Part shown: positions 1 through 64,000 of the stretch, piece after piece
Numbering within the stretch: the first letter of the stretch is position 1
How the letters are laid out: the number at the start of each line of letters is the position of its first letter
Assembly (NCBI GenBank): GCA_964597575.1
Contig: CAZQXB010000001.1
Span: forward strand, 402,111 to 466,110
From: an uncultured Gammaproteobacteria bacterium
GTDB taxonomy: Bacteria > Patescibacteriota > Patescibacteriia > Magasanikbacterales > UBA922
Direction of reading: 5' to 3'
Length of the DNA stretch: 64,000 nucleotides
Translations under genes and position numbers: made by a program
The notes under the pieces: generated by a model
Databases searched by the model: none
What the model was told of the DNA's origin: nothing
What the model saw: the letters and a program-made list of their open reading frames with translations, nothing else

Positions 1-35
1 TAAAATAAGTGCGCACATAGCGCTTGTCTAAGAAA

Positions 36-62
36 CAGTCCGGTTGAAAGACCGGCTTTTCT
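36..62 (+). terminator. intrinsic terminator-like hairpin (gtccggt-tgaaag-accggc + T-run) upstream of tRNA promoter
   Basis: Inverted repeat followed by a T-tract, seen directly in the sequence. Confidence 0.4.
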
Positions 63-66
63 TATA

Positions 67-96
67 CTTGATTATTTTTTGTTCCTACGGTATAGT
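67..96 (+). promoter_or_regulatory. putative sigma70 promoter for tRNA-Trp (TTGATT-17-TATAGT)
   Basis: -35/-10-like hexamers with 17-nt spacing about 20 nt upstream of the tRNA. Confidence 0.4.
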
Positions 97-116
97 GGGG
101 CTATATTTTGAAACAT

Positions 117-189
117 AGGCCTGTAGTTTCAATGGTAAAACATCGGTCTCCAAAACCGAGGTTCCGAGTTCGAGTCTCGGCGGGCCTGC
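117..189 (+). tRNA. tRNA-Trp (anticodon CCA)
   Basis: Manual cloverleaf: 7-bp acceptor AGGCCTG/CGGGCCT (one G-U), anticodon stem TCGGT/ACCGA with loop CTCCAAA, T-arm CCGAG-TTCGAGT-CTCGG, 72 nt. Confidence 0.8.
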
Positions 190-193
190 AATG

Positions 194-247
194 AAAAACA
201 TGGCTATATAAAGCCATGTTTTTTGTACTCGCAAACGGAATCAAACT
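194..247. repeat. inter-cassette repeat, partial copy 0 (terminator hairpin aaaaacatggct..agccatgtttttt + diverged 3' motif ctcgcaaacggaatcaaact)
   Basis: Shares the hairpin and 3' motif with copies at 1486, 4889, 6911, 10175. Confidence 0.6.
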
Positions 248-339
248 GCTTTCAATTTTATTATTAAGATTTAGTGTTAGAGATACTCATTATATGGTAG
301 TATAAGAGCCACTAGTTAATTATTTTCGTTATAGTTTTC

Positions 340-1467
340 ATGAAGATCGCTACAAACGTACATCGAGATGCCTTTGGTGGTATTACTATTTCCAATCTCG
401 CTCTTTTTGATTGGTTGAAAGATAAAGAAGATACCGTAGTAGGCATTGAAATTATTACAAGTCGACATTTGCTTGGTCCCGTTATATTTCGTCATTATTT
501 ACCATCTTTTTTTCAACATCATATTATCAATGGTATTGACATTATTCCACGTTTTTCTTGGGAAAGACGTGGAAATCTTCGAAAAAAATGGAATATTCTT
601 GTTGAAAATACAAAAGATATTTTACGTCAAGAGTCACCCGACGTCGTTTTGCTTAATGGTACTTATAGTACTCCTTGGATTTTGGCACAGGCAGCAAAAG
701 AGTTAGGAATACCATTAGTTCTACGATATGCAGGAGTTCTTCAAAAAGAAGTGAGTCATAAAAATTTTTTTGTAAAAAAAAGATTGTTATTTTATGAAAA
801 ATGGATTGCGTCTTCTGCTACAAGTATTATTTTTCCTTCTCGTATCTGTCAAAAAATTGTAGAAAAAGAAATATTAGGTCAGAGTGTGAATTGCAGCGTT
901 GTTATTTCTAATCCAGTTGTTCCTGCAAAAAAATTGGTACGGAGAAAAATTGGGCGTTTCACTATCTCTGCCATAGGGCGATGGACGCCAATTAAAAATT
1001 TTCAAGCATTTGTAGCTTTGCATCGTGAGCTTCTCTCAGAAGGGTGGCAACATCGAGCCGTTATGGTAACATCGTATTGGGATGAAAACTTTGATATCCC
1101 TGAAACGATTGAGAAGAAAAAGCAAATGAGTCAAGAAGATCTTTTCAAATTTTATCGATCAGTTGATCTTCTCATCGTCCCTTCACATTTTGAGACGTTT
1201 TGCAATGTCGCAGCAGAAGCTCTTATTTGCGGAACTTCTGTGTTAGTATCAAAAAATGTGGGATTTTCTGAGATACTCATAAAGGCCGGATTGAAAAGAA
1301 TGGTAATTGACTCATTTGATAATCCTAAAAAGGTTGCTGAAGCGGTGAAACGAATTGCTAAAACAAAACTCACGCAAAAAGAAGTAAAAAAAATTGCCCT
1401 TTTACTCAACCCACAAGACATACACCAGGGTATACTTGATGTTCTTGGTGGTGTTATAAAGGTATAA
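340..1467 (+). CDS. glycosyltransferase, GT4-like (GT-B fold)
   Basis: C-terminal motif VPSHFETFCNVAAEALICGTSVL typical of GT4 retaining glycosyltransferases; 375 aa; about 33% GC. Confidence 0.6.
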   Translation: MKIATNVHRDAFGGITISNLALFDWLKDKEDTVVGIEIITSRHLLGPVIFRHYLPSFFQHHIINGIDIIPRFSWERRGNLRKKWNILVENTKDILRQESPDVVLLNGTYSTPWILAQAAKELGIPLVLRYAGVLQKEVSHKNFFVKKRLLFYEKWIASSATSIIFPSRICQKIVEKEILGQSVNCSVVISNPVVPAKKLVRRKIGRFTISAIGRWTPIKNFQAFVALHRELLSEGWQHRAVMVTSYWDENFDIPETIEKKKQMSQEDLFKFYRSVDLLIVPSHFETFCNVAAEALICGTSVLVSKNVGFSEILIKAGLKRMVIDSFDNPKKVAEAVKRIAKTKLTQKEVKKIALLLNPQDIHQGILDVLGGVIKV

Positions 1468-1485
1468 GTCTAGGATGTAAAATTT

Positions 1486-1607
1486 GGAATATAAATATAT
1501 TCCTTCTCCTCACGGAGAATAGTTCCCACCTCCTTCACCAAGTTCTGCACCGAAAAACATGGCTAACTAAAGCCATGTTTTTTGTATACCCGCGTGTGGA
1601 ATCGAAC
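1486..1607. repeat. inter-cassette repeat copy A (right 120 bp of element)
   Basis: ggaatataaa...cacgg..agttcc.acctccttcaccaag.tctgcaccgaaaaacatggct..agccatgttttttgtatacccgcgtgtggaatcgaac. Confidence 0.7.
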
Positions 1608-1697
1608 TAAATGGTGTTTTTGCTATAAAGAATCTACGCACTTGCAATATAAAATATAAATGGCAAGCTATATACAATCATTTACTATCTATAAACT

Positions 1698-2135
1698 ATG
1701 CCTAAGAAAAAATTGCAACATCAAAAAGACATTAATGGTTGTGGTATAGCCTGTATATCCAATCTATTGGGTAAGCCATACGACTGGATTAAGAAGGATT
1801 TTGAAGATAGATTTTATACCATTGAAAGAGGGGTAAAGATTTTTGATGTTGTTTCATATCTAGAAACACACAAGCTTAAATATAAGAGTAAATTTTTTAA
1901 CCAAAATAAGAAGTCTAAAGTAGACGTCGGTGAAGCAGATGCATTTTCTAAAATACCAGGGTCTATAACGTTAATTGCTAAAAATAAAACGTACCCTATT
2001 GGGCATTATTTACTCCGAACCAAAGATGGTTGGGTGGACCCATGGTATAACTTTCCAAGTATAGATAATGTACGGGCTGGGATGAGAAAAGAGCTGCCTG
2101 GTAACCCTTGGTATGTTATGTATCCAATCGCTTAA
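1698..2135 (+). CDS. papain-like cysteine peptidase, C39-like domain protein
   Basis: Q-x5-NGCGIACISNLLG catalytic Cys motif and downstream GHYLL His motif resemble the peptidase C39 family. Confidence 0.45.
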   Translation: MPKKKLQHQKDINGCGIACISNLLGKPYDWIKKDFEDRFYTIERGVKIFDVVSYLETHKLKYKSKFFNQNKKSKVDVGEADAFSKIPGSITLIAKNKTYPIGHYLLRTKDGWVDPWYNFPSIDNVRAGMRKELPGNPWYVMYPIA

Positions 2136-2206
2136 ATAAGCAGGTTCCAAGTTCATTCTGTACGGCCTACTAGCGTGTAATTCGTACTGGATTCTGAAAG
2201 AGCTGT

Positions 2207-2803
2207 ATGGTAGTCTCTATTAAAGATTATATGGCACAAAATACCTCATTTGAATATTTAGTAAGCGAGATTAGGGCTACTAGTTCTCAAACTTTTGTCA
2301 TTGCCATTTCAGGCTTTGGGGGTTCTGGAAAAAGCACAATAGCGAAGAAATTGGTAGAAGCACTTAAAGATGCTACTATTATCCCTCTTGATGATTTTAT
2401 CATGAATCGTCTCCAAGGCCGTTCTTTGGAGTGGGCATCTTTTGATTGGCAACGATTAATAAAAGAGGTGTTACTTCCAATAAGAAAAAGAGAAAAAAGC
2501 ATCGAATATGGTGTGTATTCTTGGATAGAAGATAAGGTGGCTCAGAAAAGAACAGTAGAGATCAAAAAGTACGTTATTATTGAAGGGGTCGGACTTATCC
2601 GAGATTCTTTGCAAGAATACTTTGATTGCACCGTATGGATCGATACCCCTTTTGATATAGCGATTGCTAGGGGTAAAAAACGTGATAAGGAAGAGTATAG
2701 TATAGATCATGACAAGCTTTGGGATGAAGTGTGGGGTCCAAATGATAAGGATTATTTTGATACATTTAAACCTAAAGAGAAAGCCGACTTCGTTCTTTCC
2801 TAA
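2207..2803 (+). CDS. P-loop nucleoside kinase (uridine kinase/phosphoribulokinase family-like)
   Basis: Walker A AISGFGGSGKSTIAKKL; VIIEGVGLIRD...VWIDTPFDIAIARGKKRD resembles the Udk/PRK family. Confidence 0.5.
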   Translation: MVVSIKDYMAQNTSFEYLVSEIRATSSQTFVIAISGFGGSGKSTIAKKLVEALKDATIIPLDDFIMNRLQGRSLEWASFDWQRLIKEVLLPIRKREKSIEYGVYSWIEDKVAQKRTVEIKKYVIIEGVGLIRDSLQEYFDCTVWIDTPFDIAIARGKKRDKEEYSIDHDKLWDEVWGPNDKDYFDTFKPKEKADFVLS

Positions 2804-2812
2804 AGAAGAGTT

Positions 2813-3733
2813 ATGAAGACTAAAAATACATACCAACTTCCTATTGTCTTAGCACACGTTACAAAAGTCGCAAAAGAAGGTATTGCTCATGTTGGTGACC
2901 TCATTCATTCGATTGACTACGATGCACCAATCGGTACCCCAATTACCGCTGCCCTTGATGGTGTTGTTATTGCTATAAAGCAAGATTCAGATCAAGGTGG
3001 AGGCGATCCAAAATATGAGAATGATGGAAATTATATCGAAATTCTCCATGAGAATGATGAAGTTTCAGAATACGAACATATTCTACAGCATTCTGCTAAA
3101 GTAAAGATAGGCGATGGGGTTAAAAAGGGGCAGGTTATTGCATCAGTCGGAAATACAGGGTGGAGCGAGTGTCCGCATCTTCATTTTATGGTGTACCCAA
3201 AAGGTGAGGAATATAAAACACTTGAAATTCAGTTTGAGAGTGAAGAATTCGTTGACCTGGTTGATAAAGAAGGGCGGATGCAAAAAACTCAAGTACTACG
3301 TTCAGAAGTGTCGAAGTATCCTAATTTACACATGCAAATTGTTATTGCAGTAATTTTAGATAACCAACAAAGAATTTTAGTCCATAAGAGAGCATCTACA
3401 AAAAAGGTAGATCCTGGAGCTGTCGATCATGTCTGTGGTGGGGTTCAGTCAGGAGAAACACCGATTGAGGCCGCTATACGAGAAACTACCGAAGAAACTG
3501 GGCTCGTTCCATGTAATCTAAAAGTCGTCATGCAAGGGCTAAATTCCTATGGCCGATATCGGTATTTACTTTTAGGTGAAGCCCAAGGAGAACCATCAGT
3601 TGATCCGAAAGAGGCAGAATGGGTACGCTTTATCTCGGTGGAAGATTTAAGAAATCTTTTTGAGAGTAAAAAAGAAGCTTTTGTTCATGAATTTTTTAAG
3701 GATACGGATTTAGCTATTCGTGCTACTGTCTAA
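2813..3733 (+). CDS. M23 (LytM-type) metallopeptidase domain fused to a NUDIX hydrolase domain
   Basis: M23 HxxxD and HLHF (HxH) motifs in the N-terminal half; NUDIX box GGVQSGETPIEAAIRETTEETGL in the C-terminal half; no signal peptide. Confidence 0.6.
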   Translation: MKTKNTYQLPIVLAHVTKVAKEGIAHVGDLIHSIDYDAPIGTPITAALDGVVIAIKQDSDQGGGDPKYENDGNYIEILHENDEVSEYEHILQHSAKVKIGDGVKKGQVIASVGNTGWSECPHLHFMVYPKGEEYKTLEIQFESEEFVDLVDKEGRMQKTQVLRSEVSKYPNLHMQIVIAVILDNQQRILVHKRASTKKVDPGAVDHVCGGVQSGETPIEAAIRETTEETGLVPCNLKVVMQGLNSYGRYRYLLLGEAQGEPSVDPKEAEWVRFISVEDLRNLFESKKEAFVHEFFKDTDLAIRATV

Positions 3734-4835
3734 GTATATGGAAATAAAGGCATTTTTTGGAATACTTTCATCTCTCTTCATCTTTTTAGGAGGTATTCCT
3801 TATTTGAGGGATATTCACTTAAGAAAGGCGCACCCGCATGTTCTTTCATGGATTGGCTGGGCTTTCATAACAGCTCTAGGAGCCTTTGCCATGCTGGCTG
3901 GGGGTAGTCAGTGGGCGGTTGCTATATTGCTCAGCAATACCCTTCTCTGTCTTCTTATTGTCCTATACTCAGTTTTTAAAAGAGTTGGCGTCTGGTCAAC
4001 CATGGTATGGGACTTTGTATTTTTTGGACTTGGGTTACTTGGGCTTGTGCTTTGGCAGACACTTCATCTCCCCATTCTCGCCCTCATCTGTGCGATTATT
4101 GCTGATTTTTCTTTCGGTCTCCCCACCATTGTTAAAACGTATAAAGATCCAAACTCAGAAACTCCTTTTGTCTGGGCTACTGCCACAATATCCGGAATAT
4201 TTAGTCTATTTGCTATAAGAAGTTTTGCTTTTTCTGAAGTTGCGTATCCATTGTATCTTTTTCTCTATGATGGAATTGTACTTCTTTTAGTGCTTAAGAT
4301 TTTTGTTAAAAAAAATAAAAATATTCGAAAATTGCTGGATACAATTGTTAATGAAAAAAATGAAAAGAACTGGTATGTTCCAGAATTATTTCAGCAGAAT
4401 ACGTTACCAATTTTACCAAGGGAGTTAAAAGTTATCGCTCTGCCTCCCTTATATGATGAAAACTACAATTGTTTTATCTATGCTCTGGGATTGTCGAATA
4501 ATCTTGAATTTATTAAGAAGGTGTCTGGTTTTATCTATAGCCCATTTGTTAAGAAGTTAATCGAAGAAGGAGTCCTTCGGGAATCTAAAGAAATAAAGAA
4601 AGGAACAATTATTTTATATACCAATGAAAAGAAATTTCCTGGGGAAATAGCGCATGCTGGGGTGATGAAAGATAAAGACACTGTTATTTCAAAATGGTCT
4701 TGGGGACCCACCTTAGAACATTCTCTGCTATCAGTACCTCTTTCGTATGGTGAAACATTGAAGTTTTATCATTTAGAATCTACAAATAGTGTTTTATTAG
4801 CATACGAGAAATTTAGTGCACTTAATAGGGCTTGA
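3720..4835 (+). CDS. polytopic membrane protein with C-terminal putative Cys/His hydrolase-like domain
   Basis: Five or six hydrophobic helices at the N-terminus; C-terminal NCFIYALG ... HAGVM Cys/His spacing like NlpC/P60 or CHAP-type folds. Confidence 0.35.
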   Translation: MLLSKYMEIKAFFGILSSLFIFLGGIPYLRDIHLRKAHPHVLSWIGWAFITALGAFAMLAGGSQWAVAILLSNTLLCLLIVLYSVFKRVGVWSTMVWDFVFFGLGLLGLVLWQTLHLPILALICAIIADFSFGLPTIVKTYKDPNSETPFVWATATISGIFSLFAIRSFAFSEVAYPLYLFLYDGIVLLLVLKIFVKKNKNIRKLLDTIVNEKNEKNWYVPELFQQNTLPILPRELKVIALPPLYDENYNCFIYALGLSNNLEFIKKVSGFIYSPFVKKLIEEGVLRESKEIKKGTIILYTNEKKFPGEIAHAGVMKDKDTVISKWSWGPTLEHSLLSVPLSYGETLKFYHLESTNSVLLAYEKFSALNRA

Positions 4836-4888
4836 CTGGTAAGTTGTTATCACGAATTAACCTCACACCTCAACTCACTATAGTTTGA

Positions 4889-5051
4889 GATATAGTGAGT
4901 ACTACTGTGGGGTAAGTGGAGAAATACTCGGAATATAAACATACCCTTTCTCTTCACGAATAATAGTTCCGACCTCCTTCACCAAGCTCTGCACCGAGAA
5001 ACATGGCTATAATAAGCCATGTTTTTTGTATACCCGCGTGTGGAATCGAAC
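4889..5051. repeat. inter-cassette repeat copy B (full, about 165 bp; preceded by 10-bp perfect palindrome aactcactata/tatagtgagtt at 4872-4900)
   Basis: Direct alignment to copies C and D. Confidence 0.75.
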
Positions 5052-5066
5052 TTTATGTATACTGGA

Positions 5067-5095
5067 TTGACAAAATACTCTTTTTGTGGTATTAT
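5067..5095 (+). promoter_or_regulatory. sigma70 promoter TTGACA-17-TATTAT driving the high-GC gene at 5250
   Basis: Consensus hexamers with 17-nt spacer; AGAGGAG RBS 9 nt before the ATG. Confidence 0.55.
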
Positions 5096-5249
5096 CTTTA
5101 GTCAAATTGTGTTTCAAAAATTACTAAATTTAGGTCATTTTACTGATTTAAATCTAGAAGTTTTTGACTGCTATAGCTAAACTTCTATCTTAGGTATTTG
5201 CTTAAGATATTGGTTCTCTACAATTCAATCGAAAGAGGAGTGAAGAAAA

Positions 5250-6785
5250 ATGGATAACAAGTTCTGTCCTCACGGCAAGCACGTGAAGTTCTGCGGCGAA
5301 TGCGGCAATCTGTGGTTCGAAGTGCAGGCGCCCCATGTCTGGATGAACAGCATGGACCCTGGACGAGATGCGGGGATCGGTCTGATGAAAGAGCGTCACG
5401 GTATCGTCACGGTGACTGTCGAGCAGCACCATCCGAGCCTCGGTCTTCTCGACAAGTCTGTGGTGATGGTGCATGTTACGGGACATCTCTTCGTTTGGGG
5501 TATCGAGAAGATTCTCGAAAACGCCCCGAACGTCAAAGAGATTCAGGTTCAGCCACACATGGTGAAGAAGCTGACCGACGCTCACCGTACTCTCTGTGCA
5601 AAAGCTGGAGTCAAGTTGACGAGCGGATACTCAGACCCTGACCGTGCTTGGGAAAAAGGTGAGGTGAGACGGTCGCCACGTTTCCTAAAGATACGGAAGT
5701 TCTTTCAGCTTCTCGAAGGCCAGCAAAAAAAGCTCTTCGACGAGCTCATCGAGTATGGTATCGAGTCGGCCCTCATGGCTCGGGACTACTACGAGGAAGC
5801 AAGTGACGGAAAGGAGGGGGAGGAGCCTGTCACACTGCATACTCTGTGTAAAAAGTACGGGTACAACGACAGTGTGATGGCCCACATCTCAGCTCGGATT
5901 TACTCCGTGCTAGTGTACCTCGATCCTAATTACAAAGTGGGGCAGGATTCGCGACGGCTTGCTCGTGTCATGAAGGATGATGTTGAAAGGCTTCGTGAGA
6001 AGTTCGCGACTGCAAAAGCAAGGCAGGATCAGGCAGCCGCGCTTGGTCTCCGAATTCTTCCTGTCGACATGCCACTGCAGCTCTACGATGAGTTGGAGAT
6101 GGTTGTTACTGCCCAGAGGAAGGGCTGGCTGAAGCAACTCCAGGCTGCAAGGCCGCGAGCGCATCGTGCTCTGACGCTGAGGTACGACATACGGGATACG
6201 CAAAATCCGCGTTTTCGTACCCTCGAAGAGGTGGCCGAGACGATGGGTGGCGAGGATTTCAAGACGCGCGAGAGAGCTCGTCAGTTGGTGGAGCAGGCTA
6301 TCGAGTTTTTCGTCTTGCAAGGACAGGCAAGCGGTGAAACTCTGAGAGCTGGACGCGTGCAGGAGAAAGCGACGAAGATCGTCCAGAAGAAGGCCGCTCG
6401 GGCAAAGGCTGGTCCTGTAACTCAGTTGACCAAGGTTCCTGGTCCCGTCGAAAAGCAGGTGGTGAACCTGGTTTGCCAGTCTTATGGCTTGCCTGAGACT
6501 GAGATCTTCACTCACGGCAAAGATCAGCCGTGGGCAGAAGCTCGACAGGTCATCATGGCTCTGTGGAGACGGTACCTCAACTGGTCCTACCCGCTGATCG
6601 CAAGAGAGATGGGTAAGGAAGATCACACGACGATCATACATGGTTGTCGAGAGATCGCCAGTCGTCGGAAGACCGACCGAGTGCTTGAACAGCGGATGAC
6701 GCTGATCGAGATGATGCTCGGCAAGCCGCCGCCCGACTTGAGCGCCATCGAAATTTCCCCAGATCCTTCCACTGCCTCGCAATGA
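5250..6785 (+). CDS. high-GC Zn-ribbon / sigma70-region-4-like HTH / DnaA domain IV-like HTH fusion protein (putative DNA-binding regulator or replication-initiator-like)
   Basis: N-terminal CPHGKHVKFCGECGN; RALTLRY..RTLEEVAE..TRERARQLVEQAI resembles sigma70 region 4; EARQVIMALWRRYLNWSYPLIAREMGKEDHTTIIHGCREIASRRKTD resembles DnaA C-terminal domain IV; about 58-60% GC against flanks of about 33%. Confidence 0.6.
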   Translation: MDNKFCPHGKHVKFCGECGNLWFEVQAPHVWMNSMDPGRDAGIGLMKERHGIVTVTVEQHHPSLGLLDKSVVMVHVTGHLFVWGIEKILENAPNVKEIQVQPHMVKKLTDAHRTLCAKAGVKLTSGYSDPDRAWEKGEVRRSPRFLKIRKFFQLLEGQQKKLFDELIEYGIESALMARDYYEEASDGKEGEEPVTLHTLCKKYGYNDSVMAHISARIYSVLVYLDPNYKVGQDSRRLARVMKDDVERLREKFATAKARQDQAAALGLRILPVDMPLQLYDELEMVVTAQRKGWLKQLQAARPRAHRALTLRYDIRDTQNPRFRTLEEVAETMGGEDFKTRERARQLVEQAIEFFVLQGQASGETLRAGRVQEKATKIVQKKAARAKAGPVTQLTKVPGPVEKQVVNLVCQSYGLPETEIFTHGKDQPWAEARQVIMALWRRYLNWSYPLIAREMGKEDHTTIIHGCREIASRRKTDRVLEQRMTLIEMMLGKPPPDLSAIEISPDPSTASQ

Positions 6786-6910
6786 GGCGCCCTTGAGCTC
6801 ACGCTCGGGCTTCGCGACTTCGGGTCAGTCGCAACAAATCAAACCGTCCCGATAGGTGATACTATCGGGAACATTCAAAACATCATCTCACTCGAGGTGA
6901 TTTTTTGTTT

Positions 6911-7074
6911 ATATATAGTGAGTATTACTCTCGGGTAACTGGTAAAAGGCTCGGAATATAAACATATCCTCTCTCTTCACGTATAATAGTTCCGACCCCC
7001 TTTACCAAGCTCTGCAACGAGAAACATGGCTATACAAAGCCATGTTCTTTGTATACCCCTGTGTGGAATCGAAC
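6911..7074. repeat. inter-cassette repeat copy C (full)
   Basis: Direct alignment to copies B and D. Confidence 0.75.
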
Positions 7075-7214
7075 CAAGGTGTAGTTCTAAAGAAAACTTT
7101 ATGATTTTTTTATCTAGGGTATGATATGTTCCTTTAGTTATTCTGAGTACCCTATTGTATACTCGACATACCGTGTATTCTTCAGTAGGGTACGCCCAGA
7201 ATAATCTATTTTCT

Positions 7215-7880
7215 ATGAACCGTAAAAACAACACTCTCATTGCATTACTAGTAGTTATCGTTATTCTCCTTATCGGAGGGTATGTTGTACTTGTCCAAAA
7301 AGAAAACGAACCAATGGTAGGTCCAGATAATGGAAATGGAACATCGGTTGAAATTCCATCTACCACACCATCTTCTAGTGAAGAGATAGTAAATAATGGA
7401 AGTTGGGAAAAATATACTTCTCCAGATTTGGGTATTTCATTTGAATATCCAGCAAGTCTTAGTCTCTTTCAAGAGCGTAAGGATACTGACCGCGGAGAGG
7501 GAAATTTTGTCATTCTGAAACGTGAGAATGAGCAGAGAAGATTTCTAGGAACAGTACTGGTAAGTTCTCCTGATTATATACGAGAAATTGATGGTTTTCC
7601 TTCCTATATGTCAGGAGATTATTTTTTGGATCAAAGCGAAAGTGAGATAGAAAAAATTATTAGACAGAGAATTCATGCGGTTACAGCCATTACCAAAATG
7701 CCAAATAATTTTTATGCAATTACGCAAGAATATGTGTTTGGTGATAATCCTGTAAAAGGGACATTTTATTTCACTCAAAGAAAAAATAGTGAGTTACTTA
7801 ATGTAAGTATATATCAAGTTGATGGGGTTATTAGTAAGCAAGAAGATTTAGAGAATTTTTTAGAAAGTTTCAAATTTTAA
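7215..7880 (+). CDS. hypothetical membrane-anchored/secreted protein
   Basis: ORF with N-terminal hydrophobic anchor MNRKNNTLIALLVVIVILLIGGYVVL; track ORF begins at 7155. Confidence 0.4.
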   Translation: MNRKNNTLIALLVVIVILLIGGYVVLVQKENEPMVGPDNGNGTSVEIPSTTPSSSEEIVNNGSWEKYTSPDLGISFEYPASLSLFQERKDTDRGEGNFVILKRENEQRRFLGTVLVSSPDYIREIDGFPSYMSGDYFLDQSESEIEKIIRQRIHAVTAITKMPNNFYAITQEYVFGDNPVKGTFYFTQRKNSELLNVSIYQVDGVISKQEDLENFLESFKF

Positions 7881-8013
7881 AGTTAGGAGAATTTGGTTGA
7901 GGTGATTGCGTACATGCTTGGCAGTATCCTCAACCAAATTTTGGCTGAGGTTCTTTCTAGAACTCATTGGATAACCCGATGATACTGCAAAGAAAAAATG
8001 AAGGGGTGCTGAC

Positions 8014-8110
8014 ATGCAGGCGATCGTTCGTTTTCTGCTATGTATGCTGGTGTTCTGTCCGTGGTTCGCTGCGGCAGATTACCAGGGACCTGTGTTATTT
8101 TCACCCCCCA
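8014..8110 (+). CDS. possible small high-GC hydrophobic peptide (MQAIVRFLLCMLVFCPWFAAADYQGP...), 3' extent uncertain
   Basis: GAAGGGG RBS 7 nt upstream of the ATG; high-GC hydrophobic N-terminus; reading frame runs on into AT-rich promoter-like sequence without a stop. Confidence 0.2.
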
Positions 8111-8171
8111 CTGTAAAAAATATTTACCTTAACACAAAAAAATGTTATGATAAAATCATAAGGAGGTGCAA

Positions 8172-8477
8172 ATGTCGGAATTCGAAAAAGATGCTGCGGT
8201 GCAGCTTGTGGCTGTGCTGCTTGTCGGCGGACTGCTTGTCCTGATCGCCCTGCACTTTGTTGTCTATTTTCTCTTCAGAGGCGTGCAGCCATTGGCTGCT
8301 GCTAGGATGCCTGCCACAGATCAATCTTTTTTAGAGCCAGATGCCACGCCTTGCGATGAAGAAGATCCTGAAGAGATGCGACAGTGCACAGATGCATGGG
8401 TGAGGGCAAGAGAGGCGGAGGGCGCAACTATCTTGCGGACACGAGACGGGCATGGGATTGTGGCTCTGGGCCCTTAA
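8172..8477 (+). CDS. small high-GC membrane protein with acidic C-terminus (hypothetical)
   Basis: AAGGAGG RBS and extended -10 (TGTTATGAT) upstream; one TM helix; about 60% GC. Confidence 0.4.
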   Translation: MSEFEKDAAVQLVAVLLVGGLLVLIALHFVVYFLFRGVQPLAAARMPATDQSFLEPDATPCDEEDPEEMRQCTDAWVRAREAEGATILRTRDGHGIVALGP

Positions 8478-8529
8478 CGATAGTGAAATCGATCCAGGGC
8501 TCCAGCCTCCAACGATCTGCTTCTGCTCA

Positions 8530-8585
8530 CAGAGTCACTTGCTATTGCTGTGACTCTTTTTTATGTTCCGTGCGTGGAATCGAAC
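8530..8585. repeat. inter-cassette repeat partial copy E (different hairpin agagtcac..gtgactc + T-run, conserved 3' motif ccgtgcgtggaatcgaac)
   Basis: 3' motif matches other copies. Confidence 0.55.
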
Positions 8586-8597
8586 TAAGTTAGATCA

Positions 8598-9236
8598 TTG
8601 AAAAGAATGAGGCTTTATGCTAGTGCATGTGTATTCTTAGATCTATCTTCTATTTTGTTTATTATGAATAATAAAGGTTTGTACGTCATCATTGCGTTTC
8701 TTTTGGTCATCCTTTGCGTTGTTGGATATAAAGCATATTCTGTTTCTGATCGTACATTGTCTCCAAATGAGCAGTTCTTAAATCAAGAAAATAACCCATC
8801 AAATGAAAATAAAGGCAATACGCTTACTGATTCTCTCAAAAACAGTAAGGGTTATAGCGCTGGCGATACACGTGATATCTCTTCGTTATCTAGTTCGGAT
8901 ACGAGTAAAGAACTCGATATTGCATTGATCCAGGATGTTAAAACTATTCAAAATCAAAATATCTCTTATAAGTTTTATCGAGTTGGATTTGGCGATGCGC
9001 CTCCACACTATAGTAATGGACAAATTATCGTTGAAGTAACGACGAATCAAAAAGGTCCAAGTCGATGGTATTATTTTAATACTGATATTATTGATGCTGA
9101 TTCTATTGAATCACTCCTGTTTAGTGGTGAGGATGTGCGTATGTCTTGTAAAACAGGTAAACCAAATGGTACATGTTTATATACGATAAAATTTCAACCA
9201 GACTTGGAGATGTTAAAAATTTATAAAGTAAATTAG
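8598..9236 (+). CDS. hypothetical membrane-anchored secreted protein
   Basis: ORF; TM anchor LYVIIAFLLVILCVVGY; real start may be an internal Met near 8663. Confidence 0.4.
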   Translation: MKRMRLYASACVFLDLSSILFIMNNKGLYVIIAFLLVILCVVGYKAYSVSDRTLSPNEQFLNQENNPSNENKGNTLTDSLKNSKGYSAGDTRDISSLSSSDTSKELDIALIQDVKTIQNQNISYKFYRVGFGDAPPHYSNGQIIVEVTTNQKGPSRWYYFNTDIIDADSIESLLFSGEDVRMSCKTGKPNGTCLYTIKFQPDLEMLKIYKVN

Positions 9237-9378
9237 TAGACCTCCTTGACACTAAGGTTAAATTACGTTAGGATTTCGAGCGACCAAAAGGTCATCACAT
9301 GCGTGGTGATTTTTTGTTTACTCATTCCTGTTCTTGTGTTACTTTTAATTTGTAGAATAACAAAATTTTATTTTTCGT

Positions 9379-10119
9379 ATGTCAGAAGGTCCAAAACGTT
9401 TTGAGTTAGGCCAGATGTTTCTTCGAGAAACAAATAGTATTCCACAAGCAGACAAATGGTTAGAAAACAGGGCTGAATGGATGGTTGGGGCTGCTCAAAT
9501 CAAAAAATATTTGGCACCAAAAATTGAATTTCGTGACAGATTGGCTGGAGAGGTAGAAAAAGGAGTAAAGGTGTTAGCTATTGGTGCAGGAAAAGGACAT
9601 GAGCTTGATGAAATGGACAGCATTCTTCCTGGCTCAGAAATCATAGGTCTTGACCCCGATGATTTTTATTCTCGACCAGTAAAGCAAAAACTAGAAAAAA
9701 CTGCCCATAATGCGTCATATCTTCCAGAAACTATTCGTGCAGAAAATTTAGAGGGTGTAGAAAATGCTTCACTAGATGGTGTAACATTATTTTTTGTACT
9801 CCATCATATTGATGAACAAAAACACGGCGCTGTTTTAAAAGAAATTCATCGTGTTCTTAAGCCAGATGGAAAGGTGTTTATCGCTGAAGATTTGGTAGAT
9901 AACGATGAGGAAAGAAAAATAACCGAAAGAACGGATCGTATTTTGAATACTGAGTTATCAGGCAAGAATTCACATCATTACCGAAGTATTCCTGAGTGGA
10001 AAGTTTTTTTTCATACATACGGCTTTGAAATAATAGAGGTAAGCGAACAGAAGCCTGATAAAGTTCGCCATGGATTTTTTGTATTAGAAAAAGCAAACAT
10101 TTTACAAAATAATACATAG
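9379..10119 (+). CDS. class I SAM-dependent methyltransferase
   Basis: Motif I VLAIGAGKGHEL and post-I acidic residue; LKPDGKVFIAE motif. Confidence 0.55.
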   Translation: MSEGPKRFELGQMFLRETNSIPQADKWLENRAEWMVGAAQIKKYLAPKIEFRDRLAGEVEKGVKVLAIGAGKGHELDEMDSILPGSEIIGLDPDDFYSRPVKQKLEKTAHNASYLPETIRAENLEGVENASLDGVTLFFVLHHIDEQKHGAVLKEIHRVLKPDGKVFIAEDLVDNDEERKITERTDRILNTELSGKNSHHYRSIPEWKVFFHTYGFEIIEVSEQKPDKVRHGFFVLEKANILQNNT

Positions 10120-10174
10120 TCACGGTAGATTTATAATATAATCAACTAAGACGGGGAAGGTTTTTTTGTTTGTA

Positions 10175-10337
10175 GATATATAGTGAGTGCTAGTGTGGGG
10201 TAACTGGAGAAACATATGGAATATAAATTTATCCCTTCTCCTCACGAATAAAGTTCCGACCTCTTTACCAAGCTCTGCACCGAAAAACATGGCTATAACA
10301 AGCCATGTTTTTTGTATACCCGCGTGAGGAATCGAAC
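10175..10337. repeat. inter-cassette repeat copy D (full)
   Basis: Direct alignment to copies B and C. Confidence 0.75.
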
Positions 10338-10351
10338 TAAAATTAAAATGT

Positions 10352-11908
10352 TCACTCTACCTTAAACATGAACATCATGCCTGCTTCGAGATGTTCAGAA
10401 ATATGACAGTGCGCCATCCACGTGCCTAGGTTGGATGGGTCAAGTAATATATCAACTGTTGCTCCGGCCGGAACCATAACCGTATCTTTCCATGCGAGGT
10501 TTGTTTGCGCTACACCGTTCACTGACAGAACAAGAAAGCGCTGACCGTGAAAATGAATCGGGTGTTGCATGGGGTGTGGGGAATTTGGGTCATTATAGAT
10601 TTCAATGCGTACCGGCTTATCTTTTTTGAAAACCCAGTCTATGTCCATATTGGATTTGCCGGTTGCGCTGTCTATGATCTTCCATCTTGTTTCTTTCGTG
10701 GTTGCCATTCTGTTCATCATCTGTATCATGCCCCCCTCGTTTTCCCATTCAATACCATCATTTGACATCCCCATGTTCATGTCATTATGTGCACCTCCCG
10801 TTGACTGCATGTGCTCTGCCATCATGCCTGACAAGTCTACCGACAGTGTGAGTTTTTTATCTATAGCGTTGTGCATGTACGCACGAAATGGATCAATGCT
10901 TGCTTTCACCGCAGCGTTCTCTTGAAGAGTATTGAATTCTTTTGTGTACGAAGGCTCGGCAATATCCGTGCTGACAACGATATTCCCTAACGTTACAGGA
11001 CCGTTTGGAATGTTGTTTTGCAGTGCGTACGTTCCGGCCGTTGCAAACATCACATCCACAATCGCACGCTCCGAGGGGCCAAGAATAACACTATCTTGCC
11101 ACGTCGCTTTTTCATATGATCCATTGTCGCTGCCAAGCAGTTTCAGTTTTGTTCCGGCAATGGCTATTTTGAATGGACGAACATTTGCAGCATTAACAAG
11201 AGAGAGTCGTATCACCTCGTTTGTCTTTGCATCGAGCGTAAAGTGTTCCTGCCCATTGACGAGCATAGTTTGGCCATAATGGCCCATGAGCACCTGGTCA
11301 TTCCGTTCTTTGGTGAGTGCTATGTGGCCGCTCTTGGTCGGCAGGTCAGAAAGAAACAGCACGTGCTGGCTATGTGCGGGCGGATAGTAGGCCGTGTCTT
11401 TGGGTTCAACCACAAACGCACCATAAAGTCCAAGCGCCTGTTCGTACACCTCATGTGTGTGCGGATGGTACCAGAACACCCCAGCATCTGGAAAGGTAAG
11501 TGTGTAGGTAAAAGAACCCCCGGGCGGAATTTCCTCTTGCTGGAGTTGTGATCCATCAAAGGCATTGTCCATGCGCACGCCATGTGAATGAAGAAGTGCA
11601 GGTAAATCTGTGTCATTTTTGAAATTGATCGCCACCTCTGCGCCCTGCGTCACGTGAATTTCCGGTCCCGGGATCATACCATTATAGGCGAGCATGGTTT
11701 GCTTGTGTCCGCCGATGTCTTTCGTTACGTACGCCGCGGTTAAGGTGTAAGTGTCACCGTTTTTAAGATGAATGATCTCATGCGGTTTGGTCTCTTCCGG
11801 TTGCGGTTGAGGTTCTGGTGCAGTGTTTCGGGATGCGAGTATGATAGCACCGATAATGCCGACGATAGTGATTGTGGTAATGATGAGGAGTAGATTCTTA
11901 TAACGCAT
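10352..11908 (-). CDS. multicopper oxidase (CueO/CopA-type laccase-like), secreted
   Basis: C-terminal HCHISEHLEAGMMFMFKV type-1/trinuclear Cu signature; HSHG and WYHPH motifs; probable start at MRYKNLLLIITT signal anchor (the track ORF extends to 12043). Confidence 0.8.
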   Translation of the reverse strand: MRYKNLLLIITTITIVGIIGAIILASRNTAPEPQPQPEETKPHEIIHLKNGDTYTLTAAYVTKDIGGHKQTMLAYNGMIPGPEIHVTQGAEVAINFKNDTDLPALLHSHGVRMDNAFDGSQLQQEEIPPGGSFTYTLTFPDAGVFWYHPHTHEVYEQALGLYGAFVVEPKDTAYYPPAHSQHVLFLSDLPTKSGHIALTKERNDQVLMGHYGQTMLVNGQEHFTLDAKTNEVIRLSLVNAANVRPFKIAIAGTKLKLLGSDNGSYEKATWQDSVILGPSERAIVDVMFATAGTYALQNNIPNGPVTLGNIVVSTDIAEPSYTKEFNTLQENAAVKASIDPFRAYMHNAIDKKLTLSVDLSGMMAEHMQSTGGAHNDMNMGMSNDGIEWENEGGMIQMMNRMATTKETRWKIIDSATGKSNMDIDWVFKKDKPVRIEIYNDPNSPHPMQHPIHFHGQRFLVLSVNGVAQTNLAWKDTVMVPAGATVDILLDPSNLGTWMAHCHISEHLEAGMMFMFKVE

Positions 11909-12107
11909 ATGGATAGAGATTAATACCGATAAGTTATGTGGGTTACGATATGTTTTTTCTGCGGAGAAGCAGGGTGTTACAGACAAACCATTTTTCATAA
12001 AAATGGTGCCGGTAGTGCAGGTGGTTTTTAAATTATTGTACATGAACCACTAGGCTGTGCAAGATCGGCAGTATCTGGCAGATACCCAAGGTAGACGGAG
12101 AAATAAT

Positions 12108-12127
12108 ACCCGTGTGCCGAATTGAAC
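12108..12127. repeat. degenerate copy F of repeat 3' motif (acccgtgtgccgaattgaac)
   Basis: 15/20 identity to the conserved 3' motif, same orientation. Confidence 0.4.
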
Positions 12128-12152
12128 TGAAGTTACATCTTAAACACCGTTG

Positions 12153-12203
12153 TTGCACAGAAAAATGAGGAGGTGTACTATATCCCCTATAGGGGGATAT
12201 ACT
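12153..12203 (+). promoter_or_regulatory. csoR promoter (TTGCAC-17-TACTAT) overlapped by CsoR-type operator palindrome TATATCCCC-tatag-GGGGATATA
   Basis: Pseudo-palindrome with C4/G5 tracts flanked by AT arms resembles described CsoR operators; overlaps the -10 and transcription start. Confidence 0.55.
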
Positions 12204-12212
12204 GTTTACACT

Positions 12213-12479
12213 ATGTACAAACCGAAAACTGAAAAAGAGCGTATTTTGCACCGTTTTAAAATTTCCATGGGCCACATGAAAAAGGTTATTGCCATGGTCG
12301 AAAGCGGTGCGTATTGCATCGACATCATTCATCAATCGAAGGCTGTTCAGAAAGGGTTACGAGAAACGGATCAGGTAATTTTAGAAAACCATTTAAACAC
12401 CTGTGCTGCAAAAGCTATTCGTGAAGGTCGTGAGAAAAAAGCGATTGATGAAATTATGGCTATTATTAAAAAAACCTAG
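12213..12479 (+). CDS. csoR: CsoR/RcnR-family copper-sensing transcriptional repressor
   Basis: About 88 aa; conserved C...H...C ligands (SGAYCIDIIHQ..., HLNTCAAK); start moved downstream of the operator. Confidence 0.7.
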   Translation: MYKPKTEKERILHRFKISMGHMKKVIAMVESGAYCIDIIHQSKAVQKGLRETDQVILENHLNTCAAKAIREGREKKAIDEIMAIIKKT

Positions 12480-12480
12480 T

Positions 12481-14772
12481 ATGGAAACTACTCAAAATTT
12501 TAGAGTGAAGGGGATGCATTGTGCAAGCTGTGCGAATATTATTACTCGCACGCTTAAAAAGATTGAGGGTGTATCTTCGGTTGATGTGAATTATGGTACT
12601 GAGACTGCGAAGATTGCATATGACCACTCGAAAACGTCATCCGAACATTTGTCGGATGCTCTGAAGCCTTTAGGGTATTCGTTTGCGGCTGAAGCAAAAG
12701 CGATGAACATGTCGGAAGGTGAGCATGTCGCCCACCTTGGCCTTGATCAGTCAAGAAAAGAAAAGTTGTCTGAGCTGACGGGGTTTAAAACAAAGGTATT
12801 GTCGGTTATTCCGCTCGCGGCGTGTAGTATTTTCATCATGGCTTGGGATACACTGTCTCAGCTCGGTGTTGTTCCTGCTATGTCACCTGTCCTTACGGAA
12901 TTCTTTCATCACCTTCTTCCCATTTTTGCCACCTACACGTTATTTATTGTAGGCATACCATACCTCCTTGGGGTTTATCGCTTTTTTCGGTACGGGAAAG
13001 CGAATATGGATACCCTCATTGGAATTGGTACACTCGCCGCTTTTTTGTATAGTTTTGTCGTTACGGCTTTTGAAGACACGCTTCGTCCATTTTTGAATGT
13101 CGAACACAATTATTACGACGTGACTATCGTTGTCATTGCCTTTATAACTCTCGGAAAATATCTCGAAGCGAAATCAAAAATGAAAACAGGGGATGCGATT
13201 GAAAAACTTCTCAATCTTCAGGCAAAAAGCGCGCTTGTTATTCGTGATGGGTTGGAAGTCGAAGTGCCGATTCAAGAAGTTATGCGTGGTGAACTCATTA
13301 TCGTAAAGCCAGGGTCAAAAATTCCGGTAGACGGTGTCCTTACGGAGGGCTCATCATTTGTTGATGAGGCAATGGTTACAGGAGAGCCAGTGCCTGTGGA
13401 AAAACAGGCTGGAAACGCGGTTATTGCCGGAACCATAAATACGAACGGTACTTTTACGTTTAAGGCGACTAAGGTGGGCGGAGAAACAATGCTTGCTTCA
13501 ATTATCGCGATGGTTCAGGAGGCCGAAGGAAGTAGGGCTCCAATTCAGGCTCTTGCGGACAAGATCTCTGCGGTCTTTGTGCCAATTGTTATATCTCTTG
13601 CTGTTGTAACCTTTATCGCCTGGCTTATTTTTGGAATACCTTCACTTGGGTTTGCGCAGGCACTGTCAAGCGGCCTTCTGTCATTTGTGGGCATTCTTGT
13701 CATTGCGTGCCCATGTGCTTTAGGTTTAGCTACACCGACCGCAATTATTGTGGGAGTGGGTAAAGGGGCAACGAATGGAATTTTAATTAAAGATGCGGCA
13801 ACGCTTCAGAAGCTCCATACGGTTACAACGATAGTCGTTGATAAAACAGGTACTCTGACAAACGGAAAACCAGAATTGACATCGGTAGAGTCGCTTGGCG
13901 GTTTATCTCGGAACGAAATTATTTCTCTTTTGGCATCTTTGGAAAATAAATCTGAACACCCCATTGCACATGCCATAGTAACTCACGCAAAAAATAATAA
14001 CGTAGAAATACACAATGTCGAGAAATTTGAAACCATAAAAGGGAAGGGTGTTACGGGGTTTATTCAGGGAAAACAGTACTTTGCGGGAAATATACGATTT
14101 GTCGTCGAACTTGGTTTATCGGTCGACGAAAGCGCTCTGTTAAAAGCCGCTGCAGAAGGGAAAACACCGGTGATACTGGCCACAAAAAAAGAAGTGATTG
14201 CAGTGGTCATGGTTGCTGATGCTGTGAAATTTGAGGCGAAAGAGTCAATTCAGAAATTACATGCGCTTGGTTTGAAGGTTGTTATGCTGACAGGAGATAA
14301 CAAAAACACCGCCCGCTTTATTGGAGATCAATTGGGAATTGATGAGGTTGTGGCAGAGGTGTTACCTCAAGACAAGATGGCTAAAATTAAATCACTTCAA
14401 GCCGCAGGGCAAATCGTAGCGATGGCCGGGGATGGAATTAACGATGCTCCTGCCTTAGCGCAAGCAGATGTAGGAATTGCCATGGCGACCGGTACTGATG
14501 TGGCGATTGACTCAGCAGGAATTATTCTTTTAAACGGAGATATTTCAAAAGTAAGTAAAGCTATACATTTGTCCAAACAAACAATGCGAGGAATTAAACA
14601 AAACTTATTTTGGGCCTTTATCTATAATATTGTTGGTATTCCTCTCGCGAGTGGCATCTTCTTCCCAATATTTGGCTGGCTTATTAGCCCAGTGTTTGCA
14701 GGGGCAGCCATGGCGTTTAGTTCCGTATCTGTGGTTTTAAATTCTTTACGTTTAAAACGAAGCACCCTCTAA
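12481..14772 (+). CDS. copA: copper-translocating P1B-type ATPase
   Basis: N-terminal HMA GMHCASCAN; CPC transmembrane motif IACPCALGLATP; DKTGTLT phosphorylation site; GDGINDAP. Confidence 0.9.
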   Translation: METTQNFRVKGMHCASCANIITRTLKKIEGVSSVDVNYGTETAKIAYDHSKTSSEHLSDALKPLGYSFAAEAKAMNMSEGEHVAHLGLDQSRKEKLSELTGFKTKVLSVIPLAACSIFIMAWDTLSQLGVVPAMSPVLTEFFHHLLPIFATYTLFIVGIPYLLGVYRFFRYGKANMDTLIGIGTLAAFLYSFVVTAFEDTLRPFLNVEHNYYDVTIVVIAFITLGKYLEAKSKMKTGDAIEKLLNLQAKSALVIRDGLEVEVPIQEVMRGELIIVKPGSKIPVDGVLTEGSSFVDEAMVTGEPVPVEKQAGNAVIAGTINTNGTFTFKATKVGGETMLASIIAMVQEAEGSRAPIQALADKISAVFVPIVISLAVVTFIAWLIFGIPSLGFAQALSSGLLSFVGILVIACPCALGLATPTAIIVGVGKGATNGILIKDAATLQKLHTVTTIVVDKTGTLTNGKPELTSVESLGGLSRNEIISLLASLENKSEHPIAHAIVTHAKNNNVEIHNVEKFETIKGKGVTGFIQGKQYFAGNIRFVVELGLSVDESALLKAAAEGKTPVILATKKEVIAVVMVADAVKFEAKESIQKLHALGLKVVMLTGDNKNTARFIGDQLGIDEVVAEVLPQDKMAKIKSLQAAGQIVAMAGDGINDAPALAQADVGIAMATGTDVAIDSAGIILLNGDISKVSKAIHLSKQTMRGIKQNLFWAFIYNIVGIPLASGIFFPIFGWLISPVFAGAAMAFSSVSVVLNSLRLKRSTL

Positions 14773-14773
14773 T

Positions 14774-15766
14774 ATGAACAATACGAATCTCTTGATTATT
14801 TTTTTGACAGGGCTTATCACTGGCGGGCTTACATGCTTGGCGGTTCAAGGGGGCCTCCTCGCTAGCACTATTTCAGGGCGCGAACAAGAACGTCTTAAAG
14901 AAGGCGTGAAACATGGTAACGCAAAGCCCATTCTGTATTTTATTGTGGCCAAATTGATTGCCTATACGATTCTTGGTTTCATGCTCGGTTGGCTCGGTTC
15001 TTTCTTTGAACTTTCAGTTCGAACGCAATCACTCCTTCAGTTCGCGGTGGCATTCTTTATGATCGGCACGGCCCTCAATCTTTTACAGGTGCATCCGATT
15101 TTTCGATATTTTGTTATTCAGCCTCCAAGATTTTTGACGCGTCTCGTGCGTAATCAATCGAAGAGTGAAGATGCTTTTGCCCCAGCGCTCCTCGGTGCCT
15201 TTACTGTTTTTATACCATGCGGAACCACTCAAGCGATGATGGCCCTCGCTATTGCAACAGGCAAACCACTGTACGGAGCGGCGATTCTTTTCGCATTTAT
15301 TCTGGGGACTGCGCCACTCTTTTTCATCCTCGGATACTTTGCGACAAAGCTGGGGGATGCATACCAAAAAAAGTTTTTTAAGGTTGCGGCTGTGGCTATT
15401 ATTTTATTAGCGGCCTATAACGTAAAAGGAGCTTTCGTTTTAAGCGGAATTGATTTTACTTCTTCGGAAGTAAATCAGTCTGTCGTTTCAACTGCAGTAA
15501 GCGCTGAGCCGGAAATTACGATTTTACCGTCGGGATATAGTCCAAAGAATATATCCGTCAAAGCGGGGTCACAGGTAAAGCTTACGTTGATCAATAATGA
15601 TGCATACACTTGTGCGCAGGCTTTTACGATTCCAAAACTTGGTATCCAGCGAATTGTGGCCCCAGGTCAATCGGCCATAATAGAATTTACCGCTCCAGAT
15701 AAGCCAGGCAAGCTCATGTTTGCCTGTAGTATGGGGATGTATAAAGGAGTTATTAATGTATTGTAG
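14774..15766 (+). CDS. polytopic membrane protein fused to C-terminal cupredoxin-like domain (putative copper-handling protein)
   Basis: Six or seven hydrophobic helices; C-terminal beta-rich domain with ...YTCAQAF...FACSMGMYKG resembles single-domain cupredoxin ligand spacing. Confidence 0.4.
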   Translation: MNNTNLLIIFLTGLITGGLTCLAVQGGLLASTISGREQERLKEGVKHGNAKPILYFIVAKLIAYTILGFMLGWLGSFFELSVRTQSLLQFAVAFFMIGTALNLLQVHPIFRYFVIQPPRFLTRLVRNQSKSEDAFAPALLGAFTVFIPCGTTQAMMALAIATGKPLYGAAILFAFILGTAPLFFILGYFATKLGDAYQKKFFKVAAVAIILLAAYNVKGAFVLSGIDFTSSEVNQSVVSTAVSAEPEITILPSGYSPKNISVKAGSQVKLTLINNDAYTCAQAFTIPKLGIQRIVAPGQSAIIEFTAPDKPGKLMFACSMGMYKGVINVL

Positions 15767-15989
15767 TATGATTCAAAAAATGAAATTTAAAATTTCAGGG
15801 ATGCATTGTGCGAGTTGTGCCATGAATATTGATGGCGAACTTGAGGATACGGGGAAAGTTGTTTCGGTGAAAACAAGTTACCCGAAAACAGAAACAGTGG
15901 TAGAGTTTGACCCCACTACCATTTCCGAAGAAGAGATAAAAACGATTATCCAAAAAGGGGGGTACGTAGCTGAGAGGGTCGGTGAATAG
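15756..15989 (+). CDS. copZ: copper chaperone, HMA domain (CopZ-like)
   Basis: GMHCASCAMNI metal-binding motif; AAGGAG RBS 6 nt upstream of the ATG at 15756. Confidence 0.7.
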   Translation: MYCSMIQKMKFKISGMHCASCAMNIDGELEDTGKVVSVKTSYPKTETVVEFDPTTISEEEIKTIIQKGGYVAERVGE

Positions 15990-16464
15990 GTGTATATTAA
16001 AACCAACAATCTGCGTAATCGAGGAAGAGATGGAGAATGATTCCGGCAAAAAAGTATTTATATTTTTTGGAAAAAAGCCCAAAAAGGTACAGTGGAAAAA
16101 AATACCAGGAATGGAGGGGGTGAAAATTTATACTACACCGCAGTGGATCGTATATTGGGTCAGCAAGGAGGTGATCGAGGTCGATAAGATTCGATAAGAG
16201 TATTTGCAAAAGTGCTGATTTAAAAAGAAAGAGACGCTTTAAAACAGTGTGCTGGAGCCAGTAAAGGGCGCTAAGTAGTACCCCGTTAGAAATTGCATGC
16301 ACGATGAGATTTGGCATATATGTTTCTTCTGAAAATTAAGCTCAGTATAGCATGAGAACATATAAATCATGTTATGCTGTCGTTGTGTAAAAATCCGCTA
16401 TAAAACGGTATCCTTAACTTTGGGCCTTGTACTATTTAATGTATTCGTTATTCATATTTTATTT

Positions 16465-16872
16465 ATGTCTATGCAAAAGAATGCGTTCATGGTTGGTCTG
16501 GTATTGCTTGTGGTTGGGTTAGGGGTTGGGTACGGCTTTGGGGTTGGTAAATCAACGGTACGGCCAACAACGAGAAATACACACATGATGTCGGATGGAG
16601 AAAAAATGCACGATGATGACCGTGCGATGAGTATGTCTGCTATGATGATGGATATGAACGCTGAACTCAGAGGAAAAACAGGTGATGCATTCGATCGGGC
16701 ATTTCTTTCGGAGATGATTATTCATCATGAAGGGGCGGTGCAGATGGCAGAACAGGCTCTTTCCTATGCAAAACATCAGGAGATTAAAGATCTTGCTACC
16801 GCTATTATTTCTGCACAAAACAAAGAAGTTGCTTCTATGAAGTCATGGCAGAAGACTTGGTATAATCAGTAA
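16465..16872 (+). CDS. DUF305 family protein (ferritin-like four-helix bundle, copper-resistance associated)
   Basis: DAFDRAFLSEMIIHHEGAVQMA motif typical of DUF305; N-terminal TM/signal. Confidence 0.55.
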   Translation: MSMQKNAFMVGLVLLVVGLGVGYGFGVGKSTVRPTTRNTHMMSDGEKMHDDDRAMSMSAMMMDMNAELRGKTGDAFDRAFLSEMIIHHEGAVQMAEQALSYAKHQEIKDLATAIISAQNKEVASMKSWQKTWYNQ

Positions 16873-17108
16873 AATGGTTTTTACACAAGCAAGCGATCTT
16901 GTGAGATGTCGTTTGTCTTATGCCGTAAATTTTTAGCCCGATGATTTTTAAAAGTAGGGGTCAGTAATTTTTGGTTAAAGATCCGTACGTTTAAAATCAA
17001 TTAATTTGGGCCACCGTTGGTCAGTCTACCAACCCTGAGCAATTGTGTGGTAGACTTCCAGTGAAGTAGAGGTGTAATTTGTGGTAATTTTATTTCAATA
17101 AAAATTAT

Positions 17109-17465
17109 ATGGACAAAAAAATATATGAAGGCTCGTGTCATTGTGGTGCTGTACGTTTTACAGTAAACACCGATCTCGCGAACACTGTCACATGTAACTG
17201 CTCCATGTGTCACAGAGCGGGGTCTGTTCTTGCGTTTGTTCCTAAAAGTGAATTTACCCTTCTTTCGGGGGAAGACCATCTCACGAATTATAAATTTAAT
17301 AAGATGGTTATTGATCATCTTTTTTGTAATGTTTGCGGCATTAAACCATTTGGCCGTGGCAAGGACAAGGAGGGGAATGATACTGTTGCGGTGAATGTGC
17401 GCTGCTTAAAAGACGTGAATCTCAGTGAATTGAATTCTTTTGCGTACAATGGAAAAGAAACGTAG
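17109..17465 (+). CDS. GFA/CENP-V family (Mss4-like) zinc protein
   Basis: CHCGAVRF...CNCSMCHRAG Cys pattern of glutathione-dependent formaldehyde-activating enzyme family. Confidence 0.55.
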   Translation: MDKKIYEGSCHCGAVRFTVNTDLANTVTCNCSMCHRAGSVLAFVPKSEFTLLSGEDHLTNYKFNKMVIDHLFCNVCGIKPFGRGKDKEGNDTVAVNVRCLKDVNLSELNSFAYNGKET

Positions 17466-17543
17466 TTTTCGATACATTGTTTTTTATACAAAAAGTGCGC
17501 CACCTTAATAAAACAATTGACGAGTGTATAAAAATATTTCCGT

Positions 17544-20500
17544 ATGAAAAAATCCCTCGTTTTAGCAATTATCTTTGGGGTGTGTGCCTCGTTTGGAGTT
17601 GTGCATGCTTTAGACAGTTTTCGGGTTCTTGCCCAAACCACCTCTTGCCCTCTCCAAACCCTTCTTCCTTACAAAACCCCACAAAGTCCTGCGGTCTACT
17701 ATATTTCTGAAGATTGTAAAAAACGCCCTATCCGAAATCCGAATGTCTATTTTTCTCACTTCAGCTCTTGGAAAGACGTCCGTGTCACATCTTCCGCCAC
17801 CCTCAATCGCATTCCTGATCACGAACTCTCTTTTCTTCCTTGGGGCCCACGTCGCGTTTTTGAAAATGGGTCACTGGTAAAAACAGTGAGTGATTCAAAA
17901 GTGTATATCCTTCTTGGGGGGGACACAATCTATCCGATTGCATCTGAAGCAGTATTTCGCACTACTCTTGGTTTTTCCTTTAATCAAATTGAAGATGTTG
18001 CCCCAAGTGTAATGCAAAAATATGGTGTGGGAACTCCTATTGCCGGGGTTGAATCTATTCCCTCGGCATTGGTATTTAAATACCCAAGCGACTCAAAGGT
18101 GTATGCGCTTGAACGCCCTAACGGAGCAGGCGATTTAACAAAACGTTACGTTGCGAGCATGGCGCAACTTGCGACCTATCAATTTCGGGCCGATCGTATC
18201 GCGACTCTTCCTCCTTCTCGAGCCTTTGCCGATGCTACTGGAATTGCGCTGCCGATAACTCCATTACCCGGGCCAGTGAATCCAGCACCGAACCCGGTTA
18301 CCCCAAATCCATCTCCAAGTGTCGTGGTGCGCCCCCCGTCACCACCGCCAGGCGTTCCGGGTGTAACACCGAGCCCAAGTCCAACTCCATCGCCGACGCC
18401 CCAACCTTCGCCATCACCAATAGTAGTAGCCCCGGTTCCTCCGCCTTCTACTGAAACAGCTTGGCCCCCAAGAATTCCAAGTAGTTTTATTATGACGGTT
18501 CGGGAAACCGCAGGTGTGCAGAGATCAGGGGAAATTCTTCGCTCTGGGGTACCCTTACCAAAGAGTGTTGCAATTCGAAACACTGCGAATTTAGGTGTGG
18601 TAGATAGTTCAGGAAATGCTGTTCCTGCAGAATTTATTCCCCTCGCTCGCTGGAATGGATCGCTTACCAGTAATGAACCGATAAAATGGTTGATGGTAAG
18701 TTTTCCAGCTTCAGTTTCAGCGTCAGGGTTAAGCACATACCGACTGGTTACGAATGGAAGTGCCCGAAATCCTGCGAGTGAGACACAGGTACGATTAACG
18801 CGTTCTGGAAATTCAGTAACCGTAAATACAGGTGCTGGAGAATTTGTGATTAATGGAGACAATTCTACTCTCTTTGAAGAAATTCGTTCAGCTGCTGGTG
18901 TGCCAGTGGCGCGAGGGGGGCAGCTTTCCGCTACCGTCGGCGGTGTGGCAGGAATATATGCGCGTGCTCGTCGGGTAACCATAGAACATAGTGATTCTTT
19001 GTCGGCGGTTGTTGTAGTTGAGGGGGAATACACCCATCCTCAAAGAAATGGTGGGGGAATGGGCACACTTCGTCGGTATGTATTTACTGCAGGGTCACCA
19101 ACCGTCCAGGTCCGTCAAACATTGGCTTGGGAAGGGGACGCAGGATATAACGGCTATGTGCGTGTAAGTCAGCTTCGCGATACACTTGTTCCGGTGAATG
19201 CTCCAACAGAAATTTTTGTTCGAGGAGAGAGGTCTCGTTCAGCATTTTCTACGAGTGGTGAAGTTTCTCTTGTCCAGAGTCGTCGAAATACGAATACAGA
19301 AGCACGTCGGTATACACTAACCACCGCTGCGCAAACGCAAACTGGCACGGCTGCCGACGGAGCATATATCGCGGCGAAAAATTCTGTAGGAACCATAGCG
19401 ATTACCCTTCCTTCCATGCACCTCTATGAACCACAGGCACTCCGTGTGTTATCGAATGGTACGATTGCTCTTGATTTAGTAAATGAAGAAGTCCCTCTCG
19501 GAAATCGGCAAGGGCTCTTTGCGAATTTTTCAGTGAGTGTTTTACCGACTGCGGCCACAGCGAGTGATGTTGAACGTTTGGCGTGGGGAACGAGTGTTGC
19601 TCCGCTTCATGCGTGGCCTTCACCTGAGTGGTTTGCTTCGAGTGAAGCTGTTCCTGAGATGCCGTATGGTCAACTTCCGACGCAACTTGCTTCGTTTACG
19701 AATATTCAAAAATCCGTTCTCGAATCTACACTCCAAAATAGTAACCAATTTGGTTTGTATGGCCTTATGACCTACGGGCTTTACCCGCGAAATTGGGCGA
19801 ATCCAATTAACAGTAATGAAGTAGCGCAGGGGACCGGACCAACCGCTAATGAAACGTGGGATGATGTCTACTGGGGAACAACGTGGACCGATTACCATAA
19901 CGCAAGCAAACTTGGGGCGTACTTTGCGATGCAAAGTGGTGAGACTGAGTGGCTCGAAAGAATTACGGCTCCTGCTGCTTGGCGCATGCTCTATACTCAA
20001 ATCATGCAGTGTGGCCCAGATGATGCATACTTTTATTGTGGTCAGGCCCCAGCAGGATACAACGGATACCGTTCCGATTTTAATAGTTCGCATGCGTATT
20101 TTGATAACCTTTTCTTGTATAGTTATTTATTTGCTGATCAAAGTGTGGTTCCGATAATCACTCGGGGGGCAAACAATATGCGTGGTTATATTTGCCCTGG
20201 GCGAGCTAATGCTGCCGGACCTGCGTGTGATCCAACCGTACAAAAGTTTGATGAGTATGCAGCGGTTACTGGGCGCTCGGCCATGCAGTATGCAAATATT
20301 TTTCATTATCTTGGCACTTCAAGTCGAGACGGAAGCTATTTGGAAGATTGGGAATCACTTCTCGCTCGAGCTGTGACTCAATATTATGTAGAGCCAGTTC
20401 AGCAGGGTGTTCCCTATGGATTTTGGGCCTCAAGCAATGCTCGTACAGGCAATACTGCTTCAGGAGCACTTCAGAGCACAGATCAGCAGTGGATGCTCTC

Positions 20501-21491
20501 TTTGTATGATATGGAGGCGCTCTATAATTACTCTGTGGAAACCGGCGATCAAGCACTCGGTAGTCCCCCTATTCGTCCGAGTCGGATTATTACGAACTGG
20601 GGAAGAACACTCACTCGATTTGGTGGTGGTGGAAGTCCAGTTACTGCAGAAGGAACCTGGCCAAATGGTTTGCGATTTCGTTATAGTGGAGAAAGAATTG
20701 GCGGCACACTCGAACAAGTAGAGGGTGATCGCTCGGGAAGTGACCCTACGCTCTATGTGGCGGGGAAGGCCGATCTCTTGGCCGTGCTTGCGCGTGCTGC
20801 AGATTGGAGCAAGGATACGGATATCAAAAATCTTGCCTCGAACATGACCCAGTTTGTGCTTCGGAATCTCGGCAACTATCCTTTAGGCAAAGAACAAGGC
20901 CTCATGCTTGCGCGGTTACCGGTAGCTGTAGCTCGTCTTACAAGTATGGCAGGAAAAGGGGAGGTATCTCTCGGGGCAACGGTAGGAATAACCCCACCAC
21001 CCGCACCAACACCGAATCCGACACCAACCACTCCGCCTCCAACACCACCCCCACCACCAGCAACACCACCTCCTCCACCATCAGCGAGTGCTTCAACGGG
21101 TTTACCAGAAAGTACATATACGCCCCAAGGCGGGCAAACAGTAACATTGGTTGATGGGCATCCATTTGCTCCAGCATTTAACCTTTCTTACTATTTCGAG
21201 CATTCTCTTGGTACAGGAACATGCTTCGGAACTGATTTTGTCGAATACGATTTTTACCTTCGGAACCCAGGGGCTTCCAATTATGAACGTATTGGTGGGC
21301 ATACTGGTTCAGCGGTCGGTTCCTTTTCAGGGGGGCATTCTATGGAAAGTCAGGGGTGTGCCAAGGGAAGGTTTCTCTATCATTTTCCAGCGAGTGCACC
21401 ATCCGGAGCCTATAGTGTAGGGGTTTGTATTACGAACACCACGAATCGTTCTGAGCGTTACTGCACTACGGCTGTGGTAACAAAGCCATAA
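17544..21491 (+). CDS. giant secreted/surface protein (1315 aa) with Pro/Ser/Thr-rich linkers
   Basis: Signal peptide MKKSLVLAIIFGVCASFGVVHA; low-complexity PSPTPSPTPQPSPSP and PTPNPTPTTPPPTPPPPP linkers; about 50% GC. Confidence 0.6.
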   Translation: MKKSLVLAIIFGVCASFGVVHALDSFRVLAQTTSCPLQTLLPYKTPQSPAVYYISEDCKKRPIRNPNVYFSHFSSWKDVRVTSSATLNRIPDHELSFLPWGPRRVFENGSLVKTVSDSKVYILLGGDTIYPIASEAVFRTTLGFSFNQIEDVAPSVMQKYGVGTPIAGVESIPSALVFKYPSDSKVYALERPNGAGDLTKRYVASMAQLATYQFRADRIATLPPSRAFADATGIALPITPLPGPVNPAPNPVTPNPSPSVVVRPPSPPPGVPGVTPSPSPTPSPTPQPSPSPIVVAPVPPPSTETAWPPRIPSSFIMTVRETAGVQRSGEILRSGVPLPKSVAIRNTANLGVVDSSGNAVPAEFIPLARWNGSLTSNEPIKWLMVSFPASVSASGLSTYRLVTNGSARNPASETQVRLTRSGNSVTVNTGAGEFVINGDNSTLFEEIRSAAGVPVARGGQLSATVGGVAGIYARARRVTIEHSDSLSAVVVVEGEYTHPQRNGGGMGTLRRYVFTAGSPTVQVRQTLAWEGDAGYNGYVRVSQLRDTLVPVNAPTEIFVRGERSRSAFSTSGEVSLVQSRRNTNTEARRYTLTTAAQTQTGTAADGAYIAAKNSVGTIAITLPSMHLYEPQALRVLSNGTIALDLVNEEVPLGNRQGLFANFSVSVLPTAATASDVERLAWGTSVAPLHAWPSPEWFASSEAVPEMPYGQLPTQLASFTNIQKSVLESTLQNSNQFGLYGLMTYGLYPRNWANPINSNEVAQGTGPTANETWDDVYWGTTWTDYHNASKLGAYFAMQSGETEWLERITAPAAWRMLYTQIMQCGPDDAYFYCGQAPAGYNGYRSDFNSSHAYFDNLFLYSYLFADQSVVPIITRGANNMRGYICPGRANAAGPACDPTVQKFDEYAAVTGRSAMQYANIFHYLGTSSRDGSYLEDWESLLARAVTQYYVEPVQQGVPYGFWASSNARTGNTASGALQSTDQQWMLSLYDMEALYNYSVETGDQALGSPPIRPSRIITNWGRTLTRFGGGGSPVTAEGTWPNGLRFRYSGERIGGTLEQVEGDRSGSDPTLYVAGKADLLAVLARAADWSKDTDIKNLASNMTQFVLRNLGNYPLGKEQGLMLARLPVAVARLTSMAGKGEVSLGATVGITPPPAPTPNPTPTTPPPTPPPPPATPPPPPSASASTGLPESTYTPQGGQTVTLVDGHPFAPAFNLSYYFEHSLGTGTCFGTDFVEYDFYLRNPGASNYERIGGHTGSAVGSFSGGHSMESQGCAKGRFLYHFPASAPSGAYSVGVCITNTTNRSERYCTTAVVTKP

Positions 21492-21522
21492 AAAGTATTC
21501 CTGCCCTTCGAGAGGGGGTTTG

Positions 21523-21861
21523 CTAGCATGAGTACATGCCTAATTTATTACTCGGGTGTTGGTTACCCCAGAACATGCCGGCGACGGAGTTATTGTTGAA
21601 GGAGTTCGATTTTGAGAGCAATGGGTAGAGCTTCAAAAACATGCTGCACATGCTGTGCTTGTATACCTTGATATTTCCGATGAAGTGGCAAAGAGGCGGC
21701 TCCTTTCTCGTCAAAGACTTTCTGATGCGGGTAAAACCTACGAAGAGATTGTGGCACACCCCATGGAAATTGAACGCGCCAAACTGAGAGATGTGGCCAC
21801 AGTTATCTTAGTCGAAGATACCGTGGAACATCATGTGGCCCTTCTTTACCCGCCGAAATAA
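21523..21861 (+). pseudogene. possible remnant of a P-loop nucleoside kinase gene (frame-disrupted)
   Basis: Fragments ...GVIVEGV... and LVYLDISDEVAKRRLLSRQR... resemble the kinase core and lid of the 2207-2803 family but sit in different frames without an N-terminal P-loop. Confidence 0.2.
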
Positions 21862-22105
21862 TGACCAGGAATTTCTTCTTTTTTATTTATCTTTTTGCGT
21901 TTTTTAAGCATGGGCTATTCATCCGTTTACCTAGACGTGATTGTTGAAACGGGGTTTTGGCGAACGCAAAAGATCGCGCTTATCGTGAAACAGTCAGAAA
22001 AAGTAACAGAGGGGATAGCGAGGAGTATTATTCGGTTTTTGCAAAGAGATTTTCCAGAGCTTTTGCTGGACGAAGAAGGGTAACGTACTCTGATGTGTAT
22101 ATCTC

Positions 22106-22134
22106 TTGACAAAAACCCCAATCGGTGCTATACT
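22106..22134 (+). promoter_or_regulatory. sigma70 promoter TTGACA-17-TATACT for the DEAD-box helicase gene
   Basis: Consensus hexamers. Confidence 0.55.
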
Positions 22135-22196
22135 TGAGTCCTTAATTCCTACGCTATATAGAGCGTACGACTCGAACTTCAGGACTCGCATGCAAC

Positions 22197-22230
22197 GTGA
22201 CCCTAAGACATCGGGTCACATTGTTTTTTT
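22197..22230 (+). promoter_or_regulatory. 5' leader hairpin GTGACCC-taagacatc-GGGTCAC + U-run immediately before the start codon (possible attenuator or cold-responsive leader)
   Basis: Perfect 7-bp stem followed by ATTGTTTTTTT then ATG. Confidence 0.35.
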
Positions 22231-23664
22231 ATGACACATGCGAATAGTGGCCAGTCTTCTGGCTTTGGGAGCCTCGGCTTGGCCGAATCTCTCCTCTCTC
22301 TTCTTACGAAGAAAGGTTTTCAGACGCCAACGCCGATTCAGGCGGAGGCAATTCCTGTTGCGCTTACTGGCCGCGACGTGGTTGGTATTGCGCAAACTGG
22401 AACCGGAAAAACCCTCGCTTTTGGGCTTCCAATGCTTGAGCGTTTAGCTCGAACAAAAGGGAAGGGTTTGGTTATTTTACCAACTCGTGAATTGGCTCTC
22501 CAGGTAGATACCGTTTTACAAAATATCGGATCATCGCTCGGTCTCAAAACCGCAGTGCTTATTGGTGGTGCTTCGATGCATACCCAATTGCAGCATTTGA
22601 AGCGAAACCCTCATGTGATTATCGCGACCCCAGGTCGTTTGGTTGATCACATGAAACAAAAAACGATCAACATGCAAGACGTTTCTATTGTGGTTCTCGA
22701 CGAGGCCGACCGCATGTTTGATATTGGATTTGCTCCGCAAATTATCCAAATTTTGGGAACCTTGAAAAAAGATCGTCAGACCATGTTATTTTCTGCAACC
22801 ATGCCCACAGAAATTGCGGGCTTGGCACACAAATACATGAAAGATCCAGCTCGTATTGAAGTCGCACGTCCTGGTGTTTCTCCAACAAAGATTACACAGG
22901 AGATATATATGGTTCGCAGAGAACAAAAAATTTCTTTGCTGCAAAAATTACTTGCTGATTTTAATGGTACGGTATTGGTTTTTTCTCGCACCAAACATGG
23001 GGCAAAGAAAATTGCTGTAGCCATTCGTCGTATGGGTCATACCGCGGATGAAATTCATTCGAATCGCTCACTTGCGCAACGCAAACGCGCACTTCACGGG
23101 TTCACCACCGGAAGTCATCGCGTGCTTGTGGCAACAGATATTGCCGCTCGTGGAATTGACGTGACGAATATTGAGCTTGTTATTAACTTTGACTTACCAG
23201 ATCAATACGAAGATTACGTTCACCGTGTTGGTCGTACGGGTCGAGCTGGGCGTGAAGGTCATGCGATTTCTTTTGCTACGCCTGAAGAGAGAAATGATGT
23301 GCGTGGTATTGAGCGATTAATTGGAAAGTCAATCCCTCTCCTTGTTGTACCTGCAGATTTGCCGATGCTTCCTCCGCCACTCCCAGGGGACAGAGAACCA
23401 AGACCATACGGGCATACACCGCGTGGCGGCGGGTTTGGTCGTAGTCCTCGACCAAGAAATTTTGCCCCTCGCGGAGGTGGTGGTCAGAGTCGTGGATTTA
23501 GTCGCGGCCCTCAAGGAGGGCAAGCCAGTGAAGGGCGGAGCGCTGATGCCCGCCCGGCTGCGCGTTTTAATAAGCGTCACCCGGCACACCGTAATCGTTT
23601 ACGCTCTGAAGGCTCTGGTCGCCCACAAGCGCCACGTCATGCTCCATCTCGTAATTCCTACTAA
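22231..23664 (+). CDS. DEAD-box ATP-dependent RNA helicase with RGG-rich C-terminal tail
   Basis: Motifs AQTGTGKT, DEAD (VVLDEADRM), SAT, HRVGRTGRAG; C-terminal RGGGFGRSPRPR repeats. Confidence 0.9.
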   Translation: MTHANSGQSSGFGSLGLAESLLSLLTKKGFQTPTPIQAEAIPVALTGRDVVGIAQTGTGKTLAFGLPMLERLARTKGKGLVILPTRELALQVDTVLQNIGSSLGLKTAVLIGGASMHTQLQHLKRNPHVIIATPGRLVDHMKQKTINMQDVSIVVLDEADRMFDIGFAPQIIQILGTLKKDRQTMLFSATMPTEIAGLAHKYMKDPARIEVARPGVSPTKITQEIYMVRREQKISLLQKLLADFNGTVLVFSRTKHGAKKIAVAIRRMGHTADEIHSNRSLAQRKRALHGFTTGSHRVLVATDIAARGIDVTNIELVINFDLPDQYEDYVHRVGRTGRAGREGHAISFATPEERNDVRGIERLIGKSIPLLVVPADLPMLPPPLPGDREPRPYGHTPRGGGFGRSPRPRNFAPRGGGGQSRGFSRGPQGGQASEGRSADARPAARFNKRHPAHRNRLRSEGSGRPQAPRHAPSRNSY

Positions 23665-23673
23665 AAAAATAAT

Positions 23674-23704
23674 AAAACCCGGTCTCGTCGATCGGGTTTT
23701 ATTA
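23674..23704 (+). terminator. intrinsic terminator after helicase gene
   Basis: AAAACCCGG...CCGGGTTTT hairpin + T-run. Confidence 0.6.
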
Positions 23705-23814
23705 TATAAAAAACGGAAAAACGCCCTTAAAGACGTCGCGTAAATACTATATGAAAGGGTTTGGGGCGGAGGAGGGACACGGGTCTCTCCTCCGCGGGGG
23801 GTGTGGGCCGATGA

Positions 23815-24210
23815 TCAGGCGAAGGTGTTGTACCCGAGGTGCGGCTTGGTTCGCGTGAGCTCGATTGCCGTGAGCTTCCCGCTCATCTGTCCGATGGCGC
23901 TGTGGAACGCCGCCACCAGATCTCTCGAAGCGATCATGGTGGTGCCATCTTTGGTCGTGTGGGCCGACGCCGCGGCTTCGAGCCACTCCTCGATCTTGGT
24001 GGTGTCAGCACCAGTCACTTCGAATTCTTCGGTGGTCGTTTTCTTGTCCCCACCATACACGATGGTAAGGGTGAAACGAAGGCCGTTTCCCTGCTCACCA
24101 ACACATACTCGTAGTTTCATTTCCGAACCTCCTACTTTCTTGTCTTCTCCTCTGAGCCAAAACCCCGAGCCTTCTTGTCTTCGGGGGAGTATAGGGATCC
24201 CATCTTCCAT
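23815..24210 (-). CDS. hypothetical high-GC protein (131 aa)
   Basis: Balanced amino-acid composition; consensus TTGACA-17-TATACT promoter on the minus strand at 24282-24254; about 58% GC; overlapping plus-strand ORFs look low-complexity. Confidence 0.4.
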   Translation of the reverse strand: MEDGIPILPRRQEGSGFWLRGEDKKVGGSEMKLRVCVGEQGNGLRFTLTIVYGGDKKTTTEEFEVTGADTTKIEEWLEAAASAHTTKDGTTMIASRDLVAAFHSAIGQMSGKLTAIELTRTKPHLGYNTFA

Positions 24211-24299
24211 ATACTCCTACGAACACAAACTAACAAAGGAGTATACTACTTGTTTACTTTTTTGTCAAGTAATAGGGGCCGTGCTATCATAAATCTACT

Positions 24300-24773
24300 A
24301 TGAAATACTTTGCTACATTTGGAGCCGGTTGCTTTTGGGGAGTAGAAGAACGTTTCCGTACGACGCCTGGGGTAAAAGAAACAGCCGTTGGGTATATGGG
24401 CGGACATACCGATAAACCAACGTACCATGATGTCTGTACCGACCGAACCGGTCATGCGGAAGTAGTTCAGGTAGAGTACAATCCTGACGAAGTTTCCTAC
24501 GAAAAATTGCTCGATATTTTCTTTGCCAACCATAACCCTACAACGAAAAATCGCCAAGGGCCAGATGTTGGTTCTCAGTATCGCTCGGTTATTTTCTATC
24601 ATTCCGAAGAACAAAAAGCACTGGCTGAAGCTGTAAAGGCACAATTAGAAGCTTCAGAAAAATGGAAAAGCCCCATTGTAACGGAAATCGTTCCGGCAGA
24701 GACTTTTTTTAAAGCTGAAGAGTATCATCAAAAATATCTCATGAAACGGGGAGAAGAAAGCTGTCACGTCTAA
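24300..24773 (+). CDS. msrA: peptide methionine sulfoxide reductase MsrA
   Basis: GAGCFWGVE active-site motif. Confidence 0.9.
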
Positions 24774-24778
24774 ATTGT

Positions 24779-25402
24779 ATGTTCTTTGCGCAGGTGGGAT
24801 ACGGTGTTATTTTTGCGGTTGTGTTTTGTGAAGCGCTCCCATTTTTTGGCACTCTTTTTCCTGGGCAAAGTACCATTGTTGCGGCTTCATTTGCGGCAAA
24901 GGTAGGTGTGCTCCATCCCATTTTTATTATTGCAGTCGCGTCTCTTGCGATTGTTGCAGGAGAAACCCTCTCTTTTCTTTTGGGTAAGGTATATGGATTA
25001 TCTTTTTTAAATACCATTTCTCTTAAACATCATTCAGGAAAACAGGCAGTCGCGCGTATTCGTGGACTAATGGATACCCATGTAGGAAAGGCGTTATTTG
25101 TAGGTCGCTGCGTTCCGCTCACTCGTTCGCTTACCCCTTTTGTTGCCGGTGCTTTTGGGGTAGGGTGGCGCACATACTTTTTGTACGGGCCACTTGGGGC
25201 TGTGGTCTGGGTCATCGGTTCGGTAGGTTTAGGCTATTTATTCGGCGAAGCATACGTGCGGTTGACTCATGTTTTTGATGCCGCAAGCGCACTTGTGGCC
25301 GTTGTTCTGCTTGGAATTATCGGTTCACGGGCATGGCGCTATGCCACCACAGAATTTTCTATAACAAAGGAGAAGAAAGAATCTTCTTCACGCGATTGGT
25401 AA
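24779..25402 (+). CDS. DedA/SNARE-associated family membrane protein
   Basis: DedA-type N-terminal ...FCEALPFFGTLFPGQS and multiple TM helices. Confidence 0.6.
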   Translation: MFFAQVGYGVIFAVVFCEALPFFGTLFPGQSTIVAASFAAKVGVLHPIFIIAVASLAIVAGETLSFLLGKVYGLSFLNTISLKHHSGKQAVARIRGLMDTHVGKALFVGRCVPLTRSLTPFVAGAFGVGWRTYFLYGPLGAVVWVIGSVGLGYLFGEAYVRLTHVFDAASALVAVVLLGIIGSRAWRYATTEFSITKEKKESSSRDW

Positions 25403-26372
25403 GAGCGCGACCAAGCGCACCCTTCGGCCAGTCAGAGTAAATAAGGTAGGCGGCATCCGGCCCCATTGTATCGAGCGTAAAAAGAGTGTGATAAAACCGA
25501 CGTGTCACCTCCGGCATATTTTGACGCGAGGAAAGAGAAATGGTTTGGGTGTTCGGGGGAAGGTTTGCTTCGATCAAAGCCTCGGCCGTACCAATAACAA
25601 CCGTTTTTTTTATATTAGCAGTGCGAATTGCTTCAGAGGAAAAAGGATACACAGGCGTTTGGGGAGCGTAGTGTTTATATTTTGCTCCCGGGGTTGTTTC
25701 AGTGTCCCCTGCGGTCTCGGCTTCCTCGCAGGTTATCGGTGTTAAAAGGGGTTTATCTCGGTGCGCGGCATCAAGAAGAATTTGAATATCTTCCACTCCA
25801 ATAACACCGGGTCGCAAAATAACTAACCGATCTTTGTTGCGACAATCAACGATAGTGGATTCAATACCAACTGTGCATGGTCCGCCATCAACAATTCCCG
25901 GAATACGCCCTCCAATATCGTGTTCAACCATTTCAGCCGTGGTTGGACTTACTTTTCCTGAGGTGTTAGCCGAAGGTGCGGCGAGTGGTACACCTACCCC
26001 AGAAATAATACGCCGAGCCACTTCATGATCAGGAATGCGACAAATCACGCTTTGTTTTCCACCGGTTGCTGGAAGAAGTGGAGAGTTTTCGGGAAGATGG
26101 ACGAGAATACTGATTGGCCCAGGGGCAAGTGCGAGGATGAGCATTCGCGCTGCCCCGGGAAGATTTGGAACGTACTTTTGAATCATGGCAAGTGAATCAA
26201 AATGGCAAATGAGTGGGTTATCTCGTGGTCGCTGTTTGGCTACGTACACTTTTTCAACCGCAACTAAAGAATCTGCGCGTGCAGCCAGGCCGTATACGGT
26301 TTCAGTCGGAATTGCCACGATGTCTTCTTTTTGAAGAAGGTGAATCGCATCAGATTCAGAAATAAGAGGCAT
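25359..26372 (-). CDS. tsaC: L-threonylcarbamoyladenylate synthase (Sua5/YwlC/TsaC family)
   Basis: PTETVYGLAA motif and YrdC-like fold with Sua5 C-terminal extension. Confidence 0.75.
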   Translation of the reverse strand: MPLISESDAIHLLQKEDIVAIPTETVYGLAARADSLVAVEKVYVAKQRPRDNPLICHFDSLAMIQKYVPNLPGAARMLILALAPGPISILVHLPENSPLLPATGGKQSVICRIPDHEVARRIISGVGVPLAAPSANTSGKVSPTTAEMVEHDIGGRIPGIVDGGPCTVGIESTIVDCRNKDRLVILRPGVIGVEDIQILLDAAHRDKPLLTPITCEEAETAGDTETTPGAKYKHYAPQTPVYPFSSEAIRTANIKKTVVIGTAEALIEANLPPNTQTISLSSRQNMPEVTRRFYHTLFTLDTMGPDAAYLIYSDWPKGALGRALTNRVKKILSSPLL

Positions 26373-26381
26373 AGATCAGGT

Positions 26382-28223
26382 TTATTCTGTGGTGTGTTCG
26401 TCGCGGAGCCGATCAATATCTTGTGTTTTTTGAAGCCAGGCTGCCTCAGTTTCGCTCAGTAATTTTTCTACCTCCTTTAAGCGTTCAGTTTCGTCACGCA
26501 AATACGTGGTTGGATTTTTTTCAAAGGTATGAAGAAGGGCTAATTTTTCTTTTTCCAAATCAGCCAGAGTGTGCTCAATCTCACGGAGCGCGCGGCGTTC
26601 TTCTTTTTGGAGTGCATGTCGTTCTGCTGCGGTGAGGGTAGAGGTCTCGGATTTTTCTGGTTCATCTTTTGTTTCTGTTTCTTGAATTGCTAGGCGTTTT
26701 TTCAAATGATACACGTAGTCGTCGTACGAGTGTTGGTATCGGCGCAATGTTCCGTCACGAACTTCAATAATACTCGTTGCAATCATGTGGGCAAACGTAC
26801 GGTTATGTGTAACCGCAATAATGGTGTAGCGACTCTCGCCGAGCGCTCGACCAAGCGCCTCTACCGTCTCTAGGTCTAAATGGTTCGTCGGTTCATCAAA
26901 AAGATAGGCATGGTATCCACCGAGAAGAAGACCGGCGATTACGAGTCGGGCACGTTCACCTCCAGAAAGTACCTCGATTCTTTTTTTCAAATCGTGGTCG
27001 CGAAATAAAAAGTCGCCAGCCATGGCAAGCACGTCGGTGTGGGTCATTTCAGGTGTTGCGACTCGACGCAAATAATCAAATACTTGTTCGTTTGGGTTCA
27101 GGGCAGCCGCACTTTTTTCGTCGTAGTAGCCGACGCGAAGAGTGGGGGAACGGTGCACATATCCGTGGAGCGGTTTCAGGGCATCGTGAATTGTTTTGAG
27201 TAATGTGGATTTTCCTTGACCGTTGTCGCCCACAATCACCATGCGTTCACTCCGTAAAATATCAGTCGTGAGCCCCTCTGCTACCTTCGTGTTTGTGTCA
27301 GAGTATCCGACGGTCAATTCGTGAATACGATAGGCGGTTCCGCGCTGTGGTGGAAGCGCGGGCAAATTAATCCGCACGGAAGAAAGTGGGGTATCGATAT
27401 CAATGGTTTTGAGCCGAGCAATTTGTTTTAATTTGGATTGTGCTTGGGAAGCCTTTGTTGCCTGTGCCCGAAATCGATCGACAAATTCTTGTAAGTGAGC
27501 AATTTCACGTTCTACTTTTTTGTTGTAACTTTCTTTCATGTGGAGTGTTTGAGCCTTATGCGAAAAATAGGCTTCCAAGGGCCCAGGAAAGAGGATCGCT
27601 TTTCCACGTTCTACCTCAAGGGTTTCGTCACAGGTGTTTTTCAGAAATTCTCGATCGTGCGAGACGACGAGAAATGCTCCGCGCCATGAGCGCAAAAATG
27701 CTTCAAGTAAAAGCTGAGTCGAAACATCGAGATAGTTGGTCGGTTCGTCGAGCAAAATAATATTCGGCTCTTTAAGAAGAAGTCCGGTTAAACGCACCCG
27801 CATACGGTATCCGGCCGACAAGCTGGTAACGGGGCGTGTGAGCATTTCTCCTTTTAAATCAAAGGAACTCGCCATCTTTGCACACTGCCATTCTGGTTTT
27901 TCGCTCGTGCGAAGCAGGTACGACATGACGGTGTCGCCGAGTTCAAAATCTTCATGCTGGGTAAGGTACCCGAGCCGAGCTTCCTTCATAAGAAGGACCT
28001 CTCCGCTATCTGCCGCTTCGGTACCGATAATCAGGCGAAGGAGGGTTGATTTTCCGGCCCCATTCCGCCCCACAACTCCAATTTTTTGTCGTGCTCGCAC
28101 GCTTAAACTCACGTCAGTGAGAATTGAAGTGCCGTGATAGCTTTTAGACACCTTTTCGAGGTGAATGAGGGTCGACATATGGGCCGTAGTGTACGGTAGA
28201 ATACTTGTTTTGACAAGAGTCAA
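26382..28223 (-). CDS. ABC-F family ATPase (two tandem ABC domains, no TMD)
   Basis: Two Walker A (GRNGAGKST, GDNGQGKST) and two LSGG signature motifs; charged C-terminal coiled-coil. Confidence 0.8.
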   Translation of the reverse strand: MTLVKTSILPYTTAHMSTLIHLEKVSKSYHGTSILTDVSLSVRARQKIGVVGRNGAGKSTLLRLIIGTEAADSGEVLLMKEARLGYLTQHEDFELGDTVMSYLLRTSEKPEWQCAKMASSFDLKGEMLTRPVTSLSAGYRMRVRLTGLLLKEPNIILLDEPTNYLDVSTQLLLEAFLRSWRGAFLVVSHDREFLKNTCDETLEVERGKAILFPGPLEAYFSHKAQTLHMKESYNKKVEREIAHLQEFVDRFRAQATKASQAQSKLKQIARLKTIDIDTPLSSVRINLPALPPQRGTAYRIHELTVGYSDTNTKVAEGLTTDILRSERMVIVGDNGQGKSTLLKTIHDALKPLHGYVHRSPTLRVGYYDEKSAAALNPNEQVFDYLRRVATPEMTHTDVLAMAGDFLFRDHDLKKRIEVLSGGERARLVIAGLLLGGYHAYLFDEPTNHLDLETVEALGRALGESRYTIIAVTHNRTFAHMIATSIIEVRDGTLRRYQHSYDDYVYHLKKRLAIQETETKDEPEKSETSTLTAAERHALQKEERRALREIEHTLADLEKEKLALLHTFEKNPTTYLRDETERLKEVEKLLSETEAAWLQKTQDIDRLRDEHTTE

Positions 28224-28317
28224 TCTGCTCTTTTTTACCTTATTTGAGAGGAAAAACCATTGACAGACGCAGCTTTTTCTGCTAGGCTTCTCCGCGAGGC
28301 AAAGGAGGCCTGTCTTG

Positions 28318-28863
28318 ATGTGGAAGAAATGGCGTTACCTTCTTGTGGCTGGAGCGGCCTTCATTGCCGCGGGACTTCTGTACTTCTCAACCTACTTCCA
28401 GAATTTGACGGAGGAGGGGCAGGCGGTGCACGGAGTCATCTTCGTCATCATGCTCGCTGTCTTGTGGGTAGGGATTGAGATTGGAGATGCGCAGGCTCGG
28501 TCTGAGCTCCGTGCCCCACAGCATAAGGATCCCGAGGAAGACGACGGCCTCGACGATGATCCCGAGGAGTACCAGGACAGTGTCGACGACGAGGAGGTGG
28601 TAGCGGATTTCAAGTCCACGGTTGAGCGCTGGCTGGGGAAGGATGAGGACATGCTTCAGTGGCTCAGTGATGCTCGTCACTACATGCGGGAAGACAATCG
28701 CGCGGCTGATGATGACGCGCGTGACCTTGCACTTCTCATGGTGGTGTATGCCTATGCTGGTGGGCATGAGTTTCCGAGCGAGCACTACCCTGCGTATCTC
28801 GATGAAGTGCGGACATTCATTGAGTGGCTCAAGGCACGCAACGTTTGGCCTGCTCGCAGATGA
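28318..28863 (+). CDS. hypothetical high-GC membrane protein with acidic cytoplasmic domain
   Basis: Two N-terminal TM helices; DPEEDDGLDDDPEEYQDSVDDEE tract; AAAGGAGG RBS; about 60% GC. Confidence 0.4.
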   Translation: MWKKWRYLLVAGAAFIAAGLLYFSTYFQNLTEEGQAVHGVIFVIMLAVLWVGIEIGDAQARSELRAPQHKDPEEDDGLDDDPEEYQDSVDDEEVVADFKSTVERWLGKDEDMLQWLSDARHYMREDNRAADDDARDLALLMVVYAYAGGHEFPSEHYPAYLDEVRTFIEWLKARNVWPARR

Positions 28864-28885
28864 CGGTTCGCGATCAAGGTTCCCG

Positions 28886-28951
28886 CCGGACACCTTTTCT
28901 CACAAAAGTCCGGTCAATGCAAAAACAGCTTTTACACAAAGGCTGTTTTTG
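28886..28951 (+). terminator. 3' module: hairpin CCGGAC..GTCCGG followed by terminator AAAAACAGC..GCTGTTTTTG
   Basis: Two consecutive hairpins and a T-run; homologous module at 42271-42330. Confidence 0.55.
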
Positions 28952-29314
28952 TTTCTCTTCATGTTTTTTCTTGCGATAATACTCGGTTCAGTCTATGCTA
29001 TAGAGGTAGGTTATTTTAACATACTATATGTCTGCGAACGGAGCACACACCAATCAAGGAGGGCATCATGATCGTGAAGGTCGTTCCAATCAAGATGATA
29101 AACCAGGTTCAGGTCGGGGACGTAAAAAAAGTACAGGTAAAAATAACGCAAAACAGCAGGGCGGTTTGCCTTCCCAAATTGGGAGCCGTGATAAAAAATA
29201 GTTTCAGAAAAATTTTGTTGGGAGAAAGGCGGCCACACGGCTGTCTTTTGGCATTAGGGGCATTTTTGTCAAGCATTCCTAGCCCGTGGTACACTGTCCC
29301 TATACAAACAATAT

Positions 29315-30687
29315 ATATGAATGTACCAGCCCATATTTTTAAAGCCTACGATATTCGCGGGCTTCATACAACGGAACTTACCGAGGAATTAGTCTACCGT
29401 ATTGCGCGAGCCTTTGCCCTTTTTCTTCAACGAGAAAAGAAACGTGACTCCCTTTCCCTTGTTTTGTGTCGCGACATGCGACCCTCTTCTGTACCACTTT
29501 CCGAGGCGGTGAAACGCGGGCTCATGGACGCAGGTATTCACGTGATCGATATTGGCCTTGCCTCAACCCCGACATTTTATTTTGGTGTTTCGTATTATGG
29601 GTATGATGGGGGAATTCAGGTGACTGCCTCGCATAACCCAGCACAGTTTAATGGATTAAAAATGGTTCGCGATCGAGCGATTCCTGTTTCAGGTGATACG
29701 GGAATACATGCGATTCGTGAAATGGTTGAGCAGGATGATTTGGGTGAGAAACAGATGGGTTCATATGAGGAAAAATCTGGGGTTTTGAAAGAGCAAATTG
29801 AATTCGCACTTTCCTATGTACCAGAAACAAAACAGATAAAACCGTTCTCTGTTGTGATCGATACGGCAAATGGCATGGGTGCGCCACTTGCCGAAGCGCT
29901 GTTTGCAAAGCTTCCTCAGTGCACGGTTCATAAATTATTTTTTGAGCTCGATGGCACGTTTCCGAACCATGAGGCCGACCCTCTGAAAGATGAAAATAAT
30001 CGCACGCTTCAAGATACGGTTCGCAGCCTCAGTGCGGATATCGGGATTGCCCTGGATGGTGACGCCGATCGATTGTTTTTTGTGGATAATACCGGGAAAA
30101 CAATAGAGCCTGCGATTGTGCGAGGTATATTTGCAAAACTCTTTTTACAAAAATATCCTGGAGCGCCTATTTGTTACGATATTCGCCCGGGCCGCATCAC
30201 GATTGATATGATTGAAGATGCTGGGGGGCAGCCGGTGGTTACTAAAGTGGGACACTCTTTAATAAAAGAAAAAGCGCGTGAGGTTGGGGCACCTTTTGCG
30301 GGGGAGTCGTCTGGTCATTTTTTCGTAAACTTGCCGCACGGACTCTACGAGGCGCCTGAAATTATGATTCTTCTCTTCTTAGAAGAATTATCGCGGGCAA
30401 ATCAGTCGGCGTCTGACTACACCGCTCCTCTCGAGAAGTATTTTCATTCCGGAGAAATTAATTTTACGGTCAAAGATTCAGCGGCGGTGTTTAATAAACT
30501 TATCGAAGAGTATAGTGAAAACTTAACCTACAACTTTGATGGCCTTACATTTGAATGGGCAGATTGGTGGTTTAATGTGCGCGCCTCAAATACGGAACCA
30601 AAAATTCGTTTAAATTTGGAATCGGTAGAAAAAGAACTAACGACCGAAAAAGTACAGGAAATAACTGATCTTATTACTCGTGTATGA
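29315..30687 (+). CDS. phosphoglucomutase/phosphomannomutase family protein
   Basis: Active-site GIQVTASHNP; IFKAYDIRG N-terminus; in-frame upstream extension from 29068 with a strong RBS is unresolved. Confidence 0.8.
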
Positions 30688-32048
30688 ACGCCGCCTTACG
30701 TCCTCTGGAAAAAGCATATATTGTGACGGTTGATATGGGGTATGGCCACCAGAGGGCTGTCTATCCGCTCCAACATTTTGCCGCGAAACCCCCAGGTATT
30801 GAAACAACTGACGGTCATATTATTACGGCCAATAACTACGCCGGCATTCCGAACTCTGATCGGAGGCGTTGGGAGAGTGGTCGTGGTATTTATGAGGTGA
30901 TTTCACGTCTTAAAGCCCTGCCTCTTGTTGGAAACGCTATTTTTGGTGTGATGGATCTTATTCAGCAAATTGACCCGTTTTATCCGAAACGTGATCTTTC
31001 TCGCCCCACCCTTCAAGTGCGGCAACAATACAACTGGATTAATAAAGGGTGGGGGAAGGATCTTATTGATCGCCTCAACACCGCTCCACTTCCTCTGATT
31101 ACTTCTTTTTTTACGATTGCCTTTTTTGCTGAAACACACGGATACAAGGGGCAGATTTATTGCATCTGTACCGATACCGACATTAGCCGTGCCTGGGCTC
31201 CGCTTGAACCGAAAAAAACGCATATTCAATATTTGGCACCTAATCGACGCGTTAAAGAACGACTTCTCCTTTACGGTGTTCCCGAAGAACGGATTACGGT
31301 GACGGGTTTTCCTCTGCCTCAGGAACTCATTGGTGAAAAAGAAAATGTGATGAAGGTGCTTCTTGGTTCGCGCATTGCTCAACTTGATCCTGAAGGAAGA
31401 TACTATAAAAAATACTCTCATACTCTTGAATATTATTTAGGTAAAGAGTTTTACGAACAAAAAAATGCTCGACCACTGACGATCACCTTTGCTGTGGGTG
31501 GAGCCGGAACGCAGCGAGAAATTGGTGTGGCTATTTTAGATAGCTTGCACGAACATATTCAAGCAGGAAAAGTGCACTTAAACTTGGTTGCGGGCGTTCG
31601 TCAAGATGTATACCGTTATTTTGAAGAAGAGGTGAAGCGTTGGCACATGCGCCACGGAGAAGCGGACGGTGTGAGAATTATTTACGCCGAAACAAAACAA
31701 GCGTATTTTGAGAAATTCAGCGAGGCTTTGGCGACAACCGATATTCTTTGGACGAAGCCGAGCGAACTTTCTTTTTACGCTGGTCTTGGGTTGCCGATTA
31801 TTATTGCACCGCCGGTGGGTTCGCAAGAGGTGTATAATAAAGCGTGGCTTCACCAAATCGGTGCTGGGTTTGAACAAGAGGATCCCGCCTATACGCATCA
31901 GTGGTTATTTGATTGGCTCCGTTCCGGCTGGTTTGCAGAGGCAGCAGTTCGTGGGTATATGGATGCACCTCACAAAGGTACTGAGCATGTGTTCGATGTG
32001 GTGATTCGTGGGGTGAAAAGTGAAATTGAAGATATTCATTTCTTGTAA
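30684..32048 (+). CDS. hypothetical protein, possibly GT-B-fold glycosyltransferase-like (MGDG-synthase/MurG-like)
   Basis: N-terminal VDMGYGHQRA and central FAVGGAGTQREIG resemble GT28-type G-loop motifs; weak. Confidence 0.3.
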   Translation: MNAALRPLEKAYIVTVDMGYGHQRAVYPLQHFAAKPPGIETTDGHIITANNYAGIPNSDRRRWESGRGIYEVISRLKALPLVGNAIFGVMDLIQQIDPFYPKRDLSRPTLQVRQQYNWINKGWGKDLIDRLNTAPLPLITSFFTIAFFAETHGYKGQIYCICTDTDISRAWAPLEPKKTHIQYLAPNRRVKERLLLYGVPEERITVTGFPLPQELIGEKENVMKVLLGSRIAQLDPEGRYYKKYSHTLEYYLGKEFYEQKNARPLTITFAVGGAGTQREIGVAILDSLHEHIQAGKVHLNLVAGVRQDVYRYFEEEVKRWHMRHGEADGVRIIYAETKQAYFEKFSEALATTDILWTKPSELSFYAGLGLPIIIAPPVGSQEVYNKAWLHQIGAGFEQEDPAYTHQWLFDWLRSGWFAEAAVRGYMDAPHKGTEHVFDVVIRGVKSEIEDIHFL

Positions 32049-32098
32049 ACGGAGCATCTTCCGTTTGGTGCCCTTGGGTTTCAATGTAATTTTTTTGT

Positions 32099-33004
32099 AT
32101 GTCGCTTGTCCTTGCAACACTGGGGTACCTCCTTCTCGCTATTGCCTATATTTTTGATAAGTTCATCTTATCTAAATCAGTTTCACGGCCGATCGTGTAC
32201 ACGTTTTATTCAACCGTTTTTCTTCTCGGGGCATTTATTCTCGTACCTTTTGGAGTTGAACCTTTGGCGCGAGGGGACTGGCAGTGGGCTATTGTTTCGG
32301 GTTTTTCTTTTGGCTTGGCGCTCTGGGCGATTTTCTTTGCTCTTCGGCATGGGGAAGCGACTCATGTGAATCCTTTTAATGGGGCAGTGATTACGGTTGC
32401 CACCTACGCGCTTTCTACATGGGTATTCTCCGAACAACTGACGACTGAGCAAAAGCTCGGAGTTTTTTTTCTTGTCATCGCCTGCCTCCTTCTTTCCTGG
32501 CAGAAAACTCGAGGAAAAAATCATGTAGGAGTTTCCCTTTTCTGGGCGAGTGTTTCGGGGGTACTTTTTGCCGTGTCGCATGTAAGCGCAAAATATTTAT
32601 ACGAGTTCTATCCGTTTTTAACCGGATTCGTATGGAGTCGGGCTGCGATTGGGGTATTTGGAGTTCTTTTATTATTTCATCCAGCGGTGCGGAGGGTATT
32701 CTCTGGTCGCCACCGTGAGATGCCAAAAACAGAAGCCAAGCGCCATGCCTTTTCTTTAATTGTTGTAGGAAAAACCTTCGCTGTTATTTCTGCCGTATGC
32801 TTGCAGTATGCTATCGCGCTCGGAAGTGCCACCATTGTGAATGCACTTGCCGGCCTCCAGTTTTTCTTCATGTTTGTGATTATTTATCTTCTCACAAAAT
32901 TTCATCCCCGAGTATTTCAGGAATACTTTACGAAAAAAGAGATTGCGTTTGAACTTTTGGCGATCTTTTTTATCCTTCTCGGCTCCGCGGTTATTGTATT
33001 TTAA
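32099..33004 (+). CDS. EamA/DMT-superfamily transporter
   Basis: Ten hydrophobic helices arranged as a duplicated EamA-like repeat. Confidence 0.5.
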   Translation: MSLVLATLGYLLLAIAYIFDKFILSKSVSRPIVYTFYSTVFLLGAFILVPFGVEPLARGDWQWAIVSGFSFGLALWAIFFALRHGEATHVNPFNGAVITVATYALSTWVFSEQLTTEQKLGVFFLVIACLLLSWQKTRGKNHVGVSLFWASVSGVLFAVSHVSAKYLYEFYPFLTGFVWSRAAIGVFGVLLLFHPAVRRVFSGRHREMPKTEAKRHAFSLIVVGKTFAVISAVCLQYAIALGSATIVNALAGLQFFFMFVIIYLLTKFHPRVFQEYFTKKEIAFELLAIFFILLGSAVIVF

Positions 33005-33007
33005 CCT

Positions 33008-34006
33008 ATGATTCGTTTTCTCTCTCGACTCATTTGCGGTTTGCTCATTGTCTGGGTGGCTCTTTATTTGGCTAGCCGAAAAACATTTCCTGTAGAATAT
33101 GGGGTAAGTTTTAGTGATGTGTATGCCGAAGAAATTGGGCTCGATCCAAAGGTCGTCTACGGGCAAATCATGACGGACCTCAAACCTAAGTACGTTCGTT
33201 TGGCGGCGTATTGGAAATTCATTGAAAAGAAACCAGGAGAGTATGATTTTTCCTCTTTGGATTATTTCATGGAAGAATCAGAAAAGCACGGAGTTCGGGT
33301 CGTGCTTGTGGTCGGGCAAAAAGCACCTCGTTGGCCAGAATGTTTTCATCCTGACTGGTTTTTACCTCATGACCCAAGTGCAAAAGAAGGACTTTTTCGA
33401 TATGTTGAAACAGTAGTCACGCGGTATAAGGAACACCCCGCTCTTGAATTCTGGCAGGTGGAAAACGAGGCATTTATTCGGTTTCCGTTCGGCGAGTGTT
33501 CAAAGTTTCAGGAACAATGGGTCGAGGAAGAGGTGGCTAAGGTGCGCGCACTCGATACGACTCACCCTATTATTATGACGGATAGTGGGGAAATGGGCTT
33601 TTGGAAAAAAGCAGCAGGCGTTGGTGATTATTTTGGGACGACACTATACCGTGTCGTTCGTTTGCCGGGTGGTATGCGTTGGGGCTACTTCTGGATTCCT
33701 TCCGCAACGTATCGTTTGAAAGCCTGGGTTATGGGTGTTCAGGCGCCAGAAAAGTTTTTTGTATCCGAACTTCAGGCAGAGCCATGGTTTGATGCCGGTG
33801 GACCAAATAGTACCGAACTTTCACGACAATATGAAACAATGGATCGGAAACGGTTCGAAGATCATTTGGGTGTGGCAGAAAGAACTGGGGCATCACGCGC
33901 GTATTTGTGGGGGGTAGAGTGGTGGTATTGGCTGAAAGAAAAGCATGGGGATGCGAGTATGTGGGAATTGGGGAAAGAGGTGCTTCACGAAACAAATAAG
34001 CAATAA
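33008..34006 (+). CDS. putative TIM-barrel glycoside hydrolase (GH5/GH42-like)
   Basis: FWQVENEAF (NE acid/base-like) motif and N-terminal membrane anchor; family assignment uncertain. Confidence 0.35.
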   Translation: MIRFLSRLICGLLIVWVALYLASRKTFPVEYGVSFSDVYAEEIGLDPKVVYGQIMTDLKPKYVRLAAYWKFIEKKPGEYDFSSLDYFMEESEKHGVRVVLVVGQKAPRWPECFHPDWFLPHDPSAKEGLFRYVETVVTRYKEHPALEFWQVENEAFIRFPFGECSKFQEQWVEEEVAKVRALDTTHPIIMTDSGEMGFWKKAAGVGDYFGTTLYRVVRLPGGMRWGYFWIPSATYRLKAWVMGVQAPEKFFVSELQAEPWFDAGGPNSTELSRQYETMDRKRFEDHLGVAERTGASRAYLWGVEWWYWLKEKHGDASMWELGKEVLHETNKQ

Positions 34007-34071
34007 AATTTGAATCCCTCGTCAAACGCACGACATAAAAAAAGACCGGTCATTCGACCAGTCCTTTTTAT

Positions 34072-34147
34072 GTGCGCGCCGAGGGATTCGAACCCCCGAC
34101 CCTCTCGGTGTAAACGAGATGCTCTAACCAACTGAGCTAGGCGCGCC
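34072..34147 (-). tRNA. tRNA-Val (anticodon TAC)
   Basis: Reverse-complement cloverleaf GGCGCGCCTAGCTCAGTTGGTTAGAGC...anticodon loop TTTACAC...GGTTCGAATCC...GGCGCGCA. Confidence 0.8.
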
Positions 34148-34192
34148 TTAATTTGTGCCCATACTATACCGATATTTTGTTTCGGTGTCAAG

Positions 34193-35326
34193 ATGAATTC
34201 AGAAGAACGTGATATACTGGGTACATCTATGGTATACGATTCAACGGAACACAAGGAATTTCCCCTTCGAAAACATCAGGGAATATTTGCTCGTGAGCTT
34301 AGTATCTTTGAGGCTTCCGCTTTAATAATTTCAGGTACGATTGGGGCGGGTATCTTAGGGTTGCCGTATGCTCTTCGTGAGGTTGGGGTGTGGTGGGGGC
34401 TTCTCCTCATTATTTCGATGGGCGGGCTCATGCTGCTTCTCAATCTTCTTATCGCTTGGCTCGCGAATGTTGCGGGTCAGCCTCTGCAGCTCGTTGGACT
34501 TGCTAAAAAATATTTGGGACGAGGTGGGGAATTGCTCATGAGTGCGATAATGTACTCCACACTTTTTGGAGTGCTTACGGTGTATATTATTGGGGCAGGG
34601 GAGGCGCTTCAAGCATTGTTTGGTGGAGATAGAATTTTGTGGAGTATTTTATTCTACGCTGTGGCCACCACTGTTGTGGTGCTCGGTATAAAAACATTAA
34701 AAAAGGCAGAACTTTTTCTTTCACTGGGAATTCTTGCGGTTGTTATCGTTCTTTCTTTTGTCAGTGTGCCACATATCAGCATACCCACTTTACACACGCC
34801 GTCCCTGGTTCAGTTTCTCGCTCCGTATGGCATTCTTTTATTTGCCTTTCATGGAACCACATCTATTCCAGAAGCGCACGCGCTGCTTCCAAAAAATCGG
34901 CGGCATTTCCGTTTGGCGGTGCTTCTTGCAATGATAATTATTACTGCAGTGTATTCCGTATTTTCTTTTACGGTGCTGAGCGTTACCGGCCCCCTCACGA
35001 CTCCTATTGCGACCATTGGGCTCGGCGAAAAAATCGGCGGCATCATATTTTCTTTAGGAAATATTTTTGCTCTTCTCGCGATGTCCACCAGTTTTCTTAT
35101 GGCCTCACTTTCACTTCGTGATTCACTGGTGTGGGATAAAAAAATATCACGAGTGGCGGCTCTCGTGATTGTAAGTACGGTTCCATTTCTTTTGTTTGTT
35201 TTGGGTTTGCGGCAATTTGCTGAAACGATTGATTTGATCGGCGGCTGGCTCATGAGTGCTGAAACGATTCTTATTCTTCTTATGGTGTTAGTCGCATTTC
35301 GTCAAAAAAGAAAACAAACGCCATAG
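34193..35326 (+). CDS. amino-acid permease-like membrane transporter (aromatic amino acid/Aa_trans-like)
   Basis: Eleven predicted TM helices; GTIGAGILGLPYA motif typical of Trp/Tyr permease-type transporters. Confidence 0.45.
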   Translation: MNSEERDILGTSMVYDSTEHKEFPLRKHQGIFARELSIFEASALIISGTIGAGILGLPYALREVGVWWGLLLIISMGGLMLLLNLLIAWLANVAGQPLQLVGLAKKYLGRGGELLMSAIMYSTLFGVLTVYIIGAGEALQALFGGDRILWSILFYAVATTVVVLGIKTLKKAELFLSLGILAVVIVLSFVSVPHISIPTLHTPSLVQFLAPYGILLFAFHGTTSIPEAHALLPKNRRHFRLAVLLAMIIITAVYSVFSFTVLSVTGPLTTPIATIGLGEKIGGIIFSLGNIFALLAMSTSFLMASLSLRDSLVWDKKISRVAALVIVSTVPFLLFVLGLRQFAETIDLIGGWLMSAETILILLMVLVAFRQKRKQTP

Positions 35327-35345
35327 GGCGTTTGAGTTTAGTGGT
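35316..35345. terminator. bidirectional terminator AAACGCCATAGGGCGTTT between convergent genes
   Basis: Perfect 7-bp hairpin with A-run and T-run flanks. Confidence 0.55.
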
Positions 35346-35379
35346 AAGTCGTTGTCTGGACGACTGTTGGTGAAATGGT

Positions 35380-35766
35380 TTACGTTTTCTTCTTCAGGGC
35401 CTCCCGCACTCTTTCCTTGAGTTTGCTCGGATCGAAGGGCTTATCGAGGTATTCGTCCACCCCGGCGCTGCGAGCCTCGGCTTCGACGTTGCTTGAGCTC
35501 ACCATGATGATGGGGAACGTCCAGCCGCCCGAACGGATCCTGGTGACCATCTGGAGCCCGTTGGTGCTAGGCATGGCGTAGTCAGTGATGAGAAGGTCGG
35601 GCTTCTCGCCACCGGTGAGCATGTCGCCCACATCATCGGGGTGCGAGTAAGTTCTCACCTCGCAGAATCCCCGGAGAGTTCGGTCCATGGCCCGTGAGAC
35701 CAGTACCTCGTCATCGAGGATCCATACCTCGGGCTTCTTTTCGTTTTTACTGTCTTCTTCTGTCAT
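35380..35766 (-). CDS. stand-alone response-regulator receiver (CheY-like REC) protein, high GC
   Basis: ILDDE acidic pocket, phospho-acceptor LLITDYAMP, conserved K in LDKPF; own TTGACA-18-TATAGT promoter at 35837-35808 on the minus strand. Confidence 0.6.
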   Translation of the reverse strand: MTEEDSKNEKKPEVWILDDEVLVSRAMDRTLRGFCEVRTYSHPDDVGDMLTGGEKPDLLITDYAMPSTNGLQMVTRIRSGGWTFPIIMVSSSNVEAEARSAGVDEYLDKPFDPSKLKERVREALKKKT

Positions 35767-35909
35767 GTCGGAAAATCCTCCCTAAATCAACACTCGTCCA
35801 GACCACACACTATACCACAAAATAGCCCTTTTGTCAAGAGGGGAAAGGGGTGTTCACTTCATCTATTTTTAGCCTAAAAACAGGTGAAGGGAGCCGAGAA
35901 CGTGAGGTA

Positions 35910-36783
35910 TCACGGTCGGCGAGGGTTCATGTCCGCGATCTTTTTTGCGAATTCGTCGCAGAGCGCAGTTGCTGCGGGGTTTTCCGAGAGGGTAAGGACA
36001 AGGTTCGCTTGATGCCATTCTACGTTGAAGAGTGCGGTGCACGTTTCGTGGGCGGTTTTCGGTTTGGCATTCACCATATCGAGAAACACAGAAGCCCGAC
36101 TGACTTGGGCGATACCGATGAGGAGGAGCAGTGTTTCGTGTGGGTGAGTACCTAAGTCTCCTCTCGCGCCGAGGATTGTGGCGTAGGCCCGAAGTCGCGC
36201 TGTCGCGGCCGCAATCTGAAGCTCCGAGTTCGACAGAAGGTCATCGCACTTTCCCACATCCCAGCCCGAATACTCCTTGATGTACCTTCGGCACTCTTCC
36301 GTCGTCATCGAGAAGAGTCCAAGGTATCCGGCGGTATTCTGGGTGGAATTTTGTTCGCTCAGTGCGTGGGCGAGAGCGCGCATGACTTCTGCGGAAAAAG
36401 GAATGCAGTTGGCATACATCTTGTAGTCAGCGACGAACAGTGGGTCCTGGAGCATGAGGGGGATAGTACTCGAGGGCTGCACTCTGCTGGCGCCCTGAGT
36501 CATCACTCCCCGAAGTGTGGGTTGGGTAAGCAGGCATTGTGCCTCGTTCGGTTCCCCGAACGGCCAGGCCCCCAGATACTTTAGTCCTTCGAAGAAGCGT
36601 CCGGAGATTTCGAGCGAGTGCCTCACGTCGCTATGGGTGCGAGCGAGGACGGAGTCACGACTCTCAGTCTCCGGAGCCTTGACCGGCTCGACATTCAACT
36701 GCTCTGCCGTGCAGCTGTAGCCACAGAAGAGCGTGAGGAAGCCGAGGGCGGCGAAGACGTGCGGGAACATTCTTGTGTTCATT
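35910..36783 (-). CDS. high-GC secreted protein, possibly lysozyme-like/SLT-like
   Basis: Signal peptide MNTRMFPHVFAALGFLTLFCG; ...NTAGYLGLFSMT... resembles the SLT GLMQ region (weak); own TTGACA-17-TATAGT promoter and AAAGAGG RBS. Confidence 0.4.
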
Positions 36784-37013
36784 TGAAGGCCTCTTTTTTC
36801 TGCCGTGTTTCTTGTCGAGAAAGCACGGTCATACACTATAGCTAGGTCATGGTCGTTTGTCAATGTAAAAAAGGAATTTTTGGAAAAACAAAAACCGCCG
36901 TGTGGCGGTTTGTTCACTATCATTTTTCTTCATCCTTATGAAAGAAAATGAAAGGGGCCGAGATCAATACGCGTTGTGCGTTGATCTCGGCTGGGAGGTG
37001 GTAGGACGGTCGC

Positions 37014-37946
37014 CTACTGCTTGGGCTGGTACGCTTTGCACACGCCCACAGCGTGCCGCTTCTCCGCAGCGGTGAGTGGGTCGAGTTCTCGGCCGACCTT
37101 CTTCATCCAGGCTGCATCCACGATCTTCTCGCAGAGATTGCCGAGAGAGCCATCGGGGAGGGGCTTGGAGGAGAGAACCATGTGGAGGGTGCCATCGCCG
37201 AAGTAGTATCCGGTGTAGAGGACCATGAGGTACATGGTCTCGTCTCTGGAGTATGCGAATCCACCGTTCTTCTCGTGGTCAGCGATCTCGAGAGACAGCC
37301 TGCGTACGAACCCTGCGGCCCCCGCAACCTGGATCTCGACATTTTCGAAGGTCTCGCCGTCCTTCGCGAAAGGGGTACAGTCCGTGCCTGCTTCCCAAAC
37401 AGGGAGAAGGACATCTGCGCAGGTCTTGTCGAGCATCTCGAACAGTCCGTTGCCTCGGATCCATCGAACCCCTCGGGGGTTAGCGGTCGTCCATCCCGCA
37501 TGAGGATCCTCCTTCGAAACGACGCGAGCGAGGATCTCCAGGAACTCAGCACCATGGGGGGTGCAGCCCCCATACTTCCGGTACAGGGCACTGATCTGGG
37601 ACTTGTTGATCCGAGCGCGCGTACTCGTGAGTACGCGACCCTGGAGTTCGTGGTGATCGAGAGGGCATGGCAGCCCGCTCTGGTCGCCGCTGTTGATCGG
37701 GCTGTCCGTGACCAGGTTGACTGCCTCGATGAGGTTGTTCTTCCTGGTCGCGTACGTCGCGATCTCGCGGTTCAGGGTGCTGATCACCATACTCCGGTAT
37801 CGGGCCGTTGTTCCTGTGTCCGTTCCGGAAGCGATGGTCGACAGCGACTCGGTCGCGACGACACCGTTGCCCTGGCATCCGTTCATGAGGATGAACACGC
37901 TGATTGCGATACTGAGAAGGGCTATTACGATTGCAATACGTGCGAT
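37014..37946 (-). CDS. high-GC secreted/lipoprotein-like hypothetical protein
   Basis: GTG start 6 nt after AAAGGAG; signal peptide MIARIAIVIALLSIAISVFILMNGC; own TTGACA-17-TATAGT promoter at about 38054-38026. Confidence 0.4.
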   Translation of the reverse strand: MARIAIVIALLSIAISVFILMNGCQGNGVVATESLSTIASGTDTGTTARYRSMVISTLNREIATYATRKNNLIEAVNLVTDSPINSGDQSGLPCPLDHHELQGRVLTSTRARINKSQISALYRKYGGCTPHGAEFLEILARVVSKEDPHAGWTTANPRGVRWIRGNGLFEMLDKTCADVLLPVWEAGTDCTPFAKDGETFENVEIQVAGAAGFVRRLSLEIADHEKNGGFAYSRDETMYLMVLYTGYYFGDGTLHMVLSSKPLPDGSLGNLCEKIVDAAWMKKVGRELDPLTAAEKRHAVGVCKAYQPKQ

Positions 37947-38104
37947 CACAGCAAACTCCTTTGGTTGTAAGGTGAACCACTCATGCCTCCACATTGGGGC
38001 AGATATGGCTTCTAACTATAGCATATTTTAGCCATTTTGTCAAGAGATGCGAGCCTCGGAATCTCATTGCTTTTTTGCCTGAGTTGAGCTATACTTGATT
38101 CATT

Positions 38105-38920
38105 ATGAATTTGTTTCACGCTATTCTTCTCGGGGTGATCCAGGGGCTCACAGAATTTTTACCTGTATCTTCTTCGGGGCATCTTATTTTTGTACCCCAT
38201 CTATTTGGCTGGGCAGACCAAGGTTTAACCTTTGATCTCACGGTGCATTTGGGAACTCTTCTTGCGGTTATGGGGTATTTCCGCGGTCGTCTTTTAACAA
38301 CGATTCGAACCGCATTTCTTCCAAAAGAGCAGGGTATTAAAGAGCGGCAATTTTTGGCTCTCGTTCTCTTGTCGATTATCCCCGCGGGAATGATCGGATT
38401 CTTTTTTGGAGATACGATTGAGACAGCCTTTCGTTCCCCAAAGTTGGTCGCTTGGAATCTTATTTTTTGGGGTTTGGTGCTCTACGCAGCCGACTGGTAC
38501 CGAACAAAAAAAACAGAAGCGGGTGTTCCCGGAGGAGAGAGTCAGAATATTACAAAACGACAAATGGTTTCTATGGCATTGGCCCAAGCCGTGGCTTTGG
38601 TGCCTGGCACAAGTCGCTCAGGTATTACCATGACTGCCGGAATGTTTGCGGGCTTAAGTAAAAAAGCAGCCACCGAGTTTTCGTTTCTCATGAGTATTCC
38701 GGTGATTGGCTTATCGGCACTTGTGAAATTTGCGGATCTGGCCACAGGAACTGTTTCGAGTGCGCCGACCAGTATGCTTGTTGTGGGTTTTGTGTGCGCG
38801 TTTGTGTCTGGGCTTTTTGCGATTTCTTTTCTCATGCGTTTAATTGAGCGGTGGAGTTTCTTGCCTTTTACCATATACCGCATACTCGTCGGAGTTCTTA
38901 TTTTATTTTTTCTGGCCTAA
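38105..38920 (+). CDS. uppP: undecaprenyl-diphosphate phosphatase
   Basis: GVIQGLTEFLPVSSSGHL signature. Confidence 0.85.
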   Translation: MNLFHAILLGVIQGLTEFLPVSSSGHLIFVPHLFGWADQGLTFDLTVHLGTLLAVMGYFRGRLLTTIRTAFLPKEQGIKERQFLALVLLSIIPAGMIGFFFGDTIETAFRSPKLVAWNLIFWGLVLYAADWYRTKKTEAGVPGGESQNITKRQMVSMALAQAVALVPGTSRSGITMTAGMFAGLSKKAATEFSFLMSIPVIGLSALVKFADLATGTVSSAPTSMLVVGFVCAFVSGLFAISFLMRLIERWSFLPFTIYRILVGVLILFFLA

Positions 38921-38923
38921 GCT

Positions 38924-40366
38924 ATGGATGTGATGCAGGTATTTCGTGATGTTGTGGTTATAGCACAAACCCTCGGGGTGAAGGTGTATGTTGTTGGTGG
39001 TGTGGTGCGAGATGAAATGCTTGGGAATACAGAACGAAAAGATATTGATATGGTGGTGGTTGGAAGTGGGCTTGCCTTTGCCAAAGCATTTGCTGAGCGC
39101 CTTGGGGAAAGTGCCGGAACACTCGTTGAATTTCCCGACTTTGATACGGCCCGGTTCGTGTATACGAAAGAACTTCCAGACGGGGGTAAGGAAGTGCTTT
39201 TGGAATTAGAGTTTGCTGGTGCGCGGAGTGAGTCGTATCGCGAAAGCTCACGAAAGCCAGTTGTAGCTCCAGCGACGCTTGAAGATGATTTGTCACGGCG
39301 CGATTTTACCGTCAATGCCATGGCCCGAGAAATCACCGCTTCAGGTTTAGGAGAAGTTATCGACCCGTTCAATGGCCTTACCCATCTCCGAGAGAAAATA
39401 CTGAAAACTCCACTTGATCCAGATGCCACTTTTTTTGATGATCCACTCCGCATGATGCGCGCGGCTCGGTTTGCGTCTCAGCTCGATTTTGCAATTGCGC
39501 CGGAAGTGCTTGAATCCATGACACGCAATGCCTCACGGTTAGAAATTATTTCAGCGGAAAGAATTCATGAAGAATTGTTTAAACTGTTGGCGACCAAAAA
39601 ACCTTCAATCGGCCTAACCCTTCTCTACGGTACGAAACTTTTTGACGTGTTTTTTCCCGAAGTACCCGCCTTGGCCGGAGTAGAGGAGGCGAATGGATAT
39701 TCGCATAAAGATAATTTGTCGCATACGTTTGCGGTAGTCGATAATGTGGCAGAATTTTCACCAAAGACATTGCTTCGCTATACCGCGCTCATGCATGACA
39801 TTGCCAAACCCGATACGAAAAAATTTCAGCGAGGTCGCGGGTGGACATTCGATATGCACGAACATGTCGGTAAAAAAATGGCTCGCGATATTAATCGTCG
39901 ACTTCGTTTGTCGACAGACGACAGTAAGTATGTCTGCAAATTGGTGCGCTGGCATTTGCAACCGATTGCTTTAATGGATGATGGAATTACCGATAGCGCG
40001 GTGCGCCGTTTGGTCGTTAATTTAGGTGATGATCTCGACGACCTCATGAAGCTCTGTCGGAGTGACATTACGACGGGAAATCAGAAAAAGAAGGAGCGAA
40101 GATTAAGAAATTATGATGAATTGGAGCGGCGCATAAAAGAACTTTTGGAAAAAGATAAGCTCCGTGCGTTTCAATCTCCGGTTCGCGGAGAAGAAATTAT
40201 GACGCTCCTTAACCTGAAAGCCGGCCCAACGATTGGAAAAATAAAAAAGGAAATCGAGCGTGCAATTTTGGACGGCGAGATTCCGAATGAATACGAACCC
40301 GCCAAGGTCTACCTTCTTAAGATAAAGGATGCTTTTCTAAAAGAGGTTCACGCATGGGAACAGTAG
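38924..40366 (+). CDS. cca: CCA-adding enzyme / poly(A) polymerase family nucleotidyltransferase with HD domain
   Basis: VYVVGGVVRDEMLG and RRDFTVNAMA motifs of PolA-head nucleotidyltransferases; C-terminal HD region. Confidence 0.75.
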   Translation: MDVMQVFRDVVVIAQTLGVKVYVVGGVVRDEMLGNTERKDIDMVVVGSGLAFAKAFAERLGESAGTLVEFPDFDTARFVYTKELPDGGKEVLLELEFAGARSESYRESSRKPVVAPATLEDDLSRRDFTVNAMAREITASGLGEVIDPFNGLTHLREKILKTPLDPDATFFDDPLRMMRAARFASQLDFAIAPEVLESMTRNASRLEIISAERIHEELFKLLATKKPSIGLTLLYGTKLFDVFFPEVPALAGVEEANGYSHKDNLSHTFAVVDNVAEFSPKTLLRYTALMHDIAKPDTKKFQRGRGWTFDMHEHVGKKMARDINRRLRLSTDDSKYVCKLVRWHLQPIALMDDGITDSAVRRLVVNLGDDLDDLMKLCRSDITTGNQKKKERRLRNYDELERRIKELLEKDKLRAFQSPVRGEEIMTLLNLKAGPTIGKIKKEIERAILDGEIPNEYEPAKVYLLKIKDAFLKEVHAWEQ

Positions 40367-40378
40367 TATTTTTCGCAG

Positions 40379-41122
40379 TTGTGGCGTATACTTATAGTAA
40401 TATATTCCGGTATGATCATGGACCTTTGGCAAGAATATCTCTATAAACCCGTATTTAATGGGCTTATTTGGATTTATAACAATTGGACAGATCTCAATTT
40501 TGGTTGGGCAGTCGTTTACATGACCATCATTCTTCGTGTTGCGCTCTTGCCGCTCACACTTGTGTCGGAAAGAGATCATGTGAGGAATATGGAGCTTGCC
40601 AAAGAAATTGAAGGGCTCGAGAAGCAATTCCATAATGATCCGATTCAGAAAAAACAAGAAATCCGCCGTATCATGAAGCGCCGTAAGGTGCATCCTTGGG
40701 CGAAAATTTTGGTATTGGGGATTCAGGCGGTTGTTTTAGTCCTTCTTTACCAAGTATTTTTGCGGGGCATTACCGGGGAAAAAGTTTTGCGCATTTTGTA
40801 CCCCTCCGTCGAATTTCCGGGTGCAATTAATACGCTTTTCTTTGGGTTTGAGCTTGGGGAACGTTACGGTCTTTTGTGGCCGGGGTTGGTTGCCTTATTT
40901 TTGTTTGTCGAGGTTTACCGCGATTTTCGAAGGAAGAAAAACGGGTTAGGCCGTGCCGATCTCACATACTTTCTTCTCTTTCCAACCTTTGTTTTCGTTC
41001 TCTTGTGGATGCTCCCAATGGTAAAATCGCTCTTCGTCCTCTCTTCATTGGTCTGTTCTCTTGTTATCTCTGGGGTAAGCCAGGCGCTCTTCCGTACCCT
41101 GAAAAAGTCGACCAAGGGTTGA
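40379..41122 (+). CDS. yidC: membrane protein insertase YidC/Oxa1 family (short form)
   Basis: LPLTL...ELAKEIEGLEKQFHNDPIQKKQEIRRIMKRRKVHPW matches the conserved YidC C-terminal core pattern. Confidence 0.55.
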   Translation: MWRILIVIYSGMIMDLWQEYLYKPVFNGLIWIYNNWTDLNFGWAVVYMTIILRVALLPLTLVSERDHVRNMELAKEIEGLEKQFHNDPIQKKQEIRRIMKRRKVHPWAKILVLGIQAVVLVLLYQVFLRGITGEKVLRILYPSVEFPGAINTLFFGFELGERYGLLWPGLVALFLFVEVYRDFRRKKNGLGRADLTYFLLFPTFVFVLLWMLPMVKSLFVLSSLVCSLVISGVSQALFRTLKKSTKG

Positions 41123-41168
41123 TTTTCCGTAGCTTTTGTGCTACACTAGGGGCATACCATTTTTACCT

Positions 41169-41762
41169 ATGAGTAGCGATTCGCTCGATAAATTAATGTA
41201 CTCCTTCGTGATGGAGGATGTACTGAAGGGGTTTTTCATTAATGTTCCGCCAGGGTATGTAGCCTGTGTCTACGATCTTGGCCGGGGAGTGTTAAAAAAA
41301 GTACTGACCCCAGGAATTCACTTCAAAATTCCGTTCTGGCAAAAGGCAAAATTGTTCAATACACAAACGCTTGAATACAGTATCTCAAGAGAGTTTAACG
41401 CCGCGAATGAACGGGCGCTCGGAGATATTCCTATTGCTGCGGTAACGAAAGATGAAAAGCGTATTGGAGTTGAGGGAACGATTTTACTTCGTTTAGACAT
41501 CCATCAGATTCCTGCCATTTGGCAGACGATCGGCGAAGACTTTGTTGCTAAAATTATCCGCCCGAGTGTACGTAGTCGTATTCGTATGGTGGCAAGCCGA
41601 TACGACGTCGCTGACATTGTGGGCCCAATGCGTGATACGGTTGAAGCAGATCTGAAAAATGAATTAGAACGCATCTTCTACGCTCGTGGAATTTTCGTAG
41701 AAAATGTCCTTCTCTCAGAGATTGCGAACGTCTCAGATTTCTCAAGGGCTGCAAAAGAGTAA
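41169..41762 (+). CDS. SPFH/band-7 domain protein
   Basis: YVACVYDLGRGVLKKVLTPGIHFKIPFWQKAK...core typical of prohibitin/HflC-like SPFH. Confidence 0.55.
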   Translation: MSSDSLDKLMYSFVMEDVLKGFFINVPPGYVACVYDLGRGVLKKVLTPGIHFKIPFWQKAKLFNTQTLEYSISREFNAANERALGDIPIAAVTKDEKRIGVEGTILLRLDIHQIPAIWQTIGEDFVAKIIRPSVRSRIRMVASRYDVADIVGPMRDTVEADLKNELERIFYARGIFVENVLLSEIANVSDFSRAAKE

Positions 41763-41774
41763 AAGAATTGCATA

Positions 41775-41814
41775 AAAAAGAAAGAACACTGAACAAGTGT
41801 TCTTTCTTTTTTAT
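41775..41814 (+). terminator. intrinsic terminator (AGAAAGAACACT-gaac-AAGTGTTCTTTCT + T6)
   Basis: Perfect 12-bp hairpin. Confidence 0.65.
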
Positions 41815-41862
41815 TGACACAGAATACGATTGTGCCCTATTCTTCCCCTGAAAGGGGGCTAC

Positions 41863-42246
41863 ATGGCTAAAAAGACACCTGCGAAAAAGCAAAAAACCGT
41901 GGCCAAGAAAAACCCGAAAAAGAAGGCTAAGGCGGTTCGGTACTACTGTGCTGCCTGCGAGTCGAAGGGCGATCCTACGGTCTGGAAGGATCATGACCCT
42001 AAAGCATGTCCGCGATGCGGCGAAGACGGTGACATCTTCCGCGACGAGCTCTTCGAGTGCAACATTTGCGAGGAGACGTGCCCTGAGGCCGAACAAGATG
42101 ATGCCAAGGTCGGCGACCCGTGTAGCATGTGTGCCGTTGATGTGAAGAGTGGAGTAAGAACTCCGGCCAATGCCGGGGCGTGGAAAACGAGGAAGCCGCG
42201 CAAGATCAACTGGTCTCCGAAAGTGCCGGTAGCCAAAAAGAAGTGA
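41863..42246 (+). CDS. high-GC lysine-rich double Zn-ribbon protein (hypothetical nucleic-acid binding)
   Basis: CAAC...CPRC and CNIC...CSMC pairs; K-rich termini; AAGGGGG RBS; about 60% GC. Confidence 0.4.
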   Translation: MAKKTPAKKQKTVAKKNPKKKAKAVRYYCAACESKGDPTVWKDHDPKACPRCGEDGDIFRDELFECNICEETCPEAEQDDAKVGDPCSMCAVDVKSGVRTPANAGAWKTRKPRKINWSPKVPVAKKK

Positions 42247-42270
42247 GGGATGGAAGTCAGGAGGGGGCGC

Positions 42271-42330
42271 GTCCGACGTTCTTCGGACACTACAAAAACA
42301 GCTTTTCCGAGTAAGGCTGTTTTTGTTTTC
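42271..42330 (+). terminator. 3' module: hairpin GTCCGA..TCGGAC followed by terminator AAAACAGC..GCTGTTTTTG
   Basis: Same architecture and near-identical terminator sequence as 28886-28951. Confidence 0.55.
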
Positions 42331-42370
42331 ATGGGCAATTTTATACGTAACCATTGTGGATAGGCAGTAT

Positions 42371-42424
42371 TTGACACCTTAAAACGACGGTGGTATCTTA
42401 TCACTCAAGATATATGAGTGCTAA
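42371..42424 (+). promoter_or_regulatory. hrcA promoter (TTGACA-17-TATCTT) with CIRCE operator TTATCACTC-N9-GAGTGCTAA overlapping the start codon
   Basis: CIRCE consensus TTAGCACTC-N9-GAGTGCTAA matched with one mismatch. Confidence 0.75.
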
Positions 42425-43094
42425 TTTCGCAGAACGACAAAAGGCATTACTCAAAGCCATCATAGAATCATACATTGCGACCGCCGAACCAGTGGGGTCG
42501 AAATTTTTGGTGGACGAGGGAGGCTTTGGGGTAAGTGGGGCAACGCTTAGAAACGAGATGCGGGAACTCGAAGAGTTGGGGTACCTTACGCATCCGCATA
42601 CTTCTGCGGGGCGTATTCCCACAGAAGCGGGGTACCGGGTATACGTGCAGGAACTCATGACTCCAGAAACACCGAATAAAAAAGCGCAAACTTCCTTACA
42701 TGAAGTGCTCGGAAATGAAACGGGAGTAGAGCGAGCAAAGCAGTTAGCAAAATTTGTTTCTGCCTACACTGGTGCTGCAGTCATTATGGCGCATAATCCA
42801 CATTCGCTTTATTACACCGGCCTTTCCAATTTATTTGCTCAACCAGAATTGATGCATCAGGCGGAAGCCTTGAACATGTCAACCATGTTTGACCAGTGTG
42901 AAGAGCGGATTACTCTTTTGTACGGACTCGTAAAAAATCCAGTACATACTTTTGTTGGGCGAGAGAATCCCCTTGGGGTAGTATGCGGAACCGTGGCATG
43001 CCGTATTGGCCCCGGGCTTATGGCAGTGGTTGGCCCTATGCGCATGAATTATGCAAAAATTATTGGGTTAAGCACGTACCTTGTTCGTTCGTAA
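42414..43094 (+). CDS. hrcA: heat-inducible transcription repressor HrcA (short, 226 aa)
   Basis: N-terminal wHTH RQKALLKAIIESYIATAEPVGSKFL typical of HrcA. Confidence 0.65.
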   Translation: MSANFAERQKALLKAIIESYIATAEPVGSKFLVDEGGFGVSGATLRNEMRELEELGYLTHPHTSAGRIPTEAGYRVYVQELMTPETPNKKAQTSLHEVLGNETGVERAKQLAKFVSAYTGAAVIMAHNPHSLYYTGLSNLFAQPELMHQAEALNMSTMFDQCEERITLLYGLVKNPVHTFVGRENPLGVVCGTVACRIGPGLMAVVGPMRMNYAKIIGLSTYLVRS

Positions 43095-43105
43095 ACTATT
43101 TTCTT

Positions 43106-43648
43106 ATGTCGTCTCATCAATCACAATCTGATATGAACCAAAATAATGATGAAATCGTAAAAGAAGAAATGGAGGAGAGCACAGAGCAGTCGAAACAGCC
43201 GCCCCGTGAAGAATATAAAGATTCGTATTTGCGAGCCGTAGCTGATTACCAAAATTTACAAAAAGAAATGCAAAGTCAGCGCAGTGAATGGGCGCGCATG
43301 AGTGAAGCGCAAGTGATTGAAGAATTTTTACCAGTCTACGATAATTTTAAAAAAGCGTTTGCTCATAAACCTGCAAATACTGAAGATAAACAGTGGCAGA
43401 ACTGGGCTGTGGGAATCGGGTTCATTATGCAGCAGTTTGGAAGTATTCTGAAAGCCCATGATATTGAAGAAATGCCGACGGTGGGTCAGATGTTTGATCC
43501 GACAAAGCACGATACGGTTGGAGAAGAGGTTTCATCTGATAAACCACCAGGAACCATTCTCAAAGAAGTGGATGGCGGCTACCTCCTCAAAGGAAAAGTA
43601 ATGAAGGTGGCAAAAGTCATTGTGAGTGCCGCTGAAACTCAATCATAA
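43106..43648 (+). CDS. grpE: nucleotide exchange factor GrpE
   Basis: YLRAVADYQNLQKEMQ coiled-coil and C-terminal beta domain. Confidence 0.8.
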   Translation: MSSHQSQSDMNQNNDEIVKEEMEESTEQSKQPPREEYKDSYLRAVADYQNLQKEMQSQRSEWARMSEAQVIEEFLPVYDNFKKAFAHKPANTEDKQWQNWAVGIGFIMQQFGSILKAHDIEEMPTVGQMFDPTKHDTVGEEVSSDKPPGTILKEVDGGYLLKGKVMKVAKVIVSAAETQS

Positions 43649-43674
43649 ATTTCTTTATTCATAAAGAAAATGAT

Positions 43675-44121
43675 ATGTCACTCGTACGTTGGAATCCCGC
43701 TTTCGATCCATTCTCAGATATGGATGAAGTATTTAACCGCTTGCCGGTTGCAGCAAACTTTCGTGGAGTAGGGAGCGCATTTGTGCCAGCTCTCGATGTC
43801 TACGAAGATAAAGAGAATGTGGTCGTAGAAACTCCGCTTGCCGGAATTGACCCAAAGCAAGTCGAGGTGAGTGTAGAAAAAGGAGTACTGACCATCTCTG
43901 GTTCAACGCAAAAAGAACACGAAGTAGAAGAAAAAAATTATTATCGTAAAGAGGTACGCAGTGGTTCATTCTATCGCCAAGTGCCGCTCCCTGTCGGAGT
44001 GCAGGAAAGTAACGTAGTGGCCGAATTTGAAAATGGAATCCTCAGAATCACGTGCCCAAAAGCCAAAGGTGATCCTGTGAAAAAAATTGATGTGAAAGTT
44101 ATTAAGAAGGATAAGAAATAA
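43675..44121 (+). CDS. Hsp20/alpha-crystallin small heat-shock protein
   Basis: Alpha-crystallin domain with GILTI/AEFENGILRITCPK motif. Confidence 0.85.
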   Translation: MSLVRWNPAFDPFSDMDEVFNRLPVAANFRGVGSAFVPALDVYEDKENVVVETPLAGIDPKQVEVSVEKGVLTISGSTQKEHEVEEKNYYRKEVRSGSFYRQVPLPVGVQESNVVAEFENGILRITCPKAKGDPVKKIDVKVIKKDKK

Positions 44122-44133
44122 ACTTTTCTCTAT

Positions 44134-46053
44134 ATGCCAAAAATTCTTGGAATCGATCTCGGAACAACAAACTCATGTGTAGCCATCGTCGAAGGTGGTC
44201 AGCCAAAGGTACTCGAAAATAAAGAAGGGTTTCGTACCACTCCTTCTGTTATTGCTTTGTCAAAAACAGGGGAACGTTTGGTAGGGCAACTTGCAAAACG
44301 CCAAGCGGTCACCAACCCAAAGAATACACTCTATTCTATTAAGCGTCTCATTGGTCGTAACCCGGGAGATAAAGAAGTGGATTTGGTGAAACAACACGCT
44401 CCGTATGAAGTCGTTGTTGAGGGTGGTCATGTGAAAGTAAAAATGGGAGATAAGGCCTACACTCCGCCAGAAATTTCAGCGATGGTCCTTCAAAAAATTA
44501 AAGCCGACGCAGAAGAAAAATTAGGTGAAAAAATTACTCAGGCGGTTATTACGGTGCCAGCATATTTTGACGACTCACAGCGCCAAGCAACCAAACATGC
44601 CGGTGAAATTGCTGGCCTTGAGGTGCTTCGTATTATTAACGAACCTACGGCCGCGGCCTTTGCGTACGGCTTCGACAAAAAGAACGATCAGAAAATTGTG
44701 GTCTACGATTTGGGAGGTGGTACATTCGATGTGTCAGTCCTTGAAATTTCTCATGATGCTGAGACCAGCCAGTCAACCGTTGAGGTGAAAGCGACGAATG
44801 GGGATACGCACCTTGGTGGAGACGACTTTGATAAAAAAATTATTGAGTGGATTTTAGAAGAATTTAAACGCACCGAAGGGGTTGATTTGTCGAAAGATCC
44901 GCTTTCTCTTCAGCGTGTCAAAGATGCTGCAGAAAAAGCGAAGATTGAGCTTTCTTCAACACCAGAGGTAGAAGTGAATGAACCGTTTATCACTTCAACT
45001 GCCGACGGTCCAAAACATTTGAACCTCCGCTTATCACGCGCACGTTTAGAAGAACTCGTGATGGACTTGGTTGAAAAAACCATGGGTCCGGTAAAACAAG
45101 CCCTGACTGATTCTGGGTATAGCAAGGGCGATATTCACGAAATTGTGATGGTTGGTGGTATGACTCGCATGCCACTCGTTGTGAAAAAGGTGGAAGAATT
45201 CTTTGGGAAAAAACCCAATAGCAGTGTGAACCCCGATGAAGTGGTGGCTGTGGGTGCTGCTATTCAGGCGGGCCAGCTTCAGGGAGATCTTGGAAAAGAA
45301 ATTCTTCTCCTTGATGTTACCCCACTTTCTTTGGGAATCGAAACCATGGGTGGTGTTATGACCAAACTCATTGAAAAAAATACCACTATCCCAACGTCGA
45401 AATCTCAAGTCTTCTCAACCGCTGCTGACAATCAGCCAAGTGTACAAATCGTTGTGCTTCAGGGTGAGCGCCCAATGGCTCGCGACAATAAGAACCTCGG
45501 TACCTTCATGCTCGATGGAATTCCTCCTGCTCCTCGCGGTGTGCCGCAGGTTGAGGTAAAATTTGATATCGACGCAAACGGTATTTTGCATGTGTCAGCG
45601 AAAGACAAGGCTACCGGCAAAGAACAATCGATTCGAATTGAAGCCTCAAGTGGCTTATCAAAAGAAGAAATTGAACGCATGAAAAAGGATGCTGATGCTC
45701 ATGCTGAAGAAGACAAAAAGCATCGTGAACTGATTGAAACACGCAATATTGCTGATTCTCTTGTGTATACGACAGAAAAGATGATGAAAGATGTAGAAGA
45801 GAAAAAGATTGCGGTAACCGATGAGGAAAAGAAAAAGGTAGAGGAAACTTTGGCAAAATTAAAAGAAGTAAAAGATACGGAAGATATTGAAGCGATTAAA
45901 AAAGCAGGTGACGAATTGTCGACCGCGGCTCAGGTGATTGGTACAAAGATGTACCAAGCCGAGCAAGCGAAGGGAACTCCACCAGCGGGAGAAGAACCGA
46001 AAAAAGATGACAATGGGCCAGTAGAGGGAGAGGTCGTCGACGATAAGAAATAA
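44134..46053 (+). CDS. dnaK: molecular chaperone DnaK (Hsp70)
   Basis: [28 protein letters not shown] tail. Confidence 0.95.
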
Positions 46054-46107
46054 ACCGTGTAGACTAGTGATACCTGCGGCAATCGCCGCAGGTTATCCTA
46101 TATCTGT

Positions 46108-46707
46108 ATGATGACGCTCCGCCGTGCTTTCCTTCTCATATCTGCCGTCGTTCTCCTTGGGTTAGGGGTTTGGCTTGGGCTTACGATAAACAAGAAAAAC
46201 ACCCCAAGTGAATCCACGATAACTTCAAACACCGTGGTAACCGCCCTTCAAAAAGAAGGATTTCTGGTAACTCAAGGGTATCTCACCAATGAACGAGTGA
46301 TGATTGGTCGCTCAACTGGAAACCCATTTAAGGATTTCTTTTTTGGGCAAACCATTGAGGCACTTGGTATGGTACGAGTTTCTTCCGGAGTGGACCTTAA
46401 AAAAGTAACCAGCACCGATGTGCTTGTGGAAGAAGAAAAAATTACGGTTACCCTTCCGCCTATTGAAACGTACGGTGCAGAAGTGATGGGGGATATTACG
46501 GTCGTAAATAAGGAAGGTGTGGTGAAGCGCGTGATTGATCATGATGACGGGTATAATGTGGCAGCGAATGAGCTCCGCCTCGTTGCCCTTCGTTCTGCTA
46601 CGAAGCCAGAGGTGCGAGAGCAGGCAGAAAAAACAACGCAAGATTTAATTCAGACGCTCGTTGAAAGTGTGTCGGGTGATCGGGAAGTGATTGTTCAATT
46701 TCGGTAA
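46108..46707 (+). CDS. hypothetical membrane-anchored protein (DUF4230-like) inside the dnaK-dnaJ operon
   Basis: N-terminal TM; position between dnaK and dnaJ. Confidence 0.35.
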   Translation: MMTLRRAFLLISAVVLLGLGVWLGLTINKKNTPSESTITSNTVVTALQKEGFLVTQGYLTNERVMIGRSTGNPFKDFFFGQTIEALGMVRVSSGVDLKKVTSTDVLVEEEKITVTLPPIETYGAEVMGDITVVNKEGVVKRVIDHDDGYNVAANELRLVALRSATKPEVREQAEKTTQDLIQTLVESVSGDREVIVQFR

Positions 46708-46713
46708 TACCTT

Positions 46714-47817
46714 ATGGCTCAAAAAGATTACTACAAAATTCTTGGGGTAGAAAAAAGTGCTTCTGAAGACGAAATCAAGAAGGCATTTCGTAAACTTGCT
46801 CACCAGTATCATCCAGATAAGCAAAGCGGAGATGAAACTAAATTCAAGGAAATCAACGAAGCGTACCAAGTACTTTCAAACAAAGAAAAACGAGGGAAAT
46901 ATGATCAGTTCGGCTCAGACTTTGAATCCCAGGGTGGATTTGGGGGTGGCATGGGCTGGGAAGATTTCATGCGCCAGGCAAGAAATGGCCAAGGTGGTGG
47001 TTTCGAATTCAACATGGGTGGCATGAATTTTGGAGATATTTTTGGCGACATGTTTGGTTTTGGTGGAGGTGGTGGAGGTCGTGCTCGAAATCGTGGTCGT
47101 GATATCCAGATTGATATTGAAATTCCTTTTCGCCAAGCGGTATTTGGTACAGAACATGAAGTAAAACTCACCAAGCATAATCCTTGCGACGTGTGCAGTG
47201 GTACCGGCGGAGAGCCCGGCAGCCCGGTAAAAACATGTACCACCTGTAATGGGCGTGGACAGGTCGTGAAGATGCAACAAACCATTTTGGGTGCAATGCA
47301 AACCGCCGCCACCTGTTCCGACTGTGCTGGCCGTGGTCAGAAGGCGGAGAAGTCGTGTAAGCACTGTGGAGGAGATGGTGCGGTTCGAAACGAAAGCAAG
47401 TATCGTGTGAAGATTCCTGCGGGTATCGATGATGGTGGAACGATTCGACTGAACGGAAAAGGGGAGTACCCTGGTATTGGAGGCGAGGCCGGAGACATGT
47501 ACGTCGTTGTGCATGTGAAAGCCGACCGAGCGTTTCAGCGCGACGGGAACGATGTTCATACGGATGTTCATATTTCATATCCTCAGGCAGTTCTTGGGGA
47601 TGAAGTGGAGATTGAAACACTTGATGGAAATAAAAAAATAAAAATCCCTGAAGGGGTGCAGCCGATGGAGCGCATTCGTTTAAAGGGAATCGGGATTCCA
47701 AGTTTGCGTGGTAATGGTCGAGGTGATCATTATGTCCGGGTGGTTCTCGATGTACCAAAAAAACCGAACAAGAATTTGAAAAAACTCTTAGAAGATGTAA
47801 AAAAAGAACTCTCATAA
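46714..47817 (+). CDS. dnaJ: molecular chaperone DnaJ
   Basis: J-domain HPD (YHPDK), G/F-rich linker, four CxxCxGxG zinc-finger repeats. Confidence 0.9.
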   Translation: MAQKDYYKILGVEKSASEDEIKKAFRKLAHQYHPDKQSGDETKFKEINEAYQVLSNKEKRGKYDQFGSDFESQGGFGGGMGWEDFMRQARNGQGGGFEFNMGGMNFGDIFGDMFGFGGGGGGRARNRGRDIQIDIEIPFRQAVFGTEHEVKLTKHNPCDVCSGTGGEPGSPVKTCTTCNGRGQVVKMQQTILGAMQTAATCSDCAGRGQKAEKSCKHCGGDGAVRNESKYRVKIPAGIDDGGTIRLNGKGEYPGIGGEAGDMYVVVHVKADRAFQRDGNDVHTDVHISYPQAVLGDEVEIETLDGNKKIKIPEGVQPMERIRLKGIGIPSLRGNGRGDHYVRVVLDVPKKPNKNLKKLLEDVKKELS

Positions 47818-47832
47818 TTGAGAGTTCTTTTT
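47801..47832 (+). terminator. intrinsic terminator after dnaJ
   Basis: AAGAACTCTCA-taat-TGAGAGTTCTT + T-run. Confidence 0.6.
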
Positions 47833-47883
47833 AGTATGGGAGTTGGAATCTTTTCTATTAATTTCATGCGGATGGTAAAAGAA

Positions 47884-48288
47884 TTATCCGCGACGGGCAT
47901 TTAGGGCTTTATTCACTTCCGCATCTGGGGCAGTATTTCGTTCACGAGGAATATGCACCAAACGGACTTTTGAAAACCCCTGCATGGATTTCCGTGCCTC
48001 CATGAATAATTTTTGTAAATGTGGCTCTTTCACCTTCCATTTTCCTTTTAATTGTTCAATCACGAGCTTACTGTCAGCCCGGCATTCAAGTTCCGTTGCT
48101 CCAAGTTCCTTGGCTTTTTTAAACGCCGAAATAATAGCCGCATATTCCGCCACATTATTTGTCTGCACTCCCAAAAATTCTCCATAGGATGCCAGAACTT
48201 CGCCGGCTTCAGTTTGGATTACGACCCCAAGCGCGGCTGGACCAGGGTTTCCTCGTGCGCCTCCGTCAGTATAGGTAATCAATTTCAT
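47884..48288 (-). CDS. rnhA: ribonuclease HI
   Basis: TDGGARGNPGPAALGVVI N-terminus with catalytic D; about 135 aa. Confidence 0.8.
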   Translation of the reverse strand: MKLITYTDGGARGNPGPAALGVVIQTEAGEVLASYGEFLGVQTNNVAEYAAIISAFKKAKELGATELECRADSKLVIEQLKGKWKVKEPHLQKLFMEARKSMQGFSKVRLVHIPRERNTAPDAEVNKALNARRG

Positions 48289-48755
48289 AGTTGTGTAGGT
48301 TTCATAGCACAAAGCCAGTGGATATCGGTGTCAACTCCGCGACCAGAGCGCTGCACTGCCCAGAGCCGTTCAAAGCTTTTTCGTTTCATGGTGTGGGCCT
48401 CGCCTTCAATGGGGTCAAGGAGTGTAATAGTGGTTTGTGAAAGTTTGCCCACTAACGCGTAGTGGCCAGATTTTTCTTCTTCATGGAAATAGCAGACCAC
48501 AACAAAATAGTTTTTCTTCAGATAGTATGCAATGTCGGCTAGGGTTGTAGTATCGCGTGCTACGACATAATTCCATTGCAGTGATTCGGCTAAAGCAGGG
48601 AAGGCACGGTGGCGTGTGCCAGCAACATGAGTCGTTTGAAGAAGGGTGGCTACTTGTTTTTCTGTTTTTGAGATTCCCGCGCTTGCAAGAATCATGCGCA
48701 TAACCGCCGGGCCACAGGTATAGGCCGTTTCTTGGAGAAAGTGAAGAAGTTTCAT
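48285..48755 (-). CDS. papain-like cysteine peptidase, C39-like domain protein
   Basis: QETAYTCGPAVMRMIL Cys motif and GHYALV His motif; ATGA overlap with rnhA. Confidence 0.5.
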   Translation of the reverse strand: MKLLHFLQETAYTCGPAVMRMILASAGISKTEKQVATLLQTTHVAGTRHRAFPALAESLQWNYVVARDTTTLADIAYYLKKNYFVVVCYFHEEEKSGHYALVGKLSQTTITLLDPIEGEAHTMKRKSFERLWAVQRSGRGVDTDIHWLCAMKPTQL

Positions 48756-50539
48756 ACAGTGCTTTTTTGCAAATCAACAATGGTGAGTTGGATTTCTCGG
48801 TTGCCGTTCCACTCGTTCACATCAATTTCAAAAACCATGTCAATGCGGTCGCCAATTTTGAGCTCTTTACCCCAGTTAATTTCATTATCTTCATGGCAGA
48901 GTTTCCAACCTATGGTCTTGCGGATAACATGAGAGCCATCTTGTTTTACGAGAATACGTAAATGTTTTCCATCTTTTCCTACCGGCTCAAGTTGAGAGAC
49001 GTACAGGTTTTTCGCCAAGTATTTGGGACGTTCATTCATCTGTCCAAAGGGTTTGAATTTATCTAAAATATCGTAGAGCTCCCAATTGACTTCATTTAGG
49101 GTTACTTCAGCATCAACCGGGACAATAGGAGTGAGGTTTGCTTCTTTGGTTTGAATATCATGGTTTTCACGCATGTGGGCGGTAAACGCTTCAAGCGCTT
49201 CAGGGGAAGTGAGTGTAAAGCCACACGCCATAGGGTGGCCGCCATATTTGGTAAATAAATCCGGTTTCGCCTGCATGGCTTTGACCATGTTGAACGCTTT
49301 AATGCTTCTGCCTGAGCCCATCACGTTGCCGTTAAATCGGGCGAGCGCAAACACGGGTTTTTCGTATTTATCTTTGAGGCGGCTCGCAATAAGGCCAACA
49401 ATACCAGGTGACCAATCATCACCAATCACGACAAGTACGGGTTTATCCATTTGGCTGGCTTCAATTTGCTTTGTTCCTTGGCGCACTAATTCTTCAGTGC
49501 GTTTTTGCCGATCGACGTTGTTTTGGTCAAGTTGCGCGGCAAGTTCCGCTGCATCTTCTGGGGTCTCGGCCATGAGTAGTTTATAGGCTACGTTTGCGTG
49601 GTCCATTCTGCCAGCGGCATTAATACGGGGAGAAATTTGAAAACCAATTACATCCGCGGTAATTTCACGTTTCATGGCTCCGCTTTCATCAAGGAGCCGC
49701 GCTTCAAGTAACAGTTTTTGGAGTCCAATGCGTTTTGTTTTGTTGAGTACGATGAGTCCGTACTTGGTAAGTGTTCGTGATTCTCCAAGAAGCGGAACCA
49801 TATCAGCCACGCTCGCGATTGCGGCCATATCAAGTTGCCATTTTTCAAAGGCTTCGTGGCGTTCGCCATTTGGAAGTCGCTCATTCGTTTTAGCATGAGT
49901 TCGAAGTACGCCCTGCATGAGCTTGAAGGCAACACCGCCACCGGCTAAGTTTTTATCAGGGTATGTTTCGCCCGGAACCTTTGGGTGAATCGTTGCGTGT
50001 GCCTGGGGAAGTTCAGGAGGCATCGCATGATGATCGGTAATAATTACGTCCATCCCCAGTTCGTTCGCGTGGGCAATTTCTGGGGCATTACTAATACCAC
50101 AATCACAACTAATAATAAGCTTCGTGCCTTCTTTATAGAGGAGCTCCATGGTTTTCATGGCGAGGCCGTAGCCATCATGCTCGCGGTGGGGGAGGAAAAC
50201 ACTGTAATTTGTAAAATGAAGCGCATTAAAGAGGTTTGAGAGAATGACTGACGCCGACACTCCATCGGCATCATAATCTCCATGAATCGTAACGCGTTCG
50301 TTGTTTTCAATGGCTTTAAAAATTCTGGCCACGGCTTTTTCCATGTCACGAAAAAGAAAGGGGTCGTGAATGTCTTCGGAATAATCAGGATTCAAAAATT
50401 CATCAATCGTTTCTTGGGTGCGGATGTTTCGGTGGTAAAGCAATTTCGCCACGATTTGGGGAAGCTCAGGAAAAAGCTCGTAAAAGCCAGCTTCAGGTTC
50501 AGGTAAGAGTTGCCACTGTTTTTTGATCATAGAAAACAA
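48752..50539 (-). CDS. recJ: single-stranded-DNA-specific exonuclease RecJ
   Basis: DHH-family motifs (HGDYDADGV, VIITDHH) and DHHA1 domain. Confidence 0.85.
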   Translation of the reverse strand: MFSMIKKQWQLLPEPEAGFYELFPELPQIVAKLLYHRNIRTQETIDEFLNPDYSEDIHDPFLFRDMEKAVARIFKAIENNERVTIHGDYDADGVSASVILSNLFNALHFTNYSVFLPHREHDGYGLAMKTMELLYKEGTKLIISCDCGISNAPEIAHANELGMDVIITDHHAMPPELPQAHATIHPKVPGETYPDKNLAGGGVAFKLMQGVLRTHAKTNERLPNGERHEAFEKWQLDMAAIASVADMVPLLGESRTLTKYGLIVLNKTKRIGLQKLLLEARLLDESGAMKREITADVIGFQISPRINAAGRMDHANVAYKLLMAETPEDAAELAAQLDQNNVDRQKRTEELVRQGTKQIEASQMDKPVLVVIGDDWSPGIVGLIASRLKDKYEKPVFALARFNGNVMGSGRSIKAFNMVKAMQAKPDLFTKYGGHPMACGFTLTSPEALEAFTAHMRENHDIQTKEANLTPIVPVDAEVTLNEVNWELYDILDKFKPFGQMNERPKYLAKNLYVSQLEPVGKDGKHLRILVKQDGSHVIRKTIGWKLCHEDNEINWGKELKIGDRIDMVFEIDVNEWNGNREIQLTIVDLQKSTV

Positions 50540-50757
50540 TACCCACCGAATAGGAGGGGTATTGTAGCACTGTTTGAATTGAATTGGGAAGTGATCTAGA
50601 ACGTGCCCTGAAACGCCGGCATGATGGTAAAAAACAGCATAGATAAAATGGCAACGATGCTGATAAAGATCCAGAGTCCTTTGGTGAATTTAGAGTGGTA
50701 CATAGAGGTACATTATGATCCCCAGTATGCCATACCCGCGAACCTCTGTCTATTGAC

Positions 50758-50786
50758 AAAAGGGGTGAAATGTGGTATACTGCTTG
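50758..50786 (+). promoter_or_regulatory. consensus promoter TTGACA-17-TATACT driving small high-GC ORF
   Basis: Perfect -35 and near-perfect -10 hexamers. Confidence 0.5.
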
Positions 50787-50832
50787 GCTCTAGAGATGCA
50801 CAAGAATGTGCGTCTACGAGCGGAGGGCTTTG

Positions 50833-50946
50833 AATGTCAATTCGTGTGATCGTCTACGTCGTCGCCATCGCGTGCTGCATGCCACTGCTCCTGCCGGCCT
50901 TCTGGAAGGTCGTGGTCCAGCAGCCAGCAAACCCGCATTGGTAGAC
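50833..50946 (+). CDS. 37-aa hydrophobic peptide (MSIRVIVYVVAIACCMPLLLPAFWKVVVQQPANPHW), type I toxin-like small membrane peptide candidate
   Basis: GCGGAGGG RBS 6 nt before the ATG; single predicted TM helix; terminator at 51042-51075; high GC. Confidence 0.3.
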
Positions 50947-51041
50947 CGGCGCAAGCGACAACTGGGGCTCCGGTGTGCACTCTGTGTGCGCCGCGAACCC
51001 CAATATCTTTGTGAAAAGAAAGTATTCTTTTTAGAAAGATC

Positions 51042-51075
51042 AAATCCGACCTTGTATGGTCGGATTTGTATTTTG
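51042..51075 (+). terminator. intrinsic terminator AAATCCGACC-ttgtat-GGTCGGATTT + T-run
   Basis: Perfect 10-bp hairpin. Confidence 0.65.
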
Positions 51076-51138
51076 AAAAGTAAGGCTTTGCAATCAAGAA
51101 AAGCTCTGTTACTATAATCTTGTATTTGAGCCTATTCT

Positions 51139-52719
51139 ATGAAATTTCGAGGTGAGGGACTTGGTGGGTATGTGCCTGAAGAGGTGAAGGAGGGGCGAGT
51201 TGAGTCCGGTCGGGAGCAGTACAGAATACTTTTACGACAAGCACAGACATTGGCTGACTCATACCATGGTACTGATACCGAATATCATAAATTTTTTAAA
51301 GTTCTTCGTGAGTTAGAAGAGCTTGCGGCAACAAGTCCAGAGGCCCAGGGAGGTACTCCTAAAGAACGCGAAGAATTTGTAGCAAAAAAATGGCAAGAGA
51401 CCGAAACCCCTTATACTATTGAGCTCCTTATTGGTATCTCAAAAATAACGCGAGATGCCTATGTTCGTGATGTTTTGAATAGAGAAAAACATAAGGGTGA
51501 CAGTGAAAAAGGAGAGCATCTTCGTTTGCGGTATATTCTTCCTCCTGGGGACGGTGCTATTCAAGAGTCTCAAGGAAAAAGCGAGTGGGAACCTCGTCAA
51601 TATGAAGAGCGTATTCTGCCGTTGATTCGCTTGTTAGAATCGGAAGGTGTTTTTGTGGATGATATAGAAATCGTAGTGGGAGATGAACCAAAGCGAGCTA
51701 TTCGGACTCAGAGTTATGCTGCGCTTCATATCCCGCGACTTCATCGGATGGTATTAGTTTGTGATTTGAAAGCTGAGGCAACCTTTGTGGTCCATGGGTA
51801 TCTGAGCGAAGAAATACTTTCAAGCGAAACGAAGGAGAGTTTGGTTGCCCGCTTCCCTGATCGTGTTCGTCGGGTGATACACGCCTCAGAGGAACAGTGG
51901 TTGCGAGATATAAAGGCTCTTTTGTTTGATGATAACTGGGGTGACACCCAGAAGGTTTCTATTGATGAGCAGCAGGCGATTCGAACAGAACTTTTAGAAA
52001 TGATGGGAAATTCATCGGAGAAATGGGTGGCACTAGGGTATGAGGAGTTACGAGCATTACGGGTTCGAGGGCGTAAAATCGAAAGTGTTATAAATGCGTT
52101 TGGCTCTAAAGGGAAAGCTGGTACGAATAAAAGTGCTCTTGCGCTTGAGGCACTCTATCTGGGGCTAGAGATATTCGGTCTCGACGAGTGTATTCTTCGG
52201 GCGATAGAAATTGCGGAGCGTACCCCAACGAAGTGGAAAGAAAAAATTCAGAGAAGATTTACTGCTGCCAATCTTCTGTCCATGTCAAAGACAGAAAGAA
52301 AAAATATTGAGATCGATGGATACAAACTTGATGGACTTGCACGGAGGGTCTCACCGGATAAAAAGATTATCCCTATGAATGGACCAAAAGAGTTTTTGGA
52401 ATTTCTTACGGAGGTATATGGTGAGGATAACCAGGATGTACAGCAAGAGGCTAGACGCGTTGCAGACAGGGAGGCGGTAAAAGAAAAACCGCTTCCAGTG
52501 TTTATAGAAGAAATCAAAAAGTACTACCCAACAGAGCGTGATTGGCAGGCTATGAATACTACAGACCAAAATAAATTAGTTATTTTCGGAATAAAGTACA
52601 ATGCACTCATGTCCTATTTCGGAGTAGTGCCTCAAGGCTCTCACCGTAACGATGAGAATCATCGTGCCCTGGGACGAAAAATTTATCAGAGCACCACAGA
52701 AATATCTGAAAAAGAATAA
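51139..52719 (+). CDS. hypothetical protein (526 aa), no recognised domain
   Basis: Long ORF bounded by terminators at both ends; balanced composition. Confidence 0.4.
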   Translation: MKFRGEGLGGYVPEEVKEGRVESGREQYRILLRQAQTLADSYHGTDTEYHKFFKVLRELEELAATSPEAQGGTPKEREEFVAKKWQETETPYTIELLIGISKITRDAYVRDVLNREKHKGDSEKGEHLRLRYILPPGDGAIQESQGKSEWEPRQYEERILPLIRLLESEGVFVDDIEIVVGDEPKRAIRTQSYAALHIPRLHRMVLVCDLKAEATFVVHGYLSEEILSSETKESLVARFPDRVRRVIHASEEQWLRDIKALLFDDNWGDTQKVSIDEQQAIRTELLEMMGNSSEKWVALGYEELRALRVRGRKIESVINAFGSKGKAGTNKSALALEALYLGLEIFGLDECILRAIEIAERTPTKWKEKIQRRFTAANLLSMSKTERKNIEIDGYKLDGLARRVSPDKKIIPMNGPKEFLEFLTEVYGEDNQDVQQEARRVADREAVKEKPLPVFIEEIKKYYPTERDWQAMNTTDQNKLVIFGIKYNALMSYFGVVPQGSHRNDENHRALGRKIYQSTTEISEKE

Positions 52720-52745
52720 AACACCCAACGGAGGGTGTTTTATTC
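52717..52745. terminator. bidirectional terminator AAAACACCC-aacgga-GGGTGTTTT between convergent genes
   Basis: Perfect 9-bp hairpin. Confidence 0.6.
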
Positions 52746-54535
52746 TATCGTTTAAGGACCGCGAGGTATGCCTCGGTTGGAATATCCACCTTGCCACGGC
52801 CAAGCTCCTTCATCTTTTTCTTTCCTTTCTTTTGCTTGTTCAAGAGTTTGTTTTTACGTGTTACGTCTCCACCATATAATTTGGCAGTCACATCTTTTCG
52901 AAGTGCAGAAATGCGCTCACTTGCGACCACTTTTCCGCCAATCGCAGCCTGAATTTTTAACTCAAATTGTTGACGCGGAAGAGAATCCTTTAGCGATTCA
53001 GTCACTTTTCGGCCAACCGCTTGGGCATCATCACGCCACACGAGCATGGCGAGTTCTTCTACTTGGTCTTCGGCGACAATAATATCAAGGCGAACAACGT
53101 CCGCTTTTTCGTACCGTCGAAATTCGTAATTGAGTGATGCGTAACCGCTCGAGACCGTTTTTAATTTGTCGTAAAAATCAGTAATGAGCGATGCCAGTGG
53201 CATTTCGTAATGAAGAAGTGCTCGTTGGTCTGAGCCGGTACTTAAATACTCGGTGTTCGCATAGCGACCCTTGCGTTCAGTGACCAGACCCATCACGTTT
53301 CCAATAAACCCTTGAGGTGTAATAATGTCGACCGCCATCCACGGTTCTTCCACGTGTTCAATGCTCTGTGGATCAGGCATTTCTTGTGGGCTCTTAATCA
53401 TGACCATCTCTCCATTGGTTTTGTGAATGTGATACGCGACGCTCGGAACGGTAACGACGATATGCATGTCGAATTCTCGCTTCAAGCGTTCCTGAAAAAT
53501 ATCTAAGTGAAGCATGCCAAGGAATCCACAGCGAAAACCAAACCCCAAAGCTTGTGAATGTTCTGGTTCGTAGATAAGAGATGAATCAGAGAGGCGGAGG
53601 CGGTCAATCGCATCGCGAAGTTCAGCATAGTCATCGCCTTCTTTCGGGAAGATACCGGCGAAGACCATGGGTTTGATTTCTTTATACCCAGCGAGTGGTT
53701 CGCTGGCCTGCGTTTTTTCAAGTGTGATCGTATCACCAACGCGCACATCGCCCAAGGCTTTGAGCCCAGTTACGACATATCCAATATAGCCGTTTTCGAG
53801 TACGGGTTCTGGCATGGGTTTTGGGGTATAGCGACCGACTTCGAGTACGGGGGCTACTGCCTTTGTTTTCATGAAGCGTACCTGGTCACCTTTTTTTAAG
53901 CTTCCGTCGATCATGCGCACTGAAGCAACTACACCACGGTAATCATCGTAAAAGGAATCGAAAATTAAACAGCGAACTTCGTTTTCTTTGAGGGGTTTTG
54001 GTGGGGGAACGCGCTCAATAACCGCATCGAGTAATTCAGGAACACCCATGCCGGTTTTTCCAGAGCAGGTTAAAATATCTTCTTTTTTGCAGCCTAAAAG
54101 ATGAATAATTTCGGCACTGGCTTTTTCTACGTTTGCATTTGGAAGATCGATTTTGTTCAGAACCGGAATAATGGTGAGATTTTGCTCGAGCGCTAAATAC
54201 AAGTTAGCAATGGTTTGGGCCTGCACCCCTTGGGACGCATCAACGAGAAGAATCGCACCTTCAACAGCCGCGAGCGAGCGAGAAACTTCGTAGCTAAAAT
54301 CCACGTGTCCCGGAGTATCAATAAGATTAAGAACACGTCCTTTATACGCCATGCGAACCGGCTGGAGTTTAATCGTAATACCGCGTTCTTGCTCGAGTTC
54401 CATCTGATCAAGAAGCTGGTCGCGCATGTGGCGTTTGTCGACGGTACCCGTAATTTCCAAAAAACGGTCAGCCAAGGTGGACTTCCCGTGATCGATATGG
54501 GCAATAATACAGAAATTGCGAATGTCTTGGTTCAT
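52745..54535 (-). CDS. lepA: elongation factor 4 (LepA)
   Basis: IIAHIDHGKSTLADR G1 motif, DTPGHVDF, LepA-specific C-terminal domain. Confidence 0.95.
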   Translation of the reverse strand: MNQDIRNFCIIAHIDHGKSTLADRFLEITGTVDKRHMRDQLLDQMELEQERGITIKLQPVRMAYKGRVLNLIDTPGHVDFSYEVSRSLAAVEGAILLVDASQGVQAQTIANLYLALEQNLTIIPVLNKIDLPNANVEKASAEIIHLLGCKKEDILTCSGKTGMGVPELLDAVIERVPPPKPLKENEVRCLIFDSFYDDYRGVVASVRMIDGSLKKGDQVRFMKTKAVAPVLEVGRYTPKPMPEPVLENGYIGYVVTGLKALGDVRVGDTITLEKTQASEPLAGYKEIKPMVFAGIFPKEGDDYAELRDAIDRLRLSDSSLIYEPEHSQALGFGFRCGFLGMLHLDIFQERLKREFDMHIVVTVPSVAYHIHKTNGEMVMIKSPQEMPDPQSIEHVEEPWMAVDIITPQGFIGNVMGLVTERKGRYANTEYLSTGSDQRALLHYEMPLASLITDFYDKLKTVSSGYASLNYEFRRYEKADVVRLDIIVAEDQVEELAMLVWRDDAQAVGRKVTESLKDSLPRQQFELKIQAAIGGKVVASERISALRKDVTAKLYGGDVTRKNKLLNKQKKGKKKMKELGRGKVDIPTEAYLAVLKR

Positions 54536-54652
54536 AATTTTCGCTTATTCTAGCACGGGAGAAGAGAAAAAACAAGCCAGAAATGCGAAACCCACCAGTT
54601 GTTGAGTTGGTGGGTTGGTAGAATGGACCTCTGAGGGGATTAGCCGGATAGC

Positions 54653-55198
54653 CTAAGCCCCGGCCGTGAGTTGCTTTACATCAGCGGCAGGAAGCGCCTT
54701 CATTGCGCCCAGGGCGAGCGAGAAGATGGTTGAGCTTCCGGGGTTCGACGCGTGGCGCTCGAGAAGCCCGGTGCCCGCAAGGGTCTGCAGTGCCGCCCAC
54801 ATACCGAACCGGTCAAAGTTTTCGCCCTCGCGCTCAATACCCTCTCTGACCTCCTGGAGCGTATATCCCTTTGCTGGTTCAGTGGGATTCTCGATCCATT
54901 GAGCGACGAACCAGTTGCTGACCCGAGCGATGAGAGACACGTCATCCTCTCGTGGGTCCGCGAGGTCAGCCGGACGAAATACCACGACTGGTTTTGGGGT
55001 GAGGACAAGCTCCGCTGAGAGGGCTCCGGCGCGAAGAAGGTCAGCCAGCTGGGGTGAGACATCATCCTCTGTCGTTCCGGTAGCCTCAGCAATCTGTGCT
55101 GCAGTGAAACCGAATAGGGTCTCCATCGGTCTTTTTTCCCACATGTTCTCGATTGTGTTCGGCAAAGATCGGGCGATTTGATTCTTATTCAGGGCCAT
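54653..55198 (-). CDS. hypothetical high-GC protein (181 aa)
   Basis: TTGACC-17-CATACT promoter overlapping the murJ stop; ACGGAGGA RBS; about 60% GC. Confidence 0.4.
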   Translation of the reverse strand: MALNKNQIARSLPNTIENMWEKRPMETLFGFTAAQIAEATGTTEDDVSPQLADLLRAGALSAELVLTPKPVVVFRPADLADPREDDVSLIARVSNWFVAQWIENPTEPAKGYTLQEVREGIEREGENFDRFGMWAALQTLAGTGLLERHASNPGSSTIFSLALGAMKALPAADVKQLTAGA

Positions 55199-55239
55199 TC
55201 TTGTCCTCCGTAGGCCACCAGTATGCCACAACAATCCAC

Positions 55240-56856
55240 CTAGGTCAAGGTATCGTTTTGAGGTGGTGCGCTTGGAACTTCACGGATATTTACAAAGCGC
55301 TTGTTTAAACTTTCAAAGAATCGAAGCATTTCTTCTGTCTTTAAAAGAAATGTAAGTCCGGTATATACAATGAGGCCGATACACCCAGCCACGAATCCTT
55401 GGGTAAATATTCCCCAGAATCGGGTCATGTCAACAAGTGCTGCAAGCGGTCCTTTTACATACTGTACGATAAGCCCCATCACAATGGTGGCGACGGTCAT
55501 TTTCAATAATGATGGAAGACGCATTTTTTCATGAAGCGTACCAAGTGCTAACCGAAGCGTGGTCCAGAGTACCGCAAATTGGATGACCGCCCCTGCCGAG
55601 AAAGCGAGTGCGAGGCCCGGGGCGCCAAGGGTTTTAATCGTGAGGGGGCCAAGGGCAATAGTTGTGATAGTGCCAAACACTGCAGCGAGAAGCGGCATAG
55701 TGGTATTTTCTCGGGCAAAGTGAGCGCGCGCTAAAAGGGGGATAAGGCCTTGTGCAAATAAGGACACGGCAAAAAAGGCGACGGCATCAGCCGTATCAAT
55801 CGTCGCACTCCAATCAAACGCACCACTCCCTAAAATAACTCGGACAATTTGGGCACGCAGAAGAATGAGAAGAGCGGTACACGGTAAGAGAAAAAATAAT
55901 AATTGCCCAACCGTTTGAGAGATTTGAGTGCGAAGAGCGGGAATATCATCTTTTGCTGCAAGCTCAGACAGGGTGGGAAACGCTGCAACCGCAAAAGAGA
56001 GTGCAATCATCCCAATCGGTACATACTGGACATTATTGGCAAATGAAAAAACACTGAGTGCACCAGCGCCTAACGTTGATGCAAGAGAAGTGATATAGAG
56101 AAGATTTGCTTGAGCGGCCCCGAGTCCGAGAAGTCTTGGGATCATGAGGCGTAAAATGGTTCGTACTTCTGTGAGTTTTGTGGTAAGGTTTGGGCGAAAA
56201 ACATACCCTAACCGAAAGACGCTCGGAAGTTGTATCGCTACATGAAGGAGGGCGCCAAGAATGACTCCGTACCCTAAGCCGATAGGTCCAAATATGGGAA
56301 CAAACAAACACGCCCCAAGCATGATACCGACATTATAGACAATCGGGGTCAGGGCGTAGACGCGAAATAACTTGTGCATTTGTAAAATACTTCCGAGGAT
56401 TCCGCTGACCCCAAGAAGAATGGGGGAAAGCAGCATGATTTTCGTAAGAGTAAGGGTAAGGGCTCGCGTTTCCGCGTTAAATCCAGGAGTGAGTTTTTCT
56501 ATAAAAAAAGGAGCGGCGAGGAAAGCGACAAATGAAAGAGCACCTAAGCCGACGAGTGTGAGAGAGAGAATGGCATTGGTTACCTCTTTTGCTCGAGCAT
56601 TTTTTTCTTTGAGAAGTCCTCCAACAACTGGAATAAACCCAGCGGAAAGTGCGCCAACAATCAGGAGTGTGTAGATGGTATCGGGAATGCGGAAAGCGGC
56701 GTAATACGCATCAAGGGTTGGCCCTGCGCCGAAAAGGTGGGCTAAGAGTCGGTCACGCAAAAGGCCGATAATACGACTTAAAAAACCGGCGAGCCCGAGA
56801 ATCACGGCCGCGCCAGTAATGGTTTTCGATTGTGTAGAAAAAAGACGGGGAATCAC
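55240..56856 (-). CDS. murJ: lipid II flippase MurJ/MviN
   Basis: 14-TM MOP-superfamily topology, conserved N-terminal RDRLLA motif. Confidence 0.8.
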   Translation of the reverse strand: MIPRLFSTQSKTITGAAVILGLAGFLSRIIGLLRDRLLAHLFGAGPTLDAYYAAFRIPDTIYTLLIVGALSAGFIPVVGGLLKEKNARAKEVTNAILSLTLVGLGALSFVAFLAAPFFIEKLTPGFNAETRALTLTLTKIMLLSPILLGVSGILGSILQMHKLFRVYALTPIVYNVGIMLGACLFVPIFGPIGLGYGVILGALLHVAIQLPSVFRLGYVFRPNLTTKLTEVRTILRLMIPRLLGLGAAQANLLYITSLASTLGAGALSVFSFANNVQYVPIGMIALSFAVAAFPTLSELAAKDDIPALRTQISQTVGQLLFFLLPCTALLILLRAQIVRVILGSGAFDWSATIDTADAVAFFAVSLFAQGLIPLLARAHFARENTTMPLLAAVFGTITTIALGPLTIKTLGAPGLALAFSAGAVIQFAVLWTTLRLALGTLHEKMRLPSLLKMTVATIVMGLIVQYVKGPLAALVDMTRFWGIFTQGFVAGCIGLIVYTGLTFLLKTEEMLRFFESLNKRFVNIREVPSAPPQNDTLT

Positions 56857-57551
56857 AAACCAAGAGGGTTGCCAACAATCATGAGTCGCATGGTGTCGGT
56901 GCCAGATGCTTTTGAGGTGTCTGAAATAAGAAGAGTGCCGTTTATGGTATGATTTTTATTGTTGAAAATAAGCTCCTTCGCTGTGTCGGTGTTTTCCGTA
57001 ACCGTAATTTCAAAATTCACTTTTGCGAGCTCAGTTTGGTAATAGCGAAAAATAAAGGATGGCTGAGCGTTCAGGTTTTCCCAGGTTATTTCCACGCGGT
57101 CGGTCAGGGTGCGTTCGGGAAGGATTTGGGGTAGTGATATGCGCTCCGCGTTATTTTTTGAAAGATTCTCGATCCAAATAAAAATGGTGTTGCCAGTAAT
57201 TTTTTTGTAACTATCAGTGCGTTTCGTAATAATGACGGTTTCAATAGCATCTTTGTCGTAGATAGGAATGGAGTTCGGAAAACTATTTGGAAGAAGGCCT
57301 GTTTTTATGGTATTTGGTGTGGCAACTGCGCGGAGAAAAAGAAAAAATCCAACAATGGCAAGTACGAAAAAAAGACACCCGGTCATACAGCCACGCTTGA
57401 GGCACGAAGGGCGTTTTTTGTTGAGGCGCTCCAATGGGGGGCTTTTGATTTCAATAGCGTCTCCGACACGTCTCATATACGAGAAAGTATAGCAGAAACC
57501 GATACTTCTGAATAGACATGCAGACAAAAAATGAGATACACTACCCACCAT
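56853..57551 (-). CDS. hypothetical membrane-anchored protein
   Basis: ORF with N-terminal TM segment, translationally coupled to murJ. Confidence 0.35.
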   Translation of the reverse strand: MVGSVSHFLSACLFRSIGFCYTFSYMRRVGDAIEIKSPPLERLNKKRPSCLKRGCMTGCLFFVLAIVGFFLFLRAVATPNTIKTGLLPNSFPNSIPIYDKDAIETVIITKRTDSYKKITGNTIFIWIENLSKNNAERISLPQILPERTLTDRVEITWENLNAQPSFIFRYYQTELAKVNFEITVTENTDTAKELIFNNKNHTINGTLLISDTSKASGTDTMRLMIVGNPLGL

Positions 57552-58918
57552 ATATTTATGACCGCTTTATGTTTTTGACTTTTTACGGTGCTGCGCACGA
57601 GGTGACAGGATCTTGTTTTCTTCTTGAAACAAACGGAGCGAGATTGCTGATTGATTTTGGTATGTTTCAGGGGTCAGATTTCAATGAAGGAAAAAATCAC
57701 GACAAACTTCCTTTTGATCCGAAAACGATTGATGCGGTCTTAGTTACCCATGCCCACCTCGATCACACTGGTCGTATTCCACGTTTGGTTCGAGAAGGGT
57801 TTACGGGAAAGATTTTTTTAACTGAGGCGACAGGGGAATTGGCGCGGCTAGTGTGGGAAGATGCGTACCACATCATGCTCTATAATAACCAAAAGTTTCA
57901 ATCTCCCATTCTCTATAATGAAGAAGATATTAAGCGAGCGGTTGATCAGTGTCAGGGCGTGCCGTATCGGAAAGAGGTGGAAATTGCGCGTATGGTCACA
58001 GCAGTGTTTAAAGATGCGGGCCACATTTTCGGTTCGAGTTTTATTGAAATTACGGCTGAAGGGAAAACGATTGCATTTTCTGGAGACCTTGGAAATAGCA
58101 ATGTGCCTATTCTTCAAGAAACTGATCAACTTGGGCGGGCCGATGTGCTTTTGGTTGAGTCAACCTATGGAGATCGTTTGCATGAAGGTCGAAAGGAGAG
58201 TCGGGAATTGCTTCTCTCCCTTATGAAAGAAGGGGTAGCGCGGGGCGGAACTATTATGGTGCCTGCATTTTCAATTGAGCGTATCCAAGAAATGCTCTAC
58301 GACTTGTACCACATGAGCGAGGCCGGGTTACTGCCACGTATTCCGATTTTTCTTGATAGCCCGCTCGCAATTAATGCCATGGCCGTGTATAAAAAATATC
58401 CCGAATATTACGATGTTGAAGCAAAAGAATTATTTCAAGCCGGAGAGGATTTTTTCCAGTTTCCAAACCTTACGCTTACGCTCAGTCGTGAAGAATCAAA
58501 AAGCATTAATAATGTGATGGGTCCGAAAATGATTATTGCCGGAGCCGGCATGATGACTGGGGGGCGCATACTCCACCATGCCTACCGGTACCTTTCTGAT
58601 CCAAAGTCGACTCTTATTATTACTGGGTATCAGGCAGAACACACGCTCGGCCGTCGTTTATATGAGGGAGCTGAGACCGTCCAAGTTTTTCGCGATACGA
58701 TTCCCGTGCGCTGTACCATTAAAGCAATTGGTGGGTTGTCCGCCCATGCAGATCAAGAAAAATTAGTCAGCTGGGTGCGGGGTGCTGAGGCATTGCCAAA
58801 AAAAATCTATTGTATTCACGGTGAGCCAACTTCTTCAACGGCTCTTGCGCATCGGTTCCGCGATGAACTTGCTGTGCCATCATTTATTCCCGAAGCAGGT
58901 GAGCGAGTGGAAATCTAA
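57518..58918 (+). CDS. MBL-fold beta-CASP ribonuclease (RNase J/CPSF-like)
   Basis: HAHLDHTG metallo-beta-lactamase motif, beta-CASP motifs, GGLSAHADQ; true start may be Met at 57569. Confidence 0.75.
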   Translation: MQTKNEIHYPPYIYDRFMFLTFYGAAHEVTGSCFLLETNGARLLIDFGMFQGSDFNEGKNHDKLPFDPKTIDAVLVTHAHLDHTGRIPRLVREGFTGKIFLTEATGELARLVWEDAYHIMLYNNQKFQSPILYNEEDIKRAVDQCQGVPYRKEVEIARMVTAVFKDAGHIFGSSFIEITAEGKTIAFSGDLGNSNVPILQETDQLGRADVLLVESTYGDRLHEGRKESRELLLSLMKEGVARGGTIMVPAFSIERIQEMLYDLYHMSEAGLLPRIPIFLDSPLAINAMAVYKKYPEYYDVEAKELFQAGEDFFQFPNLTLTLSREESKSINNVMGPKMIIAGAGMMTGGRILHHAYRYLSDPKSTLIITGYQAEHTLGRRLYEGAETVQVFRDTIPVRCTIKAIGGLSAHADQEKLVSWVRGAEALPKKIYCIHGEPTSSTALAHRFRDELAVPSFIPEAGERVEI

Positions 58919-58924
58919 GAGAAA

Positions 58925-59254
58925 AAGAAGGACCCCGGCGCTCGACTGATCTTGGGAGAAGACCAGGAGCGCACGGGGCCAGGGGGATTCTACGCTGAGG
59001 TGGGTGAGGCTTTTTCTATCGTCGTAGATACGACAGAAAGTTCTGCGAGAGCGTCTTTCGGGTTTCGCATCCTCCATGAAACCTACGCTCATGCCGTTTA
59101 CCTTATCCCAGTACTCGCCCTCAAAGTCGGCTGGATCTTTTTCGACCACTTGTCGTAGTCGGGGACTTTTTCCAACCATGGAGGTCGGGGGGGGACCTCT
59201 GACGAGTGGGGTGAGTGATTTCAGTATAGGTCGGAGGGTGAGAACGTGTCAAAT
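58925..59254 (-). other. high-GC promoter-driven transcript unit (TTGACA-18-TATACT at 59251-59223) of uncertain coding status
   Basis: Strong minus-strand promoter; GAGGTC-C7-GACCTC hairpin immediately before the first ATG; the 99-aa ORF lacks an RBS. Confidence 0.3.
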
Positions 59255-59402
59255 TCTTTTTTAAAAAGAAAAAGGTTCTCAACGCGATGTATGTGTGGAG
59301 AATCTGTGTTGCGAGGGGCTAAATAGTGTAGACCACATATTTATTTTTTTGACCCTTTTGTCAAGAGGTGGTAGTCTAGAAAGATCTAAAATAAGGCAAA
59401 AT

Positions 59403-61502
59403 ATGAGTGAATTTAAGCTCAAATCAGACTATAAACCAGCAGGAGACCAGCCAAAGGCGATTGCAGGGCTTGTTTCAGGCTTGAATAAAGGGTTTAAAAA
59501 GCAGACGTTGCTTGGAGTAACAGGGAGCGGAAAAACCTTTACGGTCGCGAATGCGATTGCCGAAACAGGTCGGCCGACTTTAGTGATTGCGCACAATAAA
59601 ACCTTAGCTGCGCAGCTTTGTAATGAGTTTCGTGAGTTTTTTCCAGAAAATGCGGTGGAGTATTTCGTGAGTTACTACGATTACTACCAGCCAGAGGCGT
59701 ACATGCCACATTCGGATACGTACATTGAAAAAGAGGCACAGATTAACGAAGAAATTGATCGTCTGCGTCACGCGTGTACACAAGCATTACTTTCTCGTCG
59801 AGATGTAATTATCGTAGCATCGGTTTCGGCGATTTACGGGTTAGGCTCACCTAAAGAATATGAAAAAATCGTTGTTCATTTGCGCCGGGGCGATGAGCTT
59901 GATCGACGAGGTTTGACTGAGCAGTTTGTGGCGCTTCAATTTGAACGAACTACTGCAGATTTACGACGTGGCACATTTCGTTTGCAAGGCCAGGTGTTTG
60001 AAATTATGCCGGTCAATGATGAAAAAATTTATCGGTTTGAAATTTCGAACCGCATTGACCGTATTGAATATGTTGACCCGGTTACGCGCAAGGTGATTCG
60101 CGAAGTCGAAGATGCATGGTTTTTTCCAGCGAAACATTATGTTGCTGGGCCAGAAGCTCGTGAACGTGCGTTTACTTCAATTCGCACAGAATTGGACAAC
60201 CAACTCGCAGAATTCCAGAAGAAAGGAAAAGTACTTGAATATGAACGGCTGAAACGTCGGGTAGCGTATGATTTAGAAATGATTAAAAACATTGGGTATT
60301 GCAACGGTATTGAAAATTATTCACGGCATTTTGATGGCCGTTTACCAGGAGAACCCCCTTTTACTCTTTTGGATTATTTTTTTGAGTGTTCTCCAGATTT
60401 TTTAACCGTAATTGATGAGTCGCATGTGACGGTGCCGCAAATTCGCGGCATGTATGCTGGCGACAAAGCGCGGAAAGATACTCTGATCGAGCATGGTTTT
60501 CGGTTGCCGAGTGCGCGTGATAATCGGCCGCTTCAGTATGCTGAATTTGAAAAACGCGTAGCGCAAACCATTTATGTATCAGCTACCCCGACTGAATTTG
60601 AAGTCAAAGAAAGTGAGCAGGTGGTGGAGCAAATCGTTCGCCCTACTGGGCTCATTGATCCGGAAGTGATTATTCGACCAGTAACAGGGACTGCCGGAAA
60701 TAAATCACAGGTAGAAGATGTCATTGAGCGCATTGCTGAGCGAGTAGGAAAAGGAGAACGAGCGCTTGTAACCACTCTTACGAAAAAGATGGCAGAGGAT
60801 CTTTCTGAGCATTTGCGCAGTAAAGGACTCAAAGTGCAGTATTTGCATAGTGATATCCAAACCCTTGAGCGCGTACAAATTCTTATGGCGCTCCGGACTG
60901 GGGAAATTGAAGTGATTGTCGGCGTCAACCTGCTTCGTGAAGGTCTTGATTTACCAGAGGTTTCCCTGGTGGCCATTCTTGATGCAGATAAAGAAGGATT
61001 CTTGCGGAGCGATACGAGTTTAATTCAAACCATTGGCCGGGCAGCGCGTAATGTAAATGGGTTAGTGGTTTTGTATGCCGACCACAGTACTGGTTCAATT
61101 GAGCGAGCGCTTGGGGAAACGAATCGTCGTCGTACTATTCAGTTAGCGTACAATAAAGAACACGGTATTACTCCGAAAACGATTCAGAAGCGCATTCGCA
61201 ATATTTTGGAGGAGTTTGGGATTTCAGCGGATGGGCTCGAAGCTAAGAAAGCGGGCCGGGGAAAGAAACAAGGGAGTCGAGGGTCGGTGACCGATCTCGA
61301 CCTACTTGGTGACGCTCGCCCACTCAAAGAAATTTTGAAAGAGAAAGAAACGCAAATGAAAGAGGCTGCTCAAAAACTTGAATTTGAACTTGCCGCTCTT
61401 CTCCGAGATGAAATTCGCGAGCTCCGTGCCAAAGAAAATGCAGGAGGTGCTTCAAAAGCAGGTCGTGCCCGAAAAACCAAACCATCACAACAACTTTTAT
61501 GA
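59403..61502 (+). CDS. uvrB: excinuclease ABC subunit B
   Basis: GVTGSGKTF Walker A, helicase motifs, C-terminal UVR domain ELAALLRDEIRELRA. Confidence 0.9.
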   Translation: MSEFKLKSDYKPAGDQPKAIAGLVSGLNKGFKKQTLLGVTGSGKTFTVANAIAETGRPTLVIAHNKTLAAQLCNEFREFFPENAVEYFVSYYDYYQPEAYMPHSDTYIEKEAQINEEIDRLRHACTQALLSRRDVIIVASVSAIYGLGSPKEYEKIVVHLRRGDELDRRGLTEQFVALQFERTTADLRRGTFRLQGQVFEIMPVNDEKIYRFEISNRIDRIEYVDPVTRKVIREVEDAWFFPAKHYVAGPEARERAFTSIRTELDNQLAEFQKKGKVLEYERLKRRVAYDLEMIKNIGYCNGIENYSRHFDGRLPGEPPFTLLDYFFECSPDFLTVIDESHVTVPQIRGMYAGDKARKDTLIEHGFRLPSARDNRPLQYAEFEKRVAQTIYVSATPTEFEVKESEQVVEQIVRPTGLIDPEVIIRPVTGTAGNKSQVEDVIERIAERVGKGERALVTTLTKKMAEDLSEHLRSKGLKVQYLHSDIQTLERVQILMALRTGEIEVIVGVNLLREGLDLPEVSLVAILDADKEGFLRSDTSLIQTIGRAARNVNGLVVLYADHSTGSIERALGETNRRRTIQLAYNKEHGITPKTIQKRIRNILEEFGISADGLEAKKAGRGKKQGSRGSVTDLDLLGDARPLKEILKEKETQMKEAAQKLEFELAALLRDEIRELRAKENAGGASKAGRARKTKPSQQLL

Positions 61503-62185
61503 CGTTTTGGGAGGCGTTCGCTCAAATTATTCGTCGTGTCGGGTCGGCGATAACCCTGAAACGGTGTGTTGTGGGCGGTTTTTTCCTTGTGTTTCTTTTC
61601 ATTTTTTGTTCGCAAGTAGTTATTCTTTCTTTGGCCAAAGAAATTCACTCGGTTACGTCAACTCCTTCCGCACCAGTCGCCCTCGTGTTTGGTGCTGGCC
61701 TTAAACCAAATGGAAAACCAAGTGATGCCTTGTATGATCGAATTGAGGTGGGCGCTGAACTCTATAAAGAAGGGAAGGTCGAAAAAATTATTATGACAGG
61801 CGATAACGGAAGTCGCCTGTATAATGAGGTTGTGCCGATGCAAGAAACTGCTGAGGCGCTTGGAGTTCCAAAAAAAGATATTATTCTCGACTACGCAGGT
61901 TTTCGCTCGTACGATAGTTGTTACCGAGCGCGGGATGTTTTTGGTGTAACGTCAACCATTGTCGTATCGCAAAAGTTTCATGTGCCCCGCATTTTATTTA
62001 TTTGTCGCGCACTTGGTATAAAAACTGAAGGCGTTGGTGCAGATAAACACATATATAATGAAGCAGGTGGGTATTGGCCAGTTCGGGAATTTCTTGCACG
62101 CGTAAAAGCATTTACAGAAGTAGTCATAACTCGCCCAAAGCCAAAGTTTTTAGGTGAAAGGGAAGTGGAGTGGCAAAATAATTAA
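61499..62185 (+). CDS. DUF218 (YdcF/SanA/ElyC-like) membrane-anchored protein
   Basis: N-terminal TM; IIMTGDNGSR...ETAEALGVPKKDIILDYAGFRSYDSCYRA typical of DUF218. Confidence 0.6.
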   Translation: MTFWEAFAQIIRRVGSAITLKRCVVGGFFLVFLFIFCSQVVILSLAKEIHSVTSTPSAPVALVFGAGLKPNGKPSDALYDRIEVGAELYKEGKVEKIIMTGDNGSRLYNEVVPMQETAEALGVPKKDIILDYAGFRSYDSCYRARDVFGVTSTIVVSQKFHVPRILFICRALGIKTEGVGADKHIYNEAGGYWPVREFLARVKAFTEVVITRPKPKFLGEREVEWQNN

Positions 62186-62244
62186 AGAAAACCCGGCCAC
62201 TCTGCCGGGTTTTCTTATATGAAACTCAAAGTCTGAAGTTGTCT

Positions 62245-63786
62245 TTACACATCACGGAATACCTCTATCTTTGCTCCAAGTGCATTCAGGCGGTTCGCTA
62301 AATCTTCGTAGCCTCGATTAATGTTATAGACATTTCGAAGAATCGATGTTCCCTCAGCTGCAAGCATCCCGATCATAATAATGACCGATGGTCGGAGTGC
62401 CGGAGGGCAGATCATTTCGGTGGCTTTCAGTTTGGTGGGGCCGGTCACATAAAAACGGTGCGGGTCAGCTAAAATAGTTTCTGCGCGCATTTTGTCGAGT
62501 TCTTTGTAGTAAATTGCGCGTTCCTCATATACCCAGTCATGGATAAATGTCTGACCCTTGGCTTGGGTGCCAATAATCGCAAAGAACGGCAAGTTGTCCA
62601 TGTTTATTCCAGGGTAGGGAAGCGCATGAATTTTATCGGTGAGTGCTGTTAGGTTCGATGGGTAAGTTTGAATGTCAACCAATTTTACTTTGCCGTTGTC
62701 ACCGAGATACCGTTTTAAAATTTTATACTTAAAGCCCATTTTCTTCAGTTTGAGTAATTCCATTTCTAAAAAGTCGATTGGGCAACGCTCGACCGTGATT
62801 GATGACTTCGTCACAATCGCAATAGTCAGAAGTGACATGGCTTCAATCGGGTCTTCTCCAAGGTAATATTCTACATTTTTTTCTACTTCACCCTGAAGCC
62901 CGTGCACGGTTAGGGTAGACGTACCCACGCCTTCAACTTTTACTCCAAGTTTTTCCAGGTAGAAACACACATCCTGCACCTGGTAGTTTGCTGACGCATA
63001 TTTAATAACGGTTTTTCCAGGAATAAGGGCGGCCGCCATGAGCACCGCTTCGGTAACAGTGTCTCCTGCTTCGTACAAAACAATTTCGCGATTTTTTTTC
63101 AAACCTTTGTGTGAAACGTGATAATATTTTGAGCTCGTTTCAATATCTACCCCAAGTTCTTCAAGCGCGTACACATAGGGCTGAATCGTACGAGAACCTA
63201 AGCGGCAGCCACTTGCCTGGGGGAGGTCAAATTTTTCTAAACGGTGAATGAGGGATCCGACCATCATGATGACACTCCGTGTTTTGGCAGCCGAGTCATA
63301 CGCAATATTTTTCATCGAAAATACTTTTGGTGGCGTAATGTGCAAATCAGGTCCTTGCCAGGTCGTTTTTACTCCAATCGATTCGAGAACCTCAACAATA
63401 CGATTCACTTCTTCAATTTTGGGGGTATTCTTAATAACCGTTGTCCCTTTGTTCATGAGGGAGGTACACAAAATACCCACCGCTCCATTTTTGGATGTTC
63501 GAACTTTAATCGCGCCTTTCAGAGTATGGCCACCTTGAATACGAAAGTTCACGGTACCTGGGCGAGAAAGCGAGACGATTTCTCGGTCAAGAGCCTGGCT
63601 AATAGTGGCTAGAGTTTTGGTCGAAAGATTTTGTTCCCCTTTTTCAATACGAGCAACCGCAGATTGGGTCGTACCAATTTTCTTTGCGAGTTCGGCTTGG
63701 GTCATGCGACGCTCCTCACGGAGTTGGGCGATCATCGATCCGATGGAAAAAAGAGCGTGTTTTGAGGAGGTGTCTGCTTTTGCCAT
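62245..63786 (-). CDS. murA: HTH_XRE DNA-binding domain fused to UDP-N-acetylglucosamine 1-carboxyvinyltransferase (MurA/EPT family)
   Basis: N-terminal RMTQAELAKKIGTTQSAVARIEKGEQNLS (XRE HTH) continuous in frame with FRIQGGHTLKGAIKVRTSKNGAVGIL MurA N-terminus. Confidence 0.7.
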   Translation of the reverse strand: MAKADTSSKHALFSIGSMIAQLREERRMTQAELAKKIGTTQSAVARIEKGEQNLSTKTLATISQALDREIVSLSRPGTVNFRIQGGHTLKGAIKVRTSKNGAVGILCTSLMNKGTTVIKNTPKIEEVNRIVEVLESIGVKTTWQGPDLHITPPKVFSMKNIAYDSAAKTRSVIMMVGSLIHRLEKFDLPQASGCRLGSRTIQPYVYALEELGVDIETSSKYYHVSHKGLKKNREIVLYEAGDTVTEAVLMAAALIPGKTVIKYASANYQVQDVCFYLEKLGVKVEGVGTSTLTVHGLQGEVEKNVEYYLGEDPIEAMSLLTIAIVTKSSITVERCPIDFLEMELLKLKKMGFKYKILKRYLGDNGKVKLVDIQTYPSNLTALTDKIHALPYPGINMDNLPFFAIIGTQAKGQTFIHDWVYEERAIYYKELDKMRAETILADPHRFYVTGPTKLKATEMICPPALRPSVIIMIGMLAAEGTSILRNVYNINRGYEDLANRLNALGAKIEVFRDV

Positions 63787-64000
63787 AAGAACAAAAAAGA
63801 ATGATAAAAAGAGTATAGCATATATGTTATATAGTTAAAAGTATCAGTGTGGGGATATCCCGATTTTTTGTTTTGCGTAGGGGGTCGAGCTCTCACGGTA
63901 CCCTCCTTGCTTTTTATCCTTTTGTGGCCTAAAATACGGTCATCTACTCTTACTATATTCTATTTATGCAGGAACGTATTCTTGAAGCCCTCAATTGGCG

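Follow-up and report, generated by a model that had tools for sequence, protein, structure and literature searches.

A Tandem Array of Small Gene Blocks Joined by a Conserved Repeat 3' of tRNA-Trp in a Patescibacteria Genome

Gene Blocks 3' of tRNA-Trp

The DNA analyzed here, called the window in the following, is a stretch of 64 kb from the 914-kb genome of a Patescibacteria (CPR) bacterium, a tiny genome even as a whole, and it was compared with ~20 kb from each of its relatives. The window begins 116 nt upstream of a gene for tRNA-Trp, 3' of which five foreign gene blocks follow one another head to tail, joined by a conserved repeat of 120-190 nt (table 1). The contents of these blocks, called cassettes from here on, are unrelated to each other and mostly AT-rich. 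An earlier sequence-only reading of this DNA had described a same-orientation array of accessory blocks 3' of tRNA-Trp, bounded by one family of terminator-containing repeats, and this description holds. Its contrast of ~33% G+C in the cassettes with ~47% in the host is borne out for four of them, which range from 34.8% to 40.3% against 46.9% in the backbone, but not for E3, which is richer than the backbone; the cassettes are compositionally foreign. Domain matches uphold the labels previously given to the GT4, kinase, M23-NUDIX, DnaA_C-HTH, methyltransferase and copper genes, whereas the "peptidase" (1698-2135) and the "secreted proteins" have no such match, nor has any of the three ORFs of E4a.

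The same arrangement is reproduced in an independent assembly (Logan contigs, SRR13355620), in which the first contig corresponds approximately to window positions 134-1599, the second to 1579-5043 and the third to 5023-34100 by contig arithmetic, its sequence itself covering 12.2-33.6 kb. The breaks between unitigs coincide with the repeats, and each of the three contigs is present in three samples.

Table 1. Features of the tRNA-Trp locus, in window coordinates
Feature	Position	Strand	Content
tRNA-Trp (CCA)	117..189	+	ARAGORN; Rfam tRNA, 60 bits
Copy 0, attL-type half copy	186..247	+	CTGCA 186-190, hairpin C 194-226, degenerate D to 247
Cassette E1	248..1485	+	GT4 glycosyltransferase 340-1467 (Pfam); 34.8% G+C
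Junction copy 1	1486..1607	+	B, CTGCA 1545-1549, C, D; repeat finding, nhmmer
Cassette E2	1608..4859	+	145-aa ORF 1698-2135, P-loop kinase 2207-2803, M23-NUDIX 2813-3733, DUF7689 protein 3720-4835; 37.2% G+C
Junction copy 2	4860..5051	+	A arms 4860-4882/4891-4913, B 4930-4988, CTGCA 4989-4993, C, D
Cassette E3	5052..6907	+	Promoter-like site 5067-5095 (11/12 matches), 511-aa zinc-ribbon/DnaA_C-HTH protein 5250-6785, own terminator 6882-6901; 51.9% G+C
Junction copy 3	6908..7074	+	A right arm, B, CTGCA 7012-7016, C, D
Cassette E4a	7075..8499	+	ORFs 7155-7880, 8014-8244, 8166-8477; 40.3% G+C
Degenerate junction copy 4	8500..8588	+	B-end-like stretch, CTGC, different hairpin, well-kept tail 8568-8585
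Cassette E4b	8589..10170	+	212-aa ORF 8598-9236, class I methyltransferase 9379-10119; 35.1% G+C
Junction copy 5	10171..10337	+	A right arm, B, CTGCA 10275-10279, C, D
Multicopper oxidase	10352..12043	-	Pfam; convergent on copy 5; 46.6% G+C
Doubtful decayed tail-like remnant	12108..12130	+	Oxidase-csoR spacer
csoR, copA, dsbD-cupredoxin	12150..15766	+	Pfam; backbone, outside the array

Modular Structure of the Repeat Unit

The repeat unit, of ~205 nt in total, is modular, with conserved sequence flanking a short core on either side: a palindrome (module A) and a CU-rich stretch of ~60 nt (module B) precede the core CTGCA, which is followed by a terminator hairpin (module C) and a 24-nt tail (module D). 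Repeat finding returned a 167-nt family at 1441-1607, 4885-5051, 6908-7074 and 10171-10337, with a 42-nt subfamily adding 186-227, which overlaps the last bases of tRNA-Trp. The hairpin pattern occurs five times against 0.00 expected in shuffles, and the 18-nt tail, allowing at most three mismatches, five times against 0.03 expected. These statistics sustain the earlier recognition of the family, with four long same-strand copies and one half copy fused to the tRNA between unrelated blocks. All copies lie on the + strand within the first 10.4 kb of the window, and nhmmer detected no further copy elsewhere in the 64 kb.

Individual copies differ in which modules they retain. Copy 0, already reported to adjoin tRNA-Trp, has neither A nor B (nhmmer model positions 104-168, E=1.6e-11), and in copy 1 the end of the GT4 gene takes the place of A. 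Copy 2 is the sole full-length unit in the window, and its start moves from 4889, as first proposed, to 4860, because an additional arm of the palindrome, at 4860-4882, is part of the unit and is also conserved in other genomes (L027 and L029). The copy earlier placed at 8530-8585 survives as a degenerate one, with a significant tail (two mismatches) attached to a different hairpin, nhmmer giving no match to it. The one placed at 12108-12127 is doubtful, since its tail has four mismatches, which is not significant alone, and the hairpin is absent; immediately to its right, at the csoR operator, the homology with L027 resumes. Copy 5, the last of the copies, closes the array on its right side.

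The genes beyond copy 5 had been counted as a copper-resistance cassette, an assignment that fails because csoR, copA and dsbD form a syntenic backbone in the nearest relatives; they are colinear with L027, the top HSPs having 70-85% amino-acid identity. The multicopper oxidase is probably no cassette either, given its backbone-like G+C content. It is missing from L027, in which A+B+CTGCAC sits ~135 nt to the left of the shared csoR region.

Comparison of the copies revealed no compensatory changes in either stem, variants breaking the pairs, and no inverted core-type binding sites were evident around CTGCA. No phage or plasmid match was found.

The CTGCA Junction and Its Breakpoints

Of the putative attachment site, the left half would be CCTGCA, the last bases of tRNA-Trp. 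The sequence-only reading held that the repeat does not match the 3' end of the tRNA; it does, CTGCA being common to both, with a total of 5-6 nt shared. The partner of the repeat in the chromosome has in common with it only these 5-6 nt and a weak flanking similarity, and module B itself shows no significant resemblance to tRNA-Trp.

Seven of 12 truncations on the ~205-nt unit fall at CTGCA (P<1e-5; P ~0.001 when L005 and L017 are counted once). Four copies start there, namely copy 0 of the window and those of L005 and L017, all fused to tRNA-Trp, together with the L031 copy at 661, which is fused to non-tRNA DNA; three copies stop there, in L005, in L017 and in L027 at 4839. A second cluster of truncations lies at the start of B, in copy 1, L027 at 1987, L035 at 1502 and L005.

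The Repeat Family in Related Genomes

The same family is present in the same variable region of five related genomes. Contrary to what a randomly dispersed repeat or an invariant gene order would give, each of the loci examined (the 64-kb window and ~20 kb per relative) has the family in a single variable region only, and the relatives differ in cassette content at the repeats. Pattern scans of wider databases returned no member for B in JGI metagenomes and one, L005, for the C hairpin in a set consisting of species representatives only.

In the relatives the copies are frequently divided precisely at CTGCA: C+D stands next to tRNA-Trp or a different left flank and is followed by cargo, A+B ending at CTGCA and then unrelated DNA. 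L005 and L017 have the order tRNA-Trp, C+D, cargo, B ending in CTG(C) and unrelated DNA, with A before B in L017 only; both ends are common to the two loci (92% and 87%), and the cargo is unrelated. L027 runs from A+B+CTGCAC into the csoR flank; at that point L035 instead goes on to C+D and to a gene for which L027, L031 and the window have no homologue. The tRNA-Trp genes of L016, L020 and L021 are 92-100% identical to that of L017 and the four sequences diverge exactly from the first base 3' of the tRNA. The upstream neighbor of tRNA-Trp in relatives is TypA/BipA, and the distance from the tRNA to the DEAD-helicase promoter varies from 0.5 to 22 kb among them. The association with the tRNA emphasized in the sequence-only reading applies to the window, L005 and L017, but tRNA-Trp is not obligatory: in the nearest relatives the neighbors of the family are HisRS and csoR, and the sequence examined contains no tRNA.

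Copies are 80-94% identical between genera, as within one genome, against 64-85% for core proteins; between the window and L017 the values are 89-93% for C+D, 63-64% for core proteins and ~70% for tRNA-Trp. The copies of the window do not group apart from those of L027, L029 and L035, which speaks for horizontal movement or strong sequence constraint rather than local duplication. Neither circular forms nor empty sites nor polymorphism between strains were directly observed, the Logan samples included; four assemblies of the L027 species have identical gene order.

Absence of Recombinase Genes from the Array

The sequence-only reading had recognized no integrase or transposase, and domain scans agree: none of the 47 scanned ORFs, the larger ones of the 64 kb, contains a recombinase domain. 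Extending the search, by further scans and precomputed Pfam annotation, to ~12 cassettes with ~25 genes in six genomes gave the same result, which also holds for integrase fragments and excisionases; the cassette ORFs of the window, L005, L017, L027, L029, L031 and L035 are free of Phage_integrase, resolvase and transposase domains. Such a lack in every cassette would be unexpected if each had formerly been autonomous. The relatives have no integrase adjoining tRNA-Trp, save for an unrelated island ~6 kb off in L017 (3186-6830), a classical one at tRNA-Thr that encodes an HTH_17 protein and two tyrosine integrases and contains repeated partial tRNA-Thr 3' ends of 13-31 nt.

Discussion

How could genes so diverse in content have come to lie in one row, separated by one repeat? 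The explanation that we prefer, and to which we assign a probability of about one half on the strength of sequence comparison, is that these are integrase-less cassettes inserted site-specifically at CTGCA by a recombinase acting in trans, with the long repeat as their attP-like junction. About five small cassettes would have been inserted successively at the very 3' end of tRNA-Trp. Each would have the terminator hairpin and 24-nt tail (C+D) as its left end, followed in some cassettes by a promoter-like site of its own (clearest in E3) and by the cargo, and the conserved module of palindrome A and B as its right end. Where a cassette is circular or stands in tandem, the ends would meet as A-B-CTGCA-C-D, thus restoring the long repeat as an attP-like site, and the copy fused to the tRNA would be attL. 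The recombinase would be encoded outside the cassettes and outside the 64 kb downstream, elsewhere in the genome or on a helper element; as it was not found in the DNA examined, site-specific recombination, the central step, is one that we infer. If this explanation is true, the terminator brought by each cassette insulates its transcription.

The distribution of the halves of the repeat accords with such attL/attR/attP logic. They flank the cargo in single insertions (L005 and L017), appear as further split halves in L031/L027 and L035, and are joined in tandem arrays. Moreover, the contrast between a unit of ~205 nt and a chromosomal partner of 5-6 nt is what we take to be the attP versus attB pattern of lambda-type integrases. 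Several observations sit less easily with this explanation, among them the lack of inverted core-type binding sites and of directly observed circles, empty sites or strain polymorphism. Copy 5, at the right end, is attP-like and not attR-like, which needs the extra assumption that C+D is also the native terminator of tRNA-Trp, or that a remnant of a lost cassette is present. L031 has an A fragment on one side of the housekeeping HisRS gene and a B+C+D copy on the other, a poor fit to clean cassettes, and the model does not account for the truncations that cluster where B begins.

An unlikely alternative gives the repeat an intergenic function in the host, as a 3'-end or small-RNA element or as a terminator-insulator; the genes around it would change when DNA that has been taken up recombines homologously, with the repeats as portable stretches of homology. 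The unit is invariably found in sense orientation 3' of a stop codon, with a strong intrinsic terminator at its end; terminators similar to module C follow other tRNA genes of the lineage; B carries the conserved CU-rich, anti-Shine-Dalgarno-like stretches CCCTTCTCCTCAC and ACCTCCTTCACC; it is the primary sequence that is conserved; and the copies have identical runs of at least 30 nt in common, sufficient for RecA. The hot spot also contains insertions without family ends (a 281-aa gene in L017 and the contents of L016, L020 and L021), which implies that variation there has more than one source, site-specific cassettes being one of them at most. Against this alternative, homologous exchange predicts breakpoints spread over the repeat rather than concentrated at CTGCA, and two halves on either side of cargo, as seen in L005, L017 and L031/L027, are not what a functional RNA gene would be expected to give. 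The RNA interpretation is further weakened by the broken pairs of the stems, by an upstream region with no convincing conserved promoter and no conserved -35, by the lack of an Rfam match for the repeat and by the second CU-rich stretch, which is not kept in L005 or L017.

Rather improbable, in our judgment, is the derivation of the array from classical tRNA-targeting islands that decayed into CIMEs, that is, elements accreted in tandem at tRNA-Trp, each with its own tyrosine integrase beside attP, later deleted to leave att-flanked remnants. The att-type layout would be the same as under in-trans insertion, a classical island is present in the lineage (that of L017), and there are well-documented cases in which decayed elements have accreted in tandem at tRNA genes (PMC5704250), among them tycheposon islands with degenerated fragments (bioRxiv 10.1101/2020.12.28.424599) and the ssrA islands of Dehalococcoides (PMC3146451). 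However, no trace of an integrase or excisionase is left in any of the ~12 cassettes of six genomes, the cassettes of 0.4-3.3 kb are below the usual size of islands, junctions so similar across genera are unexpected for dead remnants, and the identity with the tRNA is much shorter than in the L017 island.

Finally, the ~200-nt unit could be a MITE or palindrome-associated element (e.g., IS200/IS605-like) inserted repeatedly in one orientation with the intervening genes incidental, as a hairpin close to each end (the A palindrome and C) without terminal inverted repeats, one common orientation on the leading strand (with positive GC skew all along), the lack of target duplication and the high similarity of units across genera would allow, but this is very improbable: the copies are clustered in one locus in all DNA examined and not dispersed, as the two database scans also suggest, no Y1_Tnp or other transposase domain occurs in the window, and whole-unit transposition cannot yield the half units that flank cargo in several genomes.

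Comparison with Known Systems

Set against sibling sRNAs, the unit has the terminator; no conserved -35, covariation or Rfam match was found. The likeness to integrons noted in the sequence-only reading is real in that small unrelated units in the same orientation, with no recombinase inside them, are each bounded by a member of one structured, recombination-site-like repeat family at a fixed chromosomal platform, the 3' end of the tRNA being the would-be equivalent of attI. Yet no intI lies at the platform in relatives with the upstream side visible; GTTRRRY, the attC core, is absent from both strands of every unit, as already reported; the repeat is conserved in sequence and not, like attC, in structure alone; and at least some units have their own promoter-like site and a terminator. 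Since the switch of homology exactly at CTGCA is the classical attL/attR/attP signature, a description as tandem integrative elements fits better than an integron.

Tycheposons are defined by a site-specific recombinase, often a replication module, cargo and flanking partial tRNA copies, and the recombinase is of the tyrosine type in 910 of 937 such elements and of the serine type in 27 (bioRxiv 10.1101/2020.12.28.424599); the cassettes described here have neither recombinase nor partial tRNA flanks. The islands of Prochlorococcus and the ssrA islands of Dehalococcoides grow site-specifically beside a tRNA or tmRNA gene, newer insertions pushing older ones (bioRxiv 10.1101/2020.12.28.424599; PMC3146451). 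With both, the present locus has in common a streamlined genome and a variable island beside a tRNA or tmRNA gene, but those elements carry tyrosine or serine recombinases, none of which is seen here. By the usual measure of an island, direct repeats are partial tRNA copies, typically of at least 15 nt, and at least one element has an integrase or its remnant; here the repeats match the tRNA over 5-6 nt and no element has either.

IMEX elements and pdif modules are recombinase-free modules between repeated sites that are moved by the host XerC/D; each boundary is a XerC/XerD-type site of 28-30 bp within which the crossover takes place. The cassettes would resemble them in organization, and hairpin C (arms of ~10-11 nt, 6-nt spacer) has a dif-like arm-spacer-arm geometry; homology, however, breaks upstream of this hairpin, at CTGCA, and the site is not at the replication terminus as far as is visible.

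In the ICESt1 family of Streptococcus, integrative elements and CIMEs accrete in tandem at tRNA genes with an att site at each junction, some members lack recombination genes, and their mobilization in cis or in trans by a related integrase has been proposed (PMC5704250). The array differs in its Patescibacteria host, in its much smaller elements with no integrase in six genomes, in a long conserved attP-like junction of which only CTGCA is common to the tRNA, and in the occurrence of the family also away from tRNA-Trp (L027 and L031). What it shares with CIME arrays is that elements stand head to tail, with att-type junctions, where a tRNA gene ends. As the repeat behaves like a recombination site although no recombinase gene lies nearby, the region may constitute an undescribed way of collecting genes.

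Anatomy of the Repeat Unit

Downstream of tRNA-Trp, the window contains a family of direct repeats 167 nt in length, to which repeat finding adds a 42-nt sub-family, with one further copy overlapping the final bases of the tRNA gene, and a 21-nt tail sub-family with two more (table). All copies lie on the plus strand and their number is far above chance expectation, the window holding five occurrences each of the hairpin pattern (0.00 expected) and of the 18-nt tail (0.03 expected), which bears out the same-orientation family of long and partial copies described in the sequence-only reading. Its partial copies fare differently: that at 8500-8588 keeps the tail and has a different hairpin, whereas that at 12108-12130 carries four mismatches, lacks the hairpin and is not significant alone. 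A profile search (nhmmer) with the four long copies finds no further copy anywhere in the 64 kb. The array is no assembly artefact, because three Logan contigs of run SRR13355620 reproduce the arrangement and break only at sites where copies have runs of at least 30 nt in common.

Alignment with copies of other genomes divides the unit into five pieces, the palindrome A, module B, the core CTGCA, the terminator hairpin C and the tail D, with A complete in the window at one position only. The copy fused to tRNA-Trp is limited to CTGCA, C and D, and its CTGCA is the 3' end of the tRNA itself; the earlier statement that the repeat does not match this 3' end must consequently be abandoned.

Features of the repeat family, its cassettes and the related loci (positions in the window unless a locus, designated L, of a related genome is named)
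Feature	Position or length	Strand	Description
tRNA-Trp(CCA)	117-189	+	tRNA prediction
167-nt family	1441-1607, 4885-5051, 6908-7074, 10171-10337	+	direct repeats
42-nt sub-family, added copy	186-227	+	overlaps end of tRNA-Trp
21-nt tail sub-family, added copies	8568-8588, 12110-12130	+
Module A	4860-4913 (complete)		imperfect palindrome: ACCYCACACCTCAACTCACKATAG, 7-nt spacer, TATAGTGAGT..GTGGGGT
Module B	about 60 nt		GGAATATAAACATACCCTTCTCCTCACGAATAATAGTTCCGACCTCCTTCACCAAGCT
Core			CTGCA
Module C			hairpin AAACATGGCT-N6-AGCCATGTTTTTT, intrinsic terminator
Module D			tail GTATACCCGCGTGTGGAATCGAAC
Tail D with tRNA-like reverse complement	1584-1607, 5028-5051, 7051-7074, 10314-10337; L017 12394-12418
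Hairpin-C-like terminators of tRNA-Thr(GGT)	L005 3136-3170; L021 5277-5310; L017 6317-6349
Second terminator type	6876-6911, 9285-9320; L016 8512-8545; L017 14645-14677		AAAA..TCACC..GGTGATTTTTTGTT
Logan contigs	134-1599; 1579-5043; about 5023-34100		third by contig arithmetic, 12.2-33.6 kb of it compared
Variable region	L005 about 0.5 kb; L016 0.5 kb; L017 2.8 kb; L020 3.5 kb; L021 2.6 kb; window 22 kb
GIY-YIG nuclease ORF	L017 11949-12359 (also L019); L021/L022 11939-12362, with the partial tRNA duplicate		82 aa
Classical integrative island	L017 3186-6830
Cassette E1			GT4 glycosyltransferase; 34.8% G+C
Cassette E2			145-aa ORF, P-loop kinase, M23-NUDIX fusion, DUF7689 protein; 37.2% G+C
Cassette E3	gene 5250-6785		511-aa zinc-ribbon/DnaA_C-HTH protein, own strong promoter-like site and own terminator; 51.9% G+C
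Cassette E4a			three ORFs, no domains; 40.3% G+C
Cassette E4b			212-aa ORF and methyltransferase; 35.1% G+C

Several details of the modules deserve mention. The left arm of palindrome A holds ACTCACTATAG (at the complete window copy, at L027 450-500 and at L029 about 1725-1775), and the right arm holds it on the opposite strand; this string equals the stretch from -10 to +1 of the class III promoter of phage T7, a match that may be fortuitous, or the palindrome may bind a protein. In reverse complement, tail D runs GTTCGATTCC, then about 5 nt, then CGGGTA, resembling a tRNA T-loop and acceptor 3' end followed by a terminator, and in L017 it matches the T-arm of the local tRNA-Trp over 11 nt; no minus-strand tRNA adjoins the tail in any genome checked. 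The terminators found 3' of tRNA-Thr(GGT) in related genomes, AAAACATCGCT-N6-AGCGATGTTTTTT, nearly reproduce hairpin C, one base pair having changed in a compensatory way, and hairpins of the C type may be lineage-typical tRNA terminators that the cassettes mimic. A second terminator type recurs inside the array and in two relatives, in one of which (L016) it lies 20 nt past tRNA-Trp.

Explanations at the RNA level are unsupported, since Rfam returns only the tRNA at gathering thresholds and only chance-level matches at E up to 5 (e.g., FsrA, E = 0.39), RNAalifold over eight copies reveals no compensatory pairs while variants disrupt the hairpin, and local alignments of the 5' module with tRNA-Trp, of which it might have been a decayed copy, are no better than those of shuffled sequences.

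The Locus and the Family in Related Genomes

The hairpin pattern, run against species-representative genomes, returned 13 loci, 12 of which are unrelated terminators and one, L005, a true relative. The TypA/BipA protein of L005 has its best named relatives in Magasanikbacteria and other Patescibacteria, and therefore the lineage belongs to the CPR. The MAG of L005 (CAYSXR010000004.1) is labeled 'uncultured Gammaproteobacteria', a name that is probably wrong given its Patescibacteria-like TypA and gene order; L008, L011 and L014 carry the same label. The conserved order of the locus is TypA, tRNA-Trp, the variable region, DEAD helicase, DUF6938, EamA-like, GH42-like, amino-acid permease and BacA, in which the variable region extends exactly from the last base of tRNA-Trp to the -35 element of the helicase promoter. 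L017 and L016 are 96.7% identical from L017 14640 onward, and directly past tRNA-Trp the former has 2.28 kb where the latter has 14 nt. Directly upstream of tRNA-Trp, some relatives have a GIY-YIG nuclease ORF; in front of it stand, in this order, an identical 38-nt copy of the tRNA-Trp 5' half (to the anticodon loop), a GC hairpin and what is left of a T-arm. The arrangement resembles the outcome of a homing-type insertion with partial duplication of the tRNA gene.

In L005 and L017, tRNA-Trp is followed by modules C and D, 92% identical between the two and 83-93% to the window copies, then by cargo and by a module B ending in ...GATGTTCTG(C), with unrelated sequence beyond; the right arm of A precedes B in L017 and is absent from L005. 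The cargo is unrelated, one small ORF in L005 and ORFs of 231 and 101 aa in L017. Among the nearest relatives of the window, whose DEAD helicase is 73% identical, L031/L027 have an unrelated left flank joined at CCTGCA to C and D, then five genes including an M23-SET fusion, a fragment of A, HisRS, B with CTGCA, C and D, two genes, and finally A, B and CTGCAC joined to the csoR flank. In L035, HisRS (89% vs. L027) is followed by B, CTGCA, C and D, one gene, a full unit and a gene for which neither the window nor L027 or L031 has a homologue. L029 has a single copy of A, B, CTGCA and C; about 1.3 kb downstream of it come the kinase-like backbone genes that lead up to the helicase. An otherwise homologous cassette of L027 includes a 1.29-kb segment (2246-3535) with a 422-aa ORF that is missing from L035, and its ends bear no family repeat. 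L016, L020 and L021 do not carry the family. Metagenomes searched for the module pattern yielded a single match, which lies inside a gene and is due to chance. As to a phage or plasmid origin, four IMG/VR pattern scans yielded nothing or chance matches, and the full unit has no blastn match in phage and plasmid collections.

Cassette Genes and the Rest of the Window

Against a backbone of 46.9% G+C, the AT-richness previously ascribed to the cassettes holds for four blocks (34.8-40.3%); in E3, already described as high in G+C, the sole gene has 52% G+C amid the AT-rich array. The E3 protein combines a zinc ribbon with a DnaA domain-IV HTH; residues 1-400 have no covering family in Pfam or NCBIfam, and one stretch resembles sigma-70 region 4 by eye, without a domain match. 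The first 142 aa of the M23-NUDIX protein (window 2813-3733), its M23 domain, are 93% identical to the M23-SET protein of L031 (1918-2667), a different genus-level relative, with 89% nucleotide identity over 446 nt. The two proteins differ by a swap of the C-terminal enzymatic domain, and the two cassettes are otherwise unrelated, an architecture that is modular and polymorphic-effector-like.

The array ends at its last long copy. The copper resistance genes, formerly counted as cassette cargo, belong to the backbone, because csoR-copA-dsbD is colinear between the window and L027 and the multicopper oxidase has backbone-like G+C. The block that separates the copper genes from the kinase/DEAD helicase (16000-21540), which is not in the nearest relative L027 and encodes DUF305, DUF6122-like and GFA-like ORFs plus a 1315-aa protein without Pfam domain (17544-21491), is a second variable spot of the same interval, without family repeats. 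The remainder of the window is housekeeping (hrcA-grpE-dnaK-dnaJ, recJ, lepA, murJ, uvrB, and others); on its minus strand, 62245-63786 encodes a 513-aa protein with the unusual fusion of an N-terminal Cro/C1-type HTH and an EPSP-synthase/MurA-like domain.

Breakpoints and the Proposed Movement of Cassettes

Homology is lost within a few bases of CTGCA in seven of the 12 truncated copies (5' side, four; 3' side, three), a clustering with P < 1e-5, or about 0.001 with L005 and L017 counted once. Copies of the unit are 80-94% identical between genomes, as against 63-85% for core proteins and about 70% for tRNA-Trp, and the window copies do not group together relative to those of other genomes. 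Recent local duplication is therefore excluded, and this conservation across genera points to horizontal movement or to primary sequence held under strong constraint, as happens where proteins bind.

How, then, might the cassettes have moved? Halves of the unit that flank single insertions and are joined in arrays are the expected product of recombination between a long attP, which would be A-B-CTGCA-C-D, and a short attB, which would be the tRNA end ...CTGCA; tandem integrations would then leave attP-like hybrid junctions. The sequence-only reading had recognized no integrase or transposase, and this stands: Pfam detects no recombinase or transposase domain in the 47 window ORFs scanned, of which 38 reach 100 aa or more; beyond 15.7 kb this set covers roughly one in two of the ORFs of that size in the mechanical listing, and the others mostly overlap scanned genes or lie antisense to them. 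A hidden recombinase was sought among the cassette ORFs with Pfam and NCBIfam, which gave none, E3 being a zinc-ribbon/DnaA_C-HTH DNA-binding protein. Domain scans and precomputed annotation likewise give no recombinase in about 12 cassettes of six genomes. Classical islands do exist in the lineage and look different from the tRNA-Trp cassettes: that of L017, lying 5-6 kb upstream of tRNA-Trp, has an excisionase-like HTH_17 protein, two tyrosine integrases and repeats of the partial 3' end of tRNA-Thr(GGT) (..GGATGACGGCTCA).

The lack of a recombinase in these cassettes and the different look of the classical islands lead us to favor cassettes moved in trans, with a probability of roughly one half. 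Against this reading stand the attP-like form of the last window copy, the HisRS embedded between fragments in L031, a second cluster of truncations at the start of B, and the fact that we found no direct sign of excision or within-species polymorphism. Exchange driven by homology around a functional intergenic element appears unlikely, though it is the strongest of the alternatives. We give somewhat less credence to the units being remnants of decayed autonomous islands, given the same recombinase-free cassettes, and very little to their being a MITE.

Significance and Comparison with Known Systems

Patescibacteria have very small genomes with few recognized mobile elements, and to our knowledge their acquisition of accessory genes is poorly understood. 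The locus points to a defined hot spot of stacked, compositionally foreign gene units, carrying glycosyltransferase, M23-domain fusion, kinase, methyltransferase and DNA-binding genes, whose apparent organizer is a conserved site common to several genera, the units having no recombinase of their own. A bolder and rather doubtful proposal is that the site belongs to a distinct trans-acting platform for gene capture of this Patescibacteria lineage, analogous in function to the integron and unrelated to it. A chromosomally encoded recombinase would act in trans to insert and excise small self-insulated cassettes (terminator, promoter, cargo), the attP-like site of about 200 nt recombining at CTGCA with the tRNA-Trp 3' end and a few secondary sites, and the cassettes would circulate between genera. 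If a trans-acting recombinase is indeed at work, a major uncultivated lineage would have integron-like capture built from different parts; its compact recombination site, and the recombinase to be sought, might serve as a tool. Should the units prove to be decayed islands, they would still be of use, providing this group with its first att family and its first tRNA-Trp hot spot to be described.

The likeness to integrons lies in function only. As already noted from the sequence, the GTTRRRY core of attC is absent from the units, and attC sites are conserved in structure only, whereas here it is the sequence that is conserved; moreover, the intI gene expected to be adjacent does not adjoin the array in relatives where the upstream side is visible. 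Comparable logic is found in tandem accretion and CIMEs at tRNA genes (PMC5704250), in the island building of tycheposons in streamlined genomes (bioRxiv 10.1101/2020.12.28.424599) and in the ssrA islands of Dehalococcoides (PMC3146451). In contrast to all three, no member here has a recombinase, the units are small, and only 5-6 nt are common with the tRNA, while the junction site is long and conserved.

Follow-up and report, generated by a model that had tools for sequence, protein, structure and literature searches.

Mosaic four-gene cargo in one unit of a cassette array beside tRNA-Trp

Four genes at 1698–4835 are the cargo of unit 2 (~3.3 kb, about 1608–4884) of an array that has at least five low-GC, same-orientation units delimited by repeats and runs from the 3' end of a tRNA-Trp gene to near position 10340 of the window (the whole stretch of 64,000 nucleotides that was analysed). 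On balance, we lean towards reading the quartet as mosaic cargo of one unit in a tRNA-Trp-linked cassette array. The host of the array is probably a small-genome bacterium of the CPR/Patescibacteria, one basis for this, an indirect one, being that TypA of the relative L011 clusters with proteins of Ca. Magasanikbacteria at 90% or more.

Junction repeats and the tRNA-Trp array

The following landmarks define the array:

117–189, +, tRNA-Trp (CCA), the array anchor (ARAGORN; Rfam tRNA, 60 bits)
185–247, +, attL-type junction, right arm only, abutting the tRNA 3' end (nhmmer model positions 104–168, E 1e-11)
340–1467, +, cargo of unit 1, GT4 glycosyltransferase (Pfam Glycos_transf_1, 1.4e-13)
1442–1611, +, full junction repeat r1, bounding the four-gene unit on the left (nhmmer E 6.4e-51)
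1612–1697, +, leader of the four-gene unit, probably a promoter region and conserved in the variant cassette L026
4860–4913, no strand, inverted repeat at the left-arm start, ACTCACTATA / TATAGTGAGT (repeat search and motif count)
4886–5054, +, full junction repeat r2, bounding the four-gene unit on the right (nhmmer E 1.8e-58)
6909–7078, +, junction repeat r3 (nhmmer E 2.8e-55)
8568–8588, +, partial junction r5, in which the GTGGAATCGAAC box stands behind a terminator hairpin of different sequence
10174–10340, +, junction repeat r4, final copy in the array (nhmmer E 1.4e-54)

Each unit has a right arm (hairpin and GTATACCC-N6-GGAATCGAAC), its cargo and a left arm of ~100 nt. Behind every unit stands such a hairpin, a canonical bidirectional terminator. 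The right arm at 185–247 consists of the terminator hairpin AAAAACATGGCTA-N4-AAGCCATGTTTTT and the GGAATCAAAC box, and r1 has left arm, core, hairpin and the GTATACCC-N6-GGAATCGAAC box in this order. The junction repeat is ~170 nt long, its copies are 73–87% identical to each other, and none was found beyond the first 10.4 kb of the 64 kb. The box GTGGAATCGAAC has five copies in those first 10.4 kb, with 0.31 expected over all 64 kb. The final copy, r4, is a complete repeat, and a host-like multicopper oxidase gene comes after it; the arrays of relatives end in left arm and core only (L002 7808–7928, L011 7712–7795). The L011 array starts with tRNA-Trp and a right arm (7214–7346), and the tRNA-Trp element is all that L011 and the window have in common.

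GC content is 0.399 in the array, with one unit at 0.518, and 0.466 in the rest of the window. The original prediction of an AT-rich cassette bounded by repeats held, with GC of 0.373 at 1608–4884 versus 0.466 at 12153–64000; GC3 is 0.28–0.32 in the four-gene unit versus about 0.38–0.39 in core genes. Short-read assemblies break at the junction repeats: a 3465-nt Logan contig carries the four genes alone, its breaks falling exactly at these repeats, and the unit 1 glycosyltransferase sits alone on a 1466-nt Logan contig.

The array may have arisen by serial capture of small cassettes: a recombinase acting in trans would have joined them to the 3' end of tRNA-Trp by way of a short core (CTGCA..GAA), a course of events that we consider moderately probable. 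Serial site-specific integration is suggested by the junctions, since these take the forms that it predicts: tRNA and right arm first, then left arm, core and right arm, and left arm and core last in relatives. Homology breaks at the same CTGCA..GAA core in two other genomes, and the box GGAATCGAAC is retained in r5 despite the replaced hairpin, which suggests sequence-specific recognition. These three observations also speak against a rather improbable alternative for the mobility step, in which the repeats are portable terminator/promoter spacers and the 170-nt arms serve RecA-dependent homologous recombination after DNA uptake, with no dedicated site-specific recombinase. Repeats of this length and identity would suffice for homologous exchange, and the terminator hairpin behind every unit fits such spacers. 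The alternative is also favoured by the lack of an integrase or other recombinase in the array, in 10 more window ORFs and upstream of the L011 tRNA-Trp. Neither an empty site nor an excised circle was observed, and in alignment the left arm has weak resemblance only to the 3' half of tRNA-Trp.

Tycheposons of Prochlorococcus are tRNA-targeting integrative elements which build tandem islands and carry nutrient and defence cargo (bioRxiv 10.1101/2020.12.28.424599). The array is like these and other tRNA-linked 'additive' islands in beginning at a tRNA gene with direct repeats from the tRNA 3' end flanking its units, in the apparent inward displacement of older units by successive integrations, and in the niche- or nutrient-type cargo and streamlined host genome (bioRxiv 10.1101/2020.12.28.424599). 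Unlike tycheposons, its units have neither a tyrosine recombinase nor a clear replication module, are very small (1.2–3.4 kb) and share one orientation, each with its own terminator, and most of the long junction repeat (about 170 nt) is not tRNA sequence. Integron arrays likewise hold small, same-orientation, recombinase-less cassettes with a conserved, partly palindromic junction site and cargo varying strongly among strains. However, intI and attI were not seen in the array, the junction does not have the R''/L''/L'/R' layout of attC, its terminal motifs are reversed (5'-AGTTC...GAACT-3'), and long-range pairing is inconsistent across the junction copies. Further differences from integrons are a strong promoter-like site right behind a repeat in at least one unit (5067–5095, 11/12 matches), up to four genes per unit and the tRNA anchor.

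The four proteins and their shuffled modules

All four plus-strand ORFs were confirmed at the coordinates first given (1698–4835):

1698–2135, +, P1 (145 aa), standalone C39-like papain-fold cysteine peptidase without signal peptide
2207–2803, +, P2 (198 aa; alternative start 2231), P-loop kinase of the uridine-kinase/PRK/NRK family
2813–3733, +, P3 (306 aa), M23-NUDIX fusion
2813–3237, +, N-terminal half of P3, leaderless M23 metallopeptidase module with intact catalytic set
3238–3733, +, C-terminal half of P3, YfcD/IDI-like NUDIX hydrolase with canonical Nudix box GGVQSGETPIEAAIRETTEETGL
3720–4835, +, P4 (371 aa if GTG 3720 is the start), 7TM-DUF7689 fusion
3738–4330, +, N-terminal half of P4, 7-TM SWEET/PQ-loop-fold transporter-like domain
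4331–4835, +, C-terminal half of P4, DUF7689, distant NlpC/P60/CHAP-like Cys/His domain, predicted cytoplasmic

The spacers are 71 nt (P1-P2) and 9 nt (P2-P3). The original prediction proved correct in its domain assignments (Pfam), in the tight linkage of the four genes and in the repeats that bound them (nhmmer, 1442–1611 and 4886–5054). Its 14-nt overlap of the last two genes holds only if P4 starts at GTG 3720; ATG 3738, which leaves a 4-nt gap to P3, is favoured as the start because standalone homologues begin with 'MEIKA...' and an independent Logan gene call gives 365 aa.

The match of P1 itself to Pfam Peptidase_C39 is sub-threshold (E 0.061; 13.6 bits, gathering score 22), so that the C39 call is supported at the level of its family (206 cluster representatives), where 27 of 46 relatives match Peptidase_C39 and Q9, C15, H103 and N118 are invariant. 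The Q9-C15 and H103-N118 spacing is that of the C39 domains of bacteriocin ABC exporters (ComA; PDB 5xe8), and most family members have weak repeated matches to Pfam C39; in contrast to the exporter domains, P1 is standalone, with neither an ABC transporter nor a nearby double-glycine peptide gene. P2 matches Pfam PRK (E 6.4e-9; 36.3 bits, cutoff 22) and, in NCBIfam, PRK07667 'kinase' (8e-20) and udk (8e-17), both far under the equivalog cutoffs. Its best PDB match is 1rz3, followed by uridine kinases and NRK1.

In P3, the M23 half is well over the Pfam threshold (E 2.4e-21) and keeps the His/Asp/His-x-His catalytic set of LytM/LasA-type enzymes; D35, H79, H89, H122 and H124 are invariant and H26 is near-invariant. 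Unlike those enzymes, the module has no signal peptide or membrane anchor, is minimal (~142 aa, from residue 1, 'MKTKNxY') and is fused here to NUDIX. Homologues of M23 without a leader are also found in DPANN archaea and on CPR-type contigs. The NUDIX half matches Pfam NUDIX (3.7e-18) and NCBIfam YfcD (1.1e-11), and its standalone homologues have 168–190 aa.

The 7-TM domain of P4 was modelled with seven helices (AF2, pLDDT 89.6) and matches AtSWEET13, cystinosin and the KDEL receptor in Foldseek (probability 1.0, TM 0.55–0.66). No Pfam match was obtained, and hhalign against PnuC gave a probability of 0.4%. About 40 standalone homologues of 205–215 aa have heterogeneous neighbourhoods. The C-terminal domain (AF2 pLDDT 96.5; C51, H112 and H134 invariant) belongs by sequence to Pfam DUF7689 (25.2 bits, cutoff 22.6) and has standalone homologues of 170–178 aa. 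Its best Foldseek matches are NlpC/P60 or CHAP hydrolases, phage ones included, with a likeness to NlpC/P60 that is distant (E 1e-3 to 4e-2, TM 0.3–0.45). It shares with these papain-like amidases/peptidases the N-terminal Cys and downstream His of the best fold matches and differs in being tethered, in this genome only, to a 7-TM domain; the positive-inside rule predicts that it faces the cytoplasm. For the 'membrane effector' of the original prediction, a SWEET/PQ-loop-fold transporter-like domain joined to a cytoplasmic NlpC/P60-like domain is the better description.

The cargo is a mosaic, in which C39-like peptidase, kinase and M23 domain shuffle independently between cassettes. L026 1–587 matches window 1579–2163 with 93.5% DNA identity and a second L026 segment matches 2293–2778 with 92.4%, both matches being separated by 3.1 kb of other genes. 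L002 matches 2793–3237 with 89.2%, stopping exactly at the M23/NUDIX junction; the boundary at 3237 was set by this identity, as M23 joins SET in L002. Shared cassette modules have 89–93% DNA identity versus about 80% for flanking core genes. The Cu-resistance genes downstream are common to L002 and the window (80.5% DNA identity), with different cassettes between the repeats, and in the metagenome contigs L018, L019, L020 and L023 the junction repeat adjoins unrelated cargo.

The M23-NUDIX and 7TM-DUF7689 fusions exist only here: M23 with NUDIX was found in 1/331 matches, the query itself, and 7TM with DUF7689 only in the query among the clusters searched. Homologues of each fusion half are separate genes in unrelated neighbourhoods, and M23 partners in relatives are SET or methyltransferase. 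Of the two findings named as contrary in the original prediction, the first was largely obtained: co-localisation of the quartet was not found in any other genome, and only P1 and P2 recur jointly, in the L026-type variant cassette with three other genes between them (aminotransferase, Q_salvage and another NUDIX). The second, a clear housekeeping orthologue for each gene, was not obtained for any of the four (P2 has 61.6 bits versus the udk cutoff of 220.3), and the quartet matches no named pathway, as had been noted.

Possible functions of the quartet

The quartet may, tentatively, serve an auxotrophic cell as an accessory scavenging kit. The SWEET/PQ-loop-fold permease would bring in a small substrate; the tethered cytosolic NlpC/P60-like amidase/peptidase, the cytosolic M23 and the C39-like peptidase would cut peptide or amide parts; the NUDIX domain would cut a nucleoside-diphosphate-X linkage, and the uridine-kinase-like enzyme would rephosphorylate the released or imported nucleoside. 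This reading is suggested by the SWEET/PQ-loop/KDELR fold of the 7TM domain, by the position of the L026 P2 orthologue (83% identity) among NUDIX, Q_salvage and PnuC-family genes, by the 7TM homologue P0127, which is joined to a NUDIX domain, by the predicted cytoplasmic position of the P4 C-terminal domain, and by the intact Nudix box and M23 and C39 catalytic residues. The assignments are made at family or fold level only. Enzymes of the M23, NlpC/P60 and C39 types usually act extracytoplasmically or on exported peptides, which counts against scavenging, as do the different subfamily of the P0127 NUDIX domain and the heterogeneous neighbourhoods of the standalone 7TM homologues.

The mosaicism argues that joint action of the four genes is not required. 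They may have no joint function at all, being unrelated accessory genes or fragments joined by illegitimate recombination in a hypervariable locus, with the fusions as deletion accidents. Recurrence of modules in other combinations (M23 joined to SET or methyltransferase; P1 apart from P2), the singleton status of both fusions among the clusters searched and the unrelated homologue neighbourhoods agree with this explanation, to which we give lower weight, as every ORF is intact with its catalytic residues kept and the genes follow each other closely on one strand, with 4–71-nt spacers. A loose theme of cysteine peptidase, kinase, SWEET/PnuC-superfamily membrane protein and M23 fusion also runs through three variant cassettes (window, L026 and L002).

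A module for cell-wall attack or lysis, in which the M23, NlpC/P60-like and C39-like domains would be released without signal peptides (by a phage-/holin-like route or on host contact) and cut the host's or the cell's own wall, is unlikely. M23 does match phage endolysin and tape-measure families (PHROGs), some DUF7689 fold matches are phage hydrolases, and the DPANN and CPR lineages with leaderless M23 homologues include episymbionts. However, phage structural and lysis genes are absent nearby, a search of IMG/VR gave no close relatives, the predicted orientation of the NlpC/P60-like domain is cytoplasmic, the 7TM domain has a transporter and not a holin fold, and the kinase and NUDIX domain would be left unexplained.

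Most doubtful is the anti-phage/toxin system of the original prediction, with protease, kinase and NUDIX controlling or feeding a membrane effector: the strain-variable, horizontally acquired, tRNA-adjoining island is a setting where defence genes often gather, tycheposon islands carry defence besides nutrient cargo (bioRxiv 10.1101/2020.12.28.424599) and the neighbouring glycosyltransferase has a secondary match to a 'GT4-conflict' family, but PADLOC gave zero specific matches for nine island proteins (generic P-loop matches with E about 1e-3 and a partial NUDIX match), PHROGs matches were generic only (M23, NUDIX, kinase), the membrane domain has a transporter and not a pore/effector fold, the quartet is not conserved, and a sensor, nuclease, TIR, SIR2 or toxin-antitoxin-like partner is lacking.

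The quartet looks more like scavenging enzymes than a defined anti-phage/toxin system. A salvage pair is exemplified by the PnuC-type transporter and the ribosylnicotinamide kinase of NadR. The putative scavenging kit differs from such pairs in that the P4 membrane domain is not PnuC by sequence and the quartet has no NadR or NMN adenylyltransferase domain. It resembles them in having a uridine-kinase/NRK-family kinase, with NRK1 among its PDB matches, near a SWEET-superfamily membrane protein and NUDIX; in L026, the P2 orthologue has the NUDIX and Q_salvage genes on one side and stands directly before the PnuC-family transporter gene.

A cassette array at the 3' end of tRNA-Trp

The repeats that were said in the original prediction to bound the four-gene cassette are real, but they are not private to it. 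Because they recur beyond the cassette, region 190-10340 constitutes an array made up of five or more units, in which every cargo gene lies on the plus strand. The remaining 54 kb of the window hold no repeat copy.

Features of the array, with positions in the window
117-189: tRNA-Trp, adjoining the first repeat at 185-247
185-247: right part of the repeat, directly abutting the 3' end of tRNA-Trp (repeat search)
Unit 1, plus strand: cargo a GT4 glycosyltransferase
1442-1611: r1, left flank of the four-gene unit (nhmmer, E 6e-51)
Unit 2, plus strand: cargo the four genes P1-P4
4886-5054: r2, right flank of the four-gene unit (nhmmer, E 2e-58)
5250-6785, plus strand: unit 3, a single 511-aa ORF for a DnaA_C-domain protein
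6909-7078: r3, a further copy of ~170 nt (nhmmer)
8568-8588: r5, a variant with another hairpin and the GTGGAATCGAAC box kept (repeat and box search)
10174-10340: r4, the last copy, full repeat (nhmmer)
Remaining units, plus strand: hypothetical membrane or secreted proteins and a methyltransferase

Each unit starts with a canonical terminator hairpin and the box GTATACCC-N6-GGAATCGAAC, and ends with a conserved left arm of ~100 nt. The variant r5 (region 8440-8588) is without the left arm and has a stem, GAGTCAC...GTGACTC, that is wholly unlike the others; its box is retained, which suggests that the box rather than the hairpin sequence would be the conserved signal. The ORF just before r5 (8166-8477) is located in a stretch of ~50% GC. 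The short-read assembly of the source sample splits at the repeats, giving a 3465-nt contig with exactly the four genes and a 1466-nt contig with the glycosyltransferase alone.

The DNA-binding C-terminal domain of DnaA is matched (1.2e-17) by the ORF of unit 3 (about 52-55% GC, GC3 0.63), which also has a weak sigma-70 region-4 match. An AAA+ domain is absent from it, and no exact sequence was found in the protein collection searched. The protein could be a regulator or a replication protein of a mobile element. Between r4 and the point at which homology to the related contig L002 resumes (~12134-12153) lies a minus-strand multicopper oxidase gene (10341-12133), with a host-like GC of 0.469. 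The left-arm-only array end seen in L002 and in another related contig, L011, is absent from the window after r4.

The left arms of r2, r3, and r4 carry ACTCACTATA on the minus strand, and one further inverted copy lies on the plus strand before r2 (all copies within 4873-4900, 6914-6923, and 10179-10188); with up to one mismatch, seven matches are found in the window vs 2.0 expected. Promoters for single-subunit RNA polymerases of the T7 type have this motif as their core. With no such polymerase in view, the T7-like promoter motif is a curiosity here. Rfam searches of the repeat, at gathering thresholds and at E up to 1, returned no known RNA apart from the tRNA and a match to FsrA by chance. 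The reverse complement of the box, GTTCGATTCCACACGCGGGTA, resembles a tRNA T-loop plus 3' acceptor. It was rejected as an intact minus-strand tRNA, as there is no 5' partner at any copy, ARAGORN is silent, and the tRNA-Val at 34072 gives no match.

The four genes and their two fusions

The six-frame ORF list contains four same-strand ORFs exactly where they had been predicted (1698-2135, 2207-2803, 2813-3733, and 3720-4835), and their domain calls are upheld by Pfam and NCBIfam, with the C39 assignment of P1 as a remote relationship. The AT-richness of the cassette is likewise borne out, with 37.3% GC vs 46.6% elsewhere in the window and with ~0.30 vs ~0.39 for GC3. The 14-nt overlap of P3 and P4 stands if P4 starts at GTG. 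Standalone homologues and an independent 365-aa gene call favor ATG at 3738, so that a 4-nt gap between the two genes is likelier. Taken singly, the domains all fall into known superfamilies.

P1 belongs to a family of ~140-aa proteins with 206 cluster representatives in an exhaustive search. Its own Peptidase_C39 match is sub-threshold (E 0.061; 13.6 bits vs Pfam gathering 22). Peptidase_C39 is matched by 27 of 46 relatives (best E 1.3e-4), and Q9, G14, C15, H103, and N118 are invariant across the aligned family members (n = 46), which makes "C39-like" a reasonable term for a remote relationship. P1 is a leaderless C39-like Cys/His/Asn peptidase. A single family of P1 and the C-terminal domain of P4 was rejected (hhalign probability 2.5%).

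P2 falls in the phosphoribulokinase/uridine-kinase family of P-loop kinases (Pfam PRK, 36.3 bits vs 22). Its NCBIfam matches to PRK07667 "kinase" (8e-20) and udk (8e-17) are both far under equivalog cutoffs, with 61.6 bits vs 220.3 for TIGR00235 and 64 vs 180 for PRK05480 among the udk equivalogs. These scores support membership in the superfamily only, and not a udk equivalog. Among solved structures, 1rz3, which is uridine-kinase-like and uncharacterised, comes nearest, ahead of PRK, uridine/cytidine kinases, and NRK1.

The N-terminal half of P3 is a Peptidase_M23 domain (2.4e-21; 76.2 bits vs Pfam gathering 28.7) in which the catalytic residues are all kept, D35, H89, H122, and H124 being invariant and H26 near-invariant. 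The domain begins at residue 1 without a hydrophobic leader, and no export signal was found in it, whereas characterised peptidoglycan hydrolases have one. The C-terminal half is a NUDIX domain (3.7e-18; 66.2 bits vs Pfam 21.1), nearest to YfcD/IDI-type proteins, with the canonical Nudix box GX5EX7REUXEEXGU present as GGVQSGETPIEAAIRETTEETGL in translation. The fusion is unique: among 331 significant P3 matches, M23 and NUDIX occur together in the query alone. Elsewhere the M23 half is found on its own (170-202 aa) and in fusions with SET or a methyltransferase, and the NUDIX half is found in standalone proteins of 168-190 aa. The leaderless M23 module of ~170 aa, with the N-terminus MKTKNxY, was also found in MAGs named Woesearchaeota and Nanoarchaeota (proteins P0057, P0084, and P0046). 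These are DPANN archaea, which have no peptidoglycan of their own, and the substrate of the module is therefore in question.

The two halves of P4 were structure-modelled separately. The AF2 model of the N-terminal half (pLDDT 89.6) has seven helices, and its best 15 Foldseek matches in the PDB are all SWEET, cystinosin (PQ-loop), or KDEL receptor structures (probability 0.92-1.0). A 3+1+3 repeat is in keeping with the two P-[YT] motifs that follow helices 1 and 5. By its predicted fold, this half is a member of the SWEET/PQ-loop/KDELR 7-TM superfamily. No sequence-level family match was found (Pfam PQ-loop, MtN3_slv, and NMN_transporter; PDB sequences), and assignment to PnuC by sequence was rejected (hhalign probability 0.4% with the PnuC-like L002 protein), the fold superfamily alone being in common. 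Lys/Arg-rich loops after helices 1, 3, 5, and 7 would place the C-terminus of P4 in the cytoplasm.

The C-terminal half of P4 matches DUF7689 (25.2 bits vs cutoff 22.6), with C51, H112, and H134 invariant. Its AF2 model (pLDDT 96.5) has weak but consistent fold matches to NlpC/P60 or CHAP hydrolases (E 0.04 in the PDB and 1.5e-3 in BFVD), and no NlpC/P60-CHAP match was found at sequence level. The 7TM-DUF7689 fusion is a singleton. The N-terminal ~205 aa recur in ~40 standalone proteins (50-74% identity), and the C-terminal ~170 aa in 26 (40-52% identity). One 7TM homologue, P0127, is fused to a NUDIX domain of another NUDIX subfamily, and a conserved 7TM-NUDIX pair, which would hold at superfamily level alone, was rejected. 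A second instance of DUF7689 near a small kinase is at 2059-3332 of a further contig (L028, GCA_039739085.1), where the genes after a standalone DUF7689 gene encode a small P-loop kinase, AAA_33/Zeta-toxin-like, and a polysaccharide deacetylase.

Mosaic cargo and its possible functions

The cargo of the array varies at strain level. It is mosaic in make-up and does not form a conserved system. L002 has downstream CsoR/CopA/DsbD genes with 80.5% DNA identity to the window. The array repeat recurs in it as a right part at 661-744, almost complete at 5071-5214, and as left arm and core alone at 7808-7928. The cargo between these repeats differs, and includes a transglutaminase-like protein, a PnuC-family membrane protein, an M23-SET fusion, two GNATs, HisRS, and two secreted proteins. 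The histidyl-tRNA synthetase gene is full-length (3820-5076) and lies in the variable region right before a junction repeat, an unusual accessory cargo. In blastn, L002 1898-2342 corresponds to window 2793-3237 with 89.2% identity, and the match ends at the M23/NUDIX junction. The identity of this module, compared with 80.5% for the flanking core genes, argues for exchange between lineages.

Another relative, L026 (Logan SRR29476927), begins with a window-type repeat end and leader, followed by a P1 orthologue. Its region 730-4725 has an aminotransferase, Q_salvage (DUF2419/Qng1 family), a different NUDIX, a P2 orthologue (83% identity), and a PnuC-family gene, the latter being the one that precedes M23-SET in L002. 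L026 1-587 aligns in blastn with window 1579-2163 (93.5%), and L026 3717-4202 with window 2293-2778 (92.4%). Four short metagenome contigs have the repeat beside unrelated cargo, and the neighbourhoods of P3-half and P4-half homologues are unlike one another and unlike the window. Qng1 acts on queuosine-5'-monophosphate (PMC9881137). Given the Qng1-family gene in the L026 cassette, the adjacent kinase and transporter are candidates for queuosine phosphorylation and uptake.

A joint role of the quartet in scavenging is a tentative possibility. The SWEET/PQ-loop-type permease would import a small substrate, the cytosolic peptidase/amidase domains and NUDIX would break it down, and the kinase would trap or recycle the nucleoside part. 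This reading is suggested by the setting of the L026 orthologue of P2, with NUDIX, Q_salvage, and PnuC-family genes around it, by the fusion of one 7TM homologue to NUDIX, and by the predicted cytoplasmic location of all domains. The family-level character of the assignments and the heterogeneous partners count against it. So does the reading of the four genes as mere neighbours, which is itself less than likely but close to scavenging in probability. The quartet is not conserved as a unit, both fusions being unique and their halves occurring in unrelated neighbourhoods, and the idea of a four-gene "system" is not supported.

A lysis or host-attack module, with three hydrolase-type domains released against the cell wall, would account for these domains but leaves the kinase, NUDIX, transporter fold, and cytoplasmic topology unexplained, and it has no phage relatives in IMG/VR (0 matches to the hairpin pattern; protein scans empty for P1, for the M23 half, and for an alignment of DUF7689). 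The anti-phage or toxin system of the original prediction found no positive support, as PADLOC gave nothing specific on nine island proteins (P-loop-segment matches of P2 with E ~1e-3, a 60-residue NUDIX match of P3 to PDC-S07, and none for P1 and P4) and PHROGs gave generic matches alone. The quartet is not to be classed as a candidate defence system. The cargo offers candidates for salvage steps, including uridine-kinase-like kinases beside PnuC/SWEET-type permeases, NUDIX, and queuosine-salvage genes, and the two natural fusions could hint at partners of the widespread leaderless M23 module and of DUF7689.

Proposed cassette capture and likeness to tRNA-linked islands

Genomes of CPR/Patescibacteria are tiny and auxotrophic, they are thought to be poor in mobile elements, and the route by which they gain accessory genes is poorly understood. 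A tRNA-anchored cassette stack would offer a concrete route of gene gain in small CPR genomes. Cargo modules are 89-93% identical across samples vs ~80% for flanking core genes in a syntenic relative. In an alignment of all junctions, array-start homology begins at CTGCA, the 3' end of the tRNA, and array-end homology in L002 and L011 stops ~10 nt past CTGCA. Serial site-specific integration at a short core would be expected to produce just such a set of three junction types (start, internal, and end). Cassettes would thus be captured at the 3' core of tRNA-Trp by a putative trans-acting recombinase. No recombinase was found in the array ORFs, in 20 further ORFs of the window, or beside tRNA-Trp in L011, and neither an empty site nor a circle was observed. 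For the mobility step, homologous exchange via the 170-nt repeats is a live alternative to such capture.

Tycheposons are tandem tRNA-linked islands (bioRxiv 10.1101/2020.12.28.424599). The array is similar to them in its position directly 3' of a tRNA gene, also seen in L011, and in the direct repeats that flank its units, with distinct left-end, internal, and right-end junctions. Unlike the array, in which no recombinase domain was found, those islands carry a tyrosine or serine integrase and often a replication module. The array is a variant among tRNA-linked additive islands.

No integron intI or attI was found in the window, of which 116 nt lie upstream of the tRNA; the upstream genes in L011 are TypA, GST, and others. 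Single-stranded DNA folds have the central terminator hairpin in all copies and outer AGTTC/GAACT pairing in two of the four. This partial pairing, together with a motif order reversed relative to attC (RYYYAAC...GTTRRRY), led to rejection of an attC-like folded site. It is improbable, though conceivable, that the array represents an undescribed integron-like gene-capture platform of CPR. In such a platform, recombinase-less, terminator-ended cassettes with attachment sites of ~170 nt would be stacked at the tRNA-Trp 3' end by a trans-acting recombinase, at least one of them with its own strong promoter-like site, and modules, including enzyme domains, would be reshuffled at high rate, with the M23-NUDIX and 7TM-NlpC/P60 fusions as products.

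What is new is the setting, in which small cassettes that lack a recombinase and share a long conserved junction site are stacked at tRNA-Trp in a genome that is probably, on indirect evidence, CPR. The two singleton fusions, M23-NUDIX and 7TM-DUF7689, are new as well. No account of arrays of this kind came up in the searchable literature on DUF7689, Magasanikbacteria islands, and tRNA islands of Patescibacteria. In L011 (CAYSXR010000004.1), the order is tRNA-Trp with hairpin and box, one small cassette, left arm and core, and host sequence. TypA of L011 clusters at >=90% with Ca. Magasanikbacteria proteins, and the public label of this contig, "uncultured Gammaproteobacteria bacterium", is probably wrong.

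Follow-up and report, generated by a model that had tools for sequence, protein, structure and literature searches.

The repeat at 4872-5051 is best read as the unit that delimits cassettes in an array starting at a tRNA-Trp gene, where one module of the repeat would act as an att-like site used by a recombinase and, at the same time, as a terminator. We put the probability of this reading at roughly 0.55. Within the window (the whole stretch of DNA analysed here, 64,000 nt), the repeat bounds six or seven small, foreign-looking gene cassettes downstream of tRNA-Trp. The host genome is of the Patescibacteria/CPR type and comprises 913,817 bp (~0.9 Mb). Since one of the cassettes is found elsewhere in a related array, the repeat is most likely an insertion and excision site which doubles as a transcription terminator, rather than a transposon end or a guide-RNA scaffold.

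Anatomy of the repeat and of the array

An earlier note on this DNA had described a repeat at 4872-5051 in which a strong intrinsic terminator is followed by a conserved motif, and both observations are confirmed. Allowing for two mismatches or fewer, the 24-mer GTATACCCGCGTGTGGAATCGAAC (5028-5051, copy B) has four matches in the window, ending at 1607, 5051, 7074 and 10337, versus none in shuffled sequence. Each belongs to a full repeat of about 167 nt (1441-1607, 4885-5051, 6908-7074 and 10171-10337; nhmmer E-values from 1e-46 to 1e-55). Additional copies beyond those originally listed were located at 186-246, 8531-8585 and 12047-12127, and the motif ends thus fall along the array at 246, 1607, 5051, 7074, 8585, 10337 and, in decayed form, 12127. 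The first of these adjoins tRNA-Trp. All lie on the plus strand, so that the motif does not occur equally in both orientations. The array spans about 12 kb, and nhmmer detected no copies in the remaining 52 kb of the window. The repeat family turned up in just four related genomes or metagenomes, and phage, plasmid and viral collections contained no match to it.

The unit is a composite of two modules. Module M (~62 nt) opens with CTGCA, continues with a strong terminator hairpin and its T-run, and closes with the 24-nt motif ending in AATCGAAC, while module X (~100 nt) lies to the left of M, on the cassette side. The two are joined at CTGCA in all cases. Seven units, one of them with a non-homologous hairpin, share an identical, sharp right boundary at AATCGAAC, and the window copies diverge directly after CGAAC, as the earlier note had stated; copy C, for example, closes with ...GGAATCGAAC at 7074. 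The sequence following copy B is not random, being conserved in two other genomes. The modules also occur separately: M lacks X next to tRNA-Trp in two genomes, as it does at 10161-10246 in the relative L120, and X lacks M beside csoR in L120 (7282-7373) and in a second relative, L122 (5993-6064).

M is the best conserved part of the repeat, with 88-95% identity among copies. Its identity between genomes matches that within a genome and is above that of copA (82% at the nucleotide level); X is 82-92% identical between genomes, and the X of copy D carries two 1-nt deletions. The hairpin of copy B (4996-5027, GAGAAACATGGCT-ATAATA-AGCCATGTTTTTT) has a predicted stability of -18.8 kcal/mol (z = -7.3). 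Its stem is conserved and its loop varies freely; in L131, from another metagenome, a C-G pair is replaced by A-T and an A-T pair by G.T, and at 8531 an unrelated stem takes the equivalent place. These wobble and compensatory changes are the marks of a hairpin maintained by selection. The palindrome at the left edge of copy B (4873-4900, ACTCACTATA / TATAGTGAGT) is limited to this copy and one copy in L120, and the dual-hairpin architecture previously attributed to the repeat accordingly holds for copy B but not for the other window copies.

The features of the array are as follows.

68-96, plus strand: promoter of tRNA-Trp, TTGATT-17-TATAGT (promoter scan)
117-189, plus strand: tRNA-Trp(CCA) gene, anchor of the array (ARAGORN; Rfam, 60 bits)
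186-246, plus strand: M0, module M without X: CTGCA and terminator hairpin, then a diverged motif, GTAC-TCGCAAACGGAATCAAAC (nhmmer E 6e-11)
247-1440, plus strand: cassette c1, GT4 glycosyltransferase (340-1467), G+C 0.35
1441-1607, plus strand: repeat copy A, with M at 1545-1607; the 3' end of the GT4 ORF overlaps part of X
1608-4872, plus strand: cassette c2, 145-aa ORF, uridine-kinase-like P-loop kinase, M23 peptidase-NUDIX fusion and DUF7689 protein, G+C 0.37
4873-5051, plus strand: repeat copy B, with palindrome (4873-4900), X (4890-4988) and M (4989-5051; hairpin 4996-5027, motif 5028-5051)
5052-6907, plus strand: cassette c3, promoter, leader, 511-aa gene and 3' hairpins
6908-7074, plus strand: repeat copy C, the right end of cassette c3, with X (6913-7011) and M (7012-7074)
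7075-8530, plus strand: cassette c4a, 241-aa ORF and small ORFs without family match, G+C-rich patch at 8325-8530
8531-8585, plus strand: M-like variant with another terminator hairpin (AGAGTCAC...GTGACTCT and T6), then ATGTTCCGTGCGTGGAATCGAAC (nhmmer E 0.19)
8586-10170, plus strand: cassette c4b, 212-aa ORF and SAM-dependent methyltransferase (9379-10119), G+C 0.35
10171-10337, plus strand: repeat copy D, with X (10178-10274) and M (10275-10337)
10338-12046, minus strand: cassette c5, multicopper oxidase (10352-12043)
12047-12127, plus strand: tentative decayed X-end and motif remnant (CCACTAGGCTGTGCA ... ATAATACCCGTGTGCCGAATTGAAC; E 1.2 for the motif part)

M0 begins within the last bases of tRNA-Trp (CTG, then CA), in the window as well as in L131. 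The decayed copy, which tentatively closes the array on the right, immediately precedes the csoR promoter/operator, with a CsoR box (ATATCCCCTATAGGGGGATAT) at 12180-12200. The G+C contents of the segments (0.35, 0.37, 0.52, 0.41, 0.35 and 0.47, versus 0.467 +/- 0.03 for the other 52 kb) are heterogeneous, and the genes of different segments are functionally unrelated. Another small repeated terminator module is found at 6876-6911 and 9285-9320.

Variable contents and a relocated cassette

The contents of the locus differ among relatives. L120/L077 (CopA 86% identical at the amino acid level) and L122 (95%) have the right flank, csoR-copA, in common with the window, and to the left of it carry other genes, again bounded by X and/or M. 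The multicopper oxidase of c5 is missing at this position in L120 and L122, an essential core gene, hisS, sits within the L120 array, and the 40 nt after the CGAAC of copy B recur in an L120 copy which precedes different genes.

Cassette c3 offers the most direct comparison. It opens with TTTATGTATACTGG at 5052, followed by a TG-extended promoter (5067-5095; TTGACA-17-TATTAT), an AT-rich leader of ~150 nt, the 511-aa gene (5250-6785, G+C 0.52) and hairpins at 6847-6870 and 6882-6901. In L131, the 3' part of tRNA-Trp and M are followed directly by the c3 promoter, leader and gene, and the right end shows the same hairpins and X as in the window. The cassette is thus the first of the array in L131 and the third in the window, and its junction is the same in both: AATCGAAC/TTTCTGTACACTTGATTGACAAAATAC in the former and AATCGAAC/TTTATGTATACTGGATTGACAAAATAC in the latter, with the shared form ...AATCGAAC/TTTxTGTA (the slash marks the junction). 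The proteins are 70% identical and the flanks 84-90%.

The 511-aa protein was considered as a hidden recombinase and rejected. It carries a zinc finger, a sigma-70 region 4 and a DnaA_C HTH domain. Profile searches revealed no recombinase signature and placed it with a family of ~350-aa proteins (107 representatives at E < 1e-30) which combine a sigma-70 region 4 HTH with a DUF1699-like region, the DnaA_C HTH being added in c3; these features indicate a DNA-binding, regulator-like protein. Its AlphaFold model is poor (pLDDT 56) and gave no significant match in Foldseek. A 19-nt stretch from the 3' end of tRNA-Lys is repeated downstream of the c3 homologue in L132; it was likewise set aside as probably a chance match in C-rich sequence, given that the second copy is homologous to a conserved C-terminal coding tail.

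These observations may be accommodated by the following scheme. M would be an att-like recombination site whose chromosomal copy, M0, adjoins the 3' end of tRNA-Trp, and a mobile cassette would start directly after ...AATCGAAC and carry X-M at its right end. Once circularised, such a cassette could recombine with a resident M, the crossover falling within the module, through a site-specific recombinase acting in trans; repeated events of this kind would stack cassettes in a single orientation and in an order which varies among strains. The hairpin would also end transcription of each cassette, most of which would bring their own promoter just past the motif. We infer the recombinase, the circular intermediate, the place of the crossover within M and the site-specific, rather than homologous, nature of the exchange.

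Neither an excised circle nor an empty site was observed. No integrase, resolvase or transposase was detected among the scanned ORFs (Pfam for the window; PHROGs and NCBIfam additionally for the cassette ORFs), which comprised every cassette ORF and most ORFs of at least 150 aa elsewhere, those at 61499-62185 and 62245-63786 being among the ones left out; the window holds just 116 nt to the left of tRNA-Trp. It also speaks against the array model that, unlike in classical tRNA att sites, only about 3 nt of tRNA-Trp lie within the repeat, as do the position of the essential gene hisS inside the L120 array and the restriction of the family to four genomes or metagenomes.

CPR/Patescibacteria have very small genomes, and their acquisition of accessory genes is poorly understood. 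Few if any mobile elements have been described in them, and a literature search gave nothing comparable to the present array. Should a dedicated recombinase act on the 62-nt terminator site, the array would represent a new cassette-capture system and its site a usable point of insertion in organisms that are hard to manipulate genetically. If no recombinase is involved, it would be a clear case of short, conserved terminator and promoter modules serving as portable homology.

Alternative readings of the repeat

The latter reading, which we consider rather unlikely, regards X, M and the promoter after M as conserved intergenic modules (3' UTR, terminator and promoter), and has cassettes come, go and change order through RecA-dependent or illegitimate recombination following DNA uptake, without a dedicated att site. 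It is in keeping with the scanned window ORFs, among which there is no recombinase gene, with the second repeated terminator module and with the presence of hisS in the L120 array. Moreover, the 40-nt promoter module common to copy B and the L120 copy, together with the X-only and M-only fragments, forms a mosaic which homologous or illegitimate recombination could also yield. Shuffling of this kind does not readily account for a right boundary which is sharp and identical even where the hairpin is non-homologous, for a left joint fixed at CTGCA, or for a uniformly oriented array beginning exactly at the tRNA gene in two genomes. In addition, the 88-95% conservation of the 24-nt motif past the T-run, a part that is probably not transcribed, suggests that a protein binds there.

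Folding and promoter-like sequences raise the prospect, quite unlikely in our estimation, that X-M is a multicopy sRNA gene or a 3'-UTR-derived sRNA with a C/U-rich anti-Shine-Dalgarno stretch (ACCUCCUU) and a terminator end; the copies would then encode sibling sRNAs, with their location at the ends of cassettes a secondary matter. The plus strand folds better than shuffled sequences (z = -3.5 to -5.3), yet the predicted folds vary among copies, with mixed support from the few variable pairs. ACCTCCTT is conserved in most copies, while the CCUCC stretch is altered in copies C and D, the latter with indels. Conserved -10-like boxes (TATAGT at the left edge; nATAAT with TAAACA 17 nt upstream inside X) are accompanied by poor -35 boxes, and copies A and C are similar to the tRNA-Trp promoter at their left edges (z = 1.8 and 4.0, respectively). 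The conservation of X between genomes also speaks for an sRNA. Among Rfam 15 families, searched with the window and its relatives, only two tRNAs reached the gathering threshold; the best other match was a weak resemblance to FsrA (23 bits, E 0.37, against a threshold of 80). An sRNA leaves the 24-nt motif after the T-run, the occurrence of M without X and the relocation of cassettes unexplained, and is compatible with, rather than exclusive of, the cassette model.

Further interpretations of the modules were tried and rejected. A minus-strand frame within X (..LVKEVGTIIREEKGYVYIP.. and a stop), common to the copies, grows to 70-74 codons beside csoR in L077 and L122. Its period-3 variation is weak (10/23 vs 5/23 and 6/23), it is frameshifted in copy D and has no start codon in L122, and no homologues were found in Pfam, PDB or databases outside the lineage. 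It lies on the opposite strand and, apart from the 3' end of the GT4 ORF in copy A, is the sole ORF overlapping X; we judge it to be probably non-coding or a dead gene remnant. A descent of X from a decayed tRNA-Trp gene unit was not established: the alignment is limited to the promoter-like left edge and to GTTCCGA/CTGCA patches (z = 1.8-4.0 for copies A-D), and the L120 copy gives no signal. Judged by eye, the motif fits neither a dif/Xer-like nor a CsoR-operator reading.

The earlier note had itself likened the motif to the 3' end of a minus-strand tRNA, from T-loop to discriminator, and to the crossover cores of integrases. If it were such a core, of an integrase targeting that tRNA, M would derive from the spacer between tRNA-Trp and that tRNA in convergent arrangement. 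The resemblance is real in form. The reverse complement of the motif, GTTCGATTCC-ACACG-CGGGTA (or, divided otherwise, GTTCGATTCC-ACA-CGCGGGT-A), covers exactly positions 53 to 73 of a tRNA, and the window copies agree with the T-loop consensus G53-TTCRANY-C61 and with the 5-nt stem strand, 7-nt acceptor strand and discriminator that come after it. We estimate the chance of finding GTTCGATTCC, a canonical T-loop 10-mer, on either strand of a 170-nt repeat at ~3e-4. A partly bidirectional terminator follows 3 nt on, and the sharp boundary at the T-loop is a known crossover sublocation, as in the tRNA 3'-end att cores of tyrosine and serine integrases. Furthermore, the motif matches Bacteroidales tRNA-Arg(CCG) 3' ends at 18/21 positions, and Bacteroidales loci do contain real att remnants consisting of part of that tRNA.

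We nevertheless regard this origin as very unlikely. The exact cognate 3' end, GTTCGATTCCACACGCGGGTA, occurs in no tRNA of the window or of 185,579 species genomes, the sole exact match in the latter being the repeat itself, in L077. Contigs of a close relative's MAG, where reached by a pattern scan, contain no tRNA matching even a wildcard pattern; none of the copies is followed by a 5' tRNA portion, and the right end of the array has no intact tRNA. The variable positions of the motif are those of the T-stem, and the T-loop invariants are lost in related arrays: the L131 motif GCAATCGAAC (reading GTTCGATTGC against the consensus) lacks the invariant C61, while that of M0, GGAATCAAAC (reading GTTTGATTCC), breaks invariant positions of the loop. 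In the variant at 8563-8585 the acceptor part is changed. The tRNA truly linked to the repeat is tRNA-Trp, which lies on the strand opposite to the putative fragment, the same strand as the repeat, and whose last bases open M. The broader proposal of att sites left by serial insertion fares better, in that the copies do behave as junctions of serially inserted DNA beside a tRNA gene.

A non-autonomous transposable element (IS200/IS605 PATE/MITE or REP-like), an omega-RNA right end or an integron attC is hardly credible: a hairpin-bearing unit with no terminal inverted repeats, a structured conserved end followed by variable DNA, copies in one orientation and an integron-like array logic recall such elements, but TnpA, TnpB, IscB and IntI are absent from the scanned window ORFs, the copies are confined to the 12-kb array rather than dispersed, the left palindrome occurs in one window copy, X and the flank have a terminator with T6 between them, so that the flank could not be transcribed as a guide, no tnpB or iscB gene overlaps X, GTTRRRY/RYYYAAC cores are absent (the junction being ATCGAAC/N), and the cassettes bring promoters of their own along with as many as four genes. 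On the same grounds, the analogies to PATE/MITE elements and omega-RNA-like ends made in the earlier note are abandoned.

Comparison with known systems

There are precedents for integrase-less islands that accumulate side by side at a tRNA or tmRNA gene, namely the tycheposon model, CIME accretion and Dehalococcoides ssrA islands, with examples in ICESt1/CIME of Streptococcus, the ssrA genomic islands of Dehalococcoides and the tycheposon-seeded islands of Prochlorococcus. Like CIME-type arrays, the locus described here starts at a tRNA gene, has direct repeats between its units, varies in content among strains, contains many units without integration genes and concentrates heterogeneity beside the tRNA. 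Unlike them, its units are very small (1.4-3.4 kb) and none has an integrase, each unit is accompanied by the conserved ~100-nt arm X, and the repeated part of tRNA-Trp is CTG(CA) only, the rest of the repeat being the terminator and 24-nt motif downstream of the tRNA.

Integrons provide the other point of reference. We entertain, tentatively, an integron-like, previously undescribed mode of gene capture in ultra-small CPR/Patescibacteria genomes, with a fixed primary site after tRNA-Trp and tiny, self-expressed cassettes, each ending in a 62-nt site of terminator hairpin and AATCGAAC core with a 100-nt arm. Its recombinase would be unrelated to IntI and unlinked to the cassettes, and possibly host-encoded. 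The differences from integrons are considerable. No IntI was found within the 52 kb to the right, only 116 nt being readable to the left of tRNA-Trp; the R''/L''/L'/R' architecture of attC and its GTTRRRY core are lacking, and the junction is ATCGAAC/variable instead of G/TT. The hairpin here is a perfect terminator stem, in contrast to the imperfect attC stem with extrahelical bases, and the cassettes carry their own promoters and possibly several genes. In both systems, however, a fixed primary site is followed by small cassettes in one orientation, joined at a fixed junction, varying in order among genomes and each ending in a conserved hairpin-containing site, which in the present array would likewise be one of recombination.

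Repeat units and their composite structure

The anatomy which the earlier note assigned to 4872-5051 was confirmed when the sequence was re-read, the palindrome, hairpin and 24-mer all being present in copy B, and was extended by three further motif-bearing units in the window.

Repeat units and parts of copy B (window positions)
1441-1607, 4885-5051, 6908-7074, 10171-10337, +: whole repeat, ~167 nt (copies A, B, C, D)
4873-4900: left palindrome of copy B, ACTCACTATA/TATAGTGAGT
4996-5027: hairpin of copy B, GAGAAACATGGCT-ATAATA-AGCCATGTTTTTT
5028-5051: 24-mer of copy B, GTATACCCGCGTGTGGAATCGAAC
186-246: partial unit (M0), directly 3' of tRNA-Trp (117-189)
8531-8585: variant unit, non-homologous terminator hairpin, then T6 + ATGTTCCGTGCGTGGAATCGAAC
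12047-12127: decayed remnant, just upstream of the csoR promoter

Searching the window for the 24-mer with at most two mismatches gave four matches (shuffles gave none), all on the plus strand. The terminator hairpin is very stable (-18 to -19 kcal/mol, z = -6 to -7). The left palindrome of the proposed two-hairpin architecture is confined to copy B and one copy in a relative's array, L120.

When every copy, whether in the window or in a relative, is aligned, the repeat resolves into two modules. M (~62 nt) begins at CTGCA, which in copy 0 overlaps the last bases of tRNA-Trp, holds the terminator and ends in the 24-nt motif; X (~100 nt) is situated to the left of CTGCA. M without X follows tRNA-Trp in the window and on contig L131, and also occurs at L120 10161-10246. 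X without M lies beside csoR in L120/L077 and L122, running on into ~190 nt of other sequence, and its left part recurs, truncated, at L120 7282-7373 and L122 5993-6064. M is the most conserved part (88-95% between copies, against 75-92% for the X core), the one M copy that stands apart is M0 (~81% identity), and repeat copies do not cluster by genome. The hairpin keeps its stem while its loop varies, and in L131 shows a compensatory C-G to A-T change and one wobble change. The 24-nt motif is probably untranscribed because it follows the T-run, and its conservation suggests a candidate protein-binding or crossover site.

The L120 10161-10246 copy (minus strand) contains a 17-nt stretch duplicated in tandem (CATGTTTTTTGTATACC twice); before it stands a G+C-rich inverted repeat of unrelated sequence, with neither X nor a tRNA there. 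A second small repeated terminator module, CAAAAnnTCATCnCAnnCGnGGTGATTTTTTGTTTA, lies in two different cassettes at 6876-6911 and 9285-9320 (83% identical); 'hairpin-T-run-GTTTAT' designs resembling it precede hisS and csoR in L120.

Cassettes and the two positions of c3

The window derives from a single 913,817-bp contig, and its CopA homologues, where they bear a name, are labelled Patescibacteria/CPR; we infer a CPR-type host genome. The segments between motif copies have G+C contents of 0.35, 0.37, 0.52, 0.41, 0.35 and 0.47, the remaining 52 kb averaging 0.467 +/- 0.03. Their genes are unrelated: a GT4 glycosyltransferase; a kinase together with an M23-NUDIX fusion and a DUF7689 protein; in cassette c3 a DNA-binding protein of 511 aa; small orphan ORFs; a methyltransferase; and, on the opposite strand, a multicopper oxidase. 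To the right of the array lie a conserved copper locus (csoR-copA-dsbD/cupredoxin-DUF305) and then housekeeping genes. Domain scans of every cassette ORF and of most of the larger window ORFs elsewhere detected no integrase, resolvase, transposase, TnpB or IscB.

A perfect palindrome, ATATCCCCTATAGGGGGATAT, at 12180-12200 ahead of csoR-copA is likewise found upstream of csoR in L120 and L122; conserved in all three relatives, it is probably a CsoR operator. A 1315-aa ORF (17544-21491, +) without Pfam or NCBIfam match has an N-terminal homologue inverted beside X in L122 (2-904; 71% nucleotide identity over 242 nt). In short-read assemblies from SRR13355620, the same organism, Logan contigs L002 and L121 end exactly within repeats (window 134-1599 and ~1580-5043), so that the locus is liable to be lost or scrambled in MAGs of this lineage.

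The decisive case is cassette c3, which follows copy B and has a counterpart on L131, a 2-kb Logan contig encoding a 70%-identical homologue of the 511-aa protein; on L131 the cassette stands directly after a tRNA-Trp 3' part and an M module.

Features of cassette c3
5067-5095: promoter, TTGACA-17-TATTAT with TG extension (promoter scan)
5250-6785, +: 511-aa protein, homologues P0129 (L131) and P0130 (L132)
Left junction, L131: ...AATCGAAC, then TTTCTGTACACTTGATTGACAAAATAC
Left junction, window: ...AATCGAAC, then TTTATGTATACTGGATTGACAAAATAC

The two cassettes share their left junction, and both close with the same pair of hairpins and then X. Identity is 84-90% in the non-coding ends and mostly 60-80% in the coding part. 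The same cassette thus stands at array position 1 in L131 and position 3 in the window, its limits being ...CGAAC on the left and its own X(-M) on the right.

The c3 protein comprises four parts, with a conserved Cys/His motif (FCxHGxHxKFCxEC) in the N-terminal one, a second part that in some relatives matches DUF1699, and HTHs of the sigma-70 region 4 (~300-360) and DnaA_C (403-469) types. Its family numbers 107 or more cluster representatives (E below 1e-30), the majority of which are ~350 aa long and without the DnaA_C part. A 52%-identical homologue in a G+C-rich genome (L132 1-2597, ENA ERZ4903072) is flanked by tRNA-Lys(CTT) (110-185) and tRNA-Arg(TCG) (2458-2530), with a tRNA-like duplicate carrying an insertion at 2365-2450. 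There the tRNA-Lys 3' end recurs, with 16/19 positions matching, in the gene's conserved C-terminal tail, probably by chance.

These observations fit an array anchored at tRNA-Trp, in which small cassettes would have been inserted repeatedly at M, each bringing X-M at its distal end. The hairpin would double as cassette terminator, with a promoter often just after the motif. The outlier status of M0 would agree with a crossover close to where M ends on the right, whereby the chromosomal M0 would stay at the tRNA and element-derived copies would lie elsewhere.

Related loci and competing explanations

A motif scan of 185,579 species genomes found one relative carrying the repeat (L077), a metagenome scan for the X pattern recovered its organism again as L120, and L122 was obtained by CopA anchoring (95% amino-acid identity). 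All share csoR-copA with the window, but differ to its left: in L120 the order is M, five genes, X-left, hisS, X-M, genes for two secreted proteins, X, csoR; in L122 it is an unrelated large gene, X, csoR. The multicopper oxidase is absent from the corresponding position in both. Shuffling driven by homology, free of any recombinase, stays a live alternative to cassette insertion in view of the mosaic of modules (X alone, M alone, promoter) and of the location of hisS inside the L120 array. This apparently essential gene (L120 ~5830-7090 = L126 12958-14214, annotated His-tRNA synthetase) sits within a repeat-bounded variable region, with a truncated X upstream and a full X-M beginning at its stop codon.

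X may also act as a small RNA, which would be compatible with the cassette model. It holds an anti-SD-like stretch (ACCUCCUU), -10-like boxes and good folding z-scores, but lacks covariation support, and a small RNA would explain neither M nor cassette relocation. X further corresponds, in antisense, to the final ~34 codons of an orphan ORF, 'Y', which is longer in L077 and L122, has no homologue outside the lineage and shows signs of decay (start codon missing in L122, frameshift in window copy D).

ORF Y, 70-74 codons, divergent from csoR
L077 2382-2594, +; L122 1011-1232, -: ...LLKGKTCVxVANTGWRVLAEN...LVKEVGTIIREEKGYVYIP

The likenesses to PATE/MITE elements and omega-RNA right ends drawn in the earlier note, like an integron attC reading, failed their defining tests: the scanned window ORFs include no TnpA, TnpB, IscB or IntI, the repeat is not scattered over the window, most copies lack the left hairpin, scaffold and flank are separated by a terminator, and GTTRRRY cores are absent.

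The tRNA-like motif and known arrays

The reverse complement of the motif, GTTCGATTCC-ACA-CGCGGGT-A, follows the layout of tRNA positions 53-73. A wildcard pattern gave 117 matches, nearly all real tRNA 3' ends, in Bacteroidales (and some other phyla) tRNA-Arg(CCG) or Clostridia tRNA-Glu(CTC) genes; this indicates that the resemblance is real. It is weakened by several observations: these tRNAs agree at 18/21 positions and the pattern was itself taken from the motif, among the 185,579 species genomes the L077 repeat alone holds the exact 21-mer, no copy has a 5' tRNA part beside it, the relative's MAG holds no matching tRNA, and tRNA invariants are lost in M0 (GTTTGATTCC), L131 (GTTCGATTGC) and the 8563-8585 variant. 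Derivation from an ancient tRNA convergent with tRNA-Trp is possible but unproven; the tRNA whose linkage matters for function is tRNA-Trp itself, which shares the strand of the repeat. Isolated tRNA-Arg(CCG) 3' fragments without 5' part in Bacteroidales MAG loci (L006, L015, L080, L097), in two cases with an intact tRNA-Arg(CCG) on the same contig (L015; L080 with L059), resemble the att remnants classically left by elements that integrate at this gene.

The earlier concept of serial insertion junctions near a tRNA was thus right, while its specifics (antisense tRNA core, PATE, omega-RNA) were wrong or unproven. Similar arrays at tRNA or tmRNA genes, in which some or all units lack an integrase, are known from Prochlorococcus islands (10.1101/2020.12.28.424599), streptococcal CIMEs (PMC5704250) and Dehalococcoides ssrA islands (PMC3146451). 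In the present array no recombinase was found among the scanned window ORFs, and the junction unit is unusually small, composite and terminator-containing. The locus is best placed among tRNA-anchored island or cassette arrays, as a new variant in a CPR-type genome.
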